NCBI GenBank assembly: GCA_043744235.1
Contig: JAYTVB010000046.1
Location: forward strand, 41,026-105,025
DNA: 64,000 nucleotides
Source of the DNA: Cyclobacteriaceae bacterium
GTDB lineage: Bacteria > Bacteroidota > Bacteroidia > Cytophagales > Cyclobacteriaceae
Direction of reading: 5' to 3'
The notes under the pieces were generated by a model. The model saw only the letters and a program-made list of their open reading frames with translations, was not told the DNA's origin and ran no database searches. Positions within the stretch are counted from its first letter, which is position 1. Each line of letters starts with the position of its first letter. Both the position numbers and the translations under genes were made by a program. Positions 1 through 64,000 of this stretch are shown here, piece by piece.

Positions 1-113
1 TTTCGCTCATGGTGGTATAAATAACTGATTGATTCGAGTAATGTAGTATAAAATGCTGATTTGGTAAAGCATTCTGGAAAATTGACGATCTTCATATTCT
101 AAATTCCTGCTGT

Positions 114-1346
114 ATGAAATTCAATCCGGCCCGCAGTATTCAAGACTTGCAGTACTTCGGCGAATTCGGCGGTGTAAACCCGTCGATCGAAGATTCTTCC
201 ACCTATACCTTTTTGAAGGCGGACAAGATGGAGGAGGTTTTTGAACGGGAAGTGGAAGGCTGCTACCTCTATTCCCGCCACTGGAATCCCACCAACCGTT
301 ACCTGAGCCAGGCCATCGCGAAAATGGAGAATGTGGAATCGGCCGTGGTCACCGCATCAGGGATGGGTGCCATTACATCAACACTGCTTCAATTGTGCAG
401 TCAGGGCGATGAAATAGTCTGCAGCAGGATGGTGTACGGCGGCACATATGCTTTCCTTAAAAATGTAGCCCCGCGGTTCGGGATCAAGACCCGTTTTGTG
501 AATATCCTGCGCCTGGATGAAATTGAAAAGGCCATTACGCCGGCTACACGACTGGTGTATTGTGAATCGGTAAGCAACCCGATGCTGGAAGTTTCCAATA
601 TCCCCGCCATCAGCCAATTGTGCAGGAAGAAGAACATCAGGCTTGTGGTGGACAACACCTTTACCCCAATGATCCTGACGCCAGCCAACCTCGGGGCAGA
701 CATTGTCATTCACAGCCTCACCAAGTTCATCAATGGCACCAGTGATACGGTGGCCGGCGTGGTGTGCGGCCCCAATGACTTCATTCATTCCCTCAGTGAT
801 GTGCACCATGGCATGGTCATGCTGCTCGGTCCGGTGATGGACAGCATGCGCTCTGCTTCTGTTCTCAAGAACCTGCACAGCCTGCACATCCGCATAAAAC
901 AGCACAGCAGGAATGCGCAGTACCTGGCGGAGAAACTTTCCCTGGAGGGCCTGAATGTTCGCTACCCCGGACTGCCGGATCATGCCGGGCATGACCTCAT
1001 AACAAAGATGATGAACCCGGGATTTGGCTATGGCGGAATGCTGGTGCTCAACATGAATACCCGCGAGAATGCCTATGCCCTGATGGAAAAGATGCAGCTG
1101 GCTAACCTCGGTTACCTGGCGGTCAGCCTTGGGTTCTACAAGACCTTGTTCAGTTCGCCAGGAAGCAGCACCTCTTCCGAGATACCCGAGGAGGAACGCG
1201 AAGCGATGGGCCTTTCAGAAGGACTGGTCAGGATAAGTGTGGGGCTTGACGCGTGCATTGAGGAATCATTTGAAAAGATGATGAAGTGTATCTCGGAGGT
1301 TTTGGAAGAACATGCACCCGTGTCACTGGCAGGTCAGGAACTTTAA
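114..1346 (+). CDS. Cys/Met-metabolism PLP-dependent enzyme (methionine gamma-lyase / O-acylhomoserine sulfhydrylase family)
   Basis: 410-aa ORF. PLP-lysine motif HSLTKFINGTSD. Family-typical YSRHWNPT and AVVTASGMGAI segments and length. Confidence 0.8.
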   Translation: MKFNPARSIQDLQYFGEFGGVNPSIEDSSTYTFLKADKMEEVFEREVEGCYLYSRHWNPTNRYLSQAIAKMENVESAVVTASGMGAITSTLLQLCSQGDEIVCSRMVYGGTYAFLKNVAPRFGIKTRFVNILRLDEIEKAITPATRLVYCESVSNPMLEVSNIPAISQLCRKKNIRLVVDNTFTPMILTPANLGADIVIHSLTKFINGTSDTVAGVVCGPNDFIHSLSDVHHGMVMLLGPVMDSMRSASVLKNLHSLHIRIKQHSRNAQYLAEKLSLEGLNVRYPGLPDHAGHDLITKMMNPGFGYGGMLVLNMNTRENAYALMEKMQLANLGYLAVSLGFYKTLFSSPGSSTSSEIPEEEREAMGLSEGLVRISVGLDACIEESFEKMMKCISEVLEEHAPVSLAGQEL

Positions 1347-1470
1347 TTAGGATTTGAAGGCAAAAGGAAGCGGCAGCCCAAAAGGGGTTATGAAGGAGGA
1401 ATGGCCCAATCGGATATTTGGTAAGAAGTAAGATTACAATCTGCCCGGTCGTTGTACCTTCGGGGACAGC

Positions 1471-3663
1471 ATGAGCCGGAAATTCCTGATTTTATTTTGC
1501 CTCCTCTCCATTACTGCATTCGGGCAGACCAAACCTGATTTGCCGGTTTGGAAACCAGCATGGGAAGAAACACGCCAGAATGATTGGCTACTTCAGACTC
1601 CAACCGTGAAGGCCAATGTCTTCAAATCAGAGGACGGCACCACCATTATCCTATACAATGGCCTCCTGAAGCGGGAGTTCGTCCTTTCACCCAATGTAGC
1701 GTGCGTGGACTTCAAAAACCTGAGCAGCGGACAACAATTGCTGAGGGCGGTAAAGCCGGAGGCGCGGATTACCATTCATGGAAGGTCTTTCAATATCGGA
1801 GGGCTTGTCGGGCAAAAGGAACATGCCTATTTCCAAAGGTCGTGGATGCCGAATCTGACAGCAGGCATCCATGACTTCAGGTTCATGGAATACGCTGTAT
1901 CTGACATCTCTCCCTTTCTCAAATGGAAGCCCAACACCTGGACAGGGAACCGCGTTCAGGCTACGGGCAAACATTTGTCTTTTATCTATCGGTCTCCATT
2001 GCCGGAATTGGATGGGCTTGCCGTTGTTGTGCACTATGAGCTGTATGACGGAATCCCATTGGTGGTGAAGTGGATCTCCGTTGAAAATAAGAGCAACAGG
2101 TCCTTTAAGCTTGACCGCGTCACCAATGAGGTACTGGGGCTCGTGGAGGAGGAGAGCGCCGTCGTGGGCCGACCGGATGAGATGAAGAAACAGCATGGCA
2201 TCTATGTCGAGACCAACTATGCCTTTAATAATGCCATGCGGTATGACATCAGCGACCAGACCACCCACTGGAATACGGATTCGGTATACACCTCGCAGGT
2301 GAACTACAATTACCAGACGCCCTGCCTGCTGGAAGTTTATCCGATGAAGGCACCGGGGATTGAACTTATGCCAGGTGAAACATTCAGGTCGGTGCGCACC
2401 CATGAGTTGTTGATGGACAGTTATGACCGTGAGCGCCGTGGACTCGCGATCCGCAGGATGTACCGTACGGTCGCCCCCTGGACCACCCAGAATCCCATCT
2501 TCATGCACCTTGTCAGCAAGAGCGATGATGAAGTGATGACGGCCATTGACCAGTGTGCCGCCACTGGCTATGAGGCCTTGATTTTGAGTTTTGGCAGTCA
2601 TTGCAACATGGAGGATACCTCGCGCGTCAATATTGAAAAATGGAGGAGACTGGCCGGGTATGCCCACAGCAAGAATATTCAGATTGGCAGCTACTCCCTT
2701 TTCAGCAGCCGCCGGATCAGCGATGCGGATGACGTGGTCGACCCAAAAACAGGCAAGCCTGGTGGTGCCTTCTTTGGCAATGCGCCCTGCTTTGGTAGCA
2801 AGTGGGGACTGGCTTATCGCGATAAAATCAAGTATTTCTTTGGAAGCACCGGTTTTGACATTTGGGAGAATGACGGTCCTTACCCGGGCGATGTCTGCGG
2901 GTCAACCAATCACCCTGGTCACAACGGACTGGAGGATTCACAATGGCGACAGATGGCGATACAAAAGGAACTTTACCACTGGATGAACGAAAGAGGCATA
3001 TACATCAATGCCCCTGACTGGTATTTCCTGGATGGCACAAACAAGATCGCCATCGGCTACCGGGAAGTGAATTTTTCATTGCCCCGTGAGCAGCAAATAA
3101 TTCTCAATCGCCAAAACATTTACGACGGTACCTGGGAAAAGACCCCTTCCATGGGCTGGGGATTTGTTCCCCTGACCAAATACCAGGGCGGCGGACCGGA
3201 AGCCGTGCTGGAACCGCTGAGCGAGCACCTGCGGGATTATCAACAATTGATGTTTCAATATTACGCAGCGGGAGTACAGGCCTGTTACCGGGGCCCAAGA
3301 CTGTATGATACGGATGTGACAAGGCAGGCGGTCAAGAGCATGATCGACTGGTACAAGAAGTACAGGGATATACTAAACGCGGACATCATCCACCTGCGCA
3401 GGGCCGACGGGCGGGACTGGGACGGTATTCTGCACGTGAGCCAGGATTTGAAACTAAAGGGAATGCTGCTGTTGTACAATCCAACAAAGGAAAAAATAGT
3501 CAGGACCATTAAGTTGCCTTTGTACTACACGGGTCTTTCCTCGGAAGCACGCATCAGCGAAAAAGGGAAACCTGCAATACGGTATTCGCTCGACCGTAAG
3601 TTGGAAGTTGATTTCACCTTTTCACTCGATGCTGACAGCTATCAATGGTATGTGATTGAGTAG
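1471..3663 (+). CDS. secreted protein of unknown function (weakly glycosidase/TIM-barrel-like)
   Basis: 730-aa uninterrupted ORF with an N-terminal signal peptide (MSRKFLILFCLLSITAFGQ). I recognise no catalytic motif with confidence. Confidence 0.6.
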   Translation: MSRKFLILFCLLSITAFGQTKPDLPVWKPAWEETRQNDWLLQTPTVKANVFKSEDGTTIILYNGLLKREFVLSPNVACVDFKNLSSGQQLLRAVKPEARITIHGRSFNIGGLVGQKEHAYFQRSWMPNLTAGIHDFRFMEYAVSDISPFLKWKPNTWTGNRVQATGKHLSFIYRSPLPELDGLAVVVHYELYDGIPLVVKWISVENKSNRSFKLDRVTNEVLGLVEEESAVVGRPDEMKKQHGIYVETNYAFNNAMRYDISDQTTHWNTDSVYTSQVNYNYQTPCLLEVYPMKAPGIELMPGETFRSVRTHELLMDSYDRERRGLAIRRMYRTVAPWTTQNPIFMHLVSKSDDEVMTAIDQCAATGYEALILSFGSHCNMEDTSRVNIEKWRRLAGYAHSKNIQIGSYSLFSSRRISDADDVVDPKTGKPGGAFFGNAPCFGSKWGLAYRDKIKYFFGSTGFDIWENDGPYPGDVCGSTNHPGHNGLEDSQWRQMAIQKELYHWMNERGIYINAPDWYFLDGTNKIAIGYREVNFSLPREQQIILNRQNIYDGTWEKTPSMGWGFVPLTKYQGGGPEAVLEPLSEHLRDYQQLMFQYYAAGVQACYRGPRLYDTDVTRQAVKSMIDWYKKYRDILNADIIHLRRADGRDWDGILHVSQDLKLKGMLLLYNPTKEKIVRTIKLPLYYTGLSSEARISEKGKPAIRYSLDRKLEVDFTFSLDADSYQWYVIE

Positions 3664-3722
3664 CATGTCGGTCTCAGCCTGCCGTGACCTGCTTAAGTCA
3701 AAAGATTCAATTAATTTGCATC

Positions 3723-4343
3723 ATGAACCTTCAGCCAATATTCCCCCAATTCGATCCTGAACTCCTCAGGCACCTGGAAGAAATCGGACAGGTGGTTGAA
3801 TTTGAAGAGGGTGACATGCTCATGCGCCCAGGCCAATACTTCAAAAACTCTTTGTTGATTCTTGATGGCAGGGTGAAATTGTACCGTGACGGGGAAAACG
3901 GCGAGGAATTTTTCCTCTATTACCTCGAAAAGGGAAATGCCTGTGCCCTCTCCATGATTTGCGCTGCCAAGAATGAGTCCAGCGCCATCAAGGCGCGGGC
4001 CATGACCCGCGTTAAGGCGCTCGCCATACCCATTCATTACATGGATAGCCTGATGAAAGACCATACACAATGGTATTATTTTGTGCTTGAAACCTATCGA
4101 AGCAGGTTCAGTGAACTGCTGGAGGTTATTGACCAGGTGGTGTTTCATTCCATGGATGAAAAACTGGTGTTTTACCTGAAGCGCCAGTTCGAAGCGTTGG
4201 GAGACGGCATCCCCATCACCCACCAGGAAATAGCGGATGACCTCAACTCATCACGGGAGGTAATTTCCCGACTGCTTAAAAAACTGGAGTCGCAGAATAA
4301 AATCTCCATTTCCAGGAATATCATTACAAGGGTCAATTTCTGA
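3723..4343 (+). CDS. Crp/Fnr family transcriptional regulator
   Basis: cNMP-binding-type beta-roll segment (LILDGRVKLYRDGENGEEFFLYYLEKGNACAL). C-terminal HTH (THQEIADDLNSSREVISRLLKKLESQNKI). ATG 3723 is preferred over the in-frame GTG at 3684. Confidence 0.85.
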   Translation: MNLQPIFPQFDPELLRHLEEIGQVVEFEEGDMLMRPGQYFKNSLLILDGRVKLYRDGENGEEFFLYYLEKGNACALSMICAAKNESSAIKARAMTRVKALAIPIHYMDSLMKDHTQWYYFVLETYRSRFSELLEVIDQVVFHSMDEKLVFYLKRQFEALGDGIPITHQEIADDLNSSREVISRLLKKLESQNKISISRNIITRVNF

Positions 4344-4400
4344 CCACGCAAGCCTGCCCGTTTGGGTGAGCATATCTTCTGACAATGCAAGTGCGCGTTG

Positions 4401-4416
4401 TGTGACTTGAGTCACT
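4401..4416. promoter_or_regulatory. CRP/FNR-type box 1 (TGTGACTTGAGTCACT)
   Basis: Inverted repeat TGTGAC-N4-GTCAC, equivalent to TGTGA-N6-TCAC. It lies 131 bp upstream of the SQR-like gene. Confidence 0.55.
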
Positions 4417-4423
4417 GGCCTTG

Positions 4424-4439
4424 TGTGACCTGAGTCACA
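4424..4439. promoter_or_regulatory. CRP/FNR-type box 2 (TGTGACCTGAGTCACA)
   Basis: Both 6-bp arms TGTGAC/GTCACA are perfectly complementary; only the 4-bp spacer CTGA is asymmetric. It lies 108 bp upstream of the SQR-like gene and 23 bp centre-to-centre from box 1. Confidence 0.6.
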
Positions 4440-4546
4440 TAACTGCCTGATTTACTGATCAAAATCACTGGGTTTGGTGAGGACAATCATCATTTCGGAC
4501 TGGTTCCCCCCCATACTTTTACTTCCACACACAAACCAGTCAGATC

Positions 4547-5803
4547 ATGAAAAATATTGTCATTCTCGGAGCGGGAACAGCGGGGACCATGATGGCCAAC
4601 AAGCTCCACAAAGCAATCAACCGGAAGATCTGGGATATTACCATCATCGATAAGGATGCGAAGCACTACTACCAGCCCGGATTCCTCTTTATACCGTTCG
4701 GAATTTATCAACCCGAAGAAGTTGTTCGCACCAAAGCTGAATTCCTTCCAAAGGATGTCAATTTTATCCTGGATGAGATCAGCAGGATTGAGGGGGAAAA
4801 GAGCCAGGTTACCCTCAAGGGCGGGAGAACCATCCGATACGATGTTCTGATCATTGCCACCGGTGCCAATGTGGTCCCCGAAGAAACGCCCGGACTTATC
4901 GGTGATTTGTGGTACAAGGACATTTTTGACTTCTACACCTTTGAAGGCACCACGGCTTTGGCTAACAAATTCAAGGATTGGCAAGGCGGTAAGTTGGTCA
5001 TCAACCTCATGGAGACCACAATCAAGTGCCCGGTGGCTCCGCTTGAATTTGCCTTCCTGGCAGATGCCTTCTTTACTGAAAAGGGAATTCGGCACCTGGT
5101 TGACATCTCTTATGTCACCCCGCTTTCCGGCGCATTCACGAAGCCCAAGGCCACGAAAATGCTCAGCGCACTGCTGGAAGAAAAACACATTACCGTAGTA
5201 CCCGACTTTTACGTGCAGGAAGTTGACAATGCAAGAAAGGTCCTGGTCTCTTACGACCAGAAGGAAGTGCCTTTTGACTTGCTCGTGACAATCCCGGTAA
5301 ACAAGGGCGCTGACATGATTGGTTCAAGCGGCATGGGTGATGAGGATGGACTTAACTTCATTCCCACCGACAGGCAGACACTCCAATCCAAAAAATTTGA
5401 AAATGTATTCGTGATCGGTGACGCTACCAACGTGCCAGCATCGAAAGCAGGTTCAGTGGCTCACTTCGAAGGAGAAATCCTCCTGGAAAACATTCTGAGC
5501 TACATCAATAACCTGCCGCTTGAGGCCAAATTTGACGGACATGCCAATTGCTTTATAGAAACGGGATATGGCAAAGCTGCCCTCATTGACTTTAACTACA
5601 CCACCGAACCGCTGGCGGGAAAATTTCCGTGGCCGGTTGTCGGCCCCATGGGTCTGCTGAAAGTTACGCGGGCCAATCACCTGGGCAAGCTGGCGTTCCG
5701 TTGGGTTTACTGGCACATGTTACTCACCGGAAAAAACCTGCCGGTCAGTACGCACATGTCCATGGCCGGGAAAGAAGTTGACAAAGAAGTAAACACGCAT
5801 TAA
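4547..5803 (+). CDS. sulfide:quinone oxidoreductase-like FAD-dependent oxidoreductase
   Basis: N-terminal Rossmann motif IVILGAGTAGT and second dinucleotide motif VFVIGDATN. The only two Cys (KCPVAP near residue 161, HANCFIETG near residue 335) sit where SQR redox cysteines are expected. Confidence 0.75.
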   Translation: MKNIVILGAGTAGTMMANKLHKAINRKIWDITIIDKDAKHYYQPGFLFIPFGIYQPEEVVRTKAEFLPKDVNFILDEISRIEGEKSQVTLKGGRTIRYDVLIIATGANVVPEETPGLIGDLWYKDIFDFYTFEGTTALANKFKDWQGGKLVINLMETTIKCPVAPLEFAFLADAFFTEKGIRHLVDISYVTPLSGAFTKPKATKMLSALLEEKHITVVPDFYVQEVDNARKVLVSYDQKEVPFDLLVTIPVNKGADMIGSSGMGDEDGLNFIPTDRQTLQSKKFENVFVIGDATNVPASKAGSVAHFEGEILLENILSYINNLPLEAKFDGHANCFIETGYGKAALIDFNYTTEPLAGKFPWPVVGPMGLLKVTRANHLGKLAFRWVYWHMLLTGKNLPVSTHMSMAGKEVDKEVNTH

Positions 5804-5827
5804 TCAAGACACATAAAACCAATCTAT

Positions 5828-6139
5828 ATGGAAACCTTAATCATGAACCTCGCACAAGTTGAAAGAAATGAGGAGGGATATTTGAAGAAAGTATCCGACT
5901 GGACTCCTGATCTCGCGCATGAAATTGCCAGGGAAGCCGGCATCACGCTCACCGACAAGCATTTTGAAGTGCTGAACTGGCTTCGGGCCAAACAAGCCGA
6001 AGGAGTGGCACTGAGCATCAGAAAAATGGGTGCCTCCGGAATCGTTGATATCAAGCAGTTCTACGCATTGTTTCCGGGTGGACCGCTGAAGATCTCCAGC
6101 AAGATTGCCGGCATTCCCAAACCCGTCAGCTGCATTTAG
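5828..6139 (+). CDS. TusE/DsrC-family sulfur relay protein (single-Cys, TusE-like)
   Basis: 103 aa. C-terminal arm KIAGIPKPVSCI closely matches the TusE/DsrC terminus as I remember it. There is no second Cys about 10 residues upstream. Confidence 0.8.
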   Translation: METLIMNLAQVERNEEGYLKKVSDWTPDLAHEIAREAGITLTDKHFEVLNWLRAKQAEGVALSIRKMGASGIVDIKQFYALFPGGPLKISSKIAGIPKPVSCI

Positions 6140-6181
6140 ACATCATTTAAAAAACATCAAAGTCCAAAGGACACCAACATT

Positions 6182-6715
6182 ATGAACGATCTAGTGGATA
6201 TGGCTCAACCCAAGGTTACCCCGGCACAAAAAATGGAGAAACCGAAAGTAAAAAAAGTGCTGATCATATGCTCGAAGGGAAAAATTGAAGACGTATATGC
6301 TGCATTGGTTATGGCCAACGGCGCCCTGATGGAAGGCATTGAAGCCAAAATGTTCTTTACCTTCTTTGGCCTCGAAGCCATCACCAAAAAGCATGCTGAT
6401 CACCTGCATACCGCGACCGTCGGCAACCCGGCATTCATGCCTGCGATGCCGACCATGGTTGCCGGTCTTCCCGGATTTGAGGCTTTCGCATCCTACATGA
6501 TGAGAAAGGAAATGGATAAACTGGACATGCCGCATGTAACCGAATTCCTGCAAATGATTGATGCGGGCGGTGGAGAAATTTATGCCTGCAAACTGGCTGC
6601 TGATATGTTCCATCTTAAGAAAGAGGATTTTCTGCCTGAAGTGAAGGGGATAATCACCGTGGGTGATATGTATGCCCTGGCTGACGGTGTAGGTACTCAA
6701 ATCATTTTCATCTGA
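6182..6715 (+). CDS. DsrE/DsrF-like family protein
   Basis: 177 aa. VLIICSKGKIEDVYAALVMANGAL and FFTFFGL segments, plus a conserved Cys in GEIYACKLA. Confidence 0.7.
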   Translation: MNDLVDMAQPKVTPAQKMEKPKVKKVLIICSKGKIEDVYAALVMANGALMEGIEAKMFFTFFGLEAITKKHADHLHTATVGNPAFMPAMPTMVAGLPGFEAFASYMMRKEMDKLDMPHVTEFLQMIDAGGGEIYACKLAADMFHLKKEDFLPEVKGIITVGDMYALADGVGTQIIFI

Positions 6716-6742
6716 TTGGTTTTAGTGTGTTGGGATGGAAAC

Positions 6743-6779
6743 AGGCCGCTGGAACTTAGGTTCTGGCGGCCTTCGTTTT
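6743..6779 (+). terminator. intrinsic terminator after the SQR-TusE-DsrE unit
   Basis: Stem AGGCCGC (6743-6749) / GCGGCCT (6766-6772), followed by TCGTTTTG. Confidence 0.5.
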
Positions 6780-6809
6780 GCAGGAAAAATCAAGCCGATT
6801 TTTCGCCTG

Positions 6810-6825
6810 CGTAACCCAAGTCACA
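6810..6825. promoter_or_regulatory. CRP/FNR-type box 3 (CGTAACCCAAGTCACA)
   Basis: Half-degenerate box with the same spacing, 71 bp upstream of the HMA gene. It nearly equals the reverse complement of box 5. Confidence 0.45.
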
Positions 6826-6895
6826 GACCCAAATCATGTTGCAGCCGATATTTGTGTCAGCATGCCGATAAACACATTATTTAGACACTGACACC

Positions 6896-7174
6896 ATGAT
6901 GAAAACGCAGATTTTGGTTGAAAACCTGAAGTGCAACGGCTGTGCCAATACGATCAGGAAGGCGCTCTCTCAGTTGGAGGGTGTCTCAAAGGTTGAAGTG
7001 GATGTTGTAGAAGGCCGTGTTGATGTTGATTTTGGTGATTCGATAGCATCGGAATCCATCAAACAGAAATTATCCCAACTGGGATATCCTGAAGTTGATG
7101 CCCTGCGTGGCCTCAACAAGGTGGCAGCTAATGCCAGGTCGTTTGTCAGCTGTGCAGTGGGAAGAGTTTCATAG
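6896..7174 (+). CDS. heavy-metal-associated (HMA) domain protein, CopZ-like
   Basis: 92 aa. Metal-binding loop LKCNGCANTIRKAL (CxxC) in a ferredoxin-like pattern. Confidence 0.75.
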   Translation: MMKTQILVENLKCNGCANTIRKALSQLEGVSKVEVDVVEGRVDVDFGDSIASESIKQKLSQLGYPEVDALRGLNKVAANARSFVSCAVGRVS

Positions 7175-7203
7175 AATAAGATAGAATTTTAGAGTGATAG
7201 GTG

Positions 7204-7416
7204 ATGAAGAAGTGGACCATGCTAGGATTGGGATTGGTGCTTGGCGCAGCTGGCGGATACCTGTACTGGTATTACGTGGGATGTGTGAGTGGCAGCTGCG
7301 CCATCACTTCTTCAGCGGTCAACAGTTCACTGTACGGCGGAATGATGGGCACTTTGCTCGTTAACGCGTTCGCTCCAGTCTCGAAAAAGGCCCCAAACAC
7401 AAGGGAACCTGGATAA
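7204..7416 (+). CDS. small membrane protein with CxxxxC motif (DUF6132-like)
   Basis: About 70 aa with two hydrophobic helices flanking YYVGCVSGSCAITSS. It is 30 bp downstream of the HMA gene. Confidence 0.55.
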   Translation: MKKWTMLGLGLVLGAAGGYLYWYYVGCVSGSCAITSSAVNSSLYGGMMGTLLVNAFAPVSKKAPNTREPG

Positions 7417-7450
7417 ATTCCCCTGAATCCTGACGAAAATTCAGTTTGGA

Positions 7451-7466
7451 AGTGACCAAAGTCATC
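7451..7466. promoter_or_regulatory. CRP/FNR-type box 4 (AGTGACCAAAGTCATC)
   Basis: Degenerate box with the same spacing, 115 bp upstream of the DUF2892 gene. Confidence 0.4.
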
Positions 7467-7516
7467 TGAATTGGCTGGCGGGCCGGATAGCTTTGATTCT
7501 AACCACCTTAGGTCTG

Positions 7517-7532
7517 TGTGACCTGGGTTACT
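7517..7532. promoter_or_regulatory. CRP/FNR-type box 5 (TGTGACCTGGGTTACT)
   Basis: Same spacing, 49 bp upstream of the DUF2892 gene. It is the mirror image of box 3 (GTAAC variant arm). Confidence 0.45.
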
Positions 7533-7580
7533 GATTAACTTCCGGCGAGCCGGTAATATTGAGGAAACATAAAAAACACT

Positions 7581-7808
7581 ATGAAAAAGAATATGGGTAA
7601 TGCTGATCGGATTGTCAGGTTGATAATCTCAGCTGTTTTAGTTTGGATGTATGCTACGGGCGTTATTGAAGGTACTTTGGGGATCGTGCTGATTGCATTG
7701 TCCGCTGTGTTCGTTCTAACCAGCCTCGTGAGCTTCTGTCCGTTGTATTTGCCGTTTGGCCTGAGCACCAGGAAAAACAACGAAGCAACTCCTGAAGTAA
7801 AAAAATAG
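7581..7808 (+). CDS. DUF2892 (YgaP-like transmembrane domain) protein
   Basis: 75 aa. MGNADRIVRLIISAVL...SFCPLY signature and two TM helices. Confidence 0.75.
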   Translation: MKKNMGNADRIVRLIISAVLVWMYATGVIEGTLGIVLIALSAVFVLTSLVSFCPLYLPFGLSTRKNNEATPEVKK

Positions 7809-7817
7809 GCAGAGAAG

Positions 7818-8135
7818 ATGTTTGATTCAATTAAAAATATGCTGGGGCTGGGTCCCCAGGCAGATTACGCTGCGCTGGTGAAACAAGGCGCCATTATCCT
7901 GGACGTGCGCAGCAAAGGTGAATACACTGGCGGCCACATCAGGGGTTCAGTCAATGTACCGGTAGACCAGCTGCAACGGAATTTAAGCCGGTTTCCGGAC
8001 AAGCAAAAACCAATCATTACCTGCTGTGCCTCAGGCGGACGCAGTGCCTCGGCCAAAAGTATTTTAAAGTCCAGTGGATATGTCAATGTTCACAATGGTG
8101 GAAGCTGGACAGGACTCAAAAGCAAAATTTCATAA
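7818..8135 (+). CDS. rhodanese-like sulfurtransferase domain protein
   Basis: 105 aa. Active-site loop CCASGGRS and GGHIRGSVNVP. Confidence 0.85.
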   Translation: MFDSIKNMLGLGPQADYAALVKQGAIILDVRSKGEYTGGHIRGSVNVPVDQLQRNLSRFPDKQKPIITCCASGGRSASAKSILKSSGYVNVHNGGSWTGLKSKIS

Positions 8136-8138
8136 TAT

Positions 8139-8606
8139 ATGGACCCCCATGTTTATCATGTCGATATCGCCTGGAGCAAAGACCGCAAAGGGATGATGTG
8201 TTCCCCGGATTTGGGCAAAGATGGCGCGCCTTTTGGCGGCTGCATTGAAGTGGCTACCCCTCCTGAGTTTCCCAAAGGAATCCCCGGCATTTGGTCGCCT
8301 GAGCATTTGTTTACCGCCTCCATCAGCAGCTGCCTGATGACCACCTTCCTGGCGATTGCCGAAAACTCGAAACTGGATTTTGTTTCCTTCAAGTGCGGAT
8401 CCAAAGGCAAACTCGAGCAAGTGGATGGAAAATTCATGATGTCTGAAGTAATACTGGAGCCGCAGGTGGTGGTACGGGACGAGAAGGACGTGGAGAAGGC
8501 ATTGAAAGTCCTGCAGAAATCCGAGGCGAATTGCCTGATTTCTAACTCCGTCAAGGCCAGGATCATCATGAACCCGGTTGTGCATGTTGAAATGGTTAAC
8601 GTATAA
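8139..8606 (+). CDS. OsmC/Ohr-family protein
   Basis: 155 aa. SPEHLFTASISSCLMTTF and EANCLISNSV (two-Cys OsmC pattern). Confidence 0.75.
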   Translation: MDPHVYHVDIAWSKDRKGMMCSPDLGKDGAPFGGCIEVATPPEFPKGIPGIWSPEHLFTASISSCLMTTFLAIAENSKLDFVSFKCGSKGKLEQVDGKFMMSEVILEPQVVVRDEKDVEKALKVLQKSEANCLISNSVKARIIMNPVVHVEMVNV

Positions 8607-8917
8607 TGAATATGTCCAGTGTATCGTTTTCACAATTGATACAGAGCGAAAAGCCAACCTTTGTTGATTTCTCGGCTGAGTGGTGCGGACCATGCAAGAT
8701 GATGGCACCCGTCCTGGAAGAACTGAAATCCAAAGTAGGGGACAAGGCAAAAGTAATCAAGGTGGATGTTGACAGGAATCCTTCTGCGGCCGCCGCTTAC
8801 CAGGTTCGGACAGTGCCTACCCTGATGATTTTCAAGAACGGGCAAGTAGTGTGGAGGCAGTCGGGGGTGGTCCCTTCGGCCTACCTGAAACGGGTCATCG
8901 AGCAGCACTACAACTAG
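8606..8917 (+). CDS. trxA: thioredoxin
   Basis: 103 aa. WCGPCK active site. Its start overlaps the OsmC-like stop. Confidence 0.9.
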   Translation: MNMSSVSFSQLIQSEKPTFVDFSAEWCGPCKMMAPVLEELKSKVGDKAKVIKVDVDRNPSAAAAYQVRTVPTLMIFKNGQVVWRQSGVVPSAYLKRVIEQHYN

Positions 8918-8961
8918 GGTGGCCAGCTTCTTGTTTCAATTACCGCTGGTGAATATTACCT

Positions 8962-9753
8962 TTGGATATGGTGCATTCATGGGATTCGGTAAGATTACTG
9001 GCACTTCTTCCCATATGCTGTTTCCTCACCATTCCTTCATTTTCTCAGATTGATTCGTTTGGAGCGGATTCATCAAAGATGAAATCCGTTGATTATGATA
9101 CCTCCGGGTACCATGACCGCTTTCATATATACATCTATCCGCAGGTAGCCATACCGCTGGGCGAACTGCGGCAGGTTATCCAGAATACCTACGGCAATGT
9201 TGGCATCGGCGTTGCGATTGGCGCCATGGTCAACCCGATGCCCAGGAACAAGCCTTCCCCTTTTCTGATCGGCCTCGATTTTGGATACCTCATCTACGGC
9301 GTAGACAAGATTCCTGCCAATGCGGTTCATGGCAACATCAAATCTTCTTTCAATGTCTATTCCATTGGTATCTCCGGCCGGTTGATGGCCAGCCAGCACA
9401 AAAAATTTACCCCTTTTATAGATGGTGTGCTGGGAGCAAAAATATTCAACGTAACCACAAAGATTGATAAGAACCTCATTCAGACGCTCGTCAATTCTGA
9501 TCCGGAAGTCATTGATTCCTATGACAACGCCACCTTAAGTTATTCAGTGGGTGTGGGGTTCTTCAACCGAAGGCCCGGCAATAACTTCGGACGTGGTTCA
9601 TTCTCCGTGCGCTTTCTCTATACCTGGGGCATGGAAACAAAGTACGTGCCCCGGAACTCTGTTTACATTGATGCAAACAACAACATTCAGTACTCGACCG
9701 ACAATACGCATACCGACATGTTCCTGATTCAATTCGGCCTGATGCTTTACTAA
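8962..9753 (+). CDS. hypothetical secreted / outer-membrane beta-barrel-like protein
   Basis: 263-aa ORF (TTG 8962 or ATG 8968). Signal-like LLALLPICCFLTIPSFSQ, alternating beta-strand-like pattern and an aromatic C-terminus. Confidence 0.55.
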   Translation: MDMVHSWDSVRLLALLPICCFLTIPSFSQIDSFGADSSKMKSVDYDTSGYHDRFHIYIYPQVAIPLGELRQVIQNTYGNVGIGVAIGAMVNPMPRNKPSPFLIGLDFGYLIYGVDKIPANAVHGNIKSSFNVYSIGISGRLMASQHKKFTPFIDGVLGAKIFNVTTKIDKNLIQTLVNSDPEVIDSYDNATLSYSVGVGFFNRRPGNNFGRGSFSVRFLYTWGMETKYVPRNSVYIDANNNIQYSTDNTHTDMFLIQFGLMLY

Positions 9754-10388
9754 TGACGCATATGGAAACCAGGGATCATTGGGATAAAATCTATTTGACC
9801 AGGCAGCCAACAGAGGTTAGTTGGACCCAGGCTGTTCCAGAAACCTCCCTGAATCTGATTCATTCCTTTGGTCTACCGCGGACTGCGGGCATCATTGATA
9901 TTGGCGGCGGGGACAGCAAATTGGTCGACTTCCTGCTGGATGAAGGATTCGAAGACATCACGGTTCTTGACATTTCAGAACATGCGCTCTCCAGGGCCAA
10001 AGTACGATTGGGCAAAAGGGCGAATCAAATCAAGTGGATAATATCTGATATTACCACTTTCGAGCCTGATCGAGAATATGACCTGTGGCATGATCGTGCC
10101 GCCTTTCATTTTCTGACTGCGCCAATACAGGTTGTCAAATACATCGGCACAGCCCTCCGCTGTGTACCCGAAGGTGGCTATGTCATTATCGGTACATTTT
10201 CAGAAACGGGCCCTGATAAATGCAGCGGGCTTGAAATCCGGAAGTATTCCGAAGCAATGCTGCAGGAAGAACTGTCCAGGGGTTTCAAAAAGCTGAAGTG
10301 CCTGACGGAAGACCACGTCACTCCGTTTGGGAAAATTCAAAATTTTATCTTCTGCGGTTTCCAAAGGACAAAAGCATCATCCTTGTAA
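9753..10388 (+). CDS. class I SAM-dependent methyltransferase
   Basis: 211 aa. Motif I IIDIGGGDSKL. Its start overlaps the stop of the upstream ORF. Confidence 0.75.
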   Translation: MTHMETRDHWDKIYLTRQPTEVSWTQAVPETSLNLIHSFGLPRTAGIIDIGGGDSKLVDFLLDEGFEDITVLDISEHALSRAKVRLGKRANQIKWIISDITTFEPDREYDLWHDRAAFHFLTAPIQVVKYIGTALRCVPEGGYVIIGTFSETGPDKCSGLEIRKYSEAMLQEELSRGFKKLKCLTEDHVTPFGKIQNFIFCGFQRTKASSL

Positions 10389-10389
10389 T

Positions 10390-10749
10390 TCAGGGGGTCT
10401 TTGCTCCCTGGTTAATCCAGCATTCGATCCTGGCTTTTTCAACCGGCGACAATTGGGGCATATTGGATGGCGGCATCGCCCGATTGGACAATTGCGTGAG
10501 GATATCGCCCGCATTGCTTTGTGCCTCGGAGTATGAATTCAACTCGCCGATGTACGGGTTCGAACCATTGTGACAACCAGCAACAGCGCATTTTCCGTGG
10601 ATGACCGGACTCACTTCGGTTTCCCAACTGACCGGATTGCCGGGACTGCATGCGGGGATGACGGTTTCGGGTGAGTCATGAACACAGGCCGAATTCCCTG
10701 CAGAAAACAATACTACCGCAATCAACTCCTTGGCCCGTATCACGGCCAA
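10390..10749 (-). CDS. small lipoprotein with cytochrome-c-domain-like (PSCyt1-like) segment, non-canonical C-x4-CH
   Basis: 119 aa. Lipobox-like LFSAGNSAC. GKCAVAGCHNG ... MPPSNMPQLSPVEKARIECWINQGA resembles the planctomycete-type cytochrome c domain pattern. The start codon is uncertain (TTG). Confidence 0.4.
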   Translation of the reverse strand: MAVIRAKELIAVVLFSAGNSACVHDSPETVIPACSPGNPVSWETEVSPVIHGKCAVAGCHNGSNPYIGELNSYSEAQSNAGDILTQLSNRAMPPSNMPQLSPVEKARIECWINQGAKTP

Positions 10750-10887
10750 AAGGTACGCGGCTTCTGTTTGGCATATGTTAACTTGTTGTTATGCGGGTAT
10801 TAAGTTGGGAAGCGGTTTGGACCAAATATGGCCCGAACTTTATCGATGCTATGATGACCCCTTGAAGAAATTCAGGAAGAAGAAAGG

Positions 10888-12549
10888 TTAATGTTCTGCC
10901 GCAGTTGCCTTGATGCTGATGGCCATCCTCAAGGCCTCATAGGCATTCACCAGCCCGCCGCTGTTGCTCAGGGCATTGAAATCGGTCTTGCCACCGCCTG
11001 GCTTTTCCACTTTTAGTCCATCGAACCTTCTGCCGGATTTTTTCAGGATATCAATGATTTGTAACGAGGAGAGCTCGGGGAAGTATGAAAGCAGCAGGGC
11101 GGCCACACCGGTGGCAGTAGGCGCCGCCATGCTGGTGCCGCTCATGCTTTTATATTGATTGCCGGGGATGGTGGCGTAGATATCAACTCCCGGTGAAAAC
11201 ACATCGACCGATTTCTTTCCGTAATTCGAGAAATCAGCCACCAGGTTTTCATCGGAGTTCCAGCTGGAAGCGCCTACCTCCAGCCAGTTTTTGGCTTCCT
11301 TTCCGTCGAGGTAATAGCGGGAGGGAAAATCTTTCTGGACATCGATGTCCTGGCTGTCGTTGCCGGCCGCATGCACCAGGATGACTCCTTTTTGTTCGGC
11401 GTACCGGACGGCTTCATCCACCACGTCCTTGTTGGGTGAAAAGCCTTTTCCAAAGCTCATGTTCACAATCATCGCGCCGTTGTCAACGGCATACCGGATC
11501 GCATTGGCCACATCCTTGTCGCGCTCGTCGCCGTTGGGCAGCATCCGCACAGACATGATTCGCACATGATCGGCAATGCCTTTGATTCCCAGGTTGTTGG
11601 TGCGATCGGCCGCGATGGTGCCGGCTACATGGGTCCCGTGACTGGCATCGGGTCCTTTCACATCGTTGTTGCCATAGTGCTTTTCCCGCGGATTGCTGTA
11701 GTCATCTCCCACAATGGCACGGGGGTTGAATTCCTCGTTGTATCCGTATTCAACCATGGAGGCATACTCATCCAGGCCTTCCTTGTAGTAGGCCACGGAT
11801 TCTTTCCAGTTGATGACCATGGAGTCAACATCCGTCTCGCCTGTATTCTTCAGCATCCGCATGATGAGTCCTTTGTTGAACAGGAGGTTGGGATCGGTTG
11901 TCTTCATTGTGATCACATCTTCGGGTGTCAGCTTCTCTTTGTGAAGGACTGACTTGAGGGTGTCGACGCTCTCCACCAGGTTTTTTTCGAGGTTGGCATA
12001 CAGGGTATACTGCTGCCTGAACCGGTTGTATTGCTCTGACTCTTTAGCCTTGCGCTCTTCGAATTTTTCCTTGTAGGATTTATATAATTCGTAATCCCGC
12101 TTTTCTTTTTTCGGAACGGTCTTTTCAGCGAGGGTGCTGAACTTGCTTTTCAGCCTGACGTACTCGCGGGTGAGTTCGTACGTGTCATCATTCACATTGC
12201 CTTCTTTTCCACCGATGAAGTTCCATCCATGGACGTCATCGATGTACCCGTTTTTGTCGTCGTCGATGCCATTCCCGGGGATTTCATTTGGGTTGGTCCA
12301 GATGACACTTTTCAAATCCTCGTGATCGGTATCAACCCCCGTGTCCACCACCGCGACAATGACCGTCCGGGCCAGCCGGTCTTTGAGCAGGGTCTCATAG
12401 GCCCTTTCGACACTGAGTCCCTGAACGTGGTTTGTTTCAGGATCGCGCAGGTACCAGTCAGCGGGAGGATCCGCCGCCGTTTGCGATAAAGCGTTGAAAA
12501 AGCCACCCAGTATGAACAGGCTGCCGAGTAATGTGGTACGGTGCTTCAT
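10888..12549 (-). CDS. S8 family (subtilisin-like) serine peptidase
   Basis: 553 aa with a signal peptide. Catalytic triad motifs VAVVDTGVD, HGTHVAGTIAA and SGTSMAAPTATG. Confidence 0.9.
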   Translation of the reverse strand: MKHRTTLLGSLFILGGFFNALSQTAADPPADWYLRDPETNHVQGLSVERAYETLLKDRLARTVIVAVVDTGVDTDHEDLKSVIWTNPNEIPGNGIDDDKNGYIDDVHGWNFIGGKEGNVNDDTYELTREYVRLKSKFSTLAEKTVPKKEKRDYELYKSYKEKFEERKAKESEQYNRFRQQYTLYANLEKNLVESVDTLKSVLHKEKLTPEDVITMKTTDPNLLFNKGLIMRMLKNTGETDVDSMVINWKESVAYYKEGLDEYASMVEYGYNEEFNPRAIVGDDYSNPREKHYGNNDVKGPDASHGTHVAGTIAADRTNNLGIKGIADHVRIMSVRMLPNGDERDKDVANAIRYAVDNGAMIVNMSFGKGFSPNKDVVDEAVRYAEQKGVILVHAAGNDSQDIDVQKDFPSRYYLDGKEAKNWLEVGASSWNSDENLVADFSNYGKKSVDVFSPGVDIYATIPGNQYKSMSGTSMAAPTATGVAALLLSYFPELSSLQIIDILKKSGRRFDGLKVEKPGGGKTDFNALSNSGGLVNAYEALRMAISIKATAAEH

Positions 12550-12946
12550 GGTCGAAATCTCCGTTGACTTGTGTCTATAGCCGGCAAATTACAAGCCAGC
12601 CGCGCGAATGGGAAGAAAATGTGAAAAAGAGCCGAAAATCTTACTTCTGACGGCAATACCCGGAGATCGACAGGCCAGTCCAGGGTGTGCCGGTGATATT
12701 TGATCTCAACAAACCACGGACGATATGATACCACTGAGCCTGCTTTCCGTTGCCGTCTTCTATTCCCTGTTCTTCTATTTTGTTGTATCCACGAACCGTC
12801 GCGCCTCCGTCTCAACCGGTGCGGGTCACAGTTACCACCGGCTGAGCCTTACTTCGGCAGGCTCAATCTGACTTCGGCGAATCAGCGGGACAAGTTTCAT
12901 TGAGGGAATGCTCCCCTCGGGGAGACCTAGGCCCGCAGGCCCTTTA

Positions 12947-12984
12947 AAACAAAAAACCCAACTATATTCTAGTTAGGTTTTTTT
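12947..12984 (-). terminator. hairpin terminator downstream of the tRNA-Leu pair (bidirectional shape)
   Basis: Stem AACCCAACTA (12955-12964) / TAGTTAGGTT (12970-12979) with one mismatch. It is flanked by an A-tract (12947-12956) and a T-tract (12978-12984). Confidence 0.55.
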
Positions 12985-12987
12985 AAG

Positions 12988-13069
12988 TGCCGAAGGCGGG
13001 ACTCGAACCCGCATACCTTGCGGCACACGCCCCTGAAACGTGCGTGTCTACCAATTTCACCACTTCGGC
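12988..13069 (-). tRNA. tRNA-Leu (anticodon CAG)
   Basis: I folded the cloverleaf manually. Acceptor GCCGAAG, D-arm GTG/CAC, anticodon stem CACGT/GCGTG with loop TTCAGGG, long variable arm, T-arm GGGTTCGAGTCCC. No encoded CCA. Confidence 0.85.
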
Positions 13070-13115
13070 GTTCTCCTCACCCTCTCCAAACGGGAGAGGT
13101 GCAGGGGTGAGGTTG

Positions 13116-13197
13116 TGCCCGGGACTGGACTCGAACCAGCATACCTTACGGCATACGCCCCTCAAACGTACGTGTCTACCAATTTCACCACCCGGGC
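13116..13197 (-). tRNA. tRNA-Leu (anticodon GAG)
   Basis: I folded the cloverleaf manually. Acceptor GCCCGGG, anticodon stem TACGT/GCGTA with loop TTGAGGG, long variable arm, T-loop GGTTCGAGTCC. Confidence 0.85.
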
Positions 13198-13625
13198 AGG
13201 TCTTACAAGCAGGGGCGGCAAAGGTAAAAACCTTTTGATAACCTCCCAACCCCATATTCTAAAACATCAGGGAAGGCCTGGGTTCTGAACCTGGCCTCAC
13301 GGAGTCGCCTCAGCATGTACGGTTGGTCTGTTGGACGGGATTTGCAAATTTGCAATCCCGGCCTGCACCATGGTAAGTACACCAGGTCCACCGAACGGGA
13401 AGGCCCACGGAGTTGAAAAAGGGTAGCTTCAGGTTGCCCAATCCAGACATGATAAAAATCATCTCCGGGTCTGATGTTTGGTCCTTCGACCTTGCTTCAC
13501 AATAACGGATTGCAGGCATATTTTCAGTACTTCCCTCAGGTATTAAAAGTCATATGTCCAAATAACAACCGTCATCGCAAAGGTTTGAATTTCATGCTAA
13601 ACTCGGTATATCAAACACCGAAGCC

Positions 13626-14327
13626 ATGTTGTACTGGGAAGCCAAAAAAAACCCGCGCGCAGACCTGAATCGGGTACGTCCCCTGATCTTCAGCGTCAGT
13701 CTGGTCATTACGATGCTCCTTGCCATCACTGCATTTGAATGGAAAACCTATGACAAACCGGGAGAGCTGCTGGCGCAAAAGCACAAGAATGATTTTGAGC
13801 AGATACTGGATATACCACCGACAGAAATAGCGCCGCCGCCACCGGTGAATGTAAAGGTGCCGGTGATCATTGAGGTGTCCGACGAGGAGGAAATACAAAA
13901 GGAAGTGAATGTTGACCTGGATATGGAGATGACCAGCGAGACGGTGATGCAGACCTATACGTACAAAGCACCCGAACCGCCCAAGATTGAAGAGGAAGAA
14001 TCAGAGAAGATATTCGTGGTGGTTGAACAGACTGCGGCACCGCGCGATGGCATGGCAGCCTTTTACAAGTATGTATCTGAAAACATTCACTATCCGGGGC
14101 AAGCCAGGCGCATGGGCATTGAGGGCAGGGTATTTGTCCAGTTTGTGGTGGGCAAAGACGGTTCACTTTCTCAAATGGAGGTCATTAAGGGAATCGGCGT
14201 TGGATGTGATGAGGAAGCCCTCCGCATCATTACGAATTCTCCACCCTGGCAGCCGGGCAAGCAGCGGGGCAAGCCGGTGAGGCAGCGCATGGTGCTCCCG
14301 ATCTTTTTCAGACTGGAGAGAATTTAG
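13626..14327 (+). CDS. TonB family energy transducer
   Basis: 233 aa. N-terminal TM helix, Pro/Glu-rich linker and C-terminal TonB domain YPGQARRMGIEGRVFVQFVVGKDGS. Confidence 0.85.
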   Translation: MLYWEAKKNPRADLNRVRPLIFSVSLVITMLLAITAFEWKTYDKPGELLAQKHKNDFEQILDIPPTEIAPPPPVNVKVPVIIEVSDEEEIQKEVNVDLDMEMTSETVMQTYTYKAPEPPKIEEEESEKIFVVVEQTAAPRDGMAAFYKYVSENIHYPGQARRMGIEGRVFVQFVVGKDGSLSQMEVIKGIGVGCDEEALRIITNSPPWQPGKQRGKPVRQRMVLPIFFRLERI

Positions 14328-14431
14328 GGCTGATATTTCCACTTTACCAGGAGAACACGGGGCGACCAATCACAACATTTGGCTACAATGAAGGGTGGTA
14401 ATGTCCGATTGGTTTGAAAGCAAAACAGGCC

Positions 14432-14666
14432 GCTCCTACGGAGCTTGTCATCAGGGTTGCACAATAGATTCAACAAACAGGCTGCTCCTCCGGAGCAATT
14501 GTGATCACCGATTGTCGCGAAATGTGCACGACAGGTGCATATTCTTCCCGGCTCCGTACGAGCGACCTGTTTGTGGCACCGTCAAGGTGCGTTCCGTTCG
14601 CAGCTCCGTAGGAGCGACCCGTTTGTAGCACCGTCAAGGTGCGTTCGGTTCTAGCTCCGTAGGAGC
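14432..14666. repeat. array of five GCTCC-N3-GGAGC hairpin units, the last 2.4 forming a 51-52 bp tandem repeat
   Basis: Hairpins at 14432-14444, 14484-14496, 14551-14563, 14603-14615 and 14654-14666. Units 14551-14602 and 14603-14653 are near-identical, and each also contains GCACCGTCAAGGTGC. Confidence 0.8.
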
Positions 14667-14741
14667 GGCCCGTTGCATTTCGTCTTGTTTTTGAGATTTC
14701 AAGCCCGCGCAGGCGGATTAGTTCGCGACAATTTCCAGTAC

Positions 14742-14840
14742 CCAGACATTCTTCAGACGATCACCAGACATTTGCCAGACATTTGCCATACAATCACCAG
14801 GCAATTACCAGACAAGCGCCAGACGATCACCAACGGCTAT
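14742..14840. repeat. 8-9 tandem 11-bp units starting CCAGAC (helically phased array)
   Basis: Units start at 14742, 14753, 14764, 14775, 14786, 14797, 14808, 14819 and 14830: CCAGACATTCT, TCAGACGATCA, CCAGACATTTG x2, CCATACAATCA, CCAGGCAATTA, CCAGACAAGCG, CCAGACGATCA, CCAACGG... Confidence 0.8.
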
Positions 14841-15018
14841 ACACAACTGCTGGGGTGGGTGTATATGTGATATGAGCTACGAATAATGGTTAAGTAAGAC
14901 ATTTCGACCCTGGCTTGGAGGCGTCTTTCAACCTTTCCACCGATTCCCTGACTTTGAAATTACTTTAAAATCAAAAAAGAAGGCAGCCACACTTGCATGT
15001 AACTGCCTCATATTTAAG

Positions 15019-15090
15019 AGCCGAGAATCAGGATTGAACTGACGACCTGCTGATTACGAATCAGCTGCTCTACCGCTGAGCTACCTCGGC
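15019..15090 (-). tRNA. tRNA-Thr (anticodon CGT)
   Basis: 72-nt cloverleaf folded manually. Acceptor GCCGAGG, D-arm GCTC/GAGC, anticodon stem GCTGA/TCAGC with loop TTCGTAA, T-loop TTCAATC. Confidence 0.85.
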
Positions 15091-15143
15091 AATCTTAATG
15101 CTGTTCTAGGGTTGAAAGTTCAAATGTTCAAAGTGCCCCCGAA

Positions 15144-15238
15144 TTGAACCTTGAACCCTTGAACCTCGAACCCTTGAACTTTGAACCTTGAACCCTTGAA
15201 CTTTGAACTCTTGAACCTGGAACATTGAACCCGGAACT
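15144..15238. repeat. about 13 tandem 7-8 bp units TTGAACY(C)
   Basis: Unit starts at 15144, 15151, 15159, 15166, 15174, 15181, 15188, 15196, 15203, 15211, 15218, 15225 and 15233. The array is preceded by the TTGAA/TTCAA inverted motif at 15111-15135. Confidence 0.85.
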
Positions 15239-15286
15239 TCCCAAAGGAATCCCAAAAATAGGCGCAAAAAAATTACCTTGGCCCTC

Positions 15287-15721
15287 ATGCTTTCAAAAAA
15301 GTGCAAGTATGCCATCCACGCCCTCGTTTACCTCGCGGAACGGTACCAGCAGGGCCCTGTCCACATCCAGGAAATAGCTGAAGAACAGCATATTCCAAAG
15401 AAATTTCTCGAAGCCATCCTCCTCGAACTCCGCAACGCCAAGGTTCTGCACAGCAAGAAAGGCAAGGGGGGAGGATATTACCTCTACAAAAAGCCGGAAG
15501 ACGTCAACCTGGTGGAAATCATCCGCCTCATGGACGGAGCCATCTCGCTGCTGCCGTGTGTCTCCCTCAATTACTATGAGGCGTGCGATGAATGCCCTGA
15601 CGAAGTTACCTGCGGCATCCGCGACGCCTTTTCCGGAGTCCGCGATGAAACACTCAAACTCCTTTCCAGGAGCACCCTGGCCCACATCGTCAAGAGACAA
15701 CGGGACCTCGGAAGGAAGTGA
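15287..15721 (+). CDS. Rrf2 family transcriptional regulator (possible Fe-S/redox sensing)
   Basis: N-terminal wHTH MLSKKCKYAIHALVYLA. Cys cluster C-x8-C-x2-C-x5-C (PCVSLNYYEACDECPDEVTC). ATG 15287 is preferred over TTG 15278. Confidence 0.85.
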   Translation: MLSKKCKYAIHALVYLAERYQQGPVHIQEIAEEQHIPKKFLEAILLELRNAKVLHSKKGKGGGYYLYKKPEDVNLVEIIRLMDGAISLLPCVSLNYYEACDECPDEVTCGIRDAFSGVRDETLKLLSRSTLAHIVKRQRDLGRK

Positions 15722-15797
15722 TTGAAAATTATTAATCTACTGATTTGATAGACTTTTAATATCTTTACGATCCGATACACTTAAACATCCATATACC

Positions 15798-16433
15798 ATG
15801 GCTATTCGATTGGGAGACATTGCGCCTGATTTCCGGGCAGACACGACAGAAGGGAAGATCAATTTTCACAAATGGCTTGGCGACGGATGGGGTGTGCTGT
15901 TTTCGCACCCTGCCGACTTCACACCAGTCTGCACGACCGAACTCGGTGCCGTGGCAAAACTTCGCGCTGAATTCGACAAGCGCAATGTAAAAGTGATGGC
16001 GCTCAGCGTTGATCCGCTGGAGTCGCATATGAAGTGGATTGGCGACATCAATGAGACCCAGCATACCCAAATGAATTTTCCCATTATCGCTGATCCCGAC
16101 TTCGAGGTAGCCAACATGTACGACATGGTTCACCCCCAGGTAAGCGACAAGTTTACCGTGCGCTCTGTGTTTGTCATTGGCCCTGACAAGAAGATCAAGC
16201 TTACCATTACCTATCCCGCCGCTACAGGAAGGAACTTCGACGAAATCCTGCGCGTGATCGACAGCCTTCAGCTCACCGCGAAATACAGTGTGGCCACGCC
16301 GGCCAACTGGAAGCAGGGGGAAGACGTGATTATTACCACCGCCGTGAAGGATGAAGATATCGCGGGCAAGTTTCCCAAAGGGTATACCCGAATCAAGCCT
16401 TATTTAAGGACGACTCCTCAGCCGGATAAGTAG
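15798..16433 (+). CDS. peroxiredoxin (1-Cys / Prx6-type)
   Basis: 211 aa. Peroxidatic motif HPADFTPVCTTEL. Confidence 0.9.
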   Translation: MAIRLGDIAPDFRADTTEGKINFHKWLGDGWGVLFSHPADFTPVCTTELGAVAKLRAEFDKRNVKVMALSVDPLESHMKWIGDINETQHTQMNFPIIADPDFEVANMYDMVHPQVSDKFTVRSVFVIGPDKKIKLTITYPAATGRNFDEILRVIDSLQLTAKYSVATPANWKQGEDVIITTAVKDEDIAGKFPKGYTRIKPYLRTTPQPDK

Positions 16434-16634
16434 CGCCTTTCAATAAACGCCAGTCGTCAAAGGGCGGTAGTCATAAAGGAGAATGAGTGTTAGGGTGACA
16501 CCTGCCCTGTGTTTTCGAAAACGATTTCACAGCAAATAACCTAACAACCGTTCTTAAGCCTGACAAATTTTTCTTTGGAAAGGATAGATACTCACGATAT
16601 TTTTTTTCATTCTTGTAGTACATCAACAACAAAA

Positions 16635-16739
16635 ATGCTGAAGACGAACAGAATCATAGTGAACCAGAGCACCCAGGTTGGCCTCGTCAATTTGCTGGTG
16701 CTGGTCATTATTGTTATTCATCCGTCGGGGTGGTGTTGA
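16635..16739 (+). CDS. ilv operon leader peptide (34 codons, Val/Leu/Ile-rich)
   Basis: ATG...TGA encodes MLKTNRIIVNQSTQVGLVNLLVLVIIVIHPSGWC. Twelve of 14 consecutive codons (residues 15-28) are Val/Leu/Ile. A terminator follows immediately, then ilvE. Confidence 0.65.
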   Translation: MLKTNRIIVNQSTQVGLVNLLVLVIIVIHPSGWC

Positions 16740-16762
16740 TCTGATGTACAAAGATTTTTTAG

Positions 16763-16796
16763 CCGCCCCGACACCATCGGGGCGGTTTTGTTTTGT
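16763..16796 (+). terminator. attenuator terminator upstream of ilvE
   Basis: Stem CCGCCCCGA (16763-16771) / TCGGGGCGG (16777-16785), loop CACCA, then TTTTGTTTTGT. GTCGGGG (16724-16730) can alternatively pair with CCCCGAC (16766-16772). Confidence 0.7.
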
Positions 16797-16837
16797 ATCA
16801 GTTGTCACAAACTAACGGTTGTTTTAATTTTTTTACG

Positions 16838-17725
16838 ATGTACTACAACGACAGCACCATTCTCTTCCTCGACGGGAAATTTATCAAGGCGGCAGATGCT
16901 AAAGTGGACCTCTACAGCCAGACCATGCACTACGGATACGGCGTGTTTGAAGGTATCCGCGCCTACCAGACCATCCATGGAACAAAAATCTTTAAGCCCA
17001 GGGAGCACTTTGACCGGCTGAAAAACAGCTGTGACCTGATTGGGATCCCCATGACCTACTCTTCGGAGGACCTCACCCAGCTGTCCTACCAGGTCCTGGA
17101 GAAAAACAACCTGTCGGATGCGTACCTCAGACCGCTGGTATTCTGCAGCCCAAACATGTCGTTGACGGCTCCAAAGGAAGTCTCTGTGATGATTGCTGCG
17201 TGGGACTGGGGTAAATACTTCAGCAGCTCTTCCCTCAAGTTATGCATCTCATCTTTTCAGCGCCCGAACCCCAATTCGTTAAAAGTAGAGGCCAAAGCCA
17301 CCGGACATTACGTAAACTCCATACTGGCCACCATGGAGGCCAAGAAGCGCGGGTTTGATGAAGCGCTCATGCTGGACATGAACGGCTACGTGGCGGAAGG
17401 GCCTGGTGCGAATTTCTTCTTTGAAAAAAATGGCGTCTTGGTAACGCCGCCGACCGGAAGCATCCTTCCGGGCATCACGCGTGCTACCGTCTTTCAGATT
17501 TGTCAGGAACTGGAAATCGTTGTGGAAGAAAGGCACTTCAAGCCCGAAGAGTTGTTCGAAGCGGATTCAGCATTCTTCTGCGGCACCGCTGCGGAAATCA
17601 CCGCCATCGAATCCGTTGACGGACAGGTATTCCCAAAGGCCTGGGACAAATCAACAGGAAGGGTGATACAGGAAGCGTATCAGAGTATCGTATTGGATAA
17701 GAGTTATAGCTACGTGATCGTGTAG
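16838..17725 (+). CDS. ilvE: branched-chain amino acid aminotransferase (class IV)
   Basis: About 295 aa from ATG 16838, which lies downstream of the terminator. Has the FEGIRAY motif and a class IV fold pattern. First gene of the ilv cluster. Confidence 0.9.
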
Positions 17726-17747
17726 GACACTAATTACCGACATAAAA

Positions 17748-19427
17748 GTGATTCTTAATAAATACAGCAAAACGATTACCAAGGACCCGACCCTTCCGGC
17801 GTCGCAGGCCATGCTCTATGGCATTGGATTGACGGAACAGGATTTGGAAAAGGCCCAGGTCGGTGTGGTCAGCACTGGTTTTGACGGAAACACCTGCAAC
17901 ATGCACCTCAATGCACTGGCTGGGGAAGTGAAGCAGGCTGTCTGGGACCAGGATCTCGTCGGGCTGATCTTTCACACGATCGGCGTCAGCGATGGAATAT
18001 CCAACGGTACGGAAGGCATGCGGTATTCACTCGTGAGCCGTGAGGTAATCGCGGATTCCATTGAAACGGTTTGCAATGCACAATATTATGACGGGCTGAT
18101 TGCCGTTGTGGGCTGTGACAAGAATATGCCGGGTTCGCTCATTGCGATGGGACGGCTCAATCGCCCCGCGATCATGGTGTATGGCGGTTCCATCGCCGGT
18201 GGACACTGGAAAGGCAAGTCCCTCAACATCGTATCGGCCTTTGAGGCACTGGGTGAAAAGCTCGCCAACAAACTGTCAGACGAGGACTATAAAGGAATTA
18301 TACAGAATTCTTGTCCGGGAGCGGGCGCTTGCGGCGGCATGTACACAGCCAATACCATGGCGTCAGCCATCGAGGCGCTGGGCATGGCGCTTCCTTACTC
18401 AGCTTCCTATCCGGCGTTGAGCAGGGAAAAGAGCCAGGAGTGCCACGAGGCCGGAAAGGCAATCAGGCTTCTCCTTGAAAGGGACATCAAGCCAAGCGAC
18501 ATCATGACGTTCGAAGCATTTGAAAATGCGATCACCGTTGTGATGGCCCTGGGCGGATCAACCAACGCGGTGCTTCACCTGATCGCCATGGCGAAATCGG
18601 TGGGCGTAAAGATTACGCAGGAAGATTTTCAGAGAATTTCTGACAAGACCCCGCTGCTGGCCGATCTGAAACCCAGCGGCAAATACTTGATGGAGGACCT
18701 GCACAAAATCGGAGGTACCCCCATTGTGTTGAAGTACCTGCTCGATAAAGGCTACCTGCATGGACAGTGCATGACCGTTACCGGGAAAACCATTTCGGAA
18801 AACCTGAAGCAGGCTCCGGCCCTGGATTTTGAAAAGCAGGATATTATCTACCCGGTCGAACGGGCAATCAAGAAAACCGGTCACCTGCAAATCCTGTACG
18901 GCAACCTTGCCGAGAAAGGAGCCGTCGCGAAGATCACCGGCAAGGAAGGCGAGAAATTCAAGGGCCGCGCCAGTGTATTCAACGGAGAGTTTGAGCTGGT
19001 CGATGGCATCACCTCCGGAAAGATCAAGGCCGGTGATGTGGTGGTGATCCGTTACGTCGGACCGAAGGGTGCTCCGGGCATGCCGGAAATGTTGAAGCCG
19101 ACCAGCCTGATCATGGGCGCGGGGTTGGGAAAATCCGTTGCCCTCATTACGGATGGAAGATTTTCGGGAGGATCGCACGGTTTTGTCATCGGTCACATCA
19201 CACCGGAAGCATTCGACGGTGGCTTGCTCGCTCTGGTGGAGGATGGGGACTGGATTGAGATTGACATAAAGAAGCGGGAGGTCAACCTGCTGGTGGATGA
19301 AAAAACCCTGGCGGTCCGGAGATCGCAGTATAAGCCGCTCCCGCTGCGCGTGAAGAGCGGCGTTCTGTTCAAGTATGCAAAACAAGTAAAAACAGCTGCT
19401 GATGGATGCGTTACTGACGAAGCATAA
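17748..19427 (+). CDS. ilvD: dihydroxy-acid dehydratase
   Basis: 559 aa with a GTG start. IlvD/Edd motifs [19 protein letters not shown] and [12 protein letters not shown]. Confidence 0.95.
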
Positions 19428-19434
19428 AGAAACC

Positions 19435-21171
19435 ATGCAGCCGGTGGCAAGCCAGGATCAAAGGATTTCCGGTGCGGAGATTCTTTTAAAGAGCCTCGTC
19501 GCGGAGGATGTCAACATCTTGTTCGGTTACCCTGGCGGCGCGATCATGCCGGTGTATGATGCACTGTATCATTATGCCGATCAGCTTACGCATATCCTGG
19601 TACGGCACGAACAGGGTGCCGTGCATGCGGCACAGGGATTCGCCCGGGTCTCCGGGAAAGTGGGAGTGGCCATTGCCACCTCCGGGCCCGGTGCCACCAA
19701 CCTGATCACCGGACTTGCTGATGCGTTAATCGATTCAACACCCATCGTGTGCATTACCGGCCAGGTATTCGCGCATTTGCTGGGTACCGACGCGTTCCAG
19801 GAAATTGATGTGGTGAACACCACCATTCCAGTGACAAAATGGAATGTCCAGGTGACGGAGGCAAAGGACATCGCGCCTGCCATTGCCAAAGCTTTTTACA
19901 TCGCACGGACGGGCAGACCCGGACCGGTGCTGATTGACATTACCAAGAATGCGCAGAACGAACTGGTCGAACCTTTGGAGTACAGGAAGTGCGACTACAT
20001 CCGTACGTACAAGCCGAAACCTGAGCTGCAGTTTGCAAAGGTGGAAGAGGCAGCGGCGCTGATCAACCAGGCGAAGAAGCCTTACCTGCTGGCGGGTCAG
20101 GGTGTATTGCTGTCCGGCGCTTCGGATGAATTGCGTGCCTTCTCTGAGAAGACCGGAATACCTGTCGCCTGTACCTTGCTTGGCCTCGGTTCATTCCCCA
20201 CCGATCATCCAAACTATGCCGGCTACCTGGGTATGCATGGCAACTATGGAGCGAACGTCAACACCAATGAATGCGATGTGCTGATAGCCATCGGCATGAG
20301 GTTTGATGACCGCGTGACTGGCAACGTCAGCAAGTACGCGAAACAGGCCAGGGTCATTCACATCGACATTGACAAGGCGGAGATCAACAAGATCATCAAG
20401 ACCGACGTGGCTATTCACGCCGACGCAAAGGAAGCCCTCCAGGCCCTGGCCTTGCGATGCCATGTCAACCAGCACACAACATGGATGGAGAGCTTTCATG
20501 AATTAGGACGCATCGAGCACGACAAAATTATACGTCATGAATGCGGAAAGGCCGGCGAACTGATGATGGCGGAGGTGATACACCGGCTTTCGTTCCTTAC
20601 CATGGGAGAAGCCATCATCGTCACCGACGTGGGCCAGCATCAGATGATCACTTCGCGGTACTATCAATTCAAGAACCCCAGGACCAACGTAACGTCTGGC
20701 GGCGCCGGAACCATGGGATTTGCCTTGCCGGCGGCACTGGGCGCCAAACTGGCGATGCCCGGGCAGCAGGTCGTTGCCGTCATTGGCGACGGCGGGTTTC
20801 AGATGACCATCCAGGAACTGGGCACCATTATGCAATACAATATCCCGGTTAAGATTATGGTGCTGAACAATAATTTTCTTGGCATGGTGAGGCAGTGGCA
20901 GGAATTGTTTCACAACAAACGCTATTCTTTTACTGAAATGCAGAATCCTGATTTCGTGAAAATGGCGGAGGCCTATAACATAAAAGCCAGGCGGGTCGAG
21001 CGGCACAAGGATATGGATGAGGCCCTTCGGGAGATGCTCGCATCGGAGACATCCTATTTCCTGGAAGTGGTGGTGGGCAGGGAGGACAATGTGTTTCCGA
21101 TGGTTCCGGCAGGGGCCGGGGTAGGAGAGATAATTTTGGAAGCGCCACGGAAGGAGACGAATAATGGATAA
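19435..21171 (+). CDS. ilvB: acetolactate synthase large subunit
   Basis: About 578 aa. GYPGGAIMPVYDAL and TPP-binding GDGGFQM...NN. ATG 19435 lies after the ilvD stop and is preferred over 19402. Confidence 0.9.
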   Translation: MQPVASQDQRISGAEILLKSLVAEDVNILFGYPGGAIMPVYDALYHYADQLTHILVRHEQGAVHAAQGFARVSGKVGVAIATSGPGATNLITGLADALIDSTPIVCITGQVFAHLLGTDAFQEIDVVNTTIPVTKWNVQVTEAKDIAPAIAKAFYIARTGRPGPVLIDITKNAQNELVEPLEYRKCDYIRTYKPKPELQFAKVEEAAALINQAKKPYLLAGQGVLLSGASDELRAFSEKTGIPVACTLLGLGSFPTDHPNYAGYLGMHGNYGANVNTNECDVLIAIGMRFDDRVTGNVSKYAKQARVIHIDIDKAEINKIIKTDVAIHADAKEALQALALRCHVNQHTTWMESFHELGRIEHDKIIRHECGKAGELMMAEVIHRLSFLTMGEAIIVTDVGQHQMITSRYYQFKNPRTNVTSGGAGTMGFALPAALGAKLAMPGQQVVAVIGDGGFQMTIQELGTIMQYNIPVKIMVLNNNFLGMVRQWQELFHNKRYSFTEMQNPDFVKMAEAYNIKARRVERHKDMDEALREMLASETSYFLEVVVGREDNVFPMVPAGAGVGEIILEAPRKETNNG

Positions 21172-21475
21172 CCCTATGATGAACATGAAACATGATTTCA
21201 CGATGGAGTTGTCGGCGGACAACAATTTCTCGGTGCTTAACCGGATCATCAATATTCTTAACCGGAGAAGGGTGCGCATCAGGAAACTGGTAGCCCATGA
21301 GGATACAGACAACTTCCGCAAGGGAGGAGTGACCATGTTGCTGCACACCTCGCACGACATGGCGGAGAAGGTAAAAGTCCAGCTTGAGAAACTGATCGAA
21401 GTGGAAGCGGTGACCTACCACGAAGGCAACCTCCTGCCTGCTGACCTCACCGAACCCGTCATGGCAATGAATTAA
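21164..21475 (+). CDS. ilvN: acetolactate synthase small subunit, short ACT-only form
   Basis: 103 aa. ACT-like FTMELSADNNFSVLNRIINILNRRRVRIRKL. It overlaps the ilvB stop by 8 nt. Confidence 0.65.
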   Translation: MDNPMMNMKHDFTMELSADNNFSVLNRIINILNRRRVRIRKLVAHEDTDNFRKGGVTMLLHTSHDMAEKVKVQLEKLIEVEAVTYHEGNLLPADLTEPVMAMN

Positions 21476-21527
21476 CCAACATCAACACATCTTCACATCA
21501 ACATTTTAACACTTTAACCCTTAACCT

Positions 21528-22598
21528 ATGGCACGAATTAATTTTGGAGGAACAATAGAAGAAGTAGTCACGCGCGAAGAATTTCCCATGGAAAAAGCGC
21601 TGACAGTATTGCGCGATGAAGTCATTGCCATCATCGGCTATGGCGTGCAGGGACCGGCGCAATCGCTGAACCTGCGCGACAATGGTTTCAATGTCATCGT
21701 CGGACAGCGCAAGGGATCAAAGTCTTGGGACAAGGCCATTCAGCATGGCTGGATACCCGGCGAGACTTTGTTTGAGATCGAAGAGGCAGCGAAGCAGGCG
21801 ACCATCATCCAATATCTCTTATCGGATGCCGGACAGATTGCAAGCTGGCCGGTGATCAAGCCCCACCTCACCAGGGGAAAGGCGTTGTATTTCTCCCACG
21901 GCTTTGGGGTGACTTACAAAGAACAAACAGGCATTGTTCCTCCGGCCGACATTGATGTGATCCTGGCAGCACCAAAGGGGTCTGGCACTTCAGTGCGCCG
22001 CTTGTTCCTGCAGGGCAAAGGCATCAACTCGAGCTTCGCCATTTTCCAGGATGCAACAGGCAGGGCCCGCGAGCGGGTCATTGCACTGGGTATCGGAGTA
22101 GGATCAGGATACCTCTTTGAAACCGACTTCAGAAAAGAGGTATACTCCGACCTGACCGGAGAGCGCGGCACACTGATGGGTGCCATTGCAGGAATTTTTG
22201 AAGCACAGTATGAAGTTCTCCGTTCGAAGGGGCATTCTCCTTCCGAGGCATTCAATGAAACGGTGGAGGAACTCACGCAGAGCCTGATGCCGCTGGTGGC
22301 GGAGAATGGAATGGACTGGATGTACGCCAACTGCTCCACCACTGCCCAGCGCGGAGCATTGGATTGGAAAAAGAAATTCAAGGCAGCCACACTTCCTGTT
22401 TTCAAGGAGCTGTATGAGAGCGTGGCCAGCGGCGCTGAGGCAAAGCGGACGATTGACACGTGTAGCAAGCCGGACTACCGTGAGAAACTGGCGGAGGAGT
22501 TGAAAGAAGTCCGCGACAGCGAGTTGTGGCAGGCCGGCGCTGCGGTGCGGTCACTGCGCCCCGAGCAGGAAAAAGTCGAGGCGAGCATGATTAACTGA
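21528..22598 (+). CDS. ilvC: ketol-acid reductoisomerase (class I)
   Basis: 356 aa. Rossmann motif IIGYGVQGPAQSLNLRDNG. Confidence 0.95.
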   Translation: MARINFGGTIEEVVTREEFPMEKALTVLRDEVIAIIGYGVQGPAQSLNLRDNGFNVIVGQRKGSKSWDKAIQHGWIPGETLFEIEEAAKQATIIQYLLSDAGQIASWPVIKPHLTRGKALYFSHGFGVTYKEQTGIVPPADIDVILAAPKGSGTSVRRLFLQGKGINSSFAIFQDATGRARERVIALGIGVGSGYLFETDFRKEVYSDLTGERGTLMGAIAGIFEAQYEVLRSKGHSPSEAFNETVEELTQSLMPLVAENGMDWMYANCSTTAQRGALDWKKKFKAATLPVFKELYESVASGAEAKRTIDTCSKPDYREKLAEELKEVRDSELWQAGAAVRSLRPEQEKVEASMIN

Positions 22599-22622
22599 TT
22601 CGCAAAAATGCTTGAAAAGCAA

Positions 22623-22657
22623 AAGCCGTATCATTCCCATGATACGGCTTTCTTTTT
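22623..22657 (+). terminator. intrinsic terminator after ilvC
   Basis: 12-bp perfect stem AAGCCGTATCAT / ATGATACGGCTT, loop TCCC, then TCTTTTT. Confidence 0.8.
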
Positions 22658-22700
22658 GGAATGAAGTATTTGTCTTCTATGTCCAGGGATCAAACAGCCA

Positions 22701-23681
22701 CTAGTCTTTCCTTATCGCTTTAACTTTCGCGACAAACGCATCGGCATACTTCTCAAGGGTCTTCTTGGCTGCGGCTTTGTATTTTTCTTTTGTGGTTTCA
22801 ATCAATACCGGGGTCAATTCCTTTCTGAAAGCAAATTCTTTGGCGATACCGCTCCTGGCTTTTGACATGTCTTCACTGTACTTTTCATGATAGCCGGATA
22901 CTCCTTTGAAATCCTGATCCTGCCAGAGTATTTCACCCTGGGTTTTCTTGTTCCAGAATAATGTGTAGCCCGCATCAGCCTGGCCGACAGTCATGACAGG
23001 ATCGATGGCCCATGAATATTTCTTTGTCTTGGTGCTGGGTCGATACCAGCCATTGCCCAGGTCCTGATAAGCCGATTCTTTAATGTCCAGGTTAACCAGA
23101 ACGTCCGCAAAATCCAAGGTCATATAGAAATAGCCTGCAGGTGCACCGATCTCTTCGGCGAATGCGGCGCCTTTCTTTATTTTTCCAAACGCAAAGCCCA
23201 GTTCGTTTCTGCCGTGCAGCACATTTCCATTGTGAGCCGTGCTGGTCACCCAGGCATTTCCGCCTTTGTCGTGTTTATTGTCCTCATCTTTGGCATCGGC
23301 CTTTTCGGCGTTCTTGTAGAAATCGGTGGCCGTAATGGTGCTCCAGCCAACTGTATCAATTCCATTTGACTTTAGTTGTTTCTGAAAATAGGAATAGAAG
23401 TAATTCGTTACTTCCTGAAAATCACTGTCCGTCAGATCACCGTCGGTTGTTTCCAGATAGGCAGACACCCTGGCGCCCGCCACGGTGCCCTGATTTCCTT
23501 TGGACACGGTCTTGGTCGTCGTAGTAAGTTTGTAGTTCACCGTGATCTGGGCCAGGGCAAGGTTATCAAGTTTTGAAAGAATTTTGGACTTGTCGACCCT
23601 GAATTTATCTGCGTCTGATTGTGCATAAACCAGATTGCTGAGCAAGACAATAAAGGCCAGGAGTGTCAATCGTTTTTTCAT
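22701..23681 (-). CDS. hypothetical secreted protein
   Basis: About 326 aa from ATG 23681, with signal peptide MKKRLTLLAFIVLLSNLVYAQ. No recognisable domain. Confidence 0.6.
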   Translation of the reverse strand: MKKRLTLLAFIVLLSNLVYAQSDADKFRVDKSKILSKLDNLALAQITVNYKLTTTTKTVSKGNQGTVAGARVSAYLETTDGDLTDSDFQEVTNYFYSYFQKQLKSNGIDTVGWSTITATDFYKNAEKADAKDEDNKHDKGGNAWVTSTAHNGNVLHGRNELGFAFGKIKKGAAFAEEIGAPAGYFYMTLDFADVLVNLDIKESAYQDLGNGWYRPSTKTKKYSWAIDPVMTVGQADAGYTLFWNKKTQGEILWQDQDFKGVSGYHEKYSEDMSKARSGIAKEFAFRKELTPVLIETTKEKYKAAAKKTLEKYADAFVAKVKAIRKD

Positions 23682-23901
23682 GGATTTTTTTAATAAATGT
23701 ATTGAACGCATCGGGGAGAATCAATACCGAAAGTGTCGTATTTTGACTTTTATCATCGATAGGAGGTAATGGTTGGGCGGGAAACCGAATCAAATAGTTG
23801 ATTATCCCAAAGTCAATTTGGAGTTTTTATGTTTGATTTGTGACAAGGCAATCCTGAACAGCCTATCTTGTAGTTATTTCAAAATATTAAACCAGATCAA
23901 C

Positions 23902-24315
23902 ATGAAACGCACTGCATCCGCCCACTGGGATGGAGACTTAAAGGCCGGTAAAGGCAGTCTCTCCACCCAAAGCACTGTATTGAACAAGACACAGTACTCA
24001 TTCAACACCCGGTTCGCCGATGGCGTCGGCACCAACCCGGAAGAGTTGCTCGCCGCCGCCCATGCCGGCTGCTTCACGATGGCCGTAACTTCCGCCCTGA
24101 CAAAGGAGAGCATCACGGCAACTTCCCTGGATACCGAAGCAACGCTTACCATGGAAAACCTGACCGTCACTGGCATCCACCTGTCGATCAAAGGCAAAGT
24201 GCCGGGCATCACCGCCGAGAAGTTTGCCGAGGTTACCAAAGGGGCCGAGAAGAATTGCATTATTTCCAGAGCACTGAGTGTACCGATTACATCGGATGCA
24301 GTGCTGCTTGCATAA
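23902..24315 (+). CDS. osmC: OsmC family peroxiredoxin
   Basis: 137 aa from ATG 23902. MKRTASAHWDGDLKAGKGSLSTQS is an OsmC-typical N-terminus. Two Cys (HAGCFTMA, EKNCIISRAL). Confidence 0.85.
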   Translation: MKRTASAHWDGDLKAGKGSLSTQSTVLNKTQYSFNTRFADGVGTNPEELLAAAHAGCFTMAVTSALTKESITATSLDTEATLTMENLTVTGIHLSIKGKVPGITAEKFAEVTKGAEKNCIISRALSVPITSDAVLLA

Positions 24316-24542
24316 GCATTGATATATCTCCCGCCTGCCTTCGTGCTGGCAGGCGGGAAAATAGTCAAGCATAAGCAGTACCCCACACGCAAGTCACTAG
24401 CGCCGCGCGTTTACGCTGCATAACTCCGTGAAACAGTCCTCACCTCAAACTAACACTTGTAAGCGTAAAACATTTTCTTAAGAAAATCTGAACAGGGAAG
24501 ACAAAAAGTTGCATCTTCGCAGGATTAATATTTTAAAAAATA

Positions 24543-24583
24543 CGCCCTGTCAATACTCACGTGTTGACAGGGCGATTTCGTTT
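24543..24583 (+). promoter_or_regulatory. 11-bp-stem hairpin plus weak U-tract in the leuC 5' region
   Basis: CGCCCTGTCAA (24543-24553) / TTGACAGGGCG (24564-24574), followed by ATTTCGTTT. Its function (5' stabiliser or attenuator) is unresolved. Confidence 0.35.
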
Positions 24584-24591
24584 AAAGGGCC

Positions 24592-26025
24592 TTGTCCAAA
24601 CTAACGATTGTTGTAAGCGACGTGAAACCGAAAACTATTTTTGAGAAAATCTGGGACAGCCATGTAGTAAAGCGGGCTGACGGTTATCCCGATGCCCTGT
24701 TCATCGATCGCCATTTCATCCACGAAGTCACCAGCCCCCAGGCATTTGACGGACTGCGGAAGCGGGGCATCCCCGTCTTCAACACGGGCCGCACCACGGC
24801 CACGGCGGATCATAACGTTCCCACCAAAGACCAGCATCTGCCCATCAAAGAGGCCCTGTCACGCCATCAGGTAGAAACACTCAGGAAGAACTGCGGGGAA
24901 TTCGGCGTGGACCTCTACGACCTCGGCCATCCTTTCCAGGGCATCGTACACATCATCGGTCCTGAACTGGGACTTACGCTGCCGGGCATGACCATCGTCT
25001 GCGGCGACAGCCACACTTCCACCCATGGTGCTTTTGGAAACATTGCGTTCGGTATCGGAACCTCTGAGGTGGAACAGGTATTGGCCACCCAGTGCATCCT
25101 GCAGTACAAGCCCAAAACCATGCGGATTGAAATCAATGGAAAACTGGGTAAAGGCGTATTGAGCAAAGACATTATCCTTTACATCATCTCCAGGCTGACA
25201 GCCAGTGGAGCCACCGGATTTTTTGTAGAGTATGCCGGCAGTACCATTGAGGCTTTGTCGATGGAAGCGCGGATGACCGTCTGCAACATGAGCATCGAGA
25301 TGGGCGCTCGTGGAGGACTGATCGCGCCCGACCAGACGACATTCGATTATATCAAAGGAAAGAAATTCGCTCTCCAGGGTGATGAATTTGACAGCAAGGT
25401 GAAGGAGTGGAAAAAGCTGAGCACCGACGTGGGCGCCGTTTACGATGCCGTCATCAAGTTTGATGCCGCCGACATTGCACCCATGATCACCTACGGCACC
25501 AACCCTGGCATGGGGATGAGGATCACCGACAGGATTCCAACCCCGGAAGAACTCTTGGAAATCAGCGAACAGACGTCTTTCAAAAAATCGCTTGACTACA
25601 TGGGACTCGAGCCCGGATCACAGCTGATCGGCAGGAATATCGACTATGTATTCATCGGCAGTTGTACCAATGCGCGCATCGAAGACCTGAGGCTGGTGGC
25701 GTCCATCGTCAAGGGCAGGAAGAAAGCATCAAATGTGGAAGTGTGGGTGATCCCCGGTTCACGGCAGGTGGAAGAGCAGGCCCGGAAAGAAGGCCTGGAC
25801 AGGATTTTTGAAGCGGCAGGTTTTGAACTGCGAAGCCCAGGATGTTCAGCCTGCCTGGGCATGAACGAGGACAAAGTGCCCGCTGGCAAGTACTGCATCG
25901 CTACGTCGAACCGGAATTTCGAGGGAAGGCAGGGACCCAAGTCCAGAACCTTCCTCGCCAGTCCGTTGAGTGCAGCCGCAGCGGCCATCACGGGCAAGGT
26001 GACGGATGCAAGGGAATTTATTTAA
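24592..26025 (+). CDS. leuC: 3-isopropylmalate dehydratase large subunit
   Basis: Aconitase-family motifs [21 protein letters not shown] and CSACLGMN. The start is either TTG 24592 or, more likely, GTG 24622 ([16 protein letters not shown]). Confidence 0.9.
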
Positions 26026-26033
26026 CAACATTC

Positions 26034-26621
26034 ATGAGCAAAGAGAAATTCATAAAACTGGTCAGCACGGCGATTCCCCTGCCACAGGAAAACATTGACA
26101 CGGATCAGATCATTCCCGCACGTTTTCTGAAAGCAACCACCCGCGAAGGCTTCGGAGATAATTTGTTCCGCGACTGGCGTTATGATGCCGAAGGCAAGCC
26201 GGTTGAGGGATTTGCGTTGAACAACCCGAAGTACTCCGGAAAGATTCTCGTCACTGGGAAAAACTTCGGATGCGGCAGCAGCCGCGAGCACGCTGCCTGG
26301 TCGCTGTTTGATTACGGCTTCCGTGTCGTAATCTCCAGCTTCTTTGCCGACATCTTTAAAAACAACGCACTGAACAACGGCCTGCTGCCCGTGGTATTGA
26401 CGGACGGCTATGTAAAAAAGTTGCTGGAAACCATCGGGCAAAATCCTTCCACTGTTGTGACAATCGACCTTGAAGAACAGTCCTGCACGGTTAACGGGTT
26501 GACCGAGAAATTTGAGATCAACCTGTACAAGAAGACCTGCATGATCAACGGGTACGACGACATTGATTACCTGCTGAGCCTGGACAAGGAAATCAGGGCA
26601 TTTGACCTCGCGCACGCATGA
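26034..26621 (+). CDS. leuD: 3-isopropylmalate dehydratase small subunit
   Basis: 195 aa from ATG 26034. DTDQIIPARFLK and GKNFGCGSSREHA. Confidence 0.9.
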   Translation: MSKEKFIKLVSTAIPLPQENIDTDQIIPARFLKATTREGFGDNLFRDWRYDAEGKPVEGFALNNPKYSGKILVTGKNFGCGSSREHAAWSLFDYGFRVVISSFFADIFKNNALNNGLLPVVLTDGYVKKLLETIGQNPSTVVTIDLEEQSCTVNGLTEKFEINLYKKTCMINGYDDIDYLLSLDKEIRAFDLAHA

Positions 26622-27715
26622 AGAAGAAGATAGTCATACTGCCCGGTGACGGTATCGGCAAGGAGGTCACTGCCGAAGGAAAGGCTGTGCTGGAAACGAT
26701 TGCCGAAATCTTCGGACATGAATTCACTTTTGAAGAGGCCCTCATCGGCCATGATGCCATTGAGAAGACCGGCAACCCGCTGCCGGACGAAACACTGACC
26801 ATACTGAAAAACTGCGACGCCATCCTTTTCGGCGCTGTGGGCCATCCAAAATATGATAACGACCCGACCCTGAAAGTCAGGCCGGAGCAGGGACTTCTGA
26901 AGATGCGCAAGGAACTTGGGCTGTTTGCCAACCTTCGCCCGATTCGGTTGTTCGATGAGCTGCTGGACGCTTCCAGCATCAAGCCTGAAATCCTGAAAGG
27001 CTCAGACATTCTGTTCTTCCGCGAATTAACAGGCGATGTGTACTTCGGGGAGAAGGGCCGGAAGGACAACGGCAATACGGCGTTTGACCTGATGATTTAT
27101 CAGCGCTACGAAGTAGAGCGCATTGCACACAAGGCATTCAAGGCGGCCCGCACACGCAGAAAGAAAGTGACCAGTGTGGACAAGGCCAACGTACTGGAAA
27201 GTTCACGCCTTTGGAGAGAGGTGGTACAGGAGGTTGGAAAGCAATATCCCGACGTGCAGCTGGAGCACCAGTTTGTGGACGCCGCCGCCATGAAGCTCAT
27301 CCAGAATCCACGGAGCTATGATGTGGTGGTGACCGGAAACCTGTTTGGCGACATCCTCACGGACGAGGCTTCCCAGATCGCTGGATCGATGGGCATGCTT
27401 GCCTCTGCTTCAGTCGGGGACACAGTGGGATTATACGAACCCATTCACGGAAGTGCCCACGACATCACAGGCAAAGGCATTGCCAATCCGCTTGCGTCAA
27501 TTTTGTCGGCGGCACTGCTGCTGGACATTTCGTTCGGTCTGAAAGAGGAATCCGAAGCTATCATCAAAGCTGTGGAAGAAACCCTCCACGAAGGCTTCCG
27601 CACCGCCGACATCGCTGTCAGTGCAACACCAATAGAAAAAGTACTGAATACCCACGCTATGGGAGCCCGGATAATTAAAAAACTGGCATCCGTATCTATA
27701 GCATTACCGAATTAG
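26618..27715 (+). CDS. leuB: 3-isopropylmalate dehydrogenase
   Basis: 365 aa. NLFGDILTDEASQIAGSMGMLASAS signature. It overlaps the leuD stop. Confidence 0.95.
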   Translation: MKKKIVILPGDGIGKEVTAEGKAVLETIAEIFGHEFTFEEALIGHDAIEKTGNPLPDETLTILKNCDAILFGAVGHPKYDNDPTLKVRPEQGLLKMRKELGLFANLRPIRLFDELLDASSIKPEILKGSDILFFRELTGDVYFGEKGRKDNGNTAFDLMIYQRYEVERIAHKAFKAARTRRKKVTSVDKANVLESSRLWREVVQEVGKQYPDVQLEHQFVDAAAMKLIQNPRSYDVVVTGNLFGDILTDEASQIAGSMGMLASASVGDTVGLYEPIHGSAHDITGKGIANPLASILSAALLLDISFGLKEESEAIIKAVEETLHEGFRTADIAVSATPIEKVLNTHAMGARIIKKLASVSIALPN

Positions 27716-27734
27716 CGCATTACCGAATTAACCC

Positions 27735-28895
27735 ATGAGCCACAAGATTGAAATTTTCGACACCACCCTCCGCGACGGAGAACAGGTGCCCGGTTGTCAG
27801 CTTTCTACTGAGGAGAAGGTCGTCATCGCCCGTGAACTTGAGGCGCTCGGGGTCGATGTAATCGAAGCGGGATTTCCCATTTCAAGTCCGGGTGATTTCC
27901 TTTCTGTGGTGGAAATTTCCAAAGCGGTGAGCAACGTGACGGTGTGCGGACTGACCCGCGCCCGGAAAGAAGACATCGATGTGGCGGCGGAAGCCCTGCA
28001 TCACGCAAAGAAGGGACGAATCCATACCGGCATCGGTTCTTCGGACGTGCATATCAAACATAAATTCAGAAGCACCCGCGAGCAGGTAATGGAGCAGGGC
28101 GTGTGGGCGGTGGAGTATGCCAAGGCCAAAGGCTATGAAGTGGAGTTCTATGCCGAGGATGCGGGCCGTGCTGACCTGGTTTTCCTGGCGCAAATGATCG
28201 AAGCGGTGATTGCCGCCGGAGCCGATGTGGTCAATATTCCTGACACCACCGGTTATTGCCTCCCTCACCTGTATGGGAAACGAATTCAGTACCTGGTGGA
28301 GAACGTCAAGAATATCGACAAGGCCATCATTTCGGTGCACTGCCACAACGATCTTGGCCTGGCTACAGCAAATACGCTTTCAGGACTAATTCATGGCGCA
28401 CGGCAGGCTGAGGTGACCATTAATGGAATCGGCGAGCGCGCCGGTAATACATCCCTGGAGGAAGTGGCCATGGCGATCCAGGTCCACAAAGACCTTGAAT
28501 TGTATACCAACATCAAGTCGGATAGAATCTATGAGATCTCCCACATGGTCTCGCAAATGATGCGGATGCCGGTCCAGCCGAACAAGGCCATTGTCGGAAA
28601 AAATGCTTTCGCCCATTCATCCGGGATACATCAGGACGGGTTCCTCAAGCATGCCGAGAACTATGAGATCATCAACCCAGCCGATGTGGGGGTACCCTCA
28701 TCGTCAATTGTGCTTACGGCCCGCAGCGGCAGGGCAGCCTTGAAGCACCGCCTTGAACTGCTGGGTTATTCTGTTGCCGGCGATGAACTGAACACCGTGT
28801 ATGAGAATTTCCTGGTGGTGGCCGACGAGAAGAAGATGGTGCATGACAATGACCTGATCACGCTCGTGTCCAGCCTGGAGATATTGCAGAAATAG
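27735..28895 (+). CDS. leuA: 2-isopropylmalate synthase-family enzyme, short form without the C-terminal regulatory domain
   Basis: 386 aa. [10 protein letters not shown] and [14 protein letters not shown] (HMGL-like barrel). The ORF ends soon after the catalytic and subdomain region. Confidence 0.8.
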
Positions 28896-28964
28896 CTAGT
28901 TCATTCAGGAATAATTTTGAGTGCCAGTGATGTTGGGCTACCTTGCGCCCCGATTTAAGAACGC

Positions 28965-29462
28965 ATGGCACTACTCGAAAAGCAACTCTATAAGAAACGC
29001 TCCACCATCCCCGGGGCAGGCAAGGGACTGTTTACCAAAAAACCGATCAGGAAAGGTGCCCGCATCGTGGAGTACCTGGGGGAGATCCTCACCTGGAAGG
29101 AAGTGGAGAAGATGGCCGACGAGCGCAACGGCTACGTTTTCTACTTCACGCAGAAATACGTCATTGATGCCTGGAAGCACAAGGGCTTTGCACACTTTGC
29201 CAACGACGCCAAAGGGATTGGGAGGATAAAGGGCATTCACAATAATTCCGAATACGCTACTGAAGGCAAGCGCTGCTACATCGAGGCGACCGAGGACATC
29301 CCGGCCCGGTCGGAGATCTTTGTAGGCTACGGAGTCGAGTACTGGCAGGTGATCCGGTACAACATCAGGCTGGAGGAGGCCAAAAAGAAACGGGCTTCAA
29401 AGGCAAGGCTTCCCCATCATCATGCCGCCAAACGGCAGGGAAAGAAGAAACCCGCCCGGTAG
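28965..29462 (+). CDS. SET domain-containing protein (putative protein-lysine methyltransferase)
   Basis: 165 aa. IPGAGKGLFT (GxG AdoMet loop), HFANDA in place of the NHSC motif, SEIFVGYG (ELxxxY-like), and a Lys/Arg-rich C-terminal tail. Confidence 0.75.
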   Translation: MALLEKQLYKKRSTIPGAGKGLFTKKPIRKGARIVEYLGEILTWKEVEKMADERNGYVFYFTQKYVIDAWKHKGFAHFANDAKGIGRIKGIHNNSEYATEGKRCYIEATEDIPARSEIFVGYGVEYWQVIRYNIRLEEAKKKRASKARLPHHHAAKRQGKKKPAR

Positions 29463-29468
29463 CCGCTT

Positions 29469-29915
29469 TTACTTCTTCTCTATTATAGACTTAGCTTTTT
29501 CCAGGGTCTCGTTGGTCTGATCCCTGACTTTCTTGATGCGCTCCATCTCATTCTCCAGGTATTCACGTGCAGCTTCCTGGTCGGTAGAATCTGGCAGGGG
29601 ATTGAATTCGTGCATCCAGCCCATCATGGCATTGCTGGCTGAATCCAGGTTGCTGATCATGCTTTCCAGTTCCTTTTTCTGTTCAACCACCATATCCGGC
29701 GTGCTGGCGATCTTGTCCTGCAGGTCTTTCTTCATTTTGTACAGGTCTTCCATTTTCGGCATCACCTCATCGTGGATGTCCATGACCTGGTCATACAGGG
29801 CCTGGTTTGGATTGTCGCCATTATCTGAATTTCCCTCGTTGTGACCACTGTGGTCGCTGGTCTTGCCGCAGGACAACAAGATCAGGAATGAGCAGGCAAT
29901 GATTAGCTTTTTCAT
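29469..29915 (-). CDS. hypothetical lipoprotein
   Basis: About 148 aa from ATG 29915. Lipobox MKKLIIACSFLILLSCGK. The body is helical and rich in charged residues. Confidence 0.6.
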   Translation of the reverse strand: MKKLIIACSFLILLSCGKTSDHSGHNEGNSDNGDNPNQALYDQVMDIHDEVMPKMEDLYKMKKDLQDKIASTPDMVVEQKKELESMISNLDSASNAMMGWMHEFNPLPDSTDQEAAREYLENEMERIKKVRDQTNETLEKAKSIIEKK

Positions 29916-30091
29916 TGAGCATGGTGTTTTGGCAAAGTTACGCCTTTCCCCCAACCTGCCTGAATTTGTGCTGTTCTTTCTCCGTTCAGCCGACTAACAG
30001 TAGTTAGTCATTGTTCTTTTTTTGCAATTCTTTGATGCCCCAGTTGTTCAAATAGGAATTTTCCTCGTTATTCGTTCCTATAAACAGGACA

Positions 30092-30163
30092 ATGAAGAAC
30101 GGGCGCTTTTATTTTAGTTTTTATTTTTATCAATCCCACGGGACTGACAGAGCGCTTTGTTGA
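30092..30163 (+). CDS. phe/tyr operon leader peptide (23 codons, Phe/Tyr-rich)
   Basis: ATG...TGA encodes MKNGRFYFSFYFYQSHGTDRALC. Residues 6-13 (FYFSFYFY) contain 4 Phe and 3 Tyr. Confidence 0.65.
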   Translation: MKNGRFYFSFYFYQSHGTDRALC

Positions 30164-30190
30164 TACACAGATAAACAACAGAAACTCCAA

Positions 30191-30218
30191 AGTCCCGGTA
30201 AAGCCGGGATTTTTTTTT
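30191..30218 (+). terminator. attenuator terminator upstream of pheA
   Basis: Stem TCCCGG (30193-30198) / CCGGGA (30204-30209), then T9 (30210-30218). CGGGACT (30139-30145) inside the leader can pair with AGTCCCG (30191-30197). Confidence 0.7.
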
Positions 30219-30226
30219 GGTCTGAT

Positions 30227-31063
30227 ATGAAGAAGAAGAAATTAAAAATTGCCATCCAGGGTATCGCCACCAGTTTTCACGAGGTGGCGGCCATGTCCCA
30301 TTTTAATACCGCCATCGACACGGTGGAGTGCCTGTCCTTTCACGCGCTGTGCGAAACGTTGAAACACGACCGCGCCGACTACGCGGTGATGGCCATTGAG
30401 AACTCGATCGCGGGGAGCATCCTCCCCAACTATTTCCTGCTGCAGGAATATCACTTTTCCATTGTGGGTGAACTTTACCTGCCCATTCACCTGCACCTGC
30501 TGGCGCTGCCGGGTGTGAAAATGAAAGACATCCGCAGCATTGAGTCGCATCCCATGGCCATCCGCCAGTGTTCGGAATTCCTCCATAAACTGGCAGGCGT
30601 TGAAATCAGGGAGAGCGATGATACCGCACTTTCTGCCAGGAATATCAGAACAAAGTCATTGAAGGACACTGCGGCGATCGCCAACGAACAGGCCGCCAAA
30701 AAATATGGCCTTCAGATTGTTGAAAAGAGAATCGAGACGCATAAGAAGAACTTCACGCGGTTTCTGGTGCTCACCAAGCAGAACGGGTCAATCACAGAAA
30801 GCAATAAGGCCTCGCTTGCTTTTGAAGTAGCCAACGAAGCGGGAAGCCTGGCGGATGTGCTGGTCACGTTTAAGGAAAACAGCATTAACCTGACCAAGAT
30901 TCAATCCATTCCGATTATCGGAAAGCCCAAAGAATACACGATTCACGTGGACGTGGAGTGGAAAAGGAGAAAGGGCTATGACCTTGCCATGAAGCAAGTG
31001 CTTCGCCAAACACGCAACCTCAATGTGCTGGGCGAATACAGGAAGTCTGAAATGAAATTCTAG
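30227..31063 (+). CDS. pheA: prephenate dehydratase
   Basis: 278 aa. PDT domain plus a C-terminal ACT-like segment (SLAFEVANEAGSLADVLVTF). Confidence 0.9.
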   Translation: MKKKKLKIAIQGIATSFHEVAAMSHFNTAIDTVECLSFHALCETLKHDRADYAVMAIENSIAGSILPNYFLLQEYHFSIVGELYLPIHLHLLALPGVKMKDIRSIESHPMAIRQCSEFLHKLAGVEIRESDDTALSARNIRTKSLKDTAAIANEQAAKKYGLQIVEKRIETHKKNFTRFLVLTKQNGSITESNKASLAFEVANEAGSLADVLVTFKENSINLTKIQSIPIIGKPKEYTIHVDVEWKRRKGYDLAMKQVLRQTRNLNVLGEYRKSEMKF

Positions 31064-31075
31064 AAGGGACAGATT

Positions 31076-32275
31076 ATGATCAAGACCGCCAACCGGATTG
31101 CCAACGTGCAGGAATACTACTTCAGCAGGAAGCTGGCCGAAGTACGCTCGCTGGACAGTCGTGATTTTCCTGTCATCAACCTTGGCATCGGCAGCCCGGA
31201 CCTTATGCCGTCGCAGGCAACCGTGGATGCCCTGATTGATTCGGCTCAAAATCCGCTGCACCACGGCTACCAGAACTACAAAGGGATTCCTGCGCTTCGT
31301 TCGGCCATCGCCGGATTCTATCAGAATATCTACCATGTTTCATTGGATCCTGAATCCATGATTCTGCCCCTGATGGGTTCGAAGGAAGGCATCATGCACA
31401 TTGCCATGGCTTTTGTCAACGAAGGCGATGAAGTATTGATACCCGATCCGGGCTACCCGACGTATGCATCGGTTGCTACGCTGGTCGGCGCAAAGATCAG
31501 GACGTATGAACTGAAAGAATCCCTAGACTGGGGTGTAGATATCGCGGCCCTCCGCACGCAGGATCTTTCCCGAGTGAAGATTATGTGGGTGAACTTTCCG
31601 CACATGCCCACCGGCCGCGTTGCTTCCAGGGAGGAGATGAAAGAACTGGTTGACCTCGCAAGGGAGCACCAGTTCCTGATCGTAAACGATAATCCTTACA
31701 GCCTGATATTAAACGAGGCACCACTCAGCATCCTGAGCATTGAAGGAGCGGAGGGTGTGGCCCTCGAACTGAACTCCCTGAGCAAGTCGCACAACATGGC
31801 CGGTTGGAGAATCGGCTGGGTCGCCGGCAACAAAGAATACGTCGACGCGGTACTTCGCGTCAAGAGCAACATGGATTCCGGGATGTTCCTGGGCTTGCAG
31901 CACGCGGCCGTGGAGGCATTGAAAAGCGATCAACAGTGGGTGGAGGAACTAAACAATGTCTACCGGGGCCGTCGTGTGGTGGCGCGGCAGCTGCTCGATG
32001 AGCTCGGCTGCAGCTACTCTGAAAAGCAGTCGGGCCTGTTTGTTTGGGCAAAAGCCCCACACCAGGTGGAGGATGTTGAAAAGTGGATTGATGAGATCCT
32101 CTACGGCACACATGTGTTCATTACGCCTGGATTTATTTTTGGTGAAGCGGGCAGGAGGCACATCCGCATCTCGCTGTGTGCTTCGATTGAAAAAATGGGG
32201 GAGGCCCTCAGCCGCATTCAGCAGTTTGGAAAGAAATCGCAGGAGCAACCCGGTAAATTAAAGGAGGCAGTATGA
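31076..32275 (+). CDS. class I/II PLP aminotransferase (likely aromatic/prephenate aminotransferase)
   Basis: 399 aa. PLP-lysine motif NSLSKSHNMAGWRIG. It sits between pheA and tyrA. Confidence 0.8.
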   Translation: MIKTANRIANVQEYYFSRKLAEVRSLDSRDFPVINLGIGSPDLMPSQATVDALIDSAQNPLHHGYQNYKGIPALRSAIAGFYQNIYHVSLDPESMILPLMGSKEGIMHIAMAFVNEGDEVLIPDPGYPTYASVATLVGAKIRTYELKESLDWGVDIAALRTQDLSRVKIMWVNFPHMPTGRVASREEMKELVDLAREHQFLIVNDNPYSLILNEAPLSILSIEGAEGVALELNSLSKSHNMAGWRIGWVAGNKEYVDAVLRVKSNMDSGMFLGLQHAAVEALKSDQQWVEELNNVYRGRRVVARQLLDELGCSYSEKQSGLFVWAKAPHQVEDVEKWIDEILYGTHVFITPGFIFGEAGRRHIRISLCASIEKMGEALSRIQQFGKKSQEQPGKLKEAV

Positions 32276-33168
32276 AAGTCACAATCGTTGGACTGGGATT
32301 GATTGGAGGCAGCATCGGCCTCGACTTGCGCAAAGCAGGTGTGGCGGAGTTGCTGATGGGTGTTGACCTGAATGCAGAACATGGCAGCAAAGCACTGGCC
32401 CTTGGACTGGTTGATAAGATTGTGCCGGAAGACAAAGCTTTGTCAGAGGCCGACGTCGTCATCCTGGCGATCCCGGTGAATACTATGAGCGCGCTGTTAC
32501 CCCAGGTGCTGGATGTGGTGAAGAAAGGTGCCGTCGTCATCGATACCGGATCAACGAAGTCAATGATTTGTCGTGCGGTGAGCAGTCATCCCAACCGGAG
32601 TCAGTTTGTCGCTTCACACCCTATTGCAGGCACAGAAAACTCCGGACCGGAAGCTGCTTTCAACGGCCTCTTCCTGGACAAGACCAATATCATCTGCGAG
32701 CAGGAGAAATCTTCGAAAGAATCCCTGGACACTGCACAAAGGATCTTTGATGCCCTTGGGATGCGCACCATATTTATGGACCCCGAAGAGCACGACAAAC
32801 ACGTGGCTTATGTATCCCACCTGTCGCATGTAAGTTCATTCCTGCTGGGGCAGACCGTACTGGATATTGAAAAAGACGAAAAGAATATTTTCAACCTTGC
32901 GGGCAGCGGACTTGCCTCCACGGTGCGCCTTGCCAAAAGCTCACCCGACATGTGGGCGCCAATCTTTGAACAGAATGCGGAATACCTCGGCCAGGCCCTG
33001 GCGGAATACATCATGCACCTGCAGCGCTTTCATTACCAGCTGATGAAGCGGAACACAAAGGAGCTTTACAATGTTATGAAGGAGGCCAATAAAATCCGCA
33101 GGGTACTTGACGGCCTTAACCCAGCAACCAGGACTGAAACAGAACAAAAGGAAAAAACCATCATATAA
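32272..33168 (+). CDS. tyrA: prephenate dehydrogenase
   Basis: 298 aa. Rossmann VTIVGLGLIGGSIG and SHPIAGTENSG. Confidence 0.9.
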   Translation: MKVTIVGLGLIGGSIGLDLRKAGVAELLMGVDLNAEHGSKALALGLVDKIVPEDKALSEADVVILAIPVNTMSALLPQVLDVVKKGAVVIDTGSTKSMICRAVSSHPNRSQFVASHPIAGTENSGPEAAFNGLFLDKTNIICEQEKSSKESLDTAQRIFDALGMRTIFMDPEEHDKHVAYVSHLSHVSSFLLGQTVLDIEKDEKNIFNLAGSGLASTVRLAKSSPDMWAPIFEQNAEYLGQALAEYIMHLQRFHYQLMKRNTKELYNVMKEANKIRRVLDGLNPATRTETEQKEKTII

Positions 33169-33186
33169 CCGTATAACCATCACGAT

Positions 33187-34275
33187 ATGCAATTTGAATC
33201 AATCACCACTGCCCTTAAGATTGAAAGGCCCCTTATTATCAGCGGCCCCTGCAGCGCAGAAACCGAAAGCCAGATGATTACAACGGCCAGGCAACTTGCC
33301 GCCACCGGAAAAGTCCATATGCTGAGGGCAGGCATCTGGAAGCCCCGCACCCGTCCCGGACAATTTGAGGGTGCCGGCGCTGAAGGCCTGAAGTGGCTGG
33401 TGATGGCCAAACAGGAAACGGGTTTACCCATTACAACGGAGGTTGCTACCGCAGCCCACGTCGAAGCTTGTCTCAAGGCAGGTGTTGATGTGCTCTGGGT
33501 GGGGGCACGCACCACGGTAAACCCCTTTTCGGTGCAGGAGATTGCCGATGCCCTCCGGGGTGTGAATATCCCAGTCATGGTAAAGAACCCGGTGAACCCG
33601 GACATCGAACTTTGGATGGGTGCTTTTGAACGATTGAATCGCGCAGGCATCAAAACAATGTCAGCGATCCACAGGGGATTCTCATCATTTGAAAAAGGTC
33701 CGTTCCGCAATGCCCCGATGTGGGACCTCGCCATCGATCTGAAGACCCGCATCCCGGGCATTGAAATGATTTGCGACCCGAGCCATATTGCGGGCAACCG
33801 CGAACTCATCGCGATGGTTTCTCAAAAAGCCCTTGACCTCGACATGGCAGGCCTCATGATTGAAAGCCACCTGAATCCTGATGCTGCATGGAGCGACGCC
33901 AAACAGCAGGTGACGCCTTCTTCCCTTGCGAAAATCATTGATGGGCTGGTTGTCCGCACGGTGACATCCGACAGCAAGGCCTTTAAGGACACCCTCGGCG
34001 TGCTGCGTGACCAGATAGACCTGATCGATGACGAGATCATGCAGAAAATGGCCAACCGGATGAAGATCTCCGAAAAAATCGGTGTCTATAAAAAAGAGAA
34101 CAACGTCACCATCCTCCAGGTCGGCCGCTGGGAGGAGATCATTCAGACCCGTGTATCGCTTGGAAAAGCCATGGGCCTGGACGAAGGCTTCACCCGCGAT
34201 TTGCTCCGACTGGTTCACCATGAGTCGATCCAGGTGCAGACCAAGGTGATGAATAAAGTGGAGGAACGCGTTTAG
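33187..34275 (+). CDS. bifunctional 3-deoxy-7-phosphoheptulonate synthase (type I-beta) / chorismate mutase
   Basis: 362 aa. N-terminal DAHPS/KDO8PS-like barrel (LRAGIWKPRTRP, CDPSH). C-terminal AroQ-type CM (LRDQIDLIDDEIMQKMANRMKIS...). Confidence 0.85.
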   Translation: MQFESITTALKIERPLIISGPCSAETESQMITTARQLAATGKVHMLRAGIWKPRTRPGQFEGAGAEGLKWLVMAKQETGLPITTEVATAAHVEACLKAGVDVLWVGARTTVNPFSVQEIADALRGVNIPVMVKNPVNPDIELWMGAFERLNRAGIKTMSAIHRGFSSFEKGPFRNAPMWDLAIDLKTRIPGIEMICDPSHIAGNRELIAMVSQKALDLDMAGLMIESHLNPDAAWSDAKQQVTPSSLAKIIDGLVVRTVTSDSKAFKDTLGVLRDQIDLIDDEIMQKMANRMKISEKIGVYKKENNVTILQVGRWEEIIQTRVSLGKAMGLDEGFTRDLLRLVHHESIQVQTKVMNKVEERV

Positions 34276-34341
34276 CCAGGAAATTGCATTTGTTCCTCTT
34301 GTAATTCTCCCCGAACTTCCGGGTCATTTCAAACTTTACTT

Positions 34342-37300
34342 ATGAAGAGACTGACCTGGAAGAACGCGGCAATGGCTGCGGTGGGTTTGATTATCCTTGC
34401 TGCAGCAATCGTTTATTTTAGAACGGGCACCAGCCGTGACCTCGGCGTGAAAACGGTCGATCCGGCCTTTGGAGAGTATGTCTCTTCCTACACTTCCGGG
34501 GTTGTCAGTTCGGGTTCACCCATCCGCATTGCCCTTTCCCGGGATGTGGTCGAATTTGAGGCATTGGGGGAGACTTCCATCAAATTGTTTGACTTCAGCC
34601 CCGCGATGAAGGGCACAACAGTCTGGATCGATCAGCACACGGTTGAATTTCGTCCCGACGCCCGGTGGTCATCCGGACAGGTGTATGAAGCAGCGTTCAA
34701 CCTGGGCAGGATCATGGAGGTTCCCAAAAACCTGGCATTGTTCGGGTACTCTTTTCAGATCATTCCTCAGAACTTCGAACTGACGGTGGATAATGTTTCC
34801 TCCGTTTCCCGGACCGAACTAAGCCTTCAGAAAGTGGACGGTATGATCCTCACTGCCGACTTCGCCGAAGGTGCGGCCGTTGAGAAAATGCTGACCGCCA
34901 GCCAGGAAGGAAAGGCCCTGCCCGTCACCTGGGCCCACACCGGTGAGGGTAAGCGACATGCTTTTACCGTCGGGGAAGTGCTTCGAAAAGACAGAGCCAG
35001 TATGGTGAATCTTGCCGTCGCCGGATCGGTGCTGGGCGTTGATCAGCAAGACAAGCGTGAGGTTGAAATTGCGGCACTGGGAGATTTTAAGGTCACGGTG
35101 GTGAGGGTTGAACAAAGCGGTAACCAGCATGTCGTCCTGCAGTTTTCAGACCCGTTGAGTGAGAAACAAAACCTGGAAGGCCTTATTTCCATTTCAGACA
35201 TCCCGTCAGTGGATTTTGAGATCAAAGACAATGAAATAAGAATCTATCCGCCTGTTCGCCAGACAGGAACCAAAACCCTGACACTCTCCGCGGGGATCAG
35301 GAACGTGCTGAACTACAAGATGGCACAGGGAGAATCATTTGATGTCACCTTTGAGCAATTGTCGCCTTCCGTGCGGTTTCTGGGGAAAGGCAATATCATA
35401 CCCTCTTCAGGCGAATTGGTTTTGCCTTTTGAGGCCGTCAACCTTAAAGCTGTCGATATACAAATCATTAAGGTGTATGAGCGAAATGTACTGCAGTTCC
35501 TCCAGGTCAATGAGCTTGACGGGAGTTCCGAACTGCGAAGGGTAGGCATGCCTGTGGTGAAGAAGATGGTGTCGCTTGAAAGCAGCGGAGTAGCAGACCT
35601 GGGAAAGTGGAACCGCTTTACGCTCGATCTCTCTCAATACATGAACCCGGAGCCAGGTGCGATCTACCAGGTGGGCGTGAGCTTTAAAAGAAGTTACTCC
35701 ATGTTTGACTGCTCTGGCGAAGCCGATGCCGGCAGTGAAAGCCAGCCTGACGATGAAGTTTGGGATCAGGAATCAGGAGAGTCAAGCGCCTGGGATTCCT
35801 ATGAAGAGTACTATTATGGCGAAGACTATGACTGGGAGCAGCGCGACAATCCCTGTCACTCATCCTACTACACTGGCAACCGCAACATCAGGCGTAACGT
35901 GATCGCCTCCGACCTGGGCATGATTGCCAAGCGGGGTGGTGATGGCGCCACCACGGTTTTTGTTAACGACCTCAAGACAACCAAACCTCAAAGCGGCGTC
36001 ACGTTGGAGTTGTACGACTTCCAGCAGCAGTTGCTTGGGACAGCCACTTCGGGCCCCGACGGCAAGGCGGTAATCAGTTCCAGGCAAAGTCCATTCGCAC
36101 TGGTAGCCAGGAATGGAACGCAGCGCGGCTACCTGAAGTTGCAGGATGGAGAGTCCCTTTCACTCAGCAGCTTTGATGTGGGAGGGGAGCAGGTAGACAG
36201 CGGGTTAAAAGGATTTCTGTATGGTGAGCGGGGCGTATGGCGCCCGGGTGATTCGTTGTACCTCACCTTTCTGCTTGAAGACAAACTAAAACTCCTTCCT
36301 CCAACTCACCCTGTCGTCATGGAACTGCAGAACCCCCAGGGTCAGGTGGCCCAGCGGCTGGTGCGGTCCTCCTCAGAGAACGGCTTCTACAAATTTGCCA
36401 CAGCAACGCCGGCGGATGCGCCAACCGGCAACTGGACGGCACGCGTTAAAGTCGGCGGGGCCCTGTTCACGCAAACGGTGAAGATTGAAACCATCAAACC
36501 GAACCGGCTCAAGATCAACCTGAATTTCGGAAAGGAGAAGATAACGGCGGGTGATAACAATGTGTCCGGCAAGCTTCATGTAAACTGGCTGGCCGGTTCG
36601 CCGGGAAGAAACCTCAAGGCGGAGTTTGAAGTGGTGCTGACAAAGGCCCAGACGAAGTTTGAGAAATATCCTGACTATGTATTTGATGATCCTTCCAGGG
36701 ATATCTCCGGTACGACCAAGTCAATTTTTGAAGGGTTCACCAATGATGACGGCGACGCCACCGTCAATGCAACACTGGAAGTGGAGGGCTCCCCGGCCGG
36801 CATGCTCAACGCCATCTTCCGCGGCAAAGTTTTTGAAGAAAGCGGAAACTTCAGCACTGACCGGTTCAGTCTTCCATTTTATCCTTACACCTCATTTACC
36901 GGAATCCGTTTGCCACAAGGCGATAAGGCCCGTGGCATGCTCCTGACCGATACCACCCATCGCGTGGATGTGGTCACGGTGGATGCCGACGGCAACGGGG
37001 TAAGCCGCGACAACGTTGAGGTTACCCTGTCAAAGCTGGAGTGGCGCTGGTGGTGGGATAATTCCGAAGACAACGCAAATTTCATGTCGGGTGAGAATTC
37101 AACGCCGCTCGCATCAGGAAAAATAAAGACAACCAACGGCAAAGGCTCGTGGAACTTCAAGATCAAGTACCCTGAGTGGGGAAGGTACCTGGTTCGTGCC
37201 ACAGACCCGGTATCGGGTCACAGCACCGCAAAAATAGTCTACATCGACTGGCCGGGCTGGGCCGGAAGGTCGCGCAATGAATCGCAAGGCGCTGCGATAC

Positions 37301-39906
37301 TCTCCTTTTCTTCGGACAAGCCCGTGTATAACATTGGTGAGAAGGCGACCCTGGTCATACCCGGAAGTGATCAGGGCAGGGCACTGATCAGCGTGGAAAG
37401 CGGAAGCAAGGTGATCGACTCCTGGTGGCTGGAGACGCAGAAGGGTGACAACCGCTTCAGCTTTGACATCAAGCCGGAGATGACACCGAACATTTTCGTC
37501 AACATTACGCTGTTGCAGCCCCACGCTCAAACCATCAATGACCTGCCCATCCGCATGTATGGCGTAATCCCCTTGTCGGTGGAGGATCCCAACACGCACC
37601 TTCATCCGGTGCTGACCATGCCCGATGTATTGGAGCCTGGTCAGGAAGTGGTGATTAAAGTGTCCGAGCAATCGAACAGGAAGATGACCTACACGCTGGC
37701 CCTGGTCGATGAGGGATTGTTGGACATCACACGCTATAAAACCCCTGATGCCTGGGCACTGTTCTATGCGAGGGAGGCCCTGGGTGTAAAAACCTGGGAC
37801 CTGTATGATGCCGTCATGGGCGCCTTTGGCGGAAAGATCGAGCGGCTCCTGGCCATTGGAGGAGACATGATGGCCACAAGCAAGGAAGATGACGCCAAGG
37901 CAAACCGCTTCAAGCCCGTGGTTAAATTCCTGGGTCCTTTCACACTGGATGGAAAGAGCAATGAACACCGCTTCATTATGCCGCAGTATATCGGTTCTGT
38001 CAAAACCATGGTCGTAGCCGGCTATGATGGGGCATATGGCAGTGCTGAAAAAGCCACGCCGGTTCGCAAACCACTCATGGTCCTGGCCACGCTTCCGCGG
38101 GTGCTCGGCCCCGGAGAAGTCTTAAAACTTCCGGTCACCCTGTTCAGCATGGAGAAGAGCATCAGGAATGTAAAAGTGGAAGTGAAAGTGTCTGGACCCG
38201 TTTCCCTTTCAGCCGAAGCATCACGGTCCGTGACCATGGACAAGGAGGATCTCACTACTGACTTTGAACTGTCAGTCAAAAATGAGACAGGCAGAGCGAG
38301 GATTGAAGTCTCAGCCTCGGCGGGAAATTTCAGGGCCACTGATGTTATTGACATTGAAGTACGGAATCCCAACCCGCCGGTAACCAAAGTTTTGGAAGCG
38401 TTGCTGGAGCCTGGAAAGGATTGGCGCGGGAATGTAATCCCTGTTGGAATGGCCGGGACGAATACGGCCATGCTTGAGGTATCCAGCCTTCCGCCCATCA
38501 ACCTGGGTCAGCGCCTTCGATACCTGATGCAATATCCGTATGGCTGCATTGAACAAACCACGTCTGCAGTATTTCCTCAACTCTACCTTGACCAGGTGAG
38601 GATGCTGACGGAAGAAGAAAAGGTCATGACACAGCGAAATGTCAGGGCAGCGATTGACCGGCTGAAATCATTTATGACGCGGGATGGAGGTTTTGCCTAT
38701 TGGCCGGGCGGCCAGGATTCTGAAAGCTGGGGCTCAACCTATGCAGGACATTTTCTGGTCGAGGCTGAAGCCAAAGGGTATTTTGTTCCCAGCGACATGA
38801 TCAGGAAATGGAAAAAGTACCAGCGAAGCAAGTCCGTTGAGTGGAGAAAGAACAAGGAACTTCAAAGCAGCGAATTGATCCAGGCCTATCGACTGTATAC
38901 ACTTGCCCTGGCTGGAGATGCTGACCTGGCATCGATGAACCGAATGCGCGAGATGAGCAACCAGCCCTTGACCGCGTCGTGGATGCTGGCTGCGGCGTAC
39001 AGTAAGGCGGGACAGCCCGAAGCGGCCAGGCAGCTTGTGGCCAACTTGCCTCAGGCGGTGAAGCCGTACCAGGAAATGGCATACTCCTATGGATCCGATG
39101 TGCGCGATAAAGCCATCATATTGGAGACGTTATTGCTGATGGGTGATCGCACCAAGGGCTTTGAGCTGGTGAAGGAAATATCTGCCTCGCTGAGCAATGC
39201 CAATGTGTGGATGAGTACGCAGTCGGTGGCCTGGAGTTTGAAATCGGTCAGCATGTTTGCCGGTGCAGAAAAGAAGGGAGCGCTGAAGTTCAGTTATGTG
39301 TATAATGGCAAGAGCACTTCAGTAAGCACGGATTTGCCTTTTGCCCAGATTGCGCTTTCAATGAACGCGATCAAAGCCGGAATACTGCATGTTGAAAGCC
39401 AAAGCGTCGGCACTTGCTTCCTCCGCGTAATTACCGAAGGCGTTCCGGCCCGCGGCGCAGAGGATGAGGCAAACAACAACCTGATGATGAAGGCAACCTA
39501 TACTTCGGCCGATGGCACCAGCATTGATCCCGCCAGTCTTGATCAGGGAACTGAGTTCATCGCCGTCGTTACAGTTTCCAATCCGGGTGCGCGTGGAGCC
39601 TACAAGAACCTGGCCCTCAACCAGACTTTTCCTTCCGGATGGGAATTGAATAACCTGAGACTCGATGAAGCGGAAGAAAAATTGGGCGGTGACAAGGCCA
39701 CCTACCAGGATATCCGGGACGACCGTGTTTATAGTTATTTTGACCTGGGGCCTGGCCAAAAGAAGACATTTAAAATCATGCTGACGGCCACGTATGCGGG
39801 AACCTACTACCTCCCTGCATTCAGTTGTGAAGCCATGTACGACAAAGGTGTTTTTGCGAGGTCTAAGGGAAAAATTGTTACTGTGACCAAAAAGGCCAGT
39901 CAATAG
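34342..39906 (+). CDS. alpha-2-macroglobulin family protein with intact thioester motif
   Basis: 1854 aa with an N-terminal membrane anchor or signal. Repeated MG-domain-like architecture. Thioester YPYGCIEQ, with CIEQ at 38545-38556. Confidence 0.9.
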   Translation: MKRLTWKNAAMAAVGLIILAAAIVYFRTGTSRDLGVKTVDPAFGEYVSSYTSGVVSSGSPIRIALSRDVVEFEALGETSIKLFDFSPAMKGTTVWIDQHTVEFRPDARWSSGQVYEAAFNLGRIMEVPKNLALFGYSFQIIPQNFELTVDNVSSVSRTELSLQKVDGMILTADFAEGAAVEKMLTASQEGKALPVTWAHTGEGKRHAFTVGEVLRKDRASMVNLAVAGSVLGVDQQDKREVEIAALGDFKVTVVRVEQSGNQHVVLQFSDPLSEKQNLEGLISISDIPSVDFEIKDNEIRIYPPVRQTGTKTLTLSAGIRNVLNYKMAQGESFDVTFEQLSPSVRFLGKGNIIPSSGELVLPFEAVNLKAVDIQIIKVYERNVLQFLQVNELDGSSELRRVGMPVVKKMVSLESSGVADLGKWNRFTLDLSQYMNPEPGAIYQVGVSFKRSYSMFDCSGEADAGSESQPDDEVWDQESGESSAWDSYEEYYYGEDYDWEQRDNPCHSSYYTGNRNIRRNVIASDLGMIAKRGGDGATTVFVNDLKTTKPQSGVTLELYDFQQQLLGTATSGPDGKAVISSRQSPFALVARNGTQRGYLKLQDGESLSLSSFDVGGEQVDSGLKGFLYGERGVWRPGDSLYLTFLLEDKLKLLPPTHPVVMELQNPQGQVAQRLVRSSSENGFYKFATATPADAPTGNWTARVKVGGALFTQTVKIETIKPNRLKINLNFGKEKITAGDNNVSGKLHVNWLAGSPGRNLKAEFEVVLTKAQTKFEKYPDYVFDDPSRDISGTTKSIFEGFTNDDGDATVNATLEVEGSPAGMLNAIFRGKVFEESGNFSTDRFSLPFYPYTSFTGIRLPQGDKARGMLLTDTTHRVDVVTVDADGNGVSRDNVEVTLSKLEWRWWWDNSEDNANFMSGENSTPLASGKIKTTNGKGSWNFKIKYPEWGRYLVRATDPVSGHSTAKIVYIDWPGWAGRSRNESQGAAILSFSSDKPVYNIGEKATLVIPGSDQGRALISVESGSKVIDSWWLETQKGDNRFSFDIKPEMTPNIFVNITLLQPHAQTINDLPIRMYGVIPLSVEDPNTHLHPVLTMPDVLEPGQEVVIKVSEQSNRKMTYTLALVDEGLLDITRYKTPDAWALFYAREALGVKTWDLYDAVMGAFGGKIERLLAIGGDMMATSKEDDAKANRFKPVVKFLGPFTLDGKSNEHRFIMPQYIGSVKTMVVAGYDGAYGSAEKATPVRKPLMVLATLPRVLGPGEVLKLPVTLFSMEKSIRNVKVEVKVSGPVSLSAEASRSVTMDKEDLTTDFELSVKNETGRARIEVSASAGNFRATDVIDIEVRNPNPPVTKVLEALLEPGKDWRGNVIPVGMAGTNTAMLEVSSLPPINLGQRLRYLMQYPYGCIEQTTSAVFPQLYLDQVRMLTEEEKVMTQRNVRAAIDRLKSFMTRDGGFAYWPGGQDSESWGSTYAGHFLVEAEAKGYFVPSDMIRKWKKYQRSKSVEWRKNKELQSSELIQAYRLYTLALAGDADLASMNRMREMSNQPLTASWMLAAAYSKAGQPEAARQLVANLPQAVKPYQEMAYSYGSDVRDKAIILETLLLMGDRTKGFELVKEISASLSNANVWMSTQSVAWSLKSVSMFAGAEKKGALKFSYVYNGKSTSVSTDLPFAQIALSMNAIKAGILHVESQSVGTCFLRVITEGVPARGAEDEANNNLMMKATYTSADGTSIDPASLDQGTEFIAVVTVSNPGARGAYKNLALNQTFPSGWELNNLRLDEAEEKLGGDKATYQDIRDDRVYSYFDLGPGQKKTFKIMLTATYAGTYYLPAFSCEAMYDKGVFARSKGKIVTVTKKASQ

Positions 39907-40071
39907 CAGGAGGAACAATTTGTTTCCTAAAGTGTTCTTTAAGGCGAGCTGCTTCAAAAATGACGCAGGTCATAGGAGCAGAAAAATGGGTTTCTGTATT
40001 TGACATGAATTGGGACTTTGTCCCAGACTTACTATCATTTTCTTCGTAATTTTGACCCTTTATATTCAAAA

Positions 40072-41082
40072 ATGATCGCAACAACCGACTTCCGCTTCTC
40101 TACCGGACCTGAACCGCATCGTGGCCGCACCCGTGAAATAATGACCAAACACCCCCATGTGAAGGACCTGATGGGGAAAAACCCGGCTACTTTCCTGGTT
40201 ATTCTGGGCCTTGTCGGAGGTATGGTCGGTGGCGCCTGGCTGCTGCGCGATGCCTCCTGGTGGGTTGTGCTGGCTGCAGCTTACCTCGGTGGCGCGTTTG
40301 CCAACCATGCCCTTTTTGTAATGATACACGAGTGTACGCACCACTTATTGTTCAAGAAGAAAGCGCCAAACCTCATCGCCGCCATCATTGCCAATTTGCC
40401 GCATACCCTTCCCAGCGCCGCCTCCTTTGTTCGCTACCACATCAAGCACCACTCCTTTCAGGGTGTGCATGAGCTGGATGCCGATCTTCCGAACTATTGG
40501 GAAGCAAAACTCATCAACAACTCGATTTTTGGAAAGGCAGTATGGCTGCTTTTATTCCCGCTTTTCCAGGCTTTCCGCATTACGCGGCTCAGGGAAATCA
40601 AACCCGTTGACGGCTGGATCATCACCAACTGGGTTGTTCAGATTGCATTCAATGTGGCCATCTGGGTCTTCTTTGGACCCAAGGCGTTCTTCTTCCTGTT
40701 GCTGAGTTTCTTCTTCTCCGTTGGACTGCACCCGCTGGGCGCAAGGTGGATCCAGGAACACTATCTTACGCTGGATGAAAAACAGGAAACCTACAGCTAC
40801 TATGGTCCGCTCAATGCAGTAGCCTTCAACGTCGGCTTCCACAATGAGCACCATGATTTTCCATCGATACCCTGGAACAAACTGCCTGATTTGAAAAAAG
40901 AAGCGCCAGAGTATTATGATTCCCTGAAATACCACAAGTCCTGGACGAATTTGTTTTTCAGGTTCCTGTTCGACAAGAATATTTCCTTGTACAGCCGTAT
41001 CATCAGGCAGGAGCGGGGTAAGGTTGCGCTCACGGATGAGTCCAAACCTGACAGGGAAATGGTGTTGGAAGACAAGGCCTGA
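40072..41082 (+). CDS. sphingolipid Delta4-desaturase (DEGS/Des1)-like fatty acid desaturase
   Basis: His boxes HECTHH, HIKHH and HNEHHDFP. N-terminal DFRFSTGPEPHRGRTREIMTKHPHVKDL resembles the Lipid_DES signature. Also has an ETYSYYGPLN block. An alternative start exists at 40018. Confidence 0.8.
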   Translation: MIATTDFRFSTGPEPHRGRTREIMTKHPHVKDLMGKNPATFLVILGLVGGMVGGAWLLRDASWWVVLAAAYLGGAFANHALFVMIHECTHHLLFKKKAPNLIAAIIANLPHTLPSAASFVRYHIKHHSFQGVHELDADLPNYWEAKLINNSIFGKAVWLLLFPLFQAFRITRLREIKPVDGWIITNWVVQIAFNVAIWVFFGPKAFFFLLLSFFFSVGLHPLGARWIQEHYLTLDEKQETYSYYGPLNAVAFNVGFHNEHHDFPSIPWNKLPDLKKEAPEYYDSLKYHKSWTNLFFRFLFDKNISLYSRIIRQERGKVALTDESKPDREMVLEDKA

Positions 41083-41097
41083 CCAATCGATCGGATC

Positions 41098-41535
41098 ATG
41101 AACAGAAAACTGTTTTTACTGGTCGCATGGCTGATCCAATGTGGCGCGTCCTATGCCCAGACAGTCTCGCGCGAAGAGCAGCTTGTTCTTGACCTCAGCA
41201 GGAAGAAGTTCGACTGGCTGATTTCAAAACAATACGATTCACTCAACAACTTCATGGATGACCGAATCCAGTACATTCATTCCAATGGCTGGACACAAGG
41301 CAAGAAGGAGATTATCGAAGACCTGAAATCAGGTAAACTCAATTATCAGAAGGTCACGTTGAAAGAAACCAAAATCCGGATCTATGGCGAGTCGGCTGTT
41401 GTTACGGGCTTGGGAACATTTGAAGGCATTACCGATGGGAAGCCGTTTGCCATGGACCTCCGCTTTACCGAAGTATATATCAAATCCGGAACTCACTGGA
41501 AGCTGGCATCGCGCCACGCTAATCGAATGCCATGA
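41098..41535 (+). CDS. SnoaL-like / DUF4440 (NTF2-fold) protein with signal peptide
   Basis: 145 aa. Signal MNRKLFLLVAWLIQCGASYAQ. The call rests on size and pattern only. Confidence 0.5.
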   Translation: MNRKLFLLVAWLIQCGASYAQTVSREEQLVLDLSRKKFDWLISKQYDSLNNFMDDRIQYIHSNGWTQGKKEIIEDLKSGKLNYQKVTLKETKIRIYGESAVVTGLGTFEGITDGKPFAMDLRFTEVYIKSGTHWKLASRHANRMP

Positions 41536-43895
41536 AGCTTGACGTTGCCCCGGCTAAACTTGTTTCCCTAACAGCCGGCGCATTCTTATTCACTGCCTAT
41601 TTCTTTTCATTACCCTCACGGCTTTTCAACAATCCTTATTCAACGGTGCTGGAAGACCGCTCGGGTCAGCTGTTGTCCGCCTCGATAGCGCCGGATGGAC
41701 AATGGCGTTTTCCGGAAGGAAGCCGGGTGAATGAAAAATTCGAAAAGGCGATTGTGGCGTTTGAGGACAAAAGGTTCTGGTCGCATCCGGGATTCGATCC
41801 ACTGGCGATGGCGCGGGCTCTCCGACAAAATTTCCGTTCGGGCCGGATCGTGAGCGGCGGGAGCACCCTCACCATGCAGGTAATCCGGCTGTCCCGGCAA
41901 GATCCATCCCGATCGGTGCTGAAGAAACTATACGAGACCATTTTAGCGACCAGGATGGAGTTTCGTTACACCAAGAAGGAAATCCTGGGGCTCTATGCTG
42001 CCCATGCACCATTTGGAGGAAACGTCGTTGGACTGGAAGCGGCATGTTGGCGGTACTTTGGCGTTGGGTCAGTTGAATTGTCCTGGGCTGAGGCAGCCCT
42101 GCTCGCGGTCTTACCCAATAACCCCTCATTGATTCACCTGTCTCGCAACCGTGAAACCCTTCGGTTGAAGCGAAACCGTTTACTACTCAGGCTGCTCAAG
42201 CAAGATGAGCTGGACTCATTGAGCTATACGCTGGCCGTGGCGGAGCCCTTGCCGGGAAAACCCCAGCGGCTGCCAAGGCTTGCCAGTCACCTCCTGGATC
42301 GGGTGACCCGGGAAGGCTTTGCCCAGCAGCTTGTCCGGTCTTCCATCGACCGCGGCTTGCAGGAGCGGGTGGAGCAAATGGTAGAGGACCACCATCAGCG
42401 ATTGAAATCCAACCAGATTCACAATGCCGCCGCGCTCATACTGGATGTGCGAACAGGGGAGGCCCTGGCTTACATTGGAAATGCAAGGGCGGGGATAGAT
42501 CATGAAGAACAGGTTGATATTGTACGCGCACCGCGAAGCACCGGAAGCATTCTTAAACCGTTTCTTTATGCGGCCATGATGAATGAGGGGAAATTGTTGC
42601 CCCGGACGCTGGTGCCTGATGTACCCACCTTGCTGGGTGGATTTGCGCCAAAGAATTTTTCAAAACAATTTGATGGTGCTGTTCCCGCCGATCAGGCATT
42701 GATCCGCTCACTCAATGTCCCCGCAGTGTACGAACTGAAAGAGTACCGGTATGAAAAGTTTTACAACCTGCTTCAGCAAATGGGAATGACCACGCTTCTA
42801 CAGTCACCTGATCACTATGGGCTTTCATTGGTCCTGGGTGGCGCCGAAGGAACATTGTGGGACATCACGGGCTTGTACGCGTCAGCGGCGCGAACGCTCA
42901 ATGAATACTTTGAGCATCCTGGTAAAGACCGGTACCAAAGAGAAGATTTTCACGCGCCGGTTTTTCGGCTGCAGGACTCATCTTTTCATCAGCAGTCGTC
43001 GGAACCGAACTCATATCTCAATGCCGCGGCCTTGTGGATTACCTTCGAGGCGCTCAAAGAACTGTACCGGCCGGGCGAGGAAACCGGGTGGCAGCATTTT
43101 GGCAGTTCGAAGACCATAGCCTGGAAGACAGGCACGAGTTTTGGGTTTCGGGACGGATGGGCCATCGGCGTTAATCCATCCTACGCGGTTGGTGTTTGGG
43201 TGGGCAATGCTGATGGAGAAGGACGTCCGGGGTTGACAGGCACGGAAGCGGCCGCCCCGTTGCTGTTTGATATTTTTTCTTCGTTACCCGGAAACCCCTG
43301 GTTCCGTCAGCCCAATTCGGACTTGATAGAAGTGACGGTCTGCCGGAGGAGTGGTCAGCGGATCTCCTCCTTTTGCGAAGAATCGGATAGGGTCCTGATT
43401 CCGTTGGCAGGACTCTCAACGCCGGCATGCCAGTATCATCAGGCAGTTCATTTGTCGTGGGATGGCAAATACCGTGTGCATGGAGATTGCGCCCCGGTGG
43501 ACAAAATGAAAACCATCAATTGGTTTGTGTTGCCGCCCGTTCAGGAATACTATTATAAGTCCAGGAATTTGACCTACCGGCCATTGCCTCCCTACCGTCC
43601 CGATTGCATTAACCCATCAGCCACGGTCTCGATGGACCTGATCTATCCTAAGGTCAACGCCAGGATCTACCTGCCCCGCATGTTGGATGGCGGAGCCGGG
43701 GCGACCGTGTTTCAGGCAACTCACCGAAACACCGGGGCGGTCATCTATTGGCATATTGATGGGCACTATGTCGGAAGTACGAGACGGATTCACAGGCTTG
43801 CGTTGACGCCCTCTTCTGGCATCCACAGCCTGACATTGGTAGATGATTCGGGCCAATCCCTGCAACGCTCATTTACCGTCATTTCACAACATTAA
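41532..43895 (+). CDS. pbpC: penicillin-binding protein 1C
   Basis: 787 aa. GT51 motif FEDKRFWSHPGFD. Transpeptidase SxxK (STGSILKP) and KTGTS. Long PBP1C-type C-terminal domain. It overlaps the upstream stop. Confidence 0.9.
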   Translation: MKLDVAPAKLVSLTAGAFLFTAYFFSLPSRLFNNPYSTVLEDRSGQLLSASIAPDGQWRFPEGSRVNEKFEKAIVAFEDKRFWSHPGFDPLAMARALRQNFRSGRIVSGGSTLTMQVIRLSRQDPSRSVLKKLYETILATRMEFRYTKKEILGLYAAHAPFGGNVVGLEAACWRYFGVGSVELSWAEAALLAVLPNNPSLIHLSRNRETLRLKRNRLLLRLLKQDELDSLSYTLAVAEPLPGKPQRLPRLASHLLDRVTREGFAQQLVRSSIDRGLQERVEQMVEDHHQRLKSNQIHNAAALILDVRTGEALAYIGNARAGIDHEEQVDIVRAPRSTGSILKPFLYAAMMNEGKLLPRTLVPDVPTLLGGFAPKNFSKQFDGAVPADQALIRSLNVPAVYELKEYRYEKFYNLLQQMGMTTLLQSPDHYGLSLVLGGAEGTLWDITGLYASAARTLNEYFEHPGKDRYQREDFHAPVFRLQDSSFHQQSSEPNSYLNAAALWITFEALKELYRPGEETGWQHFGSSKTIAWKTGTSFGFRDGWAIGVNPSYAVGVWVGNADGEGRPGLTGTEAAAPLLFDIFSSLPGNPWFRQPNSDLIEVTVCRRSGQRISSFCEESDRVLIPLAGLSTPACQYHQAVHLSWDGKYRVHGDCAPVDKMKTINWFVLPPVQEYYYKSRNLTYRPLPPYRPDCINPSATVSMDLIYPKVNARIYLPRMLDGGAGATVFQATHRNTGAVIYWHIDGHYVGSTRRIHRLALTPSSGIHSLTLVDDSGQSLQRSFTVISQH

Positions 43896-43987
43896 GGGGC
43901 CTGGATGTAATATTTTGAGCGAAATTCAATAGATTTATAGGAATTCAAAGTATTAATATTGTAGTGTCTTTGGCTAAAATCACTGGA

Positions 43988-44869
43988 ATGAAAAATTTTT
44001 TAATGTTGTATTTTGTCCTCTTCTGTTTTGTATGGAAGCAGGCAGGTGCACAGAACGGAGCAGTTCAACAGGGTGATTACATGGTTGTCATTGGCGCTTT
44101 TGCTGTCAAGGAAAATGCCATGCGGCTAAGCAACCAGGCAAAAAAACTGAAGCTGACCCCCAAGGTTGAACTAAACCCCGTCAAGAACCTCTATTACGTT
44201 TACGTCATCAGAACCCCGGATCGCGACGCGGCCATTCTCGAAGCTGCCAAGATTCGGGAGCTGGGGAAATACAATGACACCTGGGTTTTCATAAAAGCGG
44301 AGGCCCCGCCCAAAGTGGTGGAGGTTCCAGCCAAGGTTGAAGAAGTTCCTGCCAAGGTTGAAGAGAAGCCTTTGGATGTTGTTGTCTTGACGCCCCCGGT
44401 TCTTTCGCATGAAGAGAATATCAAGGCTCAGGTCGACAAGAAGGACATCTCCATGAAGAAGGGGAATACGGAAACACTTGACTATATTTATTTTTACCGA
44501 GACGCTTCCGTGCTTCGGCCCGAATCCCGTTTTGCGGTAGACAAACTGGTTCGAATCCTGAAGCAAAACCCTGATGAGAAGATCAGGATCCACGGGCATA
44601 CCAATGGTAATGATCCAGGCAAAATCATCAGGAGGGCAGACAGCAGCCCTGATTTCTTTTCTCTTGATAACACGATAGAAGATTATGGATCTGCCAAGGA
44701 GCTGTCCGAGCAGCGTGCCCGGGTTATCCTTGACTACCTCGTTGCCAACGGGATTGACAAGAACCGCATGAGCATCAAAGCCTGGGGAGGCAAGAAGCCT
44801 CTTTTCCCGATTGATGATATTAAGGCGGAAGCCAATGTACGGGTGGAGATTGAGGTTTTGCCTGAATAA
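43988..44869 (+). CDS. SPOR-like + OmpA-family peptidoglycan-binding protein
   Basis: Signal peptide and SPOR-like YMVVIGAFAVKENAMRL...LYYVYV. PAKVEE repeats. C-terminal OmpA-like domain ending NVRVEIEV. Confidence 0.75.
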   Translation: MKNFLMLYFVLFCFVWKQAGAQNGAVQQGDYMVVIGAFAVKENAMRLSNQAKKLKLTPKVELNPVKNLYYVYVIRTPDRDAAILEAAKIRELGKYNDTWVFIKAEAPPKVVEVPAKVEEVPAKVEEKPLDVVVLTPPVLSHEENIKAQVDKKDISMKKGNTETLDYIYFYRDASVLRPESRFAVDKLVRILKQNPDEKIRIHGHTNGNDPGKIIRRADSSPDFFSLDNTIEDYGSAKELSEQRARVILDYLVANGIDKNRMSIKAWGGKKPLFPIDDIKAEANVRVEIEVLPE

Positions 44870-45076
44870 GAATTGACCTCACCCTGCTGCAGGTTGACGC
44901 ATTATAATTATTGGATGTTCAGGCAAAGGGACTCAGCCAAGGTCTTATTCTTCTGCATGGGTCGGGCTTTTGCAAAGCAAATAATGATGAATCAGGTCGG
45001 TTTCCTCGCTTCTTTAGGGTTCGGACAACAGATTTTCGATTATTTCTTATCTTCGAAAACTTGAAATCAACAAAGC

Positions 45077-46228
45077 ATGAAGGTATTGACATTTTTACTC
45101 TGCGTGGTTGGACTTTTTTCCTCCTTTAAAAAGGCAGAGGCCCAGGAATACTACGTTACCATCGGTGTTTTTGCCAAGCAGCAGAATGCCGTTCATTATG
45201 CCAACCGGGCGGTTGGCGAGGGATTCTATGCCGAATATGCGCTTAGCGCCGAAAAGAACCTGTATTATGTTTACGTATCAAAGACCACGGACAAAAAGGA
45301 GGCATATGCCTTCCTGATCAAGCTAAGGGTTCAGTCCAGGTTTAAAGATGCCTGGTTGTTTGAAGGGCATTTGGGTGATGCGCCTGCTGTAGTTGACAGG
45401 AAGCCAGTGACGGAGCCTGTCGTCACAGGTGCCGTTGTAACACAACCAACACAGCCTGATGTTAAAACAGAACCAGTCGTCAGAAAGGATTCTGCAGCGG
45501 TAAAGGCAGCGCCAAAGAAGGCAAAAGGAAAGTTCTTTGTTTTCAAATTCATCAACGAGGAAAATGGAAACGAGATTCGTGGTGAATTGCACCTCCAGGA
45601 ATCTAACACCGCCACTCAATACCAGGCCTTCAAAGCCAATGAGTTGGTTGATGTTACTGCACCTCGCAACCCGGGCGGCGTGTACTGGCTCACGTCCGTG
45701 GCGCCTGGATATCAAACCGTTCAGGAGACGTTTAACTTCAAAGATCCGCTTCCCAGTTCATCAGGAACAGGACCTGACGGCGAATTGATCATTCCCATTG
45801 GGCTCAAACGGGCCAAACGGGGTGATTACATCGAATTCAACAACGTGAGCTTCTATCGAAATTCGGTGATCATGCAGAAGCAGTCACAGCTTGAACTCGA
45901 CGGACTCATTGACCTGATGAAGGAGCACACCAATTACAAAGTCAAGGTTCATGGCCATTGCAACGGCAATGAATCAAGAGACATTATCACCCTCGGGTCA
46001 AGTGAAAAGTTCTTTGAAAATGATCCGGGTAATGAAAAGAAACCCGGCTCTGCCAGGGAACTCACAGAACTCAGGGCCGAAGCCGTAAGACGTTACATGG
46101 TGTCTCAGGGCGTTGACGTGGAGCGCATCCTGACCAAAGGAGAAGGCGGTAAAATGATGATCTACCCGCAAACCAGTGTGTACGCAAACTACAACGACCG
46201 CGTGGAAGTTGAAGTGGTCAGGCACTAG
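45077..46228 (+). CDS. SPOR-like + OmpA-family peptidoglycan-binding protein (paralog)
   Basis: Signal peptide and SPOR-like YYVTIGVFAKQQNAVHY...LYYVYV. C-terminal OmpA-like domain ending NDRVEVEV. Confidence 0.75.
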   Translation: MKVLTFLLCVVGLFSSFKKAEAQEYYVTIGVFAKQQNAVHYANRAVGEGFYAEYALSAEKNLYYVYVSKTTDKKEAYAFLIKLRVQSRFKDAWLFEGHLGDAPAVVDRKPVTEPVVTGAVVTQPTQPDVKTEPVVRKDSAAVKAAPKKAKGKFFVFKFINEENGNEIRGELHLQESNTATQYQAFKANELVDVTAPRNPGGVYWLTSVAPGYQTVQETFNFKDPLPSSSGTGPDGELIIPIGLKRAKRGDYIEFNNVSFYRNSVIMQKQSQLELDGLIDLMKEHTNYKVKVHGHCNGNESRDIITLGSSEKFFENDPGNEKKPGSARELTELRAEAVRRYMVSQGVDVERILTKGEGGKMMIYPQTSVYANYNDRVEVEVVRH

Positions 46229-46242
46229 AATTTCCAGGACAT

Positions 46243-46278
46243 AAAAAAAGCCGCCTTGGTTCAGGGCGGCTTTTTTTT
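46243..46278. terminator. bidirectional intrinsic terminator
   Basis: A7 tract, stem AGCCGCC (46249-46255) / GGCGGCT (46265-46271), then a T8 tract. It lies between convergent genes. Confidence 0.8.
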
Positions 46279-46279
46279 G

Positions 46280-47650
46280 CTAGGAGGTCATGGCCTTCAG
46301 AATATCATGCTGGGTGATGATGTGAACTTTCCGGGAGTCATCGCGGACCAGGAGCGCCTTGTTGTTTCTGTTCAGCATTGACGACAACACATCCAGGGTT
46401 GTATCCAGCGCGACAAACTGCATCGGTTTGTCCATTAGGTCTCCAACGGTATTGTCCTTCACCGCTGGATTTTCAATTATTCTTTCAAGCAGGGAAGCCG
46501 AAGCAACACTGCCGACAAACTCATCATCATCGACTACCGGCACCTGGTCAATGCCCTGCTGGTTCATGATCTTGATAGCCTCTCCGATCCGCGCGCTCTT
46601 CTTCACGGTGAACAGTCCGTCTGTCACGTTTCGGTGACGGATGATGTCCCGGGCAGATGCAAAAACCCGCTCCTCCAGGAACCCGTGGTCCTTCATCCAG
46701 TTATCGTTGTAGACCTTGTTCAGGTACCGTGTGCCGTGGTCGGGAAGCAGGACGACCATGGTATCGTTTTTGGTCAGGTGTTCCCGCGCGTATTCCAGGG
46801 CACCGTGCATGGCAGAGCCGCTGCTCCAGCCCACAAACAAGCCTTCCTCCCGTGACAACCTGCGTGCCATGATGGCGCCGTCTTTGTCGGTGACCTTGAT
46901 GAATCGGTCAATCACATCAAAGTCAACATTTTTGGGCAGGATGTCTTCCCCGAAACCCTCCGTGAGGTAAGGGTATATCTCATTCCTATCGAAAATGCCG
47001 GTTTCCTTGTACTTCTTAAAAACGGAACCATAGGTATCAATTCCCACCGTCACCAGCGAAGGGCTCTGTTCTTTCAGAAACCTGGCGGTACCGCACATGG
47101 ATCCGCCCGTTCCGACAGTGGCTGCATAGTGTGTGATTTTTCCTGCGCTCTGCCTCCAGATTTCAGGCCCGGTGGCTTCGTAGTGCGCCGCCGTGTTGGA
47201 AAGGTTATCGTATTGGTTGGGATAATAGGAATTGGGAATGTCCTTGTTCAGTTTCCGCGCCACGGAATAATACGAGCGGGGGTCTTCAGGCTCAACATTG
47301 GTCGGGCATACAATTACTTCGGCGCCGACGGCCTTCAGGATATCGATCTTCTCCTGGGATTGCTTATCGGCCATCGTGAAAATGCACTTGTACCCTTTGG
47401 CAATCGCGGTCAATGCGAGGCCCATGCCCGTGTTGCCCGACGTGCCTTCGATGATGGTTCCGCCGGGTTTCAGGATGCCGGCCTTTTCTGCGTCCTCAAC
47501 CATTTTCAATGCCATCCTGTCCTTAGTGGAGTTCCCGGGGTTGAAGTACTCCACCTTTACCAGGATGGTGCCGGCGATGCCGCGGTTGAGTTTATTGATC
47601 CTGATCATCGGCGTATTTCCAATGGTCTCCACAATGGAATTGTAAATCAT
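46280..47650 (-). CDS. cystathionine beta-synthase-type PLP enzyme (CysK/CBS fold + tandem CBS domains)
   Basis: 456 aa. PLP-lysine context NPGNSTKDRMAL and GTSGNTG. The C-terminal ~130 aa has a CBS-pair pattern. Confidence 0.8.
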   Translation of the reverse strand: MIYNSIVETIGNTPMIRINKLNRGIAGTILVKVEYFNPGNSTKDRMALKMVEDAEKAGILKPGGTIIEGTSGNTGMGLALTAIAKGYKCIFTMADKQSQEKIDILKAVGAEVIVCPTNVEPEDPRSYYSVARKLNKDIPNSYYPNQYDNLSNTAAHYEATGPEIWRQSAGKITHYAATVGTGGSMCGTARFLKEQSPSLVTVGIDTYGSVFKKYKETGIFDRNEIYPYLTEGFGEDILPKNVDFDVIDRFIKVTDKDGAIMARRLSREEGLFVGWSSGSAMHGALEYAREHLTKNDTMVVLLPDHGTRYLNKVYNDNWMKDHGFLEERVFASARDIIRHRNVTDGLFTVKKSARIGEAIKIMNQQGIDQVPVVDDDEFVGSVASASLLERIIENPAVKDNTVGDLMDKPMQFVALDTTLDVLSSMLNRNNKALLVRDDSRKVHIITQHDILKAMTS

Positions 47651-47676
47651 GATAATGGTTGTTGGGCGTGCAATTT

Positions 47677-47703
47677 AACAAAAAGCCTGCCGTGTGGGCA
47701 GAC
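47677..47703 (-). terminator. intrinsic terminator after pyrB
   Basis: Minus-strand stem GTCTGCC / GGCAGGC (one mismatch), loop CACAC, then TTTTTGTT. Confidence 0.5.
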
Positions 47704-47721
47704 TGAATCAGATTAGATTTT

Positions 47722-48648
47722 TCAGCTTGCGGCCCCGGCCAGCAGGTACATAACAGCCATTCTGACCGCAACGCCATTTTCAACCTGGTCCAGGATGATG
47801 CTGTGATGGGAGTCGGCAGCATCGCTGCTCAGTTCGACGCCCCGGTTGATGGGACCCGGGTGCATGAGAATAATATCTTTTTTCAGGCTGTCCAATAACT
47901 TTTTGTTGATGCCGTAGTACAGCGAATACTCACGGAGGCTGGGGAAGTATTTTATTTGTTGCCGTTCCAGCTGGATGCGCAGCACGTTGGCAACATCACA
48001 CCATTCCAGCGCCTTCCGGAGGTCCCACTCGACCTTCACGCCCAACTGCCCAATGTATTTTGGCAGCAGGGTAGGGGGTCCGCACACCAGGATCTCGGCA
48101 CCGAGTTTCTTCAACGCGAAGATGTTGGACAAGGCAACGCGGGAATGCAGGATGTCACCGATAATGGCAATCTTTTTCCCCTTGACGGTTTTCAGTTTTT
48201 CCCTGATGGAATACGCATCGAGCAGGGCCTGTGTGGGATGCTCGTGGGTGCCGTCACCGGCATTGATGATATTGGCTTTGATGTGCTTGGCCAGGTAATG
48301 CGGCGCGCCGGGACTTGCGTGACGCATCACTATCATGTCCACCTTCATCGCCAGGATGTTGTTGACGGTATCGAGCAGGGTCTCACCTTTCTTCACCGAA
48401 CTGGTGGACGCCGAAAAATTGATAACATCGGCAGAAAGTCGTTTCTGCGCCAGCTCAAAGGAAAGGCGGGTGCGTGTTGAATTCTCAAAGAAGACGTTGG
48501 CAATGGTTACATCGCGGAGGGAAGGAACTTTCTTGATCGGCCGGTTGATCACCTCCTTGAAGTTATCCGCTGTTTCAAAAATGAGCTGAATGTCTTCCCG
48601 TGTGATGTTCTTGATTCCAAGTAAGTGGGGCTGGCTCAGTCGTGACAT
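47722..48648 (-). CDS. pyrB: aspartate carbamoyltransferase catalytic subunit
   Basis: 308 aa. STRTRLSFE and HEHPTQALLD motifs. Confidence 0.95.
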   Translation of the reverse strand: MSRLSQPHLLGIKNITREDIQLIFETADNFKEVINRPIKKVPSLRDVTIANVFFENSTRTRLSFELAQKRLSADVINFSASTSSVKKGETLLDTVNNILAMKVDMIVMRHASPGAPHYLAKHIKANIINAGDGTHEHPTQALLDAYSIREKLKTVKGKKIAIIGDILHSRVALSNIFALKKLGAEILVCGPPTLLPKYIGQLGVKVEWDLRKALEWCDVANVLRIQLERQQIKYFPSLREYSLYYGINKKLLDSLKKDIILMHPGPINRGVELSSDAADSHHSIILDQVENGVAVRMAVMYLLAGAAS

Positions 48649-48651
48649 AAA

Positions 48652-49191
48652 TCAATCCTTGTTAATAAGCCAAATCTTGTTGTCCTTATGACTTCCATCC
48701 AGCTCGACGAGGACGCGCTGGCTTTCCAGTGTATTGACGTACTGACCTACATAATCCGCGGCGATGGGAAGTTCACGGGTGCGTTTGCGGTCAATGAGAA
48801 CGAGCAATTCTACTTTCTCTGGTCTTCCAAAAGCAATCATGGCGTCGAGGGCGGCGCGGACGGTGCGGCCGGTGTACAGCACATCGTCGATCAGCACCAC
48901 TTTCTTGCCTTCAATGAGGAAGGGTACCCTGGTTTCACTGGCCTTGGCGGGAATTTCACGTCTCCTGAAATCGTCGCGGTGAAAAGTGGCATCCAGGTAT
49001 CCGAGGGGGATTTGCGTTTTCAGGGTGGCTGCCAGTTTCTCCTGTATCCATTCAGCAAGGAAAATACCCCTTGGCTGAAGGCCCAGGAGCACGGATTGTT
49101 CAAAGTCGCCGTGATTTTCGATTAATTCCTGGCAAAGGCGGTCAAGCGTGATGGTGAGAAGGTCCGAACCAAGAATGAGTTTTTTCTGCAT
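48652..49191 (-). CDS. pyrR: bifunctional pyr regulator / uracil phosphoribosyltransferase
   Basis: 179 aa. PRTase motif KVVLIDDVLYTGRTVRAA. It lies directly upstream of pyrB. Confidence 0.9.
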   Translation of the reverse strand: MQKKLILGSDLLTITLDRLCQELIENHGDFEQSVLLGLQPRGIFLAEWIQEKLAATLKTQIPLGYLDATFHRDDFRRREIPAKASETRVPFLIEGKKVVLIDDVLYTGRTVRAALDAMIAFGRPEKVELLVLIDRKRTRELPIAADYVGQYVNTLESQRVLVELDGSHKDNKIWLINKD

Positions 49192-49238
49192 GACCGGTGG
49201 ACAAATATAAGGGTTCTTTCCTGATCCTGCGACAGGTC

Positions 49239-50765
49239 TTACCGGTAGGTTATTTTGTTCACGAAAAACACCCGCCTGCCGGCAGTCCCGGCCTCCCGCT
49301 TCAGCCGCTGCACGCCAAAAGCAAAGAAATAGTTGCCATACCAGTAGTCCAGTGACTCGCTTTCAATGTTGGGGATATCTACCGTCTCTCCCTGGTTCGA
49401 TGTTTCTATCGGGTTTTCGCTCTTACCCTCCAGCACATCCGCCCCATCAATGATCTTGGTCCGCAGTTTATTTTCAAACAGGTACATCATGACAATCCTG
49501 TCTTTTTCCGCCCTGACTTCCACAAATCTTTCGAGCTGTGGGGCCTTGATGTCATTGATCTCAAAACTGTTGTCCCACTTCAGGTTGCCCAGGTTGTCAA
49601 AACCGATCACCACGGCATGCGTGTATTGATACCCGTCAAATACCAGTTCGTTGCGAACGGGCGCTCCGGTGGAATAAACATCAGGACTGATCCGGTAACT
49701 GTAAAACTGCCCGGCGCTTGGATAACGGTAATGCGGATAGAACGCCTCGCCGGTCATGACGTACTGATTCTGGTAGGGAATGATGTCGTGAATCAGGAAA
49801 CGATAGTTGAACTTAAGTTTTCTGCCCCGCACCGTCTTGCGTTCAATCCTGTCCTTGACCCGTTTCTTTTGTTTGGCCCTCATGTAGTTGAAGAAATTTT
49901 CAAGCTTGGCAAAGCTGTAGTACACGATGGCATATTCGCCGGTTTCAGCGACGCTCGCCACGAAGATGCCACGGGAATAGTCGGTAAACCTTCCATACAC
50001 GCCTGCCACAATCTGCTGCCCGCTGGCCAGTTTGACAGACCGGCCAAAAATAAGGTGCTTGTCCTGTTCCGGCTCCAGGATGGTGGTCTTCGCCAGCGTA
50101 CCCAGTGCGTCGTAGTTCCGGATCCAAAGGCTTCTTTTTTTCTCGTAGTTCTTTGCGCTGACCACGACGTCTACGCTGCCGTCGTCATAAACTTTAAGTT
50201 GGTCAAGCTCCCCCGGCGCGTTGAAGAACCCGGGCAAAATCCGGGAGCGCTGGGTGGCAAAGCTGAAGTAAAGCACAATTGGTCTGTAGTTGTAATACCC
50301 ACCAATCATGGCCGCCTGTGCGGTAATTGCAAACTCTGTGGGCGTGAATGGAATCAGGTTCTTCACAGCGTAGGCGTTGTGATCCCCGTTGCTTAACCTG
50401 ACCGTTGTGATTTGAAAATCTCCGCCATGGGCACGGTCTCTGAAGAGAAGAAAGATGAATTCCGACCGATGCTGAACCTGATGAAGAACAAGGTTCTTTC
50501 CCAACTCAATGAAGCCCTTCCAGTTTTCATGGAGGGATGTGTCCATTTTAATGAATTCAATTTGGTCAAGTTTCTTGCCGTCAAGGCGACGGTATGCGAT
50601 CAGCCCGTCCTGACCAAGGCCCACAGCACTGTATTTCTCCGACGCTTCGTCCGTGATGGGAAGTTCAACCCGGCCCGTCTGTATGATTTGGGCTTGTGCC
50701 CACCCCACGGCCAACAGCAATACAAGGGTGATGAGGCCTTTATTGAAGGCTGATCCTGTTGACAT
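49239..50765 (-). CDS. secreted protein of unknown function (paralog B)
   Basis: About 508 aa from ATG 50765, with signal LITLVLLLAVGWAQAQ. It is colinear with the upstream paralog and has the same C-terminal block ...RRVFFVNKITYR. Confidence 0.65.
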   Translation of the reverse strand: MSTGSAFNKGLITLVLLLAVGWAQAQIIQTGRVELPITDEASEKYSAVGLGQDGLIAYRRLDGKKLDQIEFIKMDTSLHENWKGFIELGKNLVLHQVQHRSEFIFLLFRDRAHGGDFQITTVRLSNGDHNAYAVKNLIPFTPTEFAITAQAAMIGGYYNYRPIVLYFSFATQRSRILPGFFNAPGELDQLKVYDDGSVDVVVSAKNYEKKRSLWIRNYDALGTLAKTTILEPEQDKHLIFGRSVKLASGQQIVAGVYGRFTDYSRGIFVASVAETGEYAIVYYSFAKLENFFNYMRAKQKKRVKDRIERKTVRGRKLKFNYRFLIHDIIPYQNQYVMTGEAFYPHYRYPSAGQFYSYRISPDVYSTGAPVRNELVFDGYQYTHAVVIGFDNLGNLKWDNSFEINDIKAPQLERFVEVRAEKDRIVMMYLFENKLRTKIIDGADVLEGKSENPIETSNQGETVDIPNIESESLDYWYGNYFFAFGVQRLKREAGTAGRRVFFVNKITYR

Positions 50766-52326
50766 AAAAAACGCGGCGGGTTTGGTTTCCCTCTTTCGTA
50801 ATGTTCTTGACGGTTTGAAATCCCCAAACAAAGAAGTGGCGGTCGAACCAGTGCCGGAGACAGCCTTCCTCATCGTCCCCGTTGCGAAGCGCGTCGTATG
50901 GTTCCTTTAATTTAATTTTGGTTTCCCGGCCTTTAGTCTTGTCTTCCAGATCGCCCGACATGCTGGTATGGAATATTTCGCTTTCTTTCTTATAAGCGAT
51001 GAACACACTGTCACCGGCCATAACAAAATCGCCAACCTGATCAAGCGACGACTGATTGATGTCGTCCAGCTTCAGGCTTACGTCTCGCAGAACCTGGCCC
51101 TGCATGCCAAATTGAATCACCATGCTCTGTATCATACTGACGGATGGGTTCCGGACCGGAGAATAGGGGTAAGGGGCACTGTAGTTGTTGTAGCCGCGGT
51201 TGGAAAATGGGCTTAATCCATTTCCGTAATAGCCTGAGGACGGATTATAATAATACGGTGAATAAGGGTACATATCGAAACTGCTTGACTGGCTGTACAT
51301 TTCGGCCAGCAGGTAAAAACCATCTGAACGTTCTTCAATACGAACTGGCGTGACGGATGCTTTGAAATCCGAAGGGTGGCCAAGGGCCTTCTGCCGCTGG
51401 GCCTTCTCTTTAACTTTGGCTGCCTTGGCGGGCGGAAGGAAATCCAGCGAATGCTGGAGCGTGGCAAAGTCGGTATAAGTAATTGTCTGCTCGCTGAAAG
51501 GGTCCAGCGCAACCGAAAACAAGCCCAGGGCCTGCCGTTCGTTGCCATCCCCGTAGGCCCCCAGGATCATCAGTTCATCCAGTTCCAGGCTGCTGGTGAT
51601 GCCGGAAAGGATGGAATACCGGGGATCAAAATCAATAACATCATCAATGAGCAGGTTGCCGTCCTGATCGTAGGTCCGCACCACCAGGCTTTTGTTGTCC
51701 ATGCCCCTGCGCTCGGCCAGAAGCACATTGAAGCTCTGGTTCTGATTGGTACGCACATCAAGGAGGGAAATGTCTTTAATGAAAAGCCCAGGCAGCACTT
51801 TTGGTTTATCGCTCGATTGGTTGTAAAGCAACACAGCTGGTTCGTTTGATACATAACCGCCAAAAATGGCGCTGCTCCCGGCCATCGTGAAGTGGGTCAA
51901 CCGGAAGTTGAGTTCAAACTTGATCCGGTCAACCTGATACAGGCGGTCCATCAGACTGATGGTGACGAGGGCCAGGCTGTAAACGTCTCCGTCGCCATCC
52001 TTGAAAAGCAGGTAGAGATGCCGGGGACTGTACTCATACCCCATCAGTATCAATCGTGTGTCCAGTTCCAGTTCGATAATCCAGGTGCTGGTCAGGGTGG
52101 TATCGATTACTTCCAGTTCCCATTTTCTTTTGCCCTGGCCGTACTTGTTCATGTCACGCACAATGGCCAATCCTTCCTTCTTAAGCGAAATGACGGTTAA
52201 GCCTGATTCAGCAGGTTTCAGTTCCTTTTCAAACCGGTAGGGCTGCCTGAACCTGTCTTGCGCTTCCGTTGTGACTGCGGCAAGAAGCGTCACCAGCCAC
52301 GCGGCCAAAATCAATTCTCGTTTCAA
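50740..52326 (-). CDS. secreted protein of unknown function (paralog A)
   Basis: 528 aa. The TTG start overlaps the EVE stop. Signal MKRELILAAWLVTLLAAVTTEAQ. Has a Tyr/Pro/Ser-rich low-complexity insert. The C-terminus is ...RRVFYVNRISLQ. Confidence 0.65.
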   Translation of the reverse strand: MKRELILAAWLVTLLAAVTTEAQDRFRQPYRFEKELKPAESGLTVISLKKEGLAIVRDMNKYGQGKRKWELEVIDTTLTSTWIIELELDTRLILMGYEYSPRHLYLLFKDGDGDVYSLALVTISLMDRLYQVDRIKFELNFRLTHFTMAGSSAIFGGYVSNEPAVLLYNQSSDKPKVLPGLFIKDISLLDVRTNQNQSFNVLLAERRGMDNKSLVVRTYDQDGNLLIDDVIDFDPRYSILSGITSSLELDELMILGAYGDGNERQALGLFSVALDPFSEQTITYTDFATLQHSLDFLPPAKAAKVKEKAQRQKALGHPSDFKASVTPVRIEERSDGFYLLAEMYSQSSSFDMYPYSPYYYNPSSGYYGNGLSPFSNRGYNNYSAPYPYSPVRNPSVSMIQSMVIQFGMQGQVLRDVSLKLDDINQSSLDQVGDFVMAGDSVFIAYKKESEIFHTSMSGDLEDKTKGRETKIKLKEPYDALRNGDDEEGCLRHWFDRHFFVWGFQTVKNITKEGNQTRRVFYVNRISLQ

Positions 52327-52727
52327 GGTTTACCGCTTAGCTTGATAATGAGGTCGAACTCTTCTTTCGTTACAGGCTGCACAGACAATCGCGGTGCCCT
52401 GACCAGTACCATTTTTTGCATGTTTTTCTCTCCCCGTATGCTTGCCAATGTTACGGGATTCTTCAGCGCCTTTTCAGGCAGGAGATCAACGGCTGTCCAG
52501 GCCGGATCACCTGGCTCCGGATATCCTTCCCGGGCCACGGTTGATATACCCACGACGGCTTTCTCATCGCCGGTATGATAGATCAACGCTTTATCGCCCT
52601 TTTTCATTCCCTGAAGGTTCTTCCGGGCCTGAAAGTTCCGGACCCCATCCCACGCAGCACCCTTTTTCCGGACAAGGTCTGCCCATGAGAAGGTTGACGG
52701 CTCCGTCTTCAATAGCCAGTAATTCAT
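52323..52727 (-). CDS. EVE (PUA-like) domain protein
   Basis: 134 aa. MNYWLLKTEPSTFSWADL...WDGVRNFQARKNL...GDKALIYHTG...RLSVQPV, a typical EVE pattern. Confidence 0.85.
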   Translation of the reverse strand: MNYWLLKTEPSTFSWADLVRKKGAAWDGVRNFQARKNLQGMKKGDKALIYHTGDEKAVVGISTVAREGYPEPGDPAWTAVDLLPEKALKNPVTLASIRGEKNMQKMVLVRAPRLSVQPVTKEEFDLIIKLSGKP

Positions 52728-52850
52728 AGGTTTGGAATTAACGCACCTAAAATAGCAAATAGATGGGTGAAATATTCGCCGACTCCACTACCCCCGGCAA
52801 GGGTATTCTTGAAATCATAATGCTAAATTTGAACTTACCCCGGTTACCCC

Positions 52851-53861
52851 ATGAAGGTCCTCATCCTGCGCTTTTCCTCCATTGGAGATATTGTCCTGAC
52901 CACACCCGTGGTCAGGACCCTGAAAGCCCAGGTAGAGGAAATTGAGATTCACTATGCGACCAAAGAACAGTTCAGGCCACTGTTGGAGTCCAATCCCTAT
53001 ATTGACAAAATGCATTTCCTTCAGGACAGCCTTTCTTCGCTGATTGAAGAACTGCGCCTGGAGAAGTTTGATGCTGTTATTGATCTTCACCATAACCTGC
53101 GCACACTTCGGATCAAATATGCGCTGGGGGTGAAGTCTTATAGTTTCAATAAGCTCAACATCGAAAAGTGGCTGATGGTCAACCTGAAGATTAACAAACT
53201 GCCCAATGTTCATATTGTAGATCGTTACATGGACACGGTCAAGCCGCTGGGGGTGAAGATGGATGCGCTGGGACTGGACTACTTCATTCCTGAAAAGGAC
53301 GAGGTTCCGTTGGACTGGCTCCCGGCTGATTTTCAGAATGGATATGTGGTCTACGCTATCGGCGCCCAGCATGTTACCAAGAGACTTCCGTTGAACCGAA
53401 TGATTGAGTTGTGCGATAGGATCAACAAGCCCATTGTGTTGCTGGGCGGTAAGGAAGACCAGGAAACAGGCGACGCCGTTGCCGCGTTCTTCCATCGTCA
53501 GGCGACGGACGATCACCCGACTGAAAAGGTACTTCACGACATGAACAAGAGATCCCTGGTGTACAACGCCTGCGGGAGATTCAACATCAACCAGTCGGCC
53601 TCTGTGGTAAAGAAGGCCCAATATGTGTTCACCCACGATACGGGATTGATGCATATTGCAGCCGCTTTTCGAAGGGAAATCTTTTGCTTATGGGGCAATA
53701 CCATTCCTGCCTTTGGCATGTACCCTTTCCGGACCAGGTTCACGACCCTGGAAAATAACAAGGTTGGCTGCCGGCCCTGTTCCAAAATCGGCTATAAAAA
53801 GTGCCCAAAAGGGCATTTCAGGTGCATGAATGAGTTGGTTTTGGATTTTTATTTGCCTTAG
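52851..53861 (+). CDS. glycosyltransferase family 9 (heptosyltransferase-like)
   Basis: 336 aa. N-terminus MKVLILRFSSIGDIVLTTPVVRTLK is typical of GT9. Confidence 0.8.
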   Translation: MKVLILRFSSIGDIVLTTPVVRTLKAQVEEIEIHYATKEQFRPLLESNPYIDKMHFLQDSLSSLIEELRLEKFDAVIDLHHNLRTLRIKYALGVKSYSFNKLNIEKWLMVNLKINKLPNVHIVDRYMDTVKPLGVKMDALGLDYFIPEKDEVPLDWLPADFQNGYVVYAIGAQHVTKRLPLNRMIELCDRINKPIVLLGGKEDQETGDAVAAFFHRQATDDHPTEKVLHDMNKRSLVYNACGRFNINQSASVVKKAQYVFTHDTGLMHIAAAFRREIFCLWGNTIPAFGMYPFRTRFTTLENNKVGCRPCSKIGYKKCPKGHFRCMNELVLDFYLP

Positions 53862-53985
53862 GAGCTAAAATGGCCGGTTTCTATTGCACAAGAAACTGAA
53901 TAAATCACGATAAGGGCTCTTGAGGCTCAATTAATGGCAGAAATCAGGCCTCCATTTACTATTTTTGAGGTTAAGGAATCCCACA

Positions 53986-56900
53986 ATGAATCTAGGAAAT
54001 CATAAGGTACTGACCATTTTTCTTTCGCTGGTGTTTTGTCTGGGATCAACCTCGGCATTTTCATTTGTTTACTATAGTCGGGTCAACGGAGGCAACTGGT
54101 CAAGTCCTGCGACCTGGTCCACCGATGCGGTACTTCAGTGTACCGGAGCGGCTGCTGGCACCATACCAGGACCCACCGACGATGTGTTCATTTGTTCCGG
54201 ATTCACCGTCATTTTTGATACAGGTGTCGGACCGCAGACCATCTCAAACCTTACCGTACGGGGAACCTTGACGATTACAGACAACAAGAACCTTGTTTGC
54301 AACTCGTTGGCGCTCTACGGAACTATTGGGGGAGCCGGCACCAAGGATCTTCAAATTGGCAATACGGCAGGGTCAACTTTGAGCGGTACCGGGTTCTTCA
54401 GGATGACCAATGCCAATTTAACATTGCTTTCAGCGGTAACGATCCCTAATACCACAGATTACATTACCCTCGATAATACAGGGAAAATTGACCTGAGCGG
54501 AAACACGCTGACGAACCTTGGACGGCTGGATATCCTTGACCCATCGGACATCATTGGCGTAGGGCTGGCCAACTTTGTAAACGGGGGCCCTTCAGCCTAT
54601 TTGAAGTACACAACACTCAATGATTTCCCGAATCTGTTAACAGCAACTGCTGTTGGAAACACAGTTGAATTTGGCAATACTGCAGGCGGTCCATGGATCA
54701 TTGGCGATGCAGCGAATTACCACCACCTTATTATCTCTGGCACAGCCGTAAAGAATCTTGGCGTCGCCATTAATATCGCTGGTAACCTGACCATCAACAA
54801 CGGGGCCACCCTAAATTCCAATACTAATAATATAACCATCGGTGGCAATTGGGTTAATAATTTGGGCGGTTCCTTTACTGAAGGAACGCGTACGGTAACA
54901 TTCAACGGAAGCGCCAACAATCAAACCATCTCCCCACCAGCCGGTGCATTGGGTGAAACTTTTTACAACCTGGTCATCAATAACACATTTGCCGGTGGAA
55001 TTGTCACAGCAGCAGGGAACATTACCATTACGGCTGCCCAGACTCTTACAATGACAGCCGGTATTTTCGATATGGGTACGAATACTCTGGGAGAAACTGC
55101 TGCTGGCGCCAACTACACCGCCACCGGAGGCGAACTGCGGCTGGCCAAACTAACAACATTGCCTGAATTGACAGGAGCCTATACTTTGTCGGGGGGCACT
55201 ACTACTTTCAACGGTGCTGGCGCCCAAACCATCAGGGGTGGTAAAACCTACTTCAGTGTAGGCGTTAATTCCTCCGGAGGGTCAGGGACCAAAACACTGG
55301 GTGGGGCTATTACTATATCTGGAGACCTTACTATAGGATCGGGTTCACTGGATGTCAGCGCATCCAATTTTGGGATCACAGTAAACGGGAACTGGACCAA
55401 CAGCGGAACGTTTGTTCCACGCACGGGTACAGTAACACTCAACGGATCGGCCACACAAACCATTACCAATGCTGCGACAGAGACTTTCTATGGCCTGACC
55501 AGCAATGCTACGGGACCCTTTACGCTAGGCGCGAACACCGATGTGATCGTCACGAACACATTGACGATGACTACAGGTAATATTAATCTGAACGGAAGGA
55601 CACTTACCCTTGGCAATGGTGCTGTTGCAACACTCGTAAGAGCATCCGGTGCCATGTATGGCGGCACCTTCAGGCGATTCCTGGCTTCCGGAACAGCCCT
55701 GAGCAGCACTGTCGCGCCATTGTACGGCTTGTTTCCGATGGGGATTTCAACGGCATACCGTCCCATTGAACTGAACAGCACAGCAAACCCAACGGCGCCT
55801 GGATATATTTCAGCTACCCATACGGACGCAGCCACGAAGACCGACCTAAGTCCAACCTATTCTGATGCAGGTACCATAATGACCCGGATTCATGATATGA
55901 AGAGTGCGCTCGCCGCTTCAGGAGGGTTTGCCGGGGGAACGTACAACATCAATGTAACCATGACTGCGTTTGTCAATTCAGGGGCTACAACCGATGAGAG
56001 GCTGTTGATCTTTACCGGTGGAACAACAGCGAGTGCTGTTGGCGCCCACCTGGCAACAGGTGGAACTGTTACTTCTCCCGTTGGAAAACGCACCGGGCTT
56101 AGTGATGTGAATCTCACCAACACATTTGTCATTGGCACAAGCAACGCTGTCGCCACACCTCTTGGGCCTGACAATTTCTACTCAAGGGTAACAGGTAACT
56201 GGAATACAGCAGCAACCTGGTCTCAGGATGCTGTTCTGCAGTGCGCGGGTGCAGCCTCCACCATCGTACCGAGATCAACGGATAATGTCATCATTTGCAG
56301 CGGCATAACGGTGACATACAATACGGTCGCCACCACAACGGTTAAGGACTTAACCGTGCAAAGTGGTGGAATTCTGACAGTAACCGCCTCGCAGACACTG
56401 AAATGCAATTCGCTGGTTCTGAATGGACTTATCAACGGCGGTGGCAACAATGATGTGCAGATTGGGAATGCAGCAGGATCAACACTTAGCGGCGGCTCAG
56501 CGGTTGCTCCTAATGGATTTTTCCGGAAGACAAGCGGCAACCTCACCCTTTTGTCTAACGTGACCGTCCCGAATGCTGCAGACTACATCACATTTGACAA
56601 TGCTTCAAGCCTGAACCTGAATGGGTTCACGCTAACCAACAATGGCAGAATAGATGTATTGGAGCCTTCCGGCTTCAGTGTGGGTGGCGCATCCTCATTT
56701 GTTAATAATGGATACCTGAAATACACAAGGGCAGTTAATTTCCCCAACAACATATTGGTAGCGACCGCAACCGGCAATACGGTAGAGTATGGGCACACCA
56801 ATGCTCTTAGCAACACTGGAACCTATTATAACCTGATTTTCAATAATAATGGGAATACCTATACGCTCGTGACGAATCCCACCAACATCCTTGGCAACCT

Positions 56901-58776
56901 GACTATTGCTAATGGAACGACATTGGCGGCAGGTACCAGGGACATCAATATTGCCGGCAATTGGATCAATAACCTTGGGGGTACGTTTACGCCAGGCACC
57001 CGGATGGTGACCTTTAATGGATCGGCGAATAACCAAACCATATTGACGCCGGCCGGAGGACAGGCATTTGCTGACCTTACTATTAACAACACCTTTACTA
57101 ACGGCACAGTTACTCCCAATGGCCAGGTTTCGATAAACAATGGCAGGACGCTCACAATGACTTCAGGGATTTTTAATATGGGCACCAACATTCTAACCCA
57201 GACCAGCGGAACCGCCAACCTGACTGCAACTGGTGGTGACTTGCGCCTCTCGGAATTGGGCACCACGTTGCCGCGGTTTACAGGAACTTACAGCATAACT
57301 GGCGGTACGATAACCTTTAATGGTGCAGGAAATCAGACCATCAGAAGCCTAAACGCCACTCCATCCGCATATTATAATATTGTCCTTGATGGTTCCGGAA
57401 ATAAAACCCTTGCGGGGAATATTCAGGTTCAGGGAAACTGGACTAACACTGGTGTGACATTGGTGCCAGGGACCAACACAGTGACATTCAATGGAACCGG
57501 TCTGCAAACCATCACTGCTCCAGCTGAAACATTTTATAACCTCACGACCAATACAACGGGACCCCTTACGCAGAGTCTGACCACAGATGTTATTGTTACA
57601 AACCAGCTGACCCTTACGTCAGGACTCATCAACATCAATGGCAGAACCCTGACATTGGGCAGCAGTGGTGTGGCTTCAACCCTGTCCCGTACCGCCAGCG
57701 CTACTACCAACTGGATGTATGGTGGTACCTTTAAACGTTTCTGGCTGACAGCAACGGCCATTTCCAGTACGGTTGCACCACTTTACGGATTGTTTCCCAT
57801 GGGGCCTTCAAGCGGTTCAAACTACAGGCCCGTCGAAATCAACACCACCGTAAGTCCTACGGGAGGGGGGTTCTTTACAGTGGAGCATATTGATGCCACC
57901 AACATCGTCACCTTAAGTCCTGTGTATAATGATGCCGGAACCAATATCCTGGCAGTTCAGAAGGCGCAGTTTTTGACTGCGATTTCGGGTGTCACGGGCG
58001 GGACCTACAACATAAACGTGACCATGACCAACCTGGCCCCTGGAACCCTTAGCGATATCCGCCTCGCAGTCTTCACCGGAGGTACAACGGCCAGCGCGGT
58101 AGGTACACATGCAGCGGCAACCGGCACAGCACAAAACCCTACGGCGAAACGCACAGGAATTACGACCCTGACTAATCTGAATAATGATTTCAGAATAGCC
58201 ACCATCAACATCGGTGCAACCCCACTGCCAATTGAACTGGTCCGATTTGCAGCTGAATACCGTTCAGGAAAGGTGACCCTTGTCTGGGAGACCGAATCAG
58301 AGACCAACAATGATTACTTTGTTGTTGAGAAAACGTTTTCGGGTGAAAGCTTTTCAGATGTGGCACAAATTAAGGGAGCGGGCACAATCGCCCTGTCACG
58401 GACTTACACTGCTGTTGACTCTGCACCGGTTCCGGGCAAGTGGTATTATCGCCTGAAGCAAGTGGATTATGATGGAAATTTCACCTATTCAAAATTGGTG
58501 GACGTAGCTGTTCCGGAGGGCCTTGGCTGGAACATTTATCCCAACCCTTCCAGTGGTTCTGAATTTTCCATCGGCTTTGGACCCAATGACATTGGGAAGG
58601 ATGCTTACATCAAAGTGCAGGATCTTGGCGGGAAGGACATGTTTCAGGTCAAAGCGCTGAATCTGAATTCTACACAGGTTAAGGTCGTGCTACCGCAGAC
58701 TCTGTCGCCAGGACTTTATATTGTATCCATAGCTGTTGAGCAGCAGATCGTCAGGCAAAAACTGATCGTTCGTTAA
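53986..58776 (+). CDS. large repetitive surface protein with T9SS C-terminal sorting domain
   Basis: About 1596 aa from ATG 53986 with a signal peptide. Two ~700-aa homologous modules. Penultimate beta-sandwich domain (IELVRFAAEY...YYRLKQVDYDGNFTYS). CTD NIYPNPSSGSEFSI...KLIVR. Confidence 0.85.
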   Translation: MNLGNHKVLTIFLSLVFCLGSTSAFSFVYYSRVNGGNWSSPATWSTDAVLQCTGAAAGTIPGPTDDVFICSGFTVIFDTGVGPQTISNLTVRGTLTITDNKNLVCNSLALYGTIGGAGTKDLQIGNTAGSTLSGTGFFRMTNANLTLLSAVTIPNTTDYITLDNTGKIDLSGNTLTNLGRLDILDPSDIIGVGLANFVNGGPSAYLKYTTLNDFPNLLTATAVGNTVEFGNTAGGPWIIGDAANYHHLIISGTAVKNLGVAINIAGNLTINNGATLNSNTNNITIGGNWVNNLGGSFTEGTRTVTFNGSANNQTISPPAGALGETFYNLVINNTFAGGIVTAAGNITITAAQTLTMTAGIFDMGTNTLGETAAGANYTATGGELRLAKLTTLPELTGAYTLSGGTTTFNGAGAQTIRGGKTYFSVGVNSSGGSGTKTLGGAITISGDLTIGSGSLDVSASNFGITVNGNWTNSGTFVPRTGTVTLNGSATQTITNAATETFYGLTSNATGPFTLGANTDVIVTNTLTMTTGNINLNGRTLTLGNGAVATLVRASGAMYGGTFRRFLASGTALSSTVAPLYGLFPMGISTAYRPIELNSTANPTAPGYISATHTDAATKTDLSPTYSDAGTIMTRIHDMKSALAASGGFAGGTYNINVTMTAFVNSGATTDERLLIFTGGTTASAVGAHLATGGTVTSPVGKRTGLSDVNLTNTFVIGTSNAVATPLGPDNFYSRVTGNWNTAATWSQDAVLQCAGAASTIVPRSTDNVIICSGITVTYNTVATTTVKDLTVQSGGILTVTASQTLKCNSLVLNGLINGGGNNDVQIGNAAGSTLSGGSAVAPNGFFRKTSGNLTLLSNVTVPNAADYITFDNASSLNLNGFTLTNNGRIDVLEPSGFSVGGASSFVNNGYLKYTRAVNFPNNILVATATGNTVEYGHTNALSNTGTYYNLIFNNNGNTYTLVTNPTNILGNLTIANGTTLAAGTRDINIAGNWINNLGGTFTPGTRMVTFNGSANNQTILTPAGGQAFADLTINNTFTNGTVTPNGQVSINNGRTLTMTSGIFNMGTNILTQTSGTANLTATGGDLRLSELGTTLPRFTGTYSITGGTITFNGAGNQTIRSLNATPSAYYNIVLDGSGNKTLAGNIQVQGNWTNTGVTLVPGTNTVTFNGTGLQTITAPAETFYNLTTNTTGPLTQSLTTDVIVTNQLTLTSGLININGRTLTLGSSGVASTLSRTASATTNWMYGGTFKRFWLTATAISSTVAPLYGLFPMGPSSGSNYRPVEINTTVSPTGGGFFTVEHIDATNIVTLSPVYNDAGTNILAVQKAQFLTAISGVTGGTYNINVTMTNLAPGTLSDIRLAVFTGGTTASAVGTHAAATGTAQNPTAKRTGITTLTNLNNDFRIATINIGATPLPIELVRFAAEYRSGKVTLVWETESETNNDYFVVEKTFSGESFSDVAQIKGAGTIALSRTYTAVDSAPVPGKWYYRLKQVDYDGNFTYSKLVDVAVPEGLGWNIYPNPSSGSEFSIGFGPNDIGKDAYIKVQDLGGKDMFQVKALNLNSTQVKVVLPQTLSPGLYIVSIAVEQQIVRQKLIVR

Positions 58777-58791
58777 GCTGGGGTTGACAAC

Positions 58792-58833
58792 TAAAAAGAA
58801 AGGCTTCGATGTTTTCGAAGACTTTCTTTTTTT
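58792..58833. terminator. bidirectional terminator between the T9SS protein gene and purF
   Basis: A-tract, imperfect stem GAAAGGCTTCGA / TCGAAGACTTTC, then a T-tract. Confidence 0.6.
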
Positions 58834-58848
58834 GGCGGATAGTGGGGA

Positions 58849-60732
58849 TCAGTAGGCCCTGACCAGCCGCCCTTCCATGTAATTGACATAGGATTTATTG
58901 GCCACCCGCATCCCCCCGGGGGTCGGATAATTCCCTGTGAAGTACCAGTCGCCTGAGTGCAATGGGATGGATTTGTGAAGACCCTCCACGGTTTGAAACA
59001 CCACCTTCAGCTCCGCCTTCATGTCGGCAGGCTTCACGATGTCTGCGATCTTGTCGGATATTTCTTCGTAGGTAAATTGTTCGTAGAGTTTCTTGACGTG
59101 GTTGACAGGACTTTCATCCATGATTGACCGCTGGCAGAGTTCATACACTTCTCCCAGCAGGTAATCCTTGCCTTGCTCTTTCAGCAATTCAATTACAGCG
59201 CGGAACGCCACAAAATCGCCCATGCGACTCATGTCGATGCCATAACAATCCGGGAAGCGAATCTGAGGTGCAGAGGAAATGACGACGATCTTTTTGGGTC
59301 CAAGCCGGTCAAGCATTTTCAGGATGCTTTTCTCAAGGGTTGTTCCGCGAACGATCGAGTCGTCAATGACCACCAGGGTATCCTTGTCGCGGTTCACGAC
59401 CTCGTAGGTAGTATCGTACACATGGGCCACCAGCTCGTCGCGGTAATCATCATTGGTAATGAAGGTCCGCAGTTTGGCGTCCTTGATTACAATCTTTTCA
59501 ATGCGGGGCCGGAAGGAGAGGATGTCCTCCAGTGAGTCGATGGACGGCTTCCCATCAATGATCACATCAGTCTGGCGTCGGATCAGGTAATTCTCCACTT
59601 CAGCCATCATGCCGTAGAAAGCGGTTTCGGCCGTGTTGGGAATATAGGAGAAAACGGTATTTTTTAAATCAAAGTTGATGGCTTTCAATACCTGGGGCAC
59701 TACCAGTTTGCCCAGCATTTTGCGTTCACGGTAGATGTCAGGATCATTGCCCCGGGAGAAATAGATCCTTTCGAAACTGCAGGATTTTTTCTCACCAGCA
59801 GGAACAACGGGGTGTTGAGCATAGTCGCCGCTCTTGGTGATGATCAGCGCATGGCCAGGCTTGATTTCTTCGATCTGGTCGTATTCAATATTGAAAGCAG
59901 TCTTAATGGCCGGCTTTTCGGATGCCACGACCACTACCTCCTCATCTGCATAAAAATAGGCTGGACGTATTCCGTTGGGATCACGAACGACAAATGCCGA
60001 ACCTGAGCCGATCATGCCAGCCATCGTGTAGCCGCCGTCAAAATCCTTGCATGCCCGCTTCAGCATGCGGGCCAGGTCAATTTCGTTTTCAATGATGTCA
60101 GAGATTTCCTTGTTGGAGAACTGGTCTTTGTATTTCTCGAACTGGAATTTTACTTCCTCATCGAGGAAGTGACCAATTTTTTCCATGACCGTAACCGTGT
60201 CGACTTTTTCCTTGGGATGCTGCCCCAGGTTGACCAGGATGTCGAACAGCTCATCCACGTTGGTCATGTTGAAGTTGCCGGCCATCACCAGGTTGCGGCT
60301 CCGCCAGTTATTTTGGCGCAGAAAGGGGTGGACGTTTTCTATGCTGTTGAAGCCGTGGGTACCGTACCGGAGGTGGCCCAGCCACAACTCGCCGGTAAAA
60401 GAGACATTTCGTTTGAGCCACTGCTCATCGCGGAACTTGTCTTTTCCCTGTTTTTGGGCTTTATCGTACTTCCTGCCTATTTTCTTGAAGAGGCTTGCCA
60501 CGGGCTGGCTTTTCATCGAACGGTACCGGCTGATATACCGGAAGCCTGGTTCCTGGTCAATTTTAATGTTGGCGATCCCGGCACCGTCCTGACCCCGGTT
60601 GTGCTGTTTTTCCATCAGGATGTACATCTTGTTCATCCCATAGGTAGGCCCGTATTTCTCGATGTAGTAGGAAAGGGGCTTGCGCAACCTTACCAACGCT
60701 ATACCGCACTCATGGAGAATGGAGTCGCTCAT
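58849..60732 (-). CDS. purF: amidophosphoribosyltransferase (long form)
   Basis: 627 aa. Ntn-type N-terminus MSDSILHECGI and PRTase motif LVVIDDSIVRGTT. Confidence 0.9.
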   Translation of the reverse strand: MSDSILHECGIALVRLRKPLSYYIEKYGPTYGMNKMYILMEKQHNRGQDGAGIANIKIDQEPGFRYISRYRSMKSQPVASLFKKIGRKYDKAQKQGKDKFRDEQWLKRNVSFTGELWLGHLRYGTHGFNSIENVHPFLRQNNWRSRNLVMAGNFNMTNVDELFDILVNLGQHPKEKVDTVTVMEKIGHFLDEEVKFQFEKYKDQFSNKEISDIIENEIDLARMLKRACKDFDGGYTMAGMIGSGSAFVVRDPNGIRPAYFYADEEVVVVASEKPAIKTAFNIEYDQIEEIKPGHALIITKSGDYAQHPVVPAGEKKSCSFERIYFSRGNDPDIYRERKMLGKLVVPQVLKAINFDLKNTVFSYIPNTAETAFYGMMAEVENYLIRRQTDVIIDGKPSIDSLEDILSFRPRIEKIVIKDAKLRTFITNDDYRDELVAHVYDTTYEVVNRDKDTLVVIDDSIVRGTTLEKSILKMLDRLGPKKIVVISSAPQIRFPDCYGIDMSRMGDFVAFRAVIELLKEQGKDYLLGEVYELCQRSIMDESPVNHVKKLYEQFTYEEISDKIADIVKPADMKAELKVVFQTVEGLHKSIPLHSGDWYFTGNYPTPGGMRVANKSYVNYMEGRLVRAY

Positions 60733-60854
60733 CAGATCTAAAACCTAAAGTTACTGCTATTCAGCCAACCGGTCAAAGATTGAAATGGAACAAATTGAAG
60801 GGCTGGAAATACGGCCGAAAGGGACGGAGAATCTGACCAGGCGAGGGAGGGGAA

Positions 60855-62894
60855 TCAGGCTTTGGGAACAGTGAAGTAGAAAGTGGATCCCTTTCCCCAT
60901 TCGCTTTCAAGCCAGATTCGGCCTCCGTTCTTCTCCACAAACTCTTTGCAAAGGATCAGGCCAAGTCCAGTGCCTTTTTCATTGGCCGTGCCCCGGGTGC
61001 TGTAGCTGGAGGTCTTTTCGAAGAGCAGTTCCTGGGCCTCTGGTTTGATGCCCATGCCATTGTCAGTCACCGATACAGTGATGTCCTTGCCATTCTCGGC
61101 CGCTTTAACACTGATCGTTCCGCCTGATTCAGTAAACTTCAGGCTGTTAAGAATCAGGTTGCGAAGCACGAGGGTCATGATGTTGGGGTCTCCGAATCCG
61201 GCCACCGATTCCGGGATGTTGTTTTCCATGTGGATGTTCTTGGGATAAAGGCCGCGCAGGGCCTCGAAACTTTCTTCCACCTTTGGACGGAGGTAAACCT
61301 TTTCAGGCTGAATGCTGAGTTTCTCCATCTGCAGCAGGGTCCAGTCCAGCAGATTATTGATGAGTGTCCGGGTGTGGTTGAATTGAACCCTCAGGGTTTT
61401 GGTGAGGTTTGAGAACTCCTCGGGTGTGATGTGGTTCTTCTCAAGCAGGTCCAGCGTGCCGGATAGTGCATTCATCGGTGAGCGCAGGTCGTGTGAAATA
61501 ATGGAAAAGAATTTGTCCTTTACCTGGTTAAGCTGTTCCAGCTCGATGCTCCTTCTCTTGATCTCCTCCTGGTGTTCAAGCAGCAATTGGTTGATTCGTT
61601 TGCGACGGCTGCCGCTTCGGTACACGGTATACAATAAGAAAATGGCAAGGGCCACCACAATGACCAGGATGTTACTCACCAGTTCCTGCCGGCGCATTTC
61701 TGAATCTTGCTGCTGCCTCAACTGGAGAAGGTTGGCAATCTCGGTGTCCTTGTTTTCAGTCTCAAAGCGCAACTGGTTTTGCACCAGCTTTTCCATGGTG
61801 GCCTTGTTGAACAGACTGTCCTTCAGTGCGTCATGTTGCTTGTGATAGAACAAGGCATTCCTGTAGTCATTTTTGATTTCGGCAAGCGTTGCCAGCTCCT
61901 GGTAGCAAGTCAGCGCCAAGTTACGGGCATTCAATGCTTTCGAAACCTCCAGGCTTTTCATGTACAGTTTCAGGGCCGCATCGTAGTTTCCGGAGCGTGA
62001 CATCACGATACCTACCCCCAGGTCACATTCGGCAAGCCCGAACCTGTTATTGATGCTGGTTTGCCTCTCCCGAACAGAGTCGTAGTACAACAGCGCTTTG
62101 GCATAGTCCTTCTTGTCCAGGTACAGGTTGGCGAGATGCGATTGGGCACCGGCGATCAGAACCCTGATTTTTAATCGCCTGGCCTCTCCAAGCCCGGTCA
62201 GCAGGTTTTTTTCTGACAAGTCGAACGATCCCTTTTTTCTATACAATTCACCCATTTCATCATGGTTGTATGCGGGTCCTTCGGTGTCATGGATCTTTTC
62301 ACTGAGTTTGGAGGCGGCCTCCAGGTGGCTCAGGGAAATGTCATATTGACCCAAAGCGGTAAACACCGTGCCGATATTGTGCAGGGCGATGGCCATGATT
62401 AGTGAATCCTGTGATGAAGGCACTTTCTTATTGTGCCGCTTCGCCAGCTGGTAGCTTTGTGTCAGGTAGAAATAGGCTTCCTTGTATTCTCCAAGATCGC
62501 GGTAGTCCGCTCCAACATCGTTGATTGCCCTGAACAATTGTGTGCTGTCACTATTCTGAGAAAACAGTTTTACACTCATCAGGTCGTAGCTTAAGGCCTC
62601 ATCGTAATCCCCTTCCATGGTTTCCAGGAAGGCCAGCCGAAAATACATTTCCCCTCTTGCCCAGTCGGCGTCAATCTTCTCCGACAATTCCCTGGCGTCA
62701 TCCATGTATCGGCGCGACTTTGTGTAATCGTAGAATTCCGCTTCTTTGGACAGGTTGAGCAGGATGCGAAACCGGACGGAATCATTTTTTTCCGACGCGA
62801 GGATTTTTTCCAGGCTGTCAAGCGTATGCTGACCCTTCAGCGAAATAGCCACAGTCAAAAGAAATACGATATAGCTGCCAACTTTCGAGATCAT
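60855..62894 (-). CDS. TPR-repeat sensor histidine kinase
   Basis: N-terminal TPR-like repeats and one TM helix. H-box FFSIISHDLRSPMNAL, N box LILNSLKFT, G boxes DNGMGI and GTGLGL. ATG 62894 is preferred. Confidence 0.85.
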   Translation of the reverse strand: MISKVGSYIVFLLTVAISLKGQHTLDSLEKILASEKNDSVRFRILLNLSKEAEFYDYTKSRRYMDDARELSEKIDADWARGEMYFRLAFLETMEGDYDEALSYDLMSVKLFSQNSDSTQLFRAINDVGADYRDLGEYKEAYFYLTQSYQLAKRHNKKVPSSQDSLIMAIALHNIGTVFTALGQYDISLSHLEAASKLSEKIHDTEGPAYNHDEMGELYRKKGSFDLSEKNLLTGLGEARRLKIRVLIAGAQSHLANLYLDKKDYAKALLYYDSVRERQTSINNRFGLAECDLGVGIVMSRSGNYDAALKLYMKSLEVSKALNARNLALTCYQELATLAEIKNDYRNALFYHKQHDALKDSLFNKATMEKLVQNQLRFETENKDTEIANLLQLRQQQDSEMRRQELVSNILVIVVALAIFLLYTVYRSGSRRKRINQLLLEHQEEIKRRSIELEQLNQVKDKFFSIISHDLRSPMNALSGTLDLLEKNHITPEEFSNLTKTLRVQFNHTRTLINNLLDWTLLQMEKLSIQPEKVYLRPKVEESFEALRGLYPKNIHMENNIPESVAGFGDPNIMTLVLRNLILNSLKFTESGGTISVKAAENGKDITVSVTDNGMGIKPEAQELLFEKTSSYSTRGTANEKGTGLGLILCKEFVEKNGGRIWLESEWGKGSTFYFTVPKA

Positions 62895-63003
62895 GCCAAA
62901 TCTAAACCCAGAACAAGTTAGTCGTTCTGAGGGTACAAAGGTCAATATTAAAAGTTGTCAAAATCTTCAAAAGGGCTCAAAATCCTACATGGATACGGGA
63001 TAT

Positions 63004-63819
63004 TTAGTTCCAAAGGGGGTGTTTTTCAAGGTGAACGGCCTTGCTGAAGAACAGCTTGGTAGAAGCTTCAAACGAATCGGTGAAGTCAGAAACGAGGAAG
63101 TGATCCTGACCGCCTGCCTGGTCATTGAAAAGGTTTTGTTCAGACAAATAGTCAAAAAGGGCCTTCGCCACAATTTCGGATGAATCCAGCACGGCCATGT
63201 GACCCAGGTAGAATTCCAGAATCTCCTTTTTGACGAGGGGGTAGTGGGTGCACCCGAGGATCAGGGCCTGGATGTTTCCGAGCGCCGGATCACGCAGGTA
63301 TTCCTCTATGATCTCCCGGCTGATCTTGTTGTTGAAGAAACCTTCTTCAATCATGGGAACCAGTAGCGGCGTCGCGAGGGAATGCAGGAGAATGTTCCGG
63401 TTGGAGGCCTCAATCTTTCTCGCGTAAATACCCGACTGTATAGTGCGTTTGGTCCCAATGAGCCCGACCGTGCAGGATTGAAAATTTTCAATGACCCAGT
63501 TGACCATGGGATCGATGACATTAATCACTTTGACAGAATGCTGCACATATTCCTTGAGCAACTCATAGGCGGCCGAGCTGGCGGAGTTGCAGGCAATGAC
63601 AATGACTTTGCAGTTCTTCTTCAGCAGGACGTCAGCAATCTTTATCGAATATGCCTGGATGGCCGCTTCGGATTTATCTCCGTACGGCAGGTGAGCCGTG
63701 TCTCCAAAATAGATCAGGTTCTCCTCCGGCATCATGCTTTTGATGGCATGAGCCACAGTAAGGCCCCCAATGCCGCTGTCGAAGATGCCGATGGGTTGTT
63801 CCCTGCTTACCTGCGCCAT
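63004..63819 (-). CDS. murI: glutamate racemase
   Basis: 271 aa. GIFDSGIGGLTV, IACNSASS and LGCTHYP motifs. Confidence 0.95.
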   Translation of the reverse strand: MAQVSREQPIGIFDSGIGGLTVAHAIKSMMPEENLIYFGDTAHLPYGDKSEAAIQAYSIKIADVLLKKNCKVIVIACNSASSAAYELLKEYVQHSVKVINVIDPMVNWVIENFQSCTVGLIGTKRTIQSGIYARKIEASNRNILLHSLATPLLVPMIEEGFFNNKISREIIEEYLRDPALGNIQALILGCTHYPLVKKEILEFYLGHMAVLDSSEIVAKALFDYLSEQNLFNDQAGGQDHFLVSDFTDSFEASTKLFFSKAVHLEKHPLWN

Positions 63820-63903
63820 TTTTGCTTAAATAGGGTACTCAAATGATGGCAACTGCTAAAGTTGATTTTCGTAATATTGTGACCAAACTTAATCTGTAAT
63901 TCT

Positions 63904-64000
63904 ATGGCATACAACCTTCTTCGCGGCAAACGCGGTATCATCTTCGGAGCCCTGGACGAAAACTCCATTGCATGGAAAACGGCACTCAGGGTAAAAGAGG
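63904..64000 (+). CDS. fabI: enoyl-ACP reductase FabI, 5' fragment running off the window
   Basis: MAYNLLRGKRGIIFGALDENSIAWKTALRVKE matches the FabI N-terminal Rossmann region. It is truncated by the window end. Confidence 0.6.
   Translation, partial: MAYNLLRGKRGIIFGALDENSIAWKTALRVKE

Follow-up and report, generated by a model that had tools for sequence, protein, structure and literature searches.

A sulfide:quinone reductase island in a Cyclobacteriaceae bacterium, probably the local part of a modular sulfide and reactive-sulfur regulon

Among described systems, the island reported here most closely resembles the cst and yrkD-pdo clusters of Firmicutes, which comprise the same parts list and are induced by sulfane sulfur (PMC9918477). 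A related route is the heterotrophic SQR-PDO-rhodanese pathway (SQR, sulfide:quinone reductase; PDO, persulfide dioxygenase) of the Xun/Xia laboratory; in sediments, the type III forms of both enzymes are reported to be abundant, and Bacteroidota MAGs are reported to encode type III PDO (PMC9163753, PMC12345210). In E. coli, YgaV is an ArsR-type regulator that responds to persulfide, and its partner YgaP is a membrane rhodanese (PMC9774250, PMC4730233). The sulfur oxidiser Allochromatium vinosum uses a Rhd-TusA-DsrE2 / DsrEFH-DsrC relay (PMC3397948, PMC11094781). In addition, the DsrE4 group, named in 2014, is encoded downstream of SQR (PMC4175335), and a role in reactive-sulfur detoxification has been proposed for it (PMC11094781).

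The window, i.e. the whole stretch of DNA analysed, is 64,000 nt long, and the island occupies positions 3723-8917. It is composed of a Crp/Fnr gene followed by nine plus-strand genes, whose families and coordinates agree with the first-pass annotation. In a Pfam profile search of each island ORF, every family assignment exceeds the Pfam gathering score. The features are as follows.

3723..4343, plus strand: Crp/Fnr-family regulator, 206 aa (PF00027, PF13545, PF00325)
4402..4438, no strand: palindromic operators GTGACTTGAGTCAC and GTGACCTGAGTCAC in tandem, 5' of SQR (motif search)
4547..5803, plus strand: type III sulfide:quinone reductase as predicted by NF049943, 418 aa
5828..6139, plus strand: TusE/DsrC-family single-Cys carrier, 103 aa (PF04358, TIGR03342)
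6182..6715, plus strand: DsrE2B-like (DrsE_2) sulfur carrier, 177 aa (PF13686)
6743..6772, plus strand: terminator-like hairpin ending the SQR-TusE-DsrE operon (stem and T-rich tail)
6811..6824, no strand: operator copy GTAACCCAAGTCAC, 5' of HMA (motif search)
6896..7174, plus strand: HMA-domain protein, 92 aa (PF00403)
7201..7416, plus strand: DUF6132 small membrane protein (PF19628)
7452..7531, no strand: operator copies GTGACCAAAGTCAT (7452) and GTGACCTGGGTTAC (7518), 5' of the third operon (motif search)
7581..7808, plus strand: YgaP-like TM protein (DUF2892), 75 aa (PF11127, E 1.7e-19)
7818..8135, plus strand: single-domain rhodanese, 105 aa (PF00581)
8139..8606, plus strand: OsmC-like two-cysteine protein, 155 aa (PF02566)
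8606..8917, plus strand: thioredoxin, 103 aa (TIGR01068)
9753..10388, plus strand: SAM-dependent methyltransferase, 211 aa, possible extra member (similarity to the L093 protein)

We consider it probable that this island is the local part of a modular Bacteroidota sulfide/reactive-sulfur regulon under a Cys-bearing Crp/Fnr regulator. Family assignments, gene linkage, operator placement and conservation are direct observations, and the functional steps built on them are worded as predictions below.

The first operon encodes SQR, TusE and DsrE, and ends at a hairpin with a 13-pair stem (8 pairs G-C) and a T-rich tail on its 3' side. The flavoprotein reaches 637.7 bits on the NCBIfam type III SQR model NF049943 (cutoff 525), possesses an FAD-binding GxGxxG motif from residue 8 and has no signal peptide. 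Its best solved relative is human SQOR (E 1e-41), whose two conserved Cys align with C161 and C335; these are exactly the two Cys counted earlier in the protein, and this catalytic pair is invariant among 81 orthologues. Judged by the NF049943 match and the alignment to SQOR, the flavoprotein is a type III SQR, in line with its first description as SQR-like, and not an NDH-2-type enzyme. TusE passes the cutoffs of PF04358 and TIGR03342, and its sequence ends in ...KPVSC102I, where C102 is the sole Cys and is invariant (71/71 sequences). Alignment to 2xsj_C reveals that TusE is devoid of the second Cys of true DsrC. The DsrE-like protein scores 98 bits on PF13686 and harbors its active-site Cys, C136, in the YACKLA motif (conserved in 73/74 sequences). 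A second conserved Cys, C30, is present beyond this motif (72/74). The closest solved structure is 2qs7, named DsrE2B of S. solfataricus; the sole DsrE2B assayed in vitro did not react with any sulfur compound offered (PMC4175335), and this inertness counts against our main reading.

TusE adjoins SQR in all 80 related loci, and DsrE follows TusE in 77 of them. The flanks are otherwise housekeeping genes, and in most loci the triad is an isolated three-gene operon. Block conservation in the 80 related genomes is restricted to this triad; the regulator and the remaining six genes are found beside it in just four loci (the window, L008, L009 and L081). The gene-neighbourhood comparison does not support the earlier view that all nine genes are conserved together as a single system. 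The fixed linkage also bears on a biosynthetic reading, in which TusE and DsrE would traffic sulfur for tRNA 2-thiouridine, as in E. coli TusBCD-TusE, with an incidental SQR neighbour. TusE does match the TusE/DsrC family model and, more weakly, the E. coli TusE equivalog, but the latter match reaches 62 bits where 191 are required, TusB, TusC and MnmA genes are not found adjacent, and the constant SQR linkage comes with a sulfide-type operator in common. We regard this reading as extremely improbable.

The operator is a GTGAC-N4-GTCAC palindrome with five copies in the window. Searching GTGACNNNNGTCAC with at most one mismatch yields 5 matches in 64 kb, compared with 1.5 expected from shuffles, and all five sites (4402, 4425, 6811, 7452 and 7518) fall within the 547 bp of three intergenic island gaps. 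The single palindromic operator type recognized at first pass is therefore real and non-random and, together with the SQR identity, supports the earlier proposal of a sulfide or sulfane-sulfur module under one operator type. Among relatives, a similar site (at most two mismatches) is located within 250 bp 5' of SQR in 62 of 78 loci; at up to one mismatch, the density is 1.54/kb upstream of SQR and 0.019/kb in the rest of these loci, a difference of ~80x. Moreover, an equivalent site lies 60 bp 5' of the YgaP-TM gene in L083, and DUF6132 is preceded by its own operator in L087.

The regulator passes the cutoffs of PF00027, PF13545 and PF00325, and stays below every cutoff of the CRP, FNR and NtcA equivalog models. 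Its cNMP-binding-like domain contains two Cys, C74 and C80, which are present in 130 and 74 of 136 diverse representatives, respectively. Orthologues with ~80% identity are widespread in Cytophagales, and those of Flavobacteriaceae show ~42% identity. The regulator is a candidate sensor of the regulon, and its inducer is presumably sulfide or reactive sulfur.

As annotated before, PDO and TauE are not encoded in the 64 kb window (tblastn with the relatives' proteins), which counts against our main reading. Sox, Dsr and Hdr genes were also reported missing, and Pfam detects no such domain in the island flanks or past position 14000, where the scan covered 27 ORFs with a length of 250 aa or more (all but five overlapping ones). 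In seven other genomes from Cytophagales and Flavobacteriaceae (L083, L086, L087, L088, L091, L092 and L093), a regulator orthologue is located directly 5' of TauE. A Lactamase_B+rhodanese PDO directly follows TauE in six of these loci and lies ~7 kb downstream in L092; this fusion matches the CstB-type structures 3r2u and 3tp9 (S. aureus, Alicyclobacillus) and ETHE1. Six of the seven loci contain the operator, found before TauE, PDO, DUF6132, RND pump, YgaP-TM and Sulf_transp genes, and none was found in L092. In addition, DUF6132 or the YgaP-TM-rhodanese-OsmC-thioredoxin genes are situated in or beside some of the clusters. One 507 kb contig carries the SQR triad (L045) 170 kb from a Crp-TauE-PDO locus (L086), with the operator at both. 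PDO and TauE thus belong to the same regulon in relatives, which revises the earlier statement that the usual partners are lacking and the fate of the sulfur is unclear. Because regulator-TauE-PDO loci with the operator exist in relatives, the absence of both genes from the window most likely reflects where they are placed, and we infer that they are present elsewhere in this genome.

These loci also weigh on a PDO-independent explanation, which holds that the triad is self-sufficient and the window island works without PDO and TauE, TusE/DsrE sulfur passing to another oxidising or assimilating enzyme or to polysulfide storage or export. It is favored by the isolated state of the triad in most of the 80 loci and by the window-type islands (the window, L081, L008 and L009), none with a PDO within reach. 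Furthermore, plasmids of haloarchaea and Chloroflexota carry distant SQR-like genes paired with genes for TusA, DsrE-like proteins and rhodanese, and two 11 kb stretches of these plasmids have no annotated PDO. We nevertheless judge it unlikely, given the long contig with triad and Crp-TauE-PDO under the same operator, the occurrence of the window's DUF6132 and YgaP-TM-Rhd-OsmC-Trx genes inside the L083/L087 PDO/TauE clusters, and the failure to find Hdr, Dsr or Sox genes in those ORFs of the window that were scanned.

The remaining genes carry the Cys motifs listed at first pass, as do the triad proteins, with OsmC as a partial exception. The HMA protein (PF00403, 56 bits) contains C13NGC16, scores below the cutoffs of all CopZ and MerP models, and outside the window is seen solely in L008, L009 and L081. 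A third Cys, C86, is also present. DUF6132 (PF19628, 29.6 bits; cutoff 23.2) places CVSGSC (C28, C33) between two hydrophobic stretches, and in L083 and L087 its homologues are part of the TauE/PDO clusters. The YgaP-TM protein, with the motif FC53PLY, is 76% identical to its L083 homologue, and its gene lies directly 5' of rhodanese-OsmC in L081, L083 and L084; the full YgaP-TM-Rhd-OsmC-Trx order recurs in L083. The rhodanese has the sequence C69C70ASGGRS with the active-site loop C70ASGGR, and its closest solved relatives include PspE and the rhodanese portions of PDO fusions of CstB type (3tp9, 3r2u). In the OsmC-like protein, described as having two Cys, the canonical C65 and C132 are indeed present and three more bring the total to five; it does not reach the cutoff of the OsmC, Ohr or SACOL1771 subfamily model, and its closest structures, Ta0195 and VCA0330, are both uncharacterised. 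The thioredoxin contains WC27GPC30 (TIGR01068, 114.4 bits; cutoff 96.8). The methyltransferase, a possible extra member, lies downstream on the same strand beyond one unassigned 263-aa ORF, with no operator site (at most one mismatch) found before it. An Aquimarina methyltransferase encoded between the PDO-rhodanese gene and Sulf_transp genes (L093) shares 48% identity with it (E 3e-77).

The HMA protein and the RND pumps of relatives would fit a metal or toxic-compound response equally well, which counts against our main reading. In this alternative, the regulon mainly answers thiophilic metals or metalloids (Cu, Hg, Se, Te) or general thiol stress, its Cys-bearing regulator would detect a metal or electrophile, and the sulfur enzymes would play a subordinate part. 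The CxxC HMA protein in its own operator-controlled operon, the RND efflux operons with CusB/CzcB-like adaptor domains after operators in L084, L086, L087 and L091, the weak TehB matches of the downstream methyltransferase, and the selenoprotein versions of several island families in NCBIfam all agree with it. TauE and PDO-rhodanese, the most constant partners of the regulator, and SQR, that of the operator, are, however, all sulfide-, persulfide- or sulfite-specific, whereas HMA occurs in only four loci and stays below the cutoffs of the CopZ and MerP models, and no metal ATPase or reductase is under operator control. We find the metal or thiol-stress alternative distinctly unlikely.

In the preferred sulfide/reactive-sulfur regulon, the Cys-bearing regulator would bind TGTRAC-N4-GTYACA boxes before each operon. 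The cytoplasm-facing type III SQR would oxidise H2S and pass electrons to the quinone pool, and sulfane sulfur on C161/C335 would move to two dedicated carriers, the DsrE2B-like protein (C136) and the single-Cys TusE (C102). The transfer probably runs from DsrE to TusE, as the analogous DsrEFH-DsrC and TusBCD-TusE relays suggest. The third operon, with its YgaP-like membrane domain, rhodanese, OsmC-like dithiol protein and thioredoxin, may move persulfides and polysulfides or remove them by reduction, and HMA and DUF6132 may serve as an accessory pair. Finally, a CstB-like PDO-rhodanese would oxidise the sulfur to sulfite, and TauE would export it.

The overall design has a precedent in the cst and yrkD-pdo clusters (PMC9918477), which are governed by a reactive-sulfur sensor and share SQR, a DsrE homologue, a small carrier, rhodanese, thioredoxin, a dedicated regulator with repeated operators and, in the relatives' regulons, the PDO-rhodanese fusion and TauE. 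The new elements are the Crp/Fnr regulator family, the fixed SQR(III)-TusE-DsrE triad and the HMA, DUF6132 and OsmC-like members, on which we found no paper. In place of the CsoR-like CstR/YrkD, type II SQR and TusA of those clusters, the present system has a Crp/Fnr-family regulator, a predicted type III SQR and a TusE/DsrC-family carrier. Its genes are spread across several operons and loci, with HMA, DUF6132, YgaP-TM and OsmC-like genes in addition and neither PDO nor TauE in this window. As with DsrE4, the SQR operon also encodes, 3' of SQR, a DsrE-family protein whose active-site Cys is conserved, a likeness of gene position and active-site Cys to a group itself never characterised; here a TusE gene intervenes, and DsrE2B (2qs7) is the nearest relative of known structure. 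The SQR-PDO-rhodanese pathway likewise leads from SQR to sulfane sulfur, a rhodanese shuttle, sulfite via PDO and TauE export, but is pictured with small-molecule thiol carriers, and includes neither SQR-adjacent protein carriers nor a Crp/Fnr regulator. YgaV-YgaP shares the rhodanese with a YgaP-type TM domain and a sulfide-linked regulator, whereas here rhodanese and TM domain are separate genes, TM first, and the regulator is from another family. In the Allochromatium vinosum relay, rhodanese and DsrE-type proteins also hand sulfur on to an acceptor of DsrC/TusE type that bears a C-terminal Cys; no DsrAB, sHdr or LbpA gene was found here, the acceptor lacks the second DsrC Cys, and the donor appears to be SQR.

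The island at window 3723-8917 is probably one arrangement of a modular sulfide/reactive-sulfur regulon. It contains ten ORFs, all on the + strand, and all ten products score above the Pfam gathering threshold. The sulfide:quinone reductase (SQR), TusE and DsrE-like genes form a triad directly after the first intergenic gap.

Features of the island, in order, with Pfam families and predicted transcription units
3723-8917 (+), whole island, opening with the Crp/Fnr regulator gene: cNMP_binding (PF00027), HTH_Crp_2 (PF13545), Crp (PF00325)
4344-4546, intergenic gap, operator sites at 4402 and 4425
4547-5803 (+), SQR gene: Pyr_redox_2; predicted unit 1
5828-6139 (+), TusE gene: DsrC/TusE; predicted unit 1
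6182-6715 (+), DsrE-like gene: DrsE_2; predicted unit 1
6716-6895, intergenic gap, operator site at 6811; strong terminator-like hairpin at 6743-6772, 3′ of DsrE
next (+), HMA and DUF6132 genes, families of the same names; predicted unit 2
7417-7580, intergenic gap, operator sites at 7452 and 7518
last (+), YgaP-TM (YgaP-like_TM, formerly DUF2892), rhodanese, OsmC-like (OsmC) and thioredoxin genes; predicted unit 3

Within the triad, the gaps are short (24 nt between SQR and TusE, 42 nt between TusE and DsrE). The operator, a palindrome of the GTGAC-N4-GTCAC type, is the predicted box for the Crp/Fnr regulator. With at most one mismatch, GTGACNNNNGTCAC is found at five sites in the 64 kb window (1.5 expected in shuffled sequence), and all five fall inside the three intergenic gaps. 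The short gaps, the hairpin and the placement of the operators thus predict three transcription units with a common type of operator. Every cysteine motif named in the first-pass annotation is present in the island products. Its cysteine count for the OsmC-like protein needs correcting from two to five, with C65 and C132 as the canonical pair. In addition, the DsrE-like protein has a second conserved cysteine (C30) and HMA a third (C86). By inspection, all island products lack signal peptides, which fits a cytoplasmic relay at the inner face of the membrane.

The triad is the conserved core. One genome per species was scanned, giving 80 loci with an SQR orthologue at 67-88% identity, mostly in Cytophagales (among them Cyclobacteriaceae, Ohtaekwangia, Chryseolinea, Marivirga, and Fulvivirga) and a few in Rhodothermales. 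In tblastn with every window protein, TusE lies directly 3′ of SQR in all 80 loci, and the DsrE-like gene follows in 77; of the three others, L071 is a 1.6 kb contig, and in L076 and L080 no more than about 350 bp of contig remains beyond the SQR match. The regulator and rhodanese each occur in three of the 80 loci, and HMA, DUF6132, and OsmC in two each; of the 80, L008 and L009 alone have these genes next to the triad. All-against-all clustering of the neighbouring ORFs gave no cluster beyond the triad in more than 14 loci; what commonly lies beside it is housekeeping genes, for example those for Pth, ribosomal protein L25, PRPP synthetase, and MetRS. The nine genes following the regulator had been proposed as a single conserved unit, and this does not hold, since the triad alone recurs. 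In eight loci (L012, L017, and six others), a divergent gene about 540 bp upstream of SQR encodes a 110-aa winged-helix protein, PadR-like by eye, a possible additional regulator that acts locally there. A further large protein search for type III SQR relatives yielded matches at 73% identity or above only. On plasmids, tblastn found SQR-like genes of about 33% identity in haloarchaea and Chloroflexota, which are not orthologues and neighbour TusA, TauE, DsrE-like, and rhodanese genes, suggesting that the pairing of SQR with a protein sulfur carrier is a general theme.

The window flavoprotein is assigned by family model and cysteine pair as a probable type III sulfide:quinone reductase. It scores 637.7 bits over residues 2-410 against NF049943, 'type III sulfide quinone reductase' (cutoff 525), and holds two cysteines only, C161 and C335, with no third type I cysteine. 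The two align with both conserved cysteines of human SQOR, which is the closest protein of solved structure (E 1e-41), and all 81 orthologues keep them. Their positions agree with the published catalytic cysteines of type III SQR, at about Cys159 and Cys331-339 (PMC10989961, PMC13047784). The family score and the SQOR-aligned pair therefore make the NDH-2-type enzyme, which the first-pass annotation had named as its refuting case, unlikely. In metagenomic surveys of marine sediments, type III is the most abundant SQR type (PMC12345210).

TusE belongs to the TusE/DsrC/DsvC family, with 85.3 bits against PF04358 (cutoff 24.9), 73.3 bits against TIGR03342 (cutoff 53.5), and a penultimate cysteine at the C-terminus (...SC102I). 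C102 is invariant in 71 of 71 orthologues and is the sole cysteine in 69 of them. The protein is not a bona fide DsrC, as the second cysteine about ten residues upstream is absent and a serine stands there (SSKIAG vs GACKMAG in 2xsj_C). Nor is it an E. coli-type TusE of tRNA thiolation: its NF008562 score of 62.3 bits is far below the cutoff of 191. No adjacent TusB, TusC or TusD gene was found in the window or the 80 loci. The DsrE-like protein is a DrsE_2 member (PF13686, 98.4 bits, cutoff 25) and falls below the cutoff of the DsrE2 equivalog (NF047629, 76.9 bits, cutoff 210). Its C136 aligns with the cysteine of 2qs7 and 3pnx and is kept in 73 of 74 orthologues; C30 is kept in 72 of 74 sequences. 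The nearest solved structure, 2qs7, is DsrE2B of S. solfataricus, and the one DsrE2B assayed in vitro was unreactive (PMC4175335). The same work defined in 2014 the DsrE4 group, 'encoded downstream of SQR', with Mcup_1724 as prototype (PMC4175335), for which a role in reactive-sulfur detoxification was proposed later (PMC11094781). The window protein resembles DsrE4 in its position downstream of SQR (77 of 80 loci), a likeness of gene context.

Among the accessory members, the TM protein matches PF11127 (E 1.7e-19). YgaP itself is a membrane rhodanese with a C-terminal two-helix TM; here TM and rhodanese are separate adjacent genes, TM first. A phmmer search of solved structures did not match the TM protein to a YgaP structure, and the link comes from Pfam alone. 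The OsmC-like protein scores 50.4 bits against PF02566 (cutoff 27.5), conserves C65 and C132 relative to 2onf, and lies below the subfamily cutoffs for OsmC (26.4, cutoff 85.8), Ohr (20.8, cutoff 88.9), and SACOL1771 (51.8, cutoff 166). HMA scores 56 bits against PF00403, carries the CNGC motif and is below both CopZ model cutoffs (47.5 against 91, and 42 against 95). The thioredoxin is a full member of its family, with 114.4 bits against TIGR01068 (cutoff 96.8) and the WC27GPC30 motif. NCBIfam matches of the island families (4547-8917) include selenoprotein counterparts, namely SQR_III_seleno (above cutoff), the UxxU metal-binding protein, rhodanese_LYCAU, OsmC_like_Se, the HUIPC thioredoxin-like protein, and TsoB. 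The window proteins have Cys, not Sec, and other lineages seem to have a Sec version of this redox toolkit.

The regulator is not a CRP, FNR or NtcA proper, with scores of 57.9 bits for NtcA (cutoff 245), 47.4 for CRP (cutoff 266), and 18.3 for Fnr (cutoff 228). FNR has a four-cysteine Fe–S cluster ligand set. The regulator has two cysteines only, at positions 74 and 80, and both are kept in its nearest solved relative, the Crp/Fnr protein 3dv8. Orthologues share about 80% identity across Cytophagales. A search of representative sequences at the 50% identity level gave 3,922 relatives; the best 136 of full length (30-70% identity) include 130 with C74 and 74 with C80, and the recognition helix SSREVISRLLKK is almost unchanged.

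Across the regulator neighbourhoods sampled, about a dozen, the regulator habitually adjoins genes for TauE, the sulfite exporter, and a persulfide dioxygenase (PDO)-rhodanese. L081, whose regulator is 86% identical, has the same island as the window without thioredoxin. TauE and, after it, a 470-505 aa Lactamase_B+rhodanese protein come next to the regulator in L083, L086, L087, and L088. Solved structures matched by this fusion are 3tp9 and 3r2u, both CstB-type, and ETHE1; it is therefore read as a persulfide dioxygenase-rhodanese. Further downstream lie combinations of another rhodanese, DUF6132, LysE, Sulf_transp, an RND operon, and YgaP-TM-rhodanese-OsmC(-thioredoxin). For DUF6132, YgaP-TM, rhodanese, OsmC, and thioredoxin, identity between the window proteins and those of L083, which belongs to a complete 6.1 Mb Cytophagales genome, is 64-76%. 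In L083, a Y1_Tnp (IS200-like) transposase gene (11052-11513) separates the regulator from the TauE operon, and the operator before TauE is kept. L086 and L045 belong to one 507,359 bp contig, in which the triad, with an operator at -116, and the Crp-TauE-PDO locus are about 170 kb apart. A 42%-identical regulator member leads to the Flavobacteriaceae (Mesonia, Aquimarina, Aequorivita, and Polaribacter). TauE is the first gene 3′ of the regulator in Aquimarina sp., Mesonia phycicola, and Urechidicola croceus; in Mesonia the PDO-rhodanese lies about 7 kb downstream, and in the other two it comes next. Urechidicola and Aquimarina also have Sulf_transp genes nearby, and Urechidicola an RND operon with a YgaP-TM gene. 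Both Cytophagales and Flavobacteriaceae thus have the regulon. The window lacks PDO and TauE, and the first-pass annotation had concluded that the usual partners are lacking and the fate of the sulfur unclear; their presence near the same regulator in seven relatives probably explains this gap.

The operator is confined to these promoters in two bacterial orders. In relatives, sites with at most one mismatch occur at 1.54/kb in the 250 bp upstream of SQR, against 0.019/kb elsewhere in the loci. With at most two mismatches, a site lies in this upstream stretch in 62 of 78 loci, clustered at about -130 to -110, and the consensus is T-GT(G/A)AC-N4-GT(C/T)AC-A. At most SQR loci with an operator, the regulator gene is not nearby, so it must act from elsewhere in the genome. 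In the L083-L088 group, operators precede TauE, PDO, DUF6132, the RND operon, and the YgaP-TM gene; in the Ohtaekwangia loci L084 and L085, an operator is followed by an RND operon and then by YgaP-TM-rhodanese-OsmC. In the Urechidicola and Aquimarina loci, the operator takes the A/T form of the same palindrome, GTAAC-N4-GTTAC, which precedes the TauE and PDO genes in both, and in Urechidicola also the RND operon and Sulf_transp genes. No operator site was seen in the one Mesonia region inspected. In several relatives, RND efflux operons (OEP, adaptor, ACR_tran) are preceded by the operator and followed by a YgaP-like TM gene:

L084 (Ohtaekwangia), 11799-17446, RND operon
L086, 14541-20041, RND operon
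L087, 14177-19879, RND operon
L091 (Urechidicola croceus), 1617-7324, RND operon

These operons indicate that the regulon includes an exporter; no RND pump is found in the window.

Several other window genes lie outside the island. Just downstream, at 9753-10388 (+), lies a gene for a 211-aa SAM-dependent methyltransferase, 48% identical (E 3e-77) to that at 12245-12880 of the Aquimarina locus L093, which sits between the PDO-rhodanese and Sulf_transp genes. It could be an unrecognised regulon member that methylates thiols, sulfide or metalloids. An MddH-type H2S methyltransferase is not claimed, as the protein matches generic methyltransferase domains and, weakly, NodS and TehB only; MddH is a UbiE-family protein (PMC11445057). 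The preceding 263-aa ORF (8962-9753) matches no Pfam or NCBIfam family. The same holds at E 0.001 for a 730-aa ORF (1471-3663, +) that starts with a signal-like stretch and lies between a PLP enzyme and the regulator. A Peptidase_S8 gene (10888-12549, -) lies downstream on the opposite strand, as in L008 and L081, indicating shared local synteny, and is followed by a tRNA-Leu pair (CAG, GAG; 12987-13197, -) and a tRNA-Thr (CGT; 15018-15090, -). PLP enzymes of Cys/Met metabolism can release H2S or methanethiol. The window has a Cys_Met_Meta_PP protein (114-1346, +), whose best matches are methionine gamma-lyase models, all below cutoff, and a PALP+CBS protein resembling cystathionine beta-synthase (46280-47650, -). 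The two may be internal sources of the sulfide handled by the regulon. A weak relative (30% identity) of the former directly follows the SQR triad in L001.

The reading of the island as a sulfur relay and detoxification module is retained, and that of a self-contained nine-gene system is given up. In the proposed mechanism, the signal would be sulfide or persulfide, possibly sensed via C74/C80 in the cNMP-binding-like domain. SQR would load sulfane sulfur onto the DsrE-like protein and TusE, in a carrier order taken from DsrEFH to DsrC and TusBCD to TusE (PMC3397948). Rhodanese, OsmC-like protein, and thioredoxin may serve in persulfide transfer or reduction, and the PDO and TauE of this genome probably lie outside the window. 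We tentatively propose, at somewhat below an even chance for the two parts jointly, that the Cys74(/Cys80) Crp/Fnr proteins are a new class of thiol-based sulfide/persulfide sensor, governing a phylum-wide Bacteroidota regulon via GTRAC-N4-GTYAC boxes, and that type III SQR passes sulfur to the DsrE-like protein and on to TusE directly, not to a small-molecule thiol.

Both candidate novelties, the Crp/Fnr-type sulfide sensor and the dedicated protein acceptors for type III SQR, are testable. Direct hand-over, if true, would name the physiological sulfur acceptor of a bacterial SQR, and SQR-TusE-DsrE, kept across 80 species, offers a concrete candidate answer to what accepts SQR-made sulfur. 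If the regulator senses persulfide, it adds one more family of reactive-sulfur sensors, and the operator motif could be used to predict sulfide-responsive Bacteroidota genes, including such unassigned members as DUF6132, OsmC-like, and a conserved methyltransferase. If the operons fail to respond to sulfide, the locus reduces to an ordinary cluster of redox genes. Full-text literature searches gave no paper on control of sqr or pdo by a Crp/Fnr regulator, on DUF6132, on an operon of SQR, TusE and DsrE, or on the SQR type, the use of TusE for TusA, and the HMA, split-YgaP, and OsmC-like members of such a cluster, and such absence is no proof. None of the reactive-sulfur sensors CstR/YrkD, SqrR/BigR/YgaV, OxyR, and NreBC is of the Crp/Fnr family.

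Among known systems, the Firmicute cst and yrkD-pdo clusters come closest; they contain CstR/YrkD, DsrE (YrkE), rhodanese (YrkF), PDO (as YrkH/CstB and on its own), SQR, TusA (YrkI), TauE (YrkJ), and thioredoxin (YdfQ), and are induced by sulfane sulfur (PMC9918477). Such clusters are recognized by SQR, PDO, rhodanese, and TauE together; the window has SQR and rhodanese, and PDO and TauE are found in the regulator neighbourhoods of seven relatives. The Firmicute regulator is the CsoR-like, persulfide-sensing repressor CstR/YrkD, whereas that of the window is of the Crp/Fnr family. Moreover, the window differs in its SQR type, has TusE in place of TusA, carries a fixed three-gene block, and adds the HMA, DUF6132, split-YgaP, and OsmC-like members.

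Follow-up and report, generated by a model that had tools for sequence, protein, structure and literature searches.

Organization of the locus

The 64-kb stretch of DNA analysed here (the window) contains a gene for a 206-residue CRP/FNR-family protein and, next to it, three units coding for SQR-TusE-DsrE2, HMA-DUF6132 and YgaP-rhodanese-OsmC-thioredoxin (Table 1). A first-pass annotation, made from the sequence alone, had claimed that this region contains five TGTGA-N6-TCACA palindromes in its only three sizeable intergenic gaps, between 49 and 131 bp ahead of each unit's first gene, with box 3 nearly the reverse complement of box 5. All these claims held: the five sequences were found where reported, the gaps measure 203, 180 and 164 bp, the distances are correct when measured from the end of the box, and boxes 3 and 5 deviate from complementarity at 2 of 16 positions. 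The SQR unit ends in an intrinsic-terminator-like hairpin, with an equivalent hairpin in loci L043 and L044.

Table 1. Features of the regulator gene, the boxes and the three adjacent units in the window
Feature	Position	Strand	Remarks
Regulator gene, CRP/FNR family	3723..4343	+	Pfam cNMP_binding, HTH_Crp_2, Crp
Box 1, TGTGACTTGAGTCACT	4401..4416	.	Strong distal site, ~118 bp upstream of the inferred SQR transcription start
Box 2, TGTGACCTGAGTCACA	4424..4439	.	Perfect palindrome; strong upstream site of the SQR promoter, at about -95
Weak middle box (tentative), ACTGATCAAAATCACT	4454..4469	.	Element C-GA(C/T)CAAA(A/G)TCA
Weak promoter-proximal box (tentative), GGTGAGGACAATCATC	4476..4491	.	
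Candidate -7 element of SQR operon, TACTTTTA	4514..4521	+	Read from sequence
Type III sulfide:quinone reductase (SQR)	4547..5803	+	NCBIfam NF049943, 637.7 bits (cutoff 525); Pfam Pyr_redox_2
TusE/DsrC-family sulfur relay protein	5828..6139	+	Pfam DsrC; TIGR03342, 73 bits (cutoff 53.5)
DsrE/DsrE2-like sulfur carrier	6182..6715	+	Pfam DrsE_2, 98 bits; NCBIfam DsrE2 below cutoff
Intrinsic-terminator-like hairpin, end of SQR unit	6743..6772	+	13-pair stem, 8 G-C pairs, then TCGTTTTGCA
Box 3, CGTAACCCAAGTCACA	6810..6825	+	Class II-type site, HMA-DUF6132 promoter
-7 element, GATATTTG	6847..6854	+	Exactly 21 bp after box 3
HMA-domain protein (CopZ-like, CxxC)	6896..7174	+	Pfam HMA
DUF6132 small membrane protein	7201..7416	+	Pfam DUF6132
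Box 4, AGTGACCAAAGTCATC	7451..7466	+	Weak site; probably upstream tandem promoter of YgaP unit
-7 element, TAGCTTTG	7488..7495	+	Perfect; canonical spacing, 21 bp after box 4
Box 5, TGTGACCTGGGTTACT	7517..7532	+	Class II-type site, YgaP-rhodanese-OsmC-thioredoxin promoter
-7 element, TAATATTG	7554..7561	+	21 bp after box 5
YgaP-like (DUF2892) small membrane protein	7581..7808	+	Pfam YgaP-like_TM
Single-domain rhodanese (sulfurtransferase)	7818..8135	+	Pfam Rhodanese
OsmC-like thiol peroxidase family protein	8139..8606	+	Pfam OsmC
Thioredoxin	8606..8917	+	TIGR01068, 114 bits (cutoff 96.8)

Four of the boxes exceed the chance background

Searching the window for TGTGAC-N4-GTCACA with up to three mismatches yielded 23 matches, against 25.7 expected by chance; because this total equals the chance expectation, a site with three mismatches, box 4 for instance, has no significance alone. 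The matches with 0–2 mismatches were boxes 1, 2, 3 and 5 and three others, at positions 16794, 19182 and 57453, which scored at most 9.4 bits with an independent position weight matrix. This matrix was built only from other genomes, excluding the window, and both strands of the 64 kb were scanned with it. Boxes 1, 2, 3 and 5 were the top four sites, with 18.8–20.7 bits (18.8 for box 1, 19.9–20.7 for box 2, 18.9 for box 3 and 19.7 for box 5), whereas the maximum scores of shuffled 64-kb sequences were 11–17 bits. In composite scores, box 3 reached 26.2, the highest of the window, and box 5 reached 21.6. The claim that the 64 kb contain no other copy with this geometry thus held in the sense that there is none of comparable quality. 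Scored as a box only, box 4 reached 5.3 bits (+ orientation) or 11.7 bits (- orientation), within the null range, and its composite score with TAGCTTTG, 14.8, merely equals the null maximum.

The boxes are conserved in orthologous loci and recur in metagenomes

Our comparison set comprised 42 genomes with an orthologue of the regulator (48–85% identity). The core GTGAC-N4-GTCAC occurs at 30 of these 42 loci, 20 of them with a site no more than 200 bp after the stop codon of the regulator gene, and the regulator is present with no nearby site in the other 12. Most of the core matches (56 of 68) are intergenic, with intergenic DNA being 14% of the total. The orthologous loci, 562 kb in all, contain 64 composite sites, 60 of them co-directional with the regulator. 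Shuffled sequences gave only one or two, but the matrix had been trained on these same loci, so that the comparison is to some degree circular.

Details of individual boxes are also maintained. The GTAAC distal arm of box 3 is kept in L043 and L044, and the GTTAC proximal arm of box 5 appears in the YgaP promoters of L006, L014, L023, L024, L031 and L043. As for box 4, its core, TGACCAAAGTCA, persists in L043 and L044, where it likewise precedes box 5 by 65–66 bp and keeps its spacing from a -7-like element, although its spacer, unlike the core, has diverged.

For an independent test, metagenomes were searched with the DNA signature alone, retrieving 120 contigs, most of them only 1–2 kb long. 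In these, 44 first genes and 53 operons were of the same families as in the orthologous loci, namely YgaP (the commonest first gene), PDO-rhodanese, YeeE/DUF6691, TauE, rhodanese, DUF6132, DUF983, thioredoxin, redoxin, SQR and an RND pump. DUF6132 is a recurrent member, downstream of boxes in many loci, and the HMA gene is confined to loci of the window type.

That the palindromes arose by chance, or are repeats without a regulatory role, finds support in the number of three-mismatch matches and in the weakness of box 4. Nevertheless, this reading is refuted by the comparative data and can be practically discarded, because four boxes score above all shuffles, sites are strongly enriched in intergenic DNA, boxes are kept while their spacers are randomised, and boxes stand at a fixed distance from the -7 element (see below). 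The palindromes are, hence, real and evolutionarily conserved sites, with the caveat that box 4 is not significant by itself. The compact local regulon that the first-pass annotation had inferred is better described as a Bacteroidota-wide sulfide/persulfide-detoxification regulon with variable gene content, not specific to this locus.

Promoter geometry suggests activation

The -7 promoter element of Bacteroidota has the consensus TAnnTTTG, as taken from the literature. Of 63 independent sites, 47 have exactly 21 bp between the box and the first base of this element (position 38), with every other offset occurring at most twice and the opposite strand contributing a single case. There is no information in the spacer between box and -7 element, and box promoters lack a conserved TTG -33 element. 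The geometry is common to at least 12 unrelated gene families, and boxes 3, 4 and 5 comply with it. A 21-bp spacing puts the centre of the box near -41.5, the class II activator position, although this figure is derived from where the -7 element usually lies and not from mapped transcription starts. From sites centred near -41.5, CRP/FNR proteins typically activate; besides, a spacing fixed to the base pair in at least 12 families is expected from a contact between protein and polymerase, and not from simple occlusion. In the absence of expression data, we infer that the regulator likely activates, rather than represses, its targets, the position of the sites, initially termed operators, being that of class II activator sites instead of repressor operators.

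Alternatively, the same protein and sites could operate in repression, with the box over the -33 region blocking RNA polymerase and reactive sulfur releasing the protein, as with CstR, SqrR and BigR. In favour of this, nearly every characterised primary sensor of reactive sulfur species (RSS) is a repressor with a Cys pair that comes off the DNA, FisR being the only well-studied one that is not a repressor (review PMC13467558), and the box covers the place expected for the -33 element. We consider repression unlikely, however, given the fixed spacing in 47 of 63 sites and so many families, the lack of a conserved -33 element, the typical behaviour of CRP/FNR proteins near -41.5, and the extra phased sites of the SQR promoter, 22 and 51–52 bp farther up, which make sense for activation.

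At this SQR promoter, boxes 1 and 2 disobey the 21-bp rule despite belonging to the strongest class of matches, and there is no -7 element at the canonical spacing from box 1, which is present in the window alone and absent from the relatives compared. A strong box is kept at the relative place of box 2 in L043, L044 and L046, with a weak proximal box 51–52 bp downstream. The position of the candidate -7 element TACTTTTA is kept in L044 and L046, the transcription start being inferred and unmapped. The proposed proximal and middle boxes score only 0–5 bits. In the proximal box, GTGAG-N4-RTCAT is unchanged in four sequences and lies exactly 21 bp before TACTTTTG in L046 and CACCTTTA in L044; the window has one base more in this spacing. 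The middle box has only 3.3 bits, within the top 0.05% of window positions, and its element is kept in four sequences amid otherwise diverged DNA. We infer from these sequences a multi-site or tandem SQR promoter, in which boxes 1 and 2 are the strong upstream sites and not promoter-proximal ones; the two weak boxes are tentative.

The adjacent regulator is the probable binding protein

The alignment with CRP matches R178, E179 and R183 of the regulator with R180, E181 and R185, and the recognition helix retains the R-E-x3-R that CRP uses for reading TGTGA; the helix, SREVISRLLK, is nearly invariant among 150 cluster representatives. The cAMP-binding residues of CRP are lost, with E72 and R82 replaced by Leu76 and Ser86. 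The only two cysteines of the protein, Cys74 and Cys80 (Cys-x5-Cys), lie within the effector pocket and are present in 41 of 41 orthologues, and C74 is found in about 143 of 151 family representatives. There is no FNR-type N-terminal Cys cluster and, in the orthologue alignment, no invariant histidine in the sensor domain. This pocket Cys pair is the mark of a large Bacteroidota subfamily, of which the regulator is a member.

It could be argued that the boxes belong to a different CRP/FNR paralogue, the adjacent gene being a bystander, because TGTGA-N6-TCACA is a generic CRP-type motif, Bacteroidota hold many such paralogues (3922 representative clusters match at E ≤ 0.001), and a second cNMP-binding gene adjoins in L043. 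We find this very improbable: box and regulator co-occur in 30 of 42 genomes despite differing target genes, in 20 with a site after the regulator's stop; the regulator lies inside a box-driven operon in L011 and L012; and a homologue, mostly with the Cys pair, is on 28 of the 120 signature contigs, even though these are so short. Family domains, recognition helix, co-occurrence and the metagenome test support the first-pass inference that the boxes are sites of the regulator at 3723–4343. That it is the bound protein is very likely, albeit inferred without binding data.

Regulon content and the putative signal

Recurring targets are type III SQR, persulfide dioxygenase (PDO)-rhodanese, TauE, YeeE, rhodaneses, YgaP-like, DUF6132, OsmC and thioredoxin, and the commonest and most widely shared (PDO-rhodanese, TauE, YeeE, SQR and rhodaneses) are specific for sulfide or persulfide. 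MBL-rhodanese persulfide dioxygenase, type III SQR, TauE and YeeE form the canonical sulfide-oxidation set, and known RSS sensors control this same set of genes (review PMC13467558). The most likely signal, as a plausible inference made without signal data, is sulfide-derived reactive sulfur (persulfide or polysulfide) acting through thiol chemistry. The cluster is clearly sulfur-centred, and copper, an inducer candidate in the first-pass annotation, is less likely.

The sites and the regulator could be as proposed and the signal other than sulfane sulfur on a dithiol: haem bound via Cys74 (for H2S, CO or NO, as in CooA, DNR and HcpR), a soft metal (Cu, Ag, Hg, Cd) held by the Cys pair, or disulfide or electrophile stress in general. 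The CooA segment FC75MH77SGC80 supplies haem ligands; since the regulator segment AC74ALSMIC80 aligns with it, with C80 opposite C80, haem is a serious alternative to the dithiol. Haem is also involved in sulfide sensing by SqrR/YgaV (PMC12344995). Furthermore, the HMA/CopZ-like protein, RND efflux pump, OsmC, peroxiredoxin and TehB-like methyltransferase are also compatible with metals or general thiol stress as the signal, and thioredoxin may be added to these. On balance we lean slightly against these signals, because the commonest targets are sulfide/persulfide-specific. Against haem in particular, the sensor domain lacks an invariant histidine. Against metals, none of the genes seen behind boxes encodes a P-type ATPase, MerA or a CzcD-type protein, the RND pump falls below the cutoff of every heavy-metal model and has its best scores with models of multidrug type, and the HMA gene is limited to window-type loci.

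Proposed mechanism and comparison with known systems

Our preferred reading combines a dimer of the adjacent regulator, class II activation and a reactive-sulfur signal, and as a whole we favour it by a modest margin. The dimer would bind the boxes and, at three promoters (boxes 3, 4 and 5), the site would replace the -33 element, centred ~41.5 bp upstream of the transcription start, from where the bound regulator would recruit RNA polymerase in class II fashion. Box 3 would serve HMA-DUF6132, and boxes 4 and 5 would be tandem promoters of YgaP-rhodanese-OsmC-thioredoxin. The SQR-TusE-DsrE2 operon would have a weak site at the -41.5-type position, with boxes 1 and 2 as strong helpers ~118 and ~95 bp upstream, in a class III-like tandem. 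Persulfide or polysulfide would be sensed through Cys74 and Cys80, and the activated regulator would turn on sulfide oxidation, sulfur transfer, sulfite export and thiol repair. The regulator would then be an activator that senses reactive sulfur through thiols (or haem), with binding, signal and sign of regulation all inferred. We found no CRP/FNR-family reactive-sulfur sensor of this kind in the searchable literature, and the boxes point to an uncharacterised kind of sulfur-stress sensor, common in Bacteroidota.

By sequence, the closest solved structure is PDB 3dv8 (E = 4.5e-17), from structural genomics, which shares a C-x5-C motif, CLLSASC; nevertheless, it is a distant homologue, and the entry names only a Crp/Fnr-family regulator, without function, ligand or DNA site. 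With E. coli CRP and its class II/class III tandem-site promoters, the system shares the 16-bp palindrome, the R-E-x3-R helix, a site near -41.5 in place of the upstream promoter hexamer and, at one promoter, extra upstream sites near -93. It differs in the loss of cAMP contacts, the pocket with two invariant cysteines, the Bacteroidota-type promoter, and a regulon for sulfur detoxification instead of carbon catabolism. The [4Fe-4S] oxygen sensor FNR belongs to the same superfamily and activates from -41.5 in class II fashion, but the regulator has cysteines only at 74 and 80, and the box is GTGAC-N4-GTCAC and not TTGAT-N4-ATCAA. CooA, a haem-based CO sensor, and the haem-based NO sensors DNR and HcpR share the fold family, with the Cys segment aligned to Cys75, His77 and Cys80 of CooA; however, similarity is low (21% identity), no conserved His stands at the His77 position, which is Ser77, and targets are sulfur genes instead of CO dehydrogenase or NO reductases.

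Among persulfide sensors, CstR (CsoR family) and SqrR/BigR (ArsR family) also have a conserved Cys pair, and their genes adjoin and control those for SQR, PDO-rhodanese, rhodaneses and TauE/YeeE-type transporters. Their fold is unrelated, though, and they are repressors released from DNA, whereas here the geometry is of activator type and the cysteines are six residues apart in one chain, in a cNMP-type pocket. Lastly, FisR of Cupriavidus activates sulfide-oxidation genes (sqr/pdo) and responds to sulfane sulfur through cysteines, but it is an AAA+ enhancer-binding protein acting at a distance with sigma-54, in contrast to the housekeeping-type -7 element and CRP-type site at -41.5 described here.

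The boxes against the background of the window

The first-pass annotation had inferred that five palindromes are operators of the neighbouring CRP/FNR-family regulator and define a compact local regulon. Each of the five 16-mers (boxes 1 to 5; see table) was found where it had been placed, and they do fill the three intergenic gaps (203, 180 and 164 bp) that alone exceed 50 bp between 4.3 and 8.9 kb. At up to three mismatches, the window contained 23 matches to the consensus TGTGAC-N4-GTCACA, against 25.7 expected by chance, so a three-mismatch match such as box 4 is meaningless alone; with up to two mismatches, the matches were boxes 1, 2, 3 and 5 and a further three (at 16794, 19182 and 57453). 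Because counting was at chance level at three mismatches, we replaced it with a position weight matrix, built only from sites of other genomes, with which we scanned both strands of the 64 kb. Boxes 1, 2, 3 and 5 were the four top-scoring sites, with 18.8–20.7 bits; maxima in shuffled 64-kb sequences were 11–17 bits, and the three other consensus matches reached at most 9.4 bits. Box 4 scored 5.3 bits in the plus orientation and 11.7 bits in the minus orientation, within the null range. The observation of five palindromes was thus confirmed overall, with the reservation that box 4 is not significant by score alone. The annotation had also proposed a matrix scan as a check; in the window and in orthologous loci, the sites proved to be conserved and concentrated in intergenic DNA.

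Coordinates of the features of the cluster (positions within the window)
Feature	Coordinates	Sequence	Evidence
CRP/FNR-family regulator	3723-4343 (+)		cNMP_binding, HTH_Crp_2
Box 1	4401-4416
Box 2	4424-4439
Type III sulfide:quinone reductase (SQR)	4547-5803		NF049943, 637.7 bits (cutoff 525)
TusE/DsrC	5828-6139		Pfam
DsrE2-like	6182-6715		Pfam
Strong terminator hairpin	6743-6772		terminator scan
Box 3	6810-6825
-7 element of box 3	6847-6854	GATATTTG	canonical position
HMA protein	6896-7174		Pfam
DUF6132	7201-7416		Pfam
Box 4	7451-7466
-7 element of box 4	7488-7495	TAGCTTTG (perfect)	canonical position
Box 5	7517-7532
-7 element of box 5	7554-7561	TAATATTG	canonical position
YgaP-like membrane protein	7581-7808		Pfam
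Rhodanese	7818-8135		Pfam
OsmC-like	8139-8606		Pfam
Thioredoxin	8606-8917		Pfam and family-model search
Two tRNA-Leu (CAG, GAG) and one tRNA-Thr (CGT)	12987-13197 and 15018-15090 (-)		Rfam and ARAGORN scans

In the segment 4547-6715, the genes for the type III SQR, the TusE/DsrC-family protein and the DsrE2-like protein read as co-transcribed, with the strong terminator after them, and this trio is also kept in three orthologous loci (L013, L019 and L044); their co-transcription suggests that sulfur from SQR is passed on through a persulfide relay. Just upstream of the cluster, the ORF at 114-1346 resembles, judged by eye only, a PLP-dependent enzyme of Cys/Met metabolism (SLTKFINGTSD motif). 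Enzymes of this class are able to liberate H2S or methanethiol. The tRNAs were the only matches in Rfam and ARAGORN scans of the window, which gave no non-coding RNA relevant to the cluster.

The DNA upstream of the regulator gene in the window contains no site scoring by the matrix. There is a box-like sequence, GTGACCTGCTTAAGTCAA (GTGAC-N8-GTCAA), at 3684-3701, just 5' of the start codon; we rejected it as an autoregulatory box because its half-sites are 8 nt apart, against 4 nt in the boxes, and it is unscored by the matrix. Unlike in the window, the regulator gene is inside a box-driven operon in two orthologous loci (L011 and L012).

Conservation of the boxes and of their target genes

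The nearest relatives of the regulator occur in Cytophagales (Ohtaekwangia, Chryseolinea and Cyclobacteriaceae), with ca. 80–85% identity. We compared 42 genome loci, each encoding an orthologue with 48–85% identity. The core GTGAC-N4-GTCAC, with up to one mismatch, occurs 68 times in these loci plus the window, and 56 of the occurrences are intergenic, although a crude ORF call leaves just 14% of the sequence as intergenic DNA; nearly every site is followed, 55–95 bp downstream, by a gene start on the strand of the regulator. Composite sites, consisting of a box and a -7 element TAnnTTTG at a fixed spacing of 21 bp, appear at least once in 30 of the 42 loci, 60 out of 64 being co-directional with the regulator, and in 20 loci there is a site no more than 200 bp past the regulator stop codon. 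Shuffled loci contained 1–2 composite sites versus the 64 real ones, a comparison with some circularity, since these same loci had served to train the matrix. Twelve loci encode the regulator with no scoring site in the available flanks of up to 8 kb on each side (L007, L016, L021, L022, L029, L032, L035-L039 and L041). Their targets might be elsewhere, or the motif could have drifted in the most distant orthologues, as exemplified by TGTAAC-N4-GTTACA in L041.

The genes behind the boxes vary between genomes, yet they are drawn from a recurring set. This includes proteins of ca. 470 aa with an MBL-fold and a rhodanese domain, built like persulfide dioxygenase-rhodanese fusions; TauE/SafE exporters, type III SQR and single-domain rhodaneses; DUF6132, YgaP-like membrane proteins and DUF983; OsmC, thioredoxin, redoxin and peroxiredoxin; an OEP-HlyD-RND efflux system and a TehB/TPMT-like methyltransferase; SulP with carbonic anhydrase; and a SoxA/TsdA-like cytochrome. 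We considered a metal regulon and rejected it. The box-associated RND pump could not be assigned to the heavy-metal (CusA/CzcA) type, because no model cutoff was reached and its best matches were with multidrug-type models. In addition, none of the boxes had a gene for a metal ATPase or reductase behind it among the loci seen.

Half-site variants are promoter-specific and kept between species (6810-6825 and 7517-7532 in the window; L006, L014, L023, L024, L031, L043 and L044): the promoter-proximal arm is mostly GTTAC at YgaP promoters, and the distal arm is GTAAC at HMA promoters. This suggests tuned affinities.

A base-pair-exact distance between box and -7 element

We aligned 52 sites on the box, oriented toward the downstream gene, and found conservation only of the box, of a GA directly after it and of the motif nAnnTTTG. 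The promoter consensus cited for Bacteroidota is TTG-N17-23-TAnnTTTG, and the conserved motif is its -7 element. Requiring at least 5 of 6 matches to TAnnTTTG, this element begins precisely at position 38, numbered from the start of the box, in 47 of 63 non-redundant sites outside the window; every other offset from 20 to 59 occurs twice at most, and the opposite strand gives a single occurrence. The 21-bp spacer is devoid of information, and the aligned promoters share no conserved TTG -33 element. The GA dinucleotide is kept on the promoter side only (0.6–0.8 bits; for example, 6826-6827 and 7533-7534), and it is conceivable that it extends the recognition site or substitutes for the absent -33 element.

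The -7 element owes its name to its location around -7, which would place the transcription start near position 49–51 and the centre of the box near -41.5. CRP and FNR sit at this position in class II promoters. In the window, the predicted starts would be at about 6859, 7500 and 7566 for boxes 3, 4 and 5, and at about 4526 for the SQR operon. The boxes thus occupy a class II-type activator position, for which the spacing and the missing -33 element are shown and the -41.5 is inferred, with no mapped transcription start. At least 12 unrelated gene families have promoters that share this base-pair-exact spacing despite their randomised spacers, as would be expected of a contact between protein and polymerase rather than of promoter occlusion. 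It is mainly on account of the fixed spacing that we call the regulator an activator; activation is a likely inference, repression being the alternative. A generic sigma-70 promoter scan was at background level (9 versus 6.9 ± 2.3) and is not applicable to Bacteroidota promoters, so from that scan we retained only the terminator match.

Boxes 3, 4 and 5 obey the class II spacing, and boxes 1 and 2 do not. Box 4 is identical in L043, with a different spacer; in L044, its place is taken by ACTGACCAAAGTCAGT, which lies 65 bp 5' of the counterpart of box 5 and is followed by a canonically spaced TACTATTG after an unrelated spacer. We therefore accept box 4 as probably a weak second promoter of the YgaP unit, as inferred from conservation and spacing.

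The SQR promoter

No -7 element is present at position 38 from boxes 1 and 2. Comparison of the window with L044, L046 and L043, the last of which has lost the SQR genes, identified three conserved islands within otherwise diverged DNA. The first is a strong palindrome equivalent to box 2; the second is a weak box, C-GA(C/T)CAAA(A/G)TCA, situated 30 bp downstream of that palindrome; and the third is another weak box, GTGAG-N4-RTCAT, 51–52 bp downstream of it. Downstream of this third island, after exactly 21 bp, comes TACTTTTG in L046 and CACCTTTA in L044; in the window, TACTTTTA (4514-4521) follows after 22 bp. The weak middle and proximal boxes score just 0–5 bits by the matrix and are tentative. 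Provisionally, then, the SQR promoter can be described as a tandem array with centres near -42, -64 and -95, plus -118 in the window only, which resembles class III CRP promoters.

Search of metagenomes with the DNA signature

Public metagenome contigs were searched with GTGAC-N4-GTCAC-N-GA-N19-TA-NN-TTTG, without any condition on proteins, and this signature retrieved at least 120 contigs. Of the 120 contigs returned, 88 have an ORF whose start is no more than 60 nt past the -7 element. The first gene belongs to the recurring target families, or to YeeE/YedE with DUF6691, in 44 of them, a figure that rises to 53 when any of the first four genes is considered. A homologue of the regulator, with 26–73% identity and mostly with the Cys pair described below, is encoded in 28 of the 120; these 28 contigs are mostly just 1–2 kb long.

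Part of the matches correspond to other operons, for example a ferredoxin pair in the gut and a multihaem cytochrome cluster in soil, and the same signature is evidently reused by related regulators. The ferredoxin type was seen in contigs from gut and other metagenomes (L064, L072, L085, L090, L097, L132 and L154), where the box TGTGACCCCGGTCACC, 21 bp and TAnnTTTG (e.g. L064:3289-3333) precede genes for an 87-aa 2x[4Fe-4S] ferredoxin and a Cys-rich Fer4_5 membrane protein of 235–248 aa. A CRP/FNR homologue with 26% identity and the C-x5-C motif GEVCTLSAACMMQ is encoded ca. 1.2 kb from this box. These contigs thus carry a distinct regulon that shares the DNA signature. The soil contigs (L051, L052, L055, L056 and L081) display TGTGACGGCAGTCACA as the box (in L051, CGTGACGGCTGTCACA), and the -7 element is canonical. 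The genes behind it encode a multihaem cytochrome c (Paired_CXXCH), an unannotated protein of 839–890 aa and a SoxA-like cytochrome.

The regulator and its two cysteines

The regulator belongs to the CRP/FNR superfamily (PF00027, 44.8 bits; PF13545, 36.7 bits; PF00325, 28.2 bits; all above cutoffs), with an N-terminal beta-barrel of the cNMP-binding type and a C-terminal CRP-type helix-turn-helix, and its PDB matches include NtcA, CRP, CprK and DNR. TGTGA-N6-TCACA-type palindromes co-occur with its gene in 30 of 42 genomes and its recognition helix fits them, binding itself being a prediction. In a BLASTP alignment with the E. coli CRP sequence, R178, E179 and R183 align with R180, E181 and R185, the CRP residues that read TGTGA, and the recognition helix SREVISRLLK is nearly invariant among 150 family representatives. 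It is very likely that the boxes are functional sites for this regulator subfamily, as inferred from sequence.

We considered whether the regulator is CRP, FNR or NtcA, and it did not meet the defining features of any of them. As for CRP, the cAMP contacts E72 and R82 are replaced by Leu76 and Ser86, S83 alone being retained as Ser87, and the 47 bits scored with the NCBIfam CRP model stay below the cutoff (266). FNR binds its [4Fe-4S] cluster with the N-terminal C20, C23 and C29 plus C122, whereas the regulator lacks that set, its only two cysteines, C74 and C80, both lying beyond the N-terminal 70 residues; also, the FNR site is TTGAT-N4-ATCAA, in contrast to the core GTGAC-N4-GTCAC conserved here. 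With the NtcA equivalog model TIGR03697, the score is 57.9 bits, where the cutoff would require 245.

Both cysteines, within the motif G-x-A-C-A-L-S-M-I-C-A-A, are present in 41 out of 41 orthologues, down to 48% identity. Among the ca. 150 best representatives of the wider family at 50% clustering, C74 occurs in ca. 143 and C80 in 85, often with a CC doublet instead of a single C80. The Cys segment corresponds to the phosphate-binding cassette of CRP, in the alignment with CRP, and it aligns with the haem-ligand segment FC75MH77SGC80 of CooA (sequence checked against PDB 1ft9). The axial ligands of CooA are Cys75 and His77; C74 of the regulator falls one residue before the former, a Ser occupies the place of the latter, and C80 matches C80 of CooA, although BLASTP aligns this segment ambiguously and with gaps. 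The closest solved structure, PDB 3dv8, is an uncharacterised CRP/FNR-family protein that has, like the regulator, a C-x5-C motif (CLLSASC). A single-sequence AlphaFold model of the regulator was unusable (mean pLDDT 37).

Proposed mechanism and comparison with known sulfur sensors

All our conclusions are computational, inferred from sequence alone, and none is experimental. In the mechanism we propose, a dimer of the regulator would bind the boxes and, at promoters without a -33 element, would recruit RNA polymerase from about -41.5; the signal would most likely be reactive sulfur, with Cys74/Cys80 as the probable sensor. The case for reactive sulfur rests on the core targets being canonical genes for sulfide oxidation and sulfite/thiosulfate transport, on known sulfur sensors controlling the same genes, and on the two effector-pocket cysteines being the sole conserved reactive residues. 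On balance, these arguments tip modestly in favour of a sulfur-derived signal. The Cys pair might form a polysulfide bridge, ligate a sulfide-binding haem or bind a metal, each of which is possible. The initial interpretation of the boxes as operators of a local regulon is supported and refined, to class II activator sites plus a tandem SQR promoter; the two cysteines as probable sensor and the wide phylogenetic distribution are additions to it.

A bolder reading, to be taken as a single claim that we would neither endorse nor dismiss, is that the regulator represents a fourth structural class of dedicated sensor of reactive sulfur species. Sensing would be the task of a Cys-x5-Cys pair, or of a Cys-ligated haem, located in what was once the cAMP pocket; the protein would be a class II activator, unlike CstR, SqrR and BigR, and the main regulator of sulfide/persulfide stress in Bacteroidota; the arrangement 'box - 21 bp - TAnnTTTG' would let the regulon be read from genomes and metagenomes; and paralogues would use the same DNA signature for other redox operons.

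Sensing of sulfide and persulfide has been worked out in Firmicutes and Proteobacteria (CstR, SqrR/BigR/YgaV and FisR). The literature we searched describes no such sensor for Bacteroidota, a dominant phylum of soils, oceans and the gut, all of them environments with abundant sulfide. For this gap, our analysis supplies a candidate regulator and a precise DNA signature, together with predicted transcription starts and two cysteines to mutate, which are testable. The conserved regulon also allows several small membrane proteins of unknown function (YgaP-like, DUF6132 and DUF983) to be tied to sulfur stress, and the sites are a clean natural dataset of class II-type activation at Bacteroidota promoters, whose fixed 21-bp spacing could serve the design of promoters and sulfide biosensors in these bacteria.

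A 2026 review (PMC13467558) assigns the primary reactive-sulfur sensors to the CsoR, ArsR and Fis families, plus a MarR-type factor. Neither a CRP/FNR-type sulfur sensor nor this motif in Bacteroidota appeared in the literature we searched, whose coverage was incomplete, and an earlier description is possible. The CRP-like motif reported in Chlorobaculum is not the same, being spacer-less. As a functional class, CstR, SqrR and BigR share with the regulator a conserved Cys pair, and their targets (SQR, persulfide dioxygenase, rhodanese and sulfite/thiosulfate transporters) are also found behind the boxes, control being inferred from the sites. It is possible that the regulator works like these proteins, which form di-, tri- or tetrasulfide bridges on exposure to sulfane sulfur, from outside their families. 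They have a CsoR or ArsR fold and are repressors released from DNA, whereas the regulator combines a CRP/FNR fold with an activator-type geometry. As an inferred activator it is like FisR, whose fold it does not share either.

What the first reader, a model, noticed from the sequence alone, without database searches (positions are those of the whole stretch)
40072..41082. Eukaryote-like dihydroceramide (sphingolipid Delta4) desaturase homolog
Seen: the three His boxes HECTHH, HIKHH and HNEHHDFP are present. The N-terminal DFRFSTGPEPHRGRTREIMTKHPHVKDLMGKNP resembles the Lipid_DES signature. The blocks LHPLG...EHY, ETYSYYGPLN, FNVGFHNEHHDFPSIP and ISLYSRI are, as far as I recall human DEGS1, colinear and nearly identical in places.

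Established: many Bacteroidota make sphingolipids. The characterised bacterial pathway enzymes (Spt, ceramide synthase, reductase) do not include a DEGS-type desaturase, as far as I know.

Inference: this organism may introduce a 4,5-trans double bond or a C4-hydroxyl, making true ceramide or phytoceramide rather than dihydroceramide. That step is not established in bacteria.
Basis: partly seen in the sequence, partly recalled or inferred. Interest (0 to 1): 0.6.

Follow-up and report, generated by a model that had tools for sequence, protein, structure and literature searches.

The report
Bacterial DEGS-type sphingoid-base desaturase
This Cytophagales bacterium carries an intact member of the enzyme family that puts the 4,5 double bond into ceramide in animals and fungi, but it belongs to a large, uncharacterised bacterial branch that probably acts on sulfonolipids and/or ceramides, a step for which no bacterial enzyme is known.

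Summary
Window 40072-41082(+) encodes an intact 336-aa membrane desaturase with the Pfam Lipid_DES N-terminal domain, the FA_desaturase core and all three His boxes. It is 42% identical over 315 residues to an animal DES1-like protein.

It is not a recent eukaryotic import. In a tree it falls in a bacterial clade, split from all named eukaryotic enzymes by a branch with SH-aLRT 100. That clade occurs in Cytophagales, Chitinophagaceae, Sphingobacteriaceae, Balneolaceae and Ignavibacteria (40 of 401 sampled Bacteroidota genomes).

It also holds a SulA-type cysteate acyltransferase, the first sulfonolipid enzyme. Both same-genus relatives that keep the desaturase (75-79% identity) have SulA but no Spt.

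My best reading is an O2-dependent C4 desaturase (possibly hydroxylase) of N-acylated long-chain bases. The likely substrates are sulfonolipids and/or dihydroceramide. C4-unsaturated capnoid bases are known (RIF-2), but I found no enzyme assigned to them.

I found no paper characterising a bacterial DEGS. First readers of this scan flagged the same kind of gene on at least seven other genomes.

The parts
40072..41082 (+). Gene for a 336-aa DEGS-family membrane di-iron desaturase (bacterial clade A).
   Evidence: More than 5000 homologues were found; the top 120 are 69-94% identical.
40081..40185 (+). Lipid_DES N-terminal domain (residues 4-38).
   Evidence: PF08557 scores 46.8 bits against a cut-off of 23. 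P15, H16, R19, I23, P28 and G35 are invariant in 19 homologues.
40327..40344 (+). His box 1, HECTHH (residues 86-91).
   Evidence: H86 and H90 are invariant.
40438..40452 (+). His box 2, HIKHH (residues 123-127).
   Evidence: H123, H126 and H127 are invariant.
40840..40854 (+). His box 3, HNEHH (residues 257-261).
   Evidence: H260 and H261 are invariant and H257 nearly so.
40047..40054 (+). TAATTTTG, which matches the Bacteroidota -7 promoter consensus TAnnTTTG. I infer it is the gene's own promoter.
   Evidence: The box is conserved in the window, G379, L037 and L043, while the flanking DNA is not. Calling it a promoter rests on my knowledge of the published consensus. No terminator-like site lies between the A2M gene and this gene, or up to pbpC.
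41098..41535 (+). Secreted DUF4440/SnoaL-like protein of 145 aa. It lies 16 nt downstream of the desaturase and overlaps the pbpC start by 4 nt. It recurs as a neighbour, but a functional link is unproven.
   Evidence: The G379 orthologue (61% identical) matches Pfam DUF4440 and SnoaL_3. The gene lies directly downstream on the same strand in 10 of 99 desaturase loci, all close Cytophagales relatives.

Best explanation
The gene encodes an O2-dependent, membrane-bound di-iron oxidase of the DEGS (sphingolipid delta4-desaturase) family.

Inferred mechanism, by homology with DEGS1/DEGS2: the His-box di-iron centre on the cytoplasmic face takes two electrons from a soluble carrier. It activates O2 and removes the C4 and C5 hydrogens of the long-chain-base part of an N-acylated 2-amino-3-hydroxy lipid. 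The product carries a 4,5 double bond; with partial rebound it could carry a C4 hydroxyl instead.

The substrates available in this organism are N-acyl-capnine sulfonolipids (made via SulA) and dihydroceramide (made via Spt, bCerS and CerR). They differ only at C1. The same-genus relatives that keep the enzyme have only the SulA route, so sulfonolipid is the more likely conserved substrate, and ceramide a second substrate here.

Shown: family membership, intact catalytic motifs, both substrate pathways in the genome, and the distribution across genomes. Inferred: regiochemistry, substrate, electron donor.
For: Family:
- Lipid_DES plus FA_desaturase, both above the Pfam cut-offs.
- The three His boxes are conserved across 19 homologues.
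- 42% identity to an animal DES1-like protein.
- The AlphaFold model (pLDDT 78.5) best matches membrane desaturase/AlkB/SCD1 folds.
- Four hydrophobic helices in the usual desaturase positions.

Ceramide route in this genome:
- Spt scores 668 bits on NF047600 (cut-off 640) and 511 bits to Sphingobacterium multivorum Spt 3A2B. It has Ala at the SulA-K281 position.
- It is followed by a GNAT-like acyltransferase, an NAD-epimerase-family reductase and a second GNAT.

Sulfonolipid route in this genome:
- The C45 alpha-oxoamine synthase scores 601 bits to A. finegoldii SulA (7U7H) and 575 bits to 'cysteate-C-fatty acyltransferase' 28EH, against 227 bits to Spt.
- It carries the diagnostic Lys.
- The genome has no bioB or bioD, so this enzyme is not BioF.

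Context and distribution:
- In G215, a second Bacteroidota DEGS clade lies in one lipid cluster with Spt, a CerR-like gene, a bCerS-like gene, a CDP-alcohol phosphatidyltransferase and a PLD-like gene.
- In the Bacteroidia sample, 8 of 13 desaturase-positive genomes have an Spt scoring 600 bits or more, against 11 of 88 negatives.
- All 13 desaturase-positive Bacteroidia genomes and all 14 Balneolaceae ones have a SulA orthologue.
- The two Ignavibacteria positives I checked, of 13, have an Spt-type enzyme with Ala.

Chemistry:
- RIF-2 of Algoriphagus has a capnoid base with a C4 double bond (10.1101/052399).
- The base fragment of flavocristamide A, m/z 348.2214, equals dehydrocapnine (PMC10501047).
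Against: - There is no biochemical or lipid data for any bacterial member.
- Clade A has no conserved operon partner from either lipid pathway.
- Most SulA-positive genomes lack the desaturase (for example family f5, 0 of 28), so it is an optional decoration and the co-occurrence is weak evidence.
- The genome counts are not phylogenetically independent.
- I could not verify that the organisms known to make unsaturated capnoid bases (Algoriphagus machipongonensis, Zobellia uliginosa) carry a PF08557 gene.
- The enzyme lies outside the clade of experimentally characterised eukaryotic enzymes, so regiochemistry and substrate could differ.
Confidence: 0.62

Rival explanations
1. Dedicated dihydroceramide delta4-desaturase. 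It acts only on Spt-derived dihydroceramide and makes true ceramide.
For: The family name and architecture fit. The genome has the Spt / bCerS-like / CerR-like cluster. Desaturase presence is enriched among Spt-positive Bacteroidia genomes, 8 of 13 against 11 of 88. The two Ignavibacteria carriers I checked have an Spt-type enzyme, and none of the 13 has a SulA orthologue.
Against: Five of 13 desaturase-positive Bacteroidia genomes have no Spt. These include both same-genus relatives, whose desaturase is 75-79% identical. Their best hit to Spt is 34-37% identical and corresponds in score to this genome's Kbl; they do have SulA. A well-conserved enzyme there needs another substrate.
Confidence: 0.15
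2. Mainly a C4-hydroxylase like DEGS2 or the bifunctional fungal enzymes. It would make phyto-type (4-hydroxy) bases rather than a double bond.
For: The family contains bifunctional desaturase/hydroxylases (DEGS2; PMC10140171 abstract). JGI names some homologues '4-desaturase/C4-monooxygenase'. Hydroxylated capnoid bases exist, as in RIF-2 and IOR-1.
Against: I know of no sequence rule that separates the two activities, so the choice cannot be made from sequence. In nine Mucilaginibacter loci a separate FA_hydroxylase-family gene sits next to the desaturase, which hints at a division of labour.
Confidence: 0.12
3. A desaturase of some other membrane lipid (an acyl chain, another aminolipid or an alkyl lipid) that merely shares ancestry with DEGS.
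For: It lies in a bacterial clade outside the characterised enzymes. It has no pathway operon in clade A. The genome has six other FA_desaturase paralogues. More distant bacterial relatives sit in varied contexts, next to Fe-S/CCG proteins or DAGK_prokar.
Against: The Lipid_DES domain is specific to this family and is conserved. Every one of the 40 desaturase-positive genomes has an NF047600 match at E <= 1e-100 or a SulA orthologue. In the 29 of them without an Spt of 600 bits or more or a SulA, I confirmed the Spt type in only two. Clade B is embedded in a ceramide gene cluster.
Confidence: 0.11

Closest known systems
Eukaryotic dihydroceramide delta4-desaturase DEGS1/Des1 (animals, fungi)
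   Same: It has the same two-domain architecture (Lipid_DES + FA_desaturase), the same three His boxes, a colinear sequence, and 42% identity to an animal DES1-like protein.
   Different: It falls in a separate, bacterial clade (SH-aLRT 100 split). Box 1 reads HECTHH, where the named eukaryotic representatives whose box 1 I read have HE[ILV]SHN. It is encoded in a bacterium. The closest relatives lack Spt, so the substrate may be a sulfonolipid.
DEGS2 and fungal bifunctional delta4-desaturase/C4-hydroxylases
   Same: Same family. Some database pipelines name homologues '4-desaturase/C4-monooxygenase'.
   Different: Nothing here shows which reaction is catalysed.
Second Bacteroidota DEGS clade (clade B: Cyclobacteriaceae MAGs including G215, Ekhidna, Balneola/Gracilimonas)
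   Same: Same architecture and the same phylum.
   Different: Clade B is only 42% identical to this protein but 49% identical to the animal enzyme. It falls on the eukaryote side of the tree. In G215 it lies in a cluster with Spt, a CerR-like gene, a bCerS-like gene, a CDP-alcohol phosphatidyltransferase and a PLD-like gene. The window's gene has no such clustering.
Bacterial ceramide pathway Spt, bCerS, CerR (Caulobacter; PMC11087976)
   Same: The genome carries an spt / GNAT-like acyltransferase / NAD-epimerase-family reductase cluster of matching composition.
   Different: The described pathway ends at (dihydro)ceramide and has no desaturase. Calling the GNAT and reductase genes bCerS and CerR rests on family type and adjacency, not on a direct comparison with the Caulobacter proteins.
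Sulfonolipid (capnine) pathway: SulA/CapB cysteate acyltransferase and CapC reductase; products sulfobacins, RIF-2, flavocristamide A
   Same: The genome has a SulA orthologue with the diagnostic Lys. Natural sulfonolipids with a C4-unsaturated capnoid base are described.
   Different: The papers I found assign no enzyme to that double bond. Linking it to this gene is my inference.

Membership tests
DEGS / sphingolipid delta4-desaturase family (Pfam Lipid_DES + FA_desaturase) | N-terminal Lipid_DES domain. | tested here: met
   PF08557 scores 46.8 bits against a cut-off of 23, at residues 4-38. It is the only such gene in the genome.
DEGS / sphingolipid delta4-desaturase family (Pfam Lipid_DES + FA_desaturase) | Membrane desaturase core with three intact His boxes. 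| tested here: met
   PF00487 scores 94.2 bits. The boxes are HECTHH, HIKHH and HNEHH and are conserved in 19 homologues.
DEGS / sphingolipid delta4-desaturase family (Pfam Lipid_DES + FA_desaturase) | Full-length colinear similarity to a eukaryotic DES1. | tested here: met
   42% identity over 315 aa, E 4e-88, to Saccoglossus DES1-like. That protein is named by annotation, not by assay.
DEGS / sphingolipid delta4-desaturase family (Pfam Lipid_DES + FA_desaturase) | Placement inside the clade that holds the experimentally characterised (eukaryotic) enzymes. | tested here: not met
   IQ-TREE on 64 rows puts an SH-aLRT 100 branch between the named animal and fungal proteins (plus clade B) and the bacterial clade holding this protein. 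It is a sister group, not a nested member.
DEGS / sphingolipid delta4-desaturase family (Pfam Lipid_DES + FA_desaturase) | Dihydroceramide is made by the same organism. | tested here: inconclusive
   This genome has the genes. They are missing in the same-genus carriers G311 and G379 and in three Chitinophagaceae carriers.
DEGS / sphingolipid delta4-desaturase family (Pfam Lipid_DES + FA_desaturase) | Catalyses C4-C5 desaturation (or C4 hydroxylation) of an N-acyl long-chain base. | not testable with these tools
   This needs lipid analysis of a knockout or an expression strain.
DEGS / sphingolipid delta4-desaturase family (Pfam Lipid_DES + FA_desaturase) | Membrane di-iron desaturase fold. 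| tested here: met
   The model has pLDDT 78.5 and pTM 0.80. The best PDB matches are two chains of chloroplast FtsHi motor complexes (8XKS_K, 8XQW_M; I did not identify the subunits), AlkB and SCD1. E-values are weak (2e-4 to 3e-2) and TM reaches 0.58. No DEGS structure is in the PDB copy.
DEGS / sphingolipid delta4-desaturase family (Pfam Lipid_DES + FA_desaturase) | Cytochrome b5-type electron donor available. | tested here: inconclusive
   One 84-aa cyt b5-like ORF exists (33 bits against a cut-off of 23.7). The same gene is found in relatives with and without the desaturase.
Acyl-lipid delta5 desaturase DesA (NCBIfam NF052548) | Score above the curated cut-off. | tested here: not met
   18.8 bits against a cut-off of 500.
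Beta-carotene ketolase CrtW (NCBIfam NF045690) | Score above the curated cut-off. | tested here: not met
   24.1 bits against a cut-off of 350.

The most novel reading that the evidence does not exclude
This bacterial DEGS clade is the missing sulfonolipid (capnoid-base) C4-desaturase. It would make the 4,5-unsaturated capnine backbone found in RIF-2 and flavocristamide-type lipids, that is, in bacterial signals that control choanoflagellate multicellularity. The same enzyme would let some Bacteroidota, Balneolaceae and Ignavibacteria make true (4E) ceramides. DEGS would then be an old bacterial invention rather than an 'early eukaryotic' one.
Probability: 0.4. Interest if true: 0.75.

Novelty: new variant of a known kind. 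Interest (0 to 1): 0.55.

Why it matters
Textbook and recent review accounts treat DEGS as a eukaryotic enzyme; PMC12993136 lists DEGS1 as 'early eukaryotic'. By my recollection, bacterial sphingolipids are mostly described as saturated dihydro forms. A conserved bacterial DEGS clade spanning three classes of Bacteroidota gives a concrete candidate for two open points:
- whether free-living bacteria make 4-unsaturated or 4-hydroxylated ceramides;
- which enzyme introduces the C4 double bond of bioactive sulfonolipids such as RIF-2.

Several carriers are cultured (Flavisolibacter ginsenosidimutans, Balneola vulgaris, Chryseosolibacter histidini, Puia dinghuensis, Chitinophaga rupis, many Mucilaginibacter), so the test is straightforward. 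It also bears on the origin of the eukaryotic sphingolipid pathway.

The gene itself is not rare. Annotation pipelines already label it 'sphingolipid delta-4 desaturase', so the novelty lies in function and context, not in its existence.

Tried and rejected
- Generic desaturase or CrtW assignment: rejected, because the NCBIfam scores are far below the cut-offs.
- PDB sequence search: no relative found.
- BioF identity for the third alpha-oxoamine synthase: rejected, because the genome has no bioB or bioD and the protein matches SulA.
- Archaeal-type cysteate synthase (TIGR03844): not found in the genome. A CapA-type (CBS-like) enzyme could not be tested for lack of a reference, so completeness of the sulfonolipid pathway is not shown.
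- Conserved operon partners of clade A, searched over 99 loci: only lineage-specific neighbours turned up. These were a 302-aa unknown protein in 30 loci, AcrB in 20, DUF4440 in 10 and FA_hydroxylase in 9.
- Cytochrome b5 as a specific partner: rejected, because it is present regardless of the desaturase.
- Neighbourhood of the third, distant GNAT-like gene (C20): no lipid genes beside a VTT/DedA-domain protein.
- Naming the organisms behind unlabeled representatives through cluster look-ups: this gave mostly metagenomic entries. Named hits came only for some.
- Presence of a PF08557 gene in Algoriphagus or Zobellia: could not be shown either way, because the lists are capped and the handles anonymous.
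- Association of a 'GNAT1-type' acyltransferase with the desaturase outside Bacteroidia (16 of 27 against 20 of 273): it depends on an arbitrary E-value threshold within a graded family, so I do not lean on it.
- Literature searches for a characterised bacterial DEGS: nothing found.

Full report
**1. The observation**

Window 40072-41082(+) is an open frame of 336 codons plus a stop. His boxes HECTHH, HIKHH and HNEHH lie at residues 86, 123 and 257. Pfam gives Lipid_DES (46.8 bits, cut-off 23, residues 4-38) and FA_desaturase (94.2 bits, cut-off 29.7). No NCBIfam equivalog fits: CrtW scores 24 against 350 and DesA 19 against 500. No PDB chain is related by sequence.

An AlphaFold model built on 19 homologues (pLDDT 78.5, pTM 0.80) has the helical membrane core. 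Its best PDB matches are two chains of chloroplast FtsHi motor complexes, AlkB and SCD1. Hydrophobic helices lie at about 37-60, 65-85 and 182-224.

The ATG at 40072 is preferred over the upstream TTG at 40018. A TAnnTTTG box, the Bacteroidota -7 consensus as I know it, sits 17-25 nt upstream of the ATG in the window, G379, L037 and L043, and the surrounding DNA is not conserved. No terminator-like site separates the gene from the downstream DUF4440 gene and pbpC.

**2. Relatives and phylogeny**

More than 5000 cluster representatives match; the top 120 are 69-94% identical. They come mostly from Cyclobacteriaceae and Cytophagales MAGs. JGI names them 'sphingolipid delta-4 desaturase' and NCBI 'fatty acid desaturase'.

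Among species-representative genomes, 590 stretches encode a relative. Named hits include Ohtaekwangia (77%), Chryseosolibacter histidini (71%), Puia, Chitinophaga rupis, Ferruginibacter, Flavisolibacter and many Mucilaginibacter (65-70%). In an even sample of 401 Bacteroidota genomes, 40 have a match at E <= 1e-30. Exact look-ups identify these as Chitinophagaceae (Flavisolibacter ginsenosidimutans), Balneolaceae (Balneola vulgaris, Gracilimonas) and Ignavibacteria, besides the Cytophagales.

A search of all representatives finds 443 clusters at E <= 1e-30. In an IQ-TREE tree of 64 rows, an SH-aLRT 100 branch separates two groups:
- (a) named animals (Saccoglossus, C. elegans, Tribolium, Nucella, two nematodes) and fungi (Hortaea, a chytrid), together with a second Bacteroidota clade, 'B' (G215, Balneola/Gracilimonas, Ekhidna);
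- (b) the clade holding this protein, 'A', together with other sequences. The two of those I looked up lie in plainly bacterial gene contexts.

The window's protein is 42% identical to the Saccoglossus enzyme. The clade B protein of G215 is 49% identical to it. This is therefore a bacterial sister branch of the eukaryotic enzymes, not a recent import. The tree is unrooted, so the deeper direction of descent is open.

**3. Substrate pathways in the genome**

The assembly (4.2 Mb, 55 contigs, estimated 100% complete) has three alpha-oxoamine synthases:
- **Kbl.**
- **Spt.** It scores 668 bits on NF047600 (cut-off 640) and 511 bits to Sphingobacterium multivorum Spt 3A2B/8GUH. On contig C33 it is followed by a 374-aa GNAT-like protein, a 338-aa NAD-epimerase-family reductase and a second GNAT that is 72% identical to the first. 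This matches the spt / bcerS / cerR composition described for bacteria (PMC11087976). I assign it by family and adjacency only.
- **A 418-aa enzyme on C45.** It scores 601 bits to PDB 7U7H and 575 bits to 28EH ('cysteate-C-fatty acyltransferase'), against 227 bits to Spt. 7U7H is A. finegoldii SulA. Its authors give Lys281 (Ala in Spt) as the distinguishing residue (PMC9304779). The C45 enzyme has Lys at that position (K280) and the genome's Spt has Ala. The genome lacks bioB and bioD, which excludes a BioF role.

The organism is thus predicted to make both ceramide-type and capnine-type lipids. An archaeal-type cysteate synthase was not found, and a CapA-type enzyme could not be tested.

**4. 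Which substrate**

In the Bacteroidia part of the sample (101 genomes), 13 carry the desaturase. Eight of those have an Spt scoring 600 bits or more, against 11 of 88 non-carriers (odds ratio 11; related genomes are not independent).

Five carriers have no Spt: both same-genus relatives (G311 and G379, desaturase 75-79% identical) and three Chitinophagaceae. Their best hit is 34-37% identical and corresponds in score to this genome's Kbl. All five have a SulA orthologue at 64-86% identity. All 13 Bacteroidia carriers and all 14 Balneolaceae carriers have SulA. SulA is also near-universal in those lineages (87 of 101 genomes in the Bacteroidia sample), so this does not discriminate.

Ignavibacteria carriers have no SulA orthologue at that threshold. 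The two I checked have an Spt-type enzyme with Ala at the diagnostic site, and Balneolaceae G216 has one of each type. Clade A therefore occurs with SulA alone, with an Spt-type enzyme alone, and with both.

The simplest reading is that the enzyme recognises the common core (2-acylamino-3-hydroxy alkane) and modifies C4/C5 whatever the C1 head group. For this genus, sulfonolipid is the conserved candidate.

The chemistry fits. RIF-2 of Algoriphagus (Cyclobacteriaceae) has a capnoid base with a C4 double bond and a C6 hydroxyl (10.1101/052399). The flavocristamide A base fragment at m/z 348.2214 (PMC10501047) equals dehydrocapnine by my calculation. The papers I found name no enzyme for these double bonds.

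**5. Gene context**

In the window the order is aro operon, A2M, desaturase, DUF4440, pbpC, SPOR/OmpA. The closest relatives have either the same order (L036, L037) or aro operon, desaturase, DUF4440, SPOR/OmpA with no A2M or pbpC (G379/L040, L043, L045).

Over 99 loci no partner is universal. DUF4440 follows in 10 loci, an FA_hydroxylase-family gene in 9 Mucilaginibacter loci, and an unknown 302-aa protein in 30.

The strongest context link concerns clade B. In G215 the gene lies between a CDP-alcohol phosphatidyltransferase and a PLD-like gene, next to Spt, a CerR-like gene, a bCerS-like gene and fatty-acid synthesis genes.

A small cyt b5-like ORF exists in the genome, but it is present in relatives with and without the desaturase.

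**6. Literature and earlier notes**

Seven full-text searches and several papers gave no characterised bacterial DEGS (39, 41, 42, 45, 46). A 2026 review lists DEGS1 as 'early eukaryotic' (PMC12993136). First readers of this scan flagged the same kind of gene on at least seven other genomes, one of them 'inside a bacterial sphingolipid operon'; none of those notes showed a follow-up.

**7. Verdict**

This is a real, intact, conserved DEGS-family gene of a bacterial clade. It is most likely a C4 desaturase (or hydroxylase) of N-acyl long-chain bases, with sulfonolipid and/or ceramide as substrate (confidence about 0.6). Novelty lies in the uncharacterised bacterial clade and the probable sulfonolipid link, not in the existence of the gene, which pipelines already label.

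Noticed in passing
window 34342-43895; L036, L037, L040, L043, L045: A2M and pbpC flank the desaturase-DUF4440 pair in the window, L036 and L037. Both are absent in G379/L040, L043 and L045, where the aro operon, desaturase, DUF4440 and SPOR/OmpA genes are contiguous. The usual A2M-pbpC pair is therefore split by, or assembled around, a conserved two-gene block.
   Followed up: partly
G000:C33:14081-18699 (L014:6082-10700): The Spt / GNAT / epimerase-family reductase / GNAT cluster is absent from the three same-genus genomes searched. It may be a recent acquisition. Two tryptophanase-like (Beta_elim_lyase) genes lie just upstream.
   Followed up: partly
G000:C45:48070-49326 (L012:1369-2625): A SulA-type cysteate acyl transferase with the diagnostic Lys stands alone between oppositely oriented genes. 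In family f5 its orthologue lies head-to-head or tail-to-tail with a GNAT-like acyltransferase, by coordinates. That would be a likely SulA / N-acyltransferase pair.
   Followed up: partly
G000:C31:131380-131571: A stand-alone cytochrome b5-like ORF of 84 aa (PF00173, 33 bits). It was found in 9 of 10 relatives tested but in only 1 of 14 control genomes. It is a possible electron donor for the seven FA_desaturase-family genes of this genome.
   Followed up: partly
G000, whole genome: No bioB above the cut-off and no bioD in a genome estimated 100% complete. The organism is probably a biotin auxotroph.
   Followed up: no
L016:4962-15384 (G215): A compact lipid cluster: Spt, CerR-like, bCerS-like, FabG, FabA/Z and two KS genes. 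On the other strand lie a CDP-alcohol phosphatidyltransferase, a clade B DEGS and a PLD-like gene. It is a candidate operon for an unsaturated phosphosphingolipid.
   Followed up: partly
L115:8001-11156; L117:8001-9373: In more distant bacterial relatives the DEGS gene is followed by an Fe-S (Fer4) protein and a CCG-domain protein, with an FA_hydroxylase gene nearby (L115). In L117 it is followed by an overlapping prokaryotic diacylglycerol kinase gene.
   Followed up: no
L064:7204-8040 and eight other Mucilaginibacter loci: An FA_hydroxylase-family (PF04116) gene lies directly downstream of the desaturase on the same strand. This hints at a two-enzyme lipid-modification unit.
   Followed up: no
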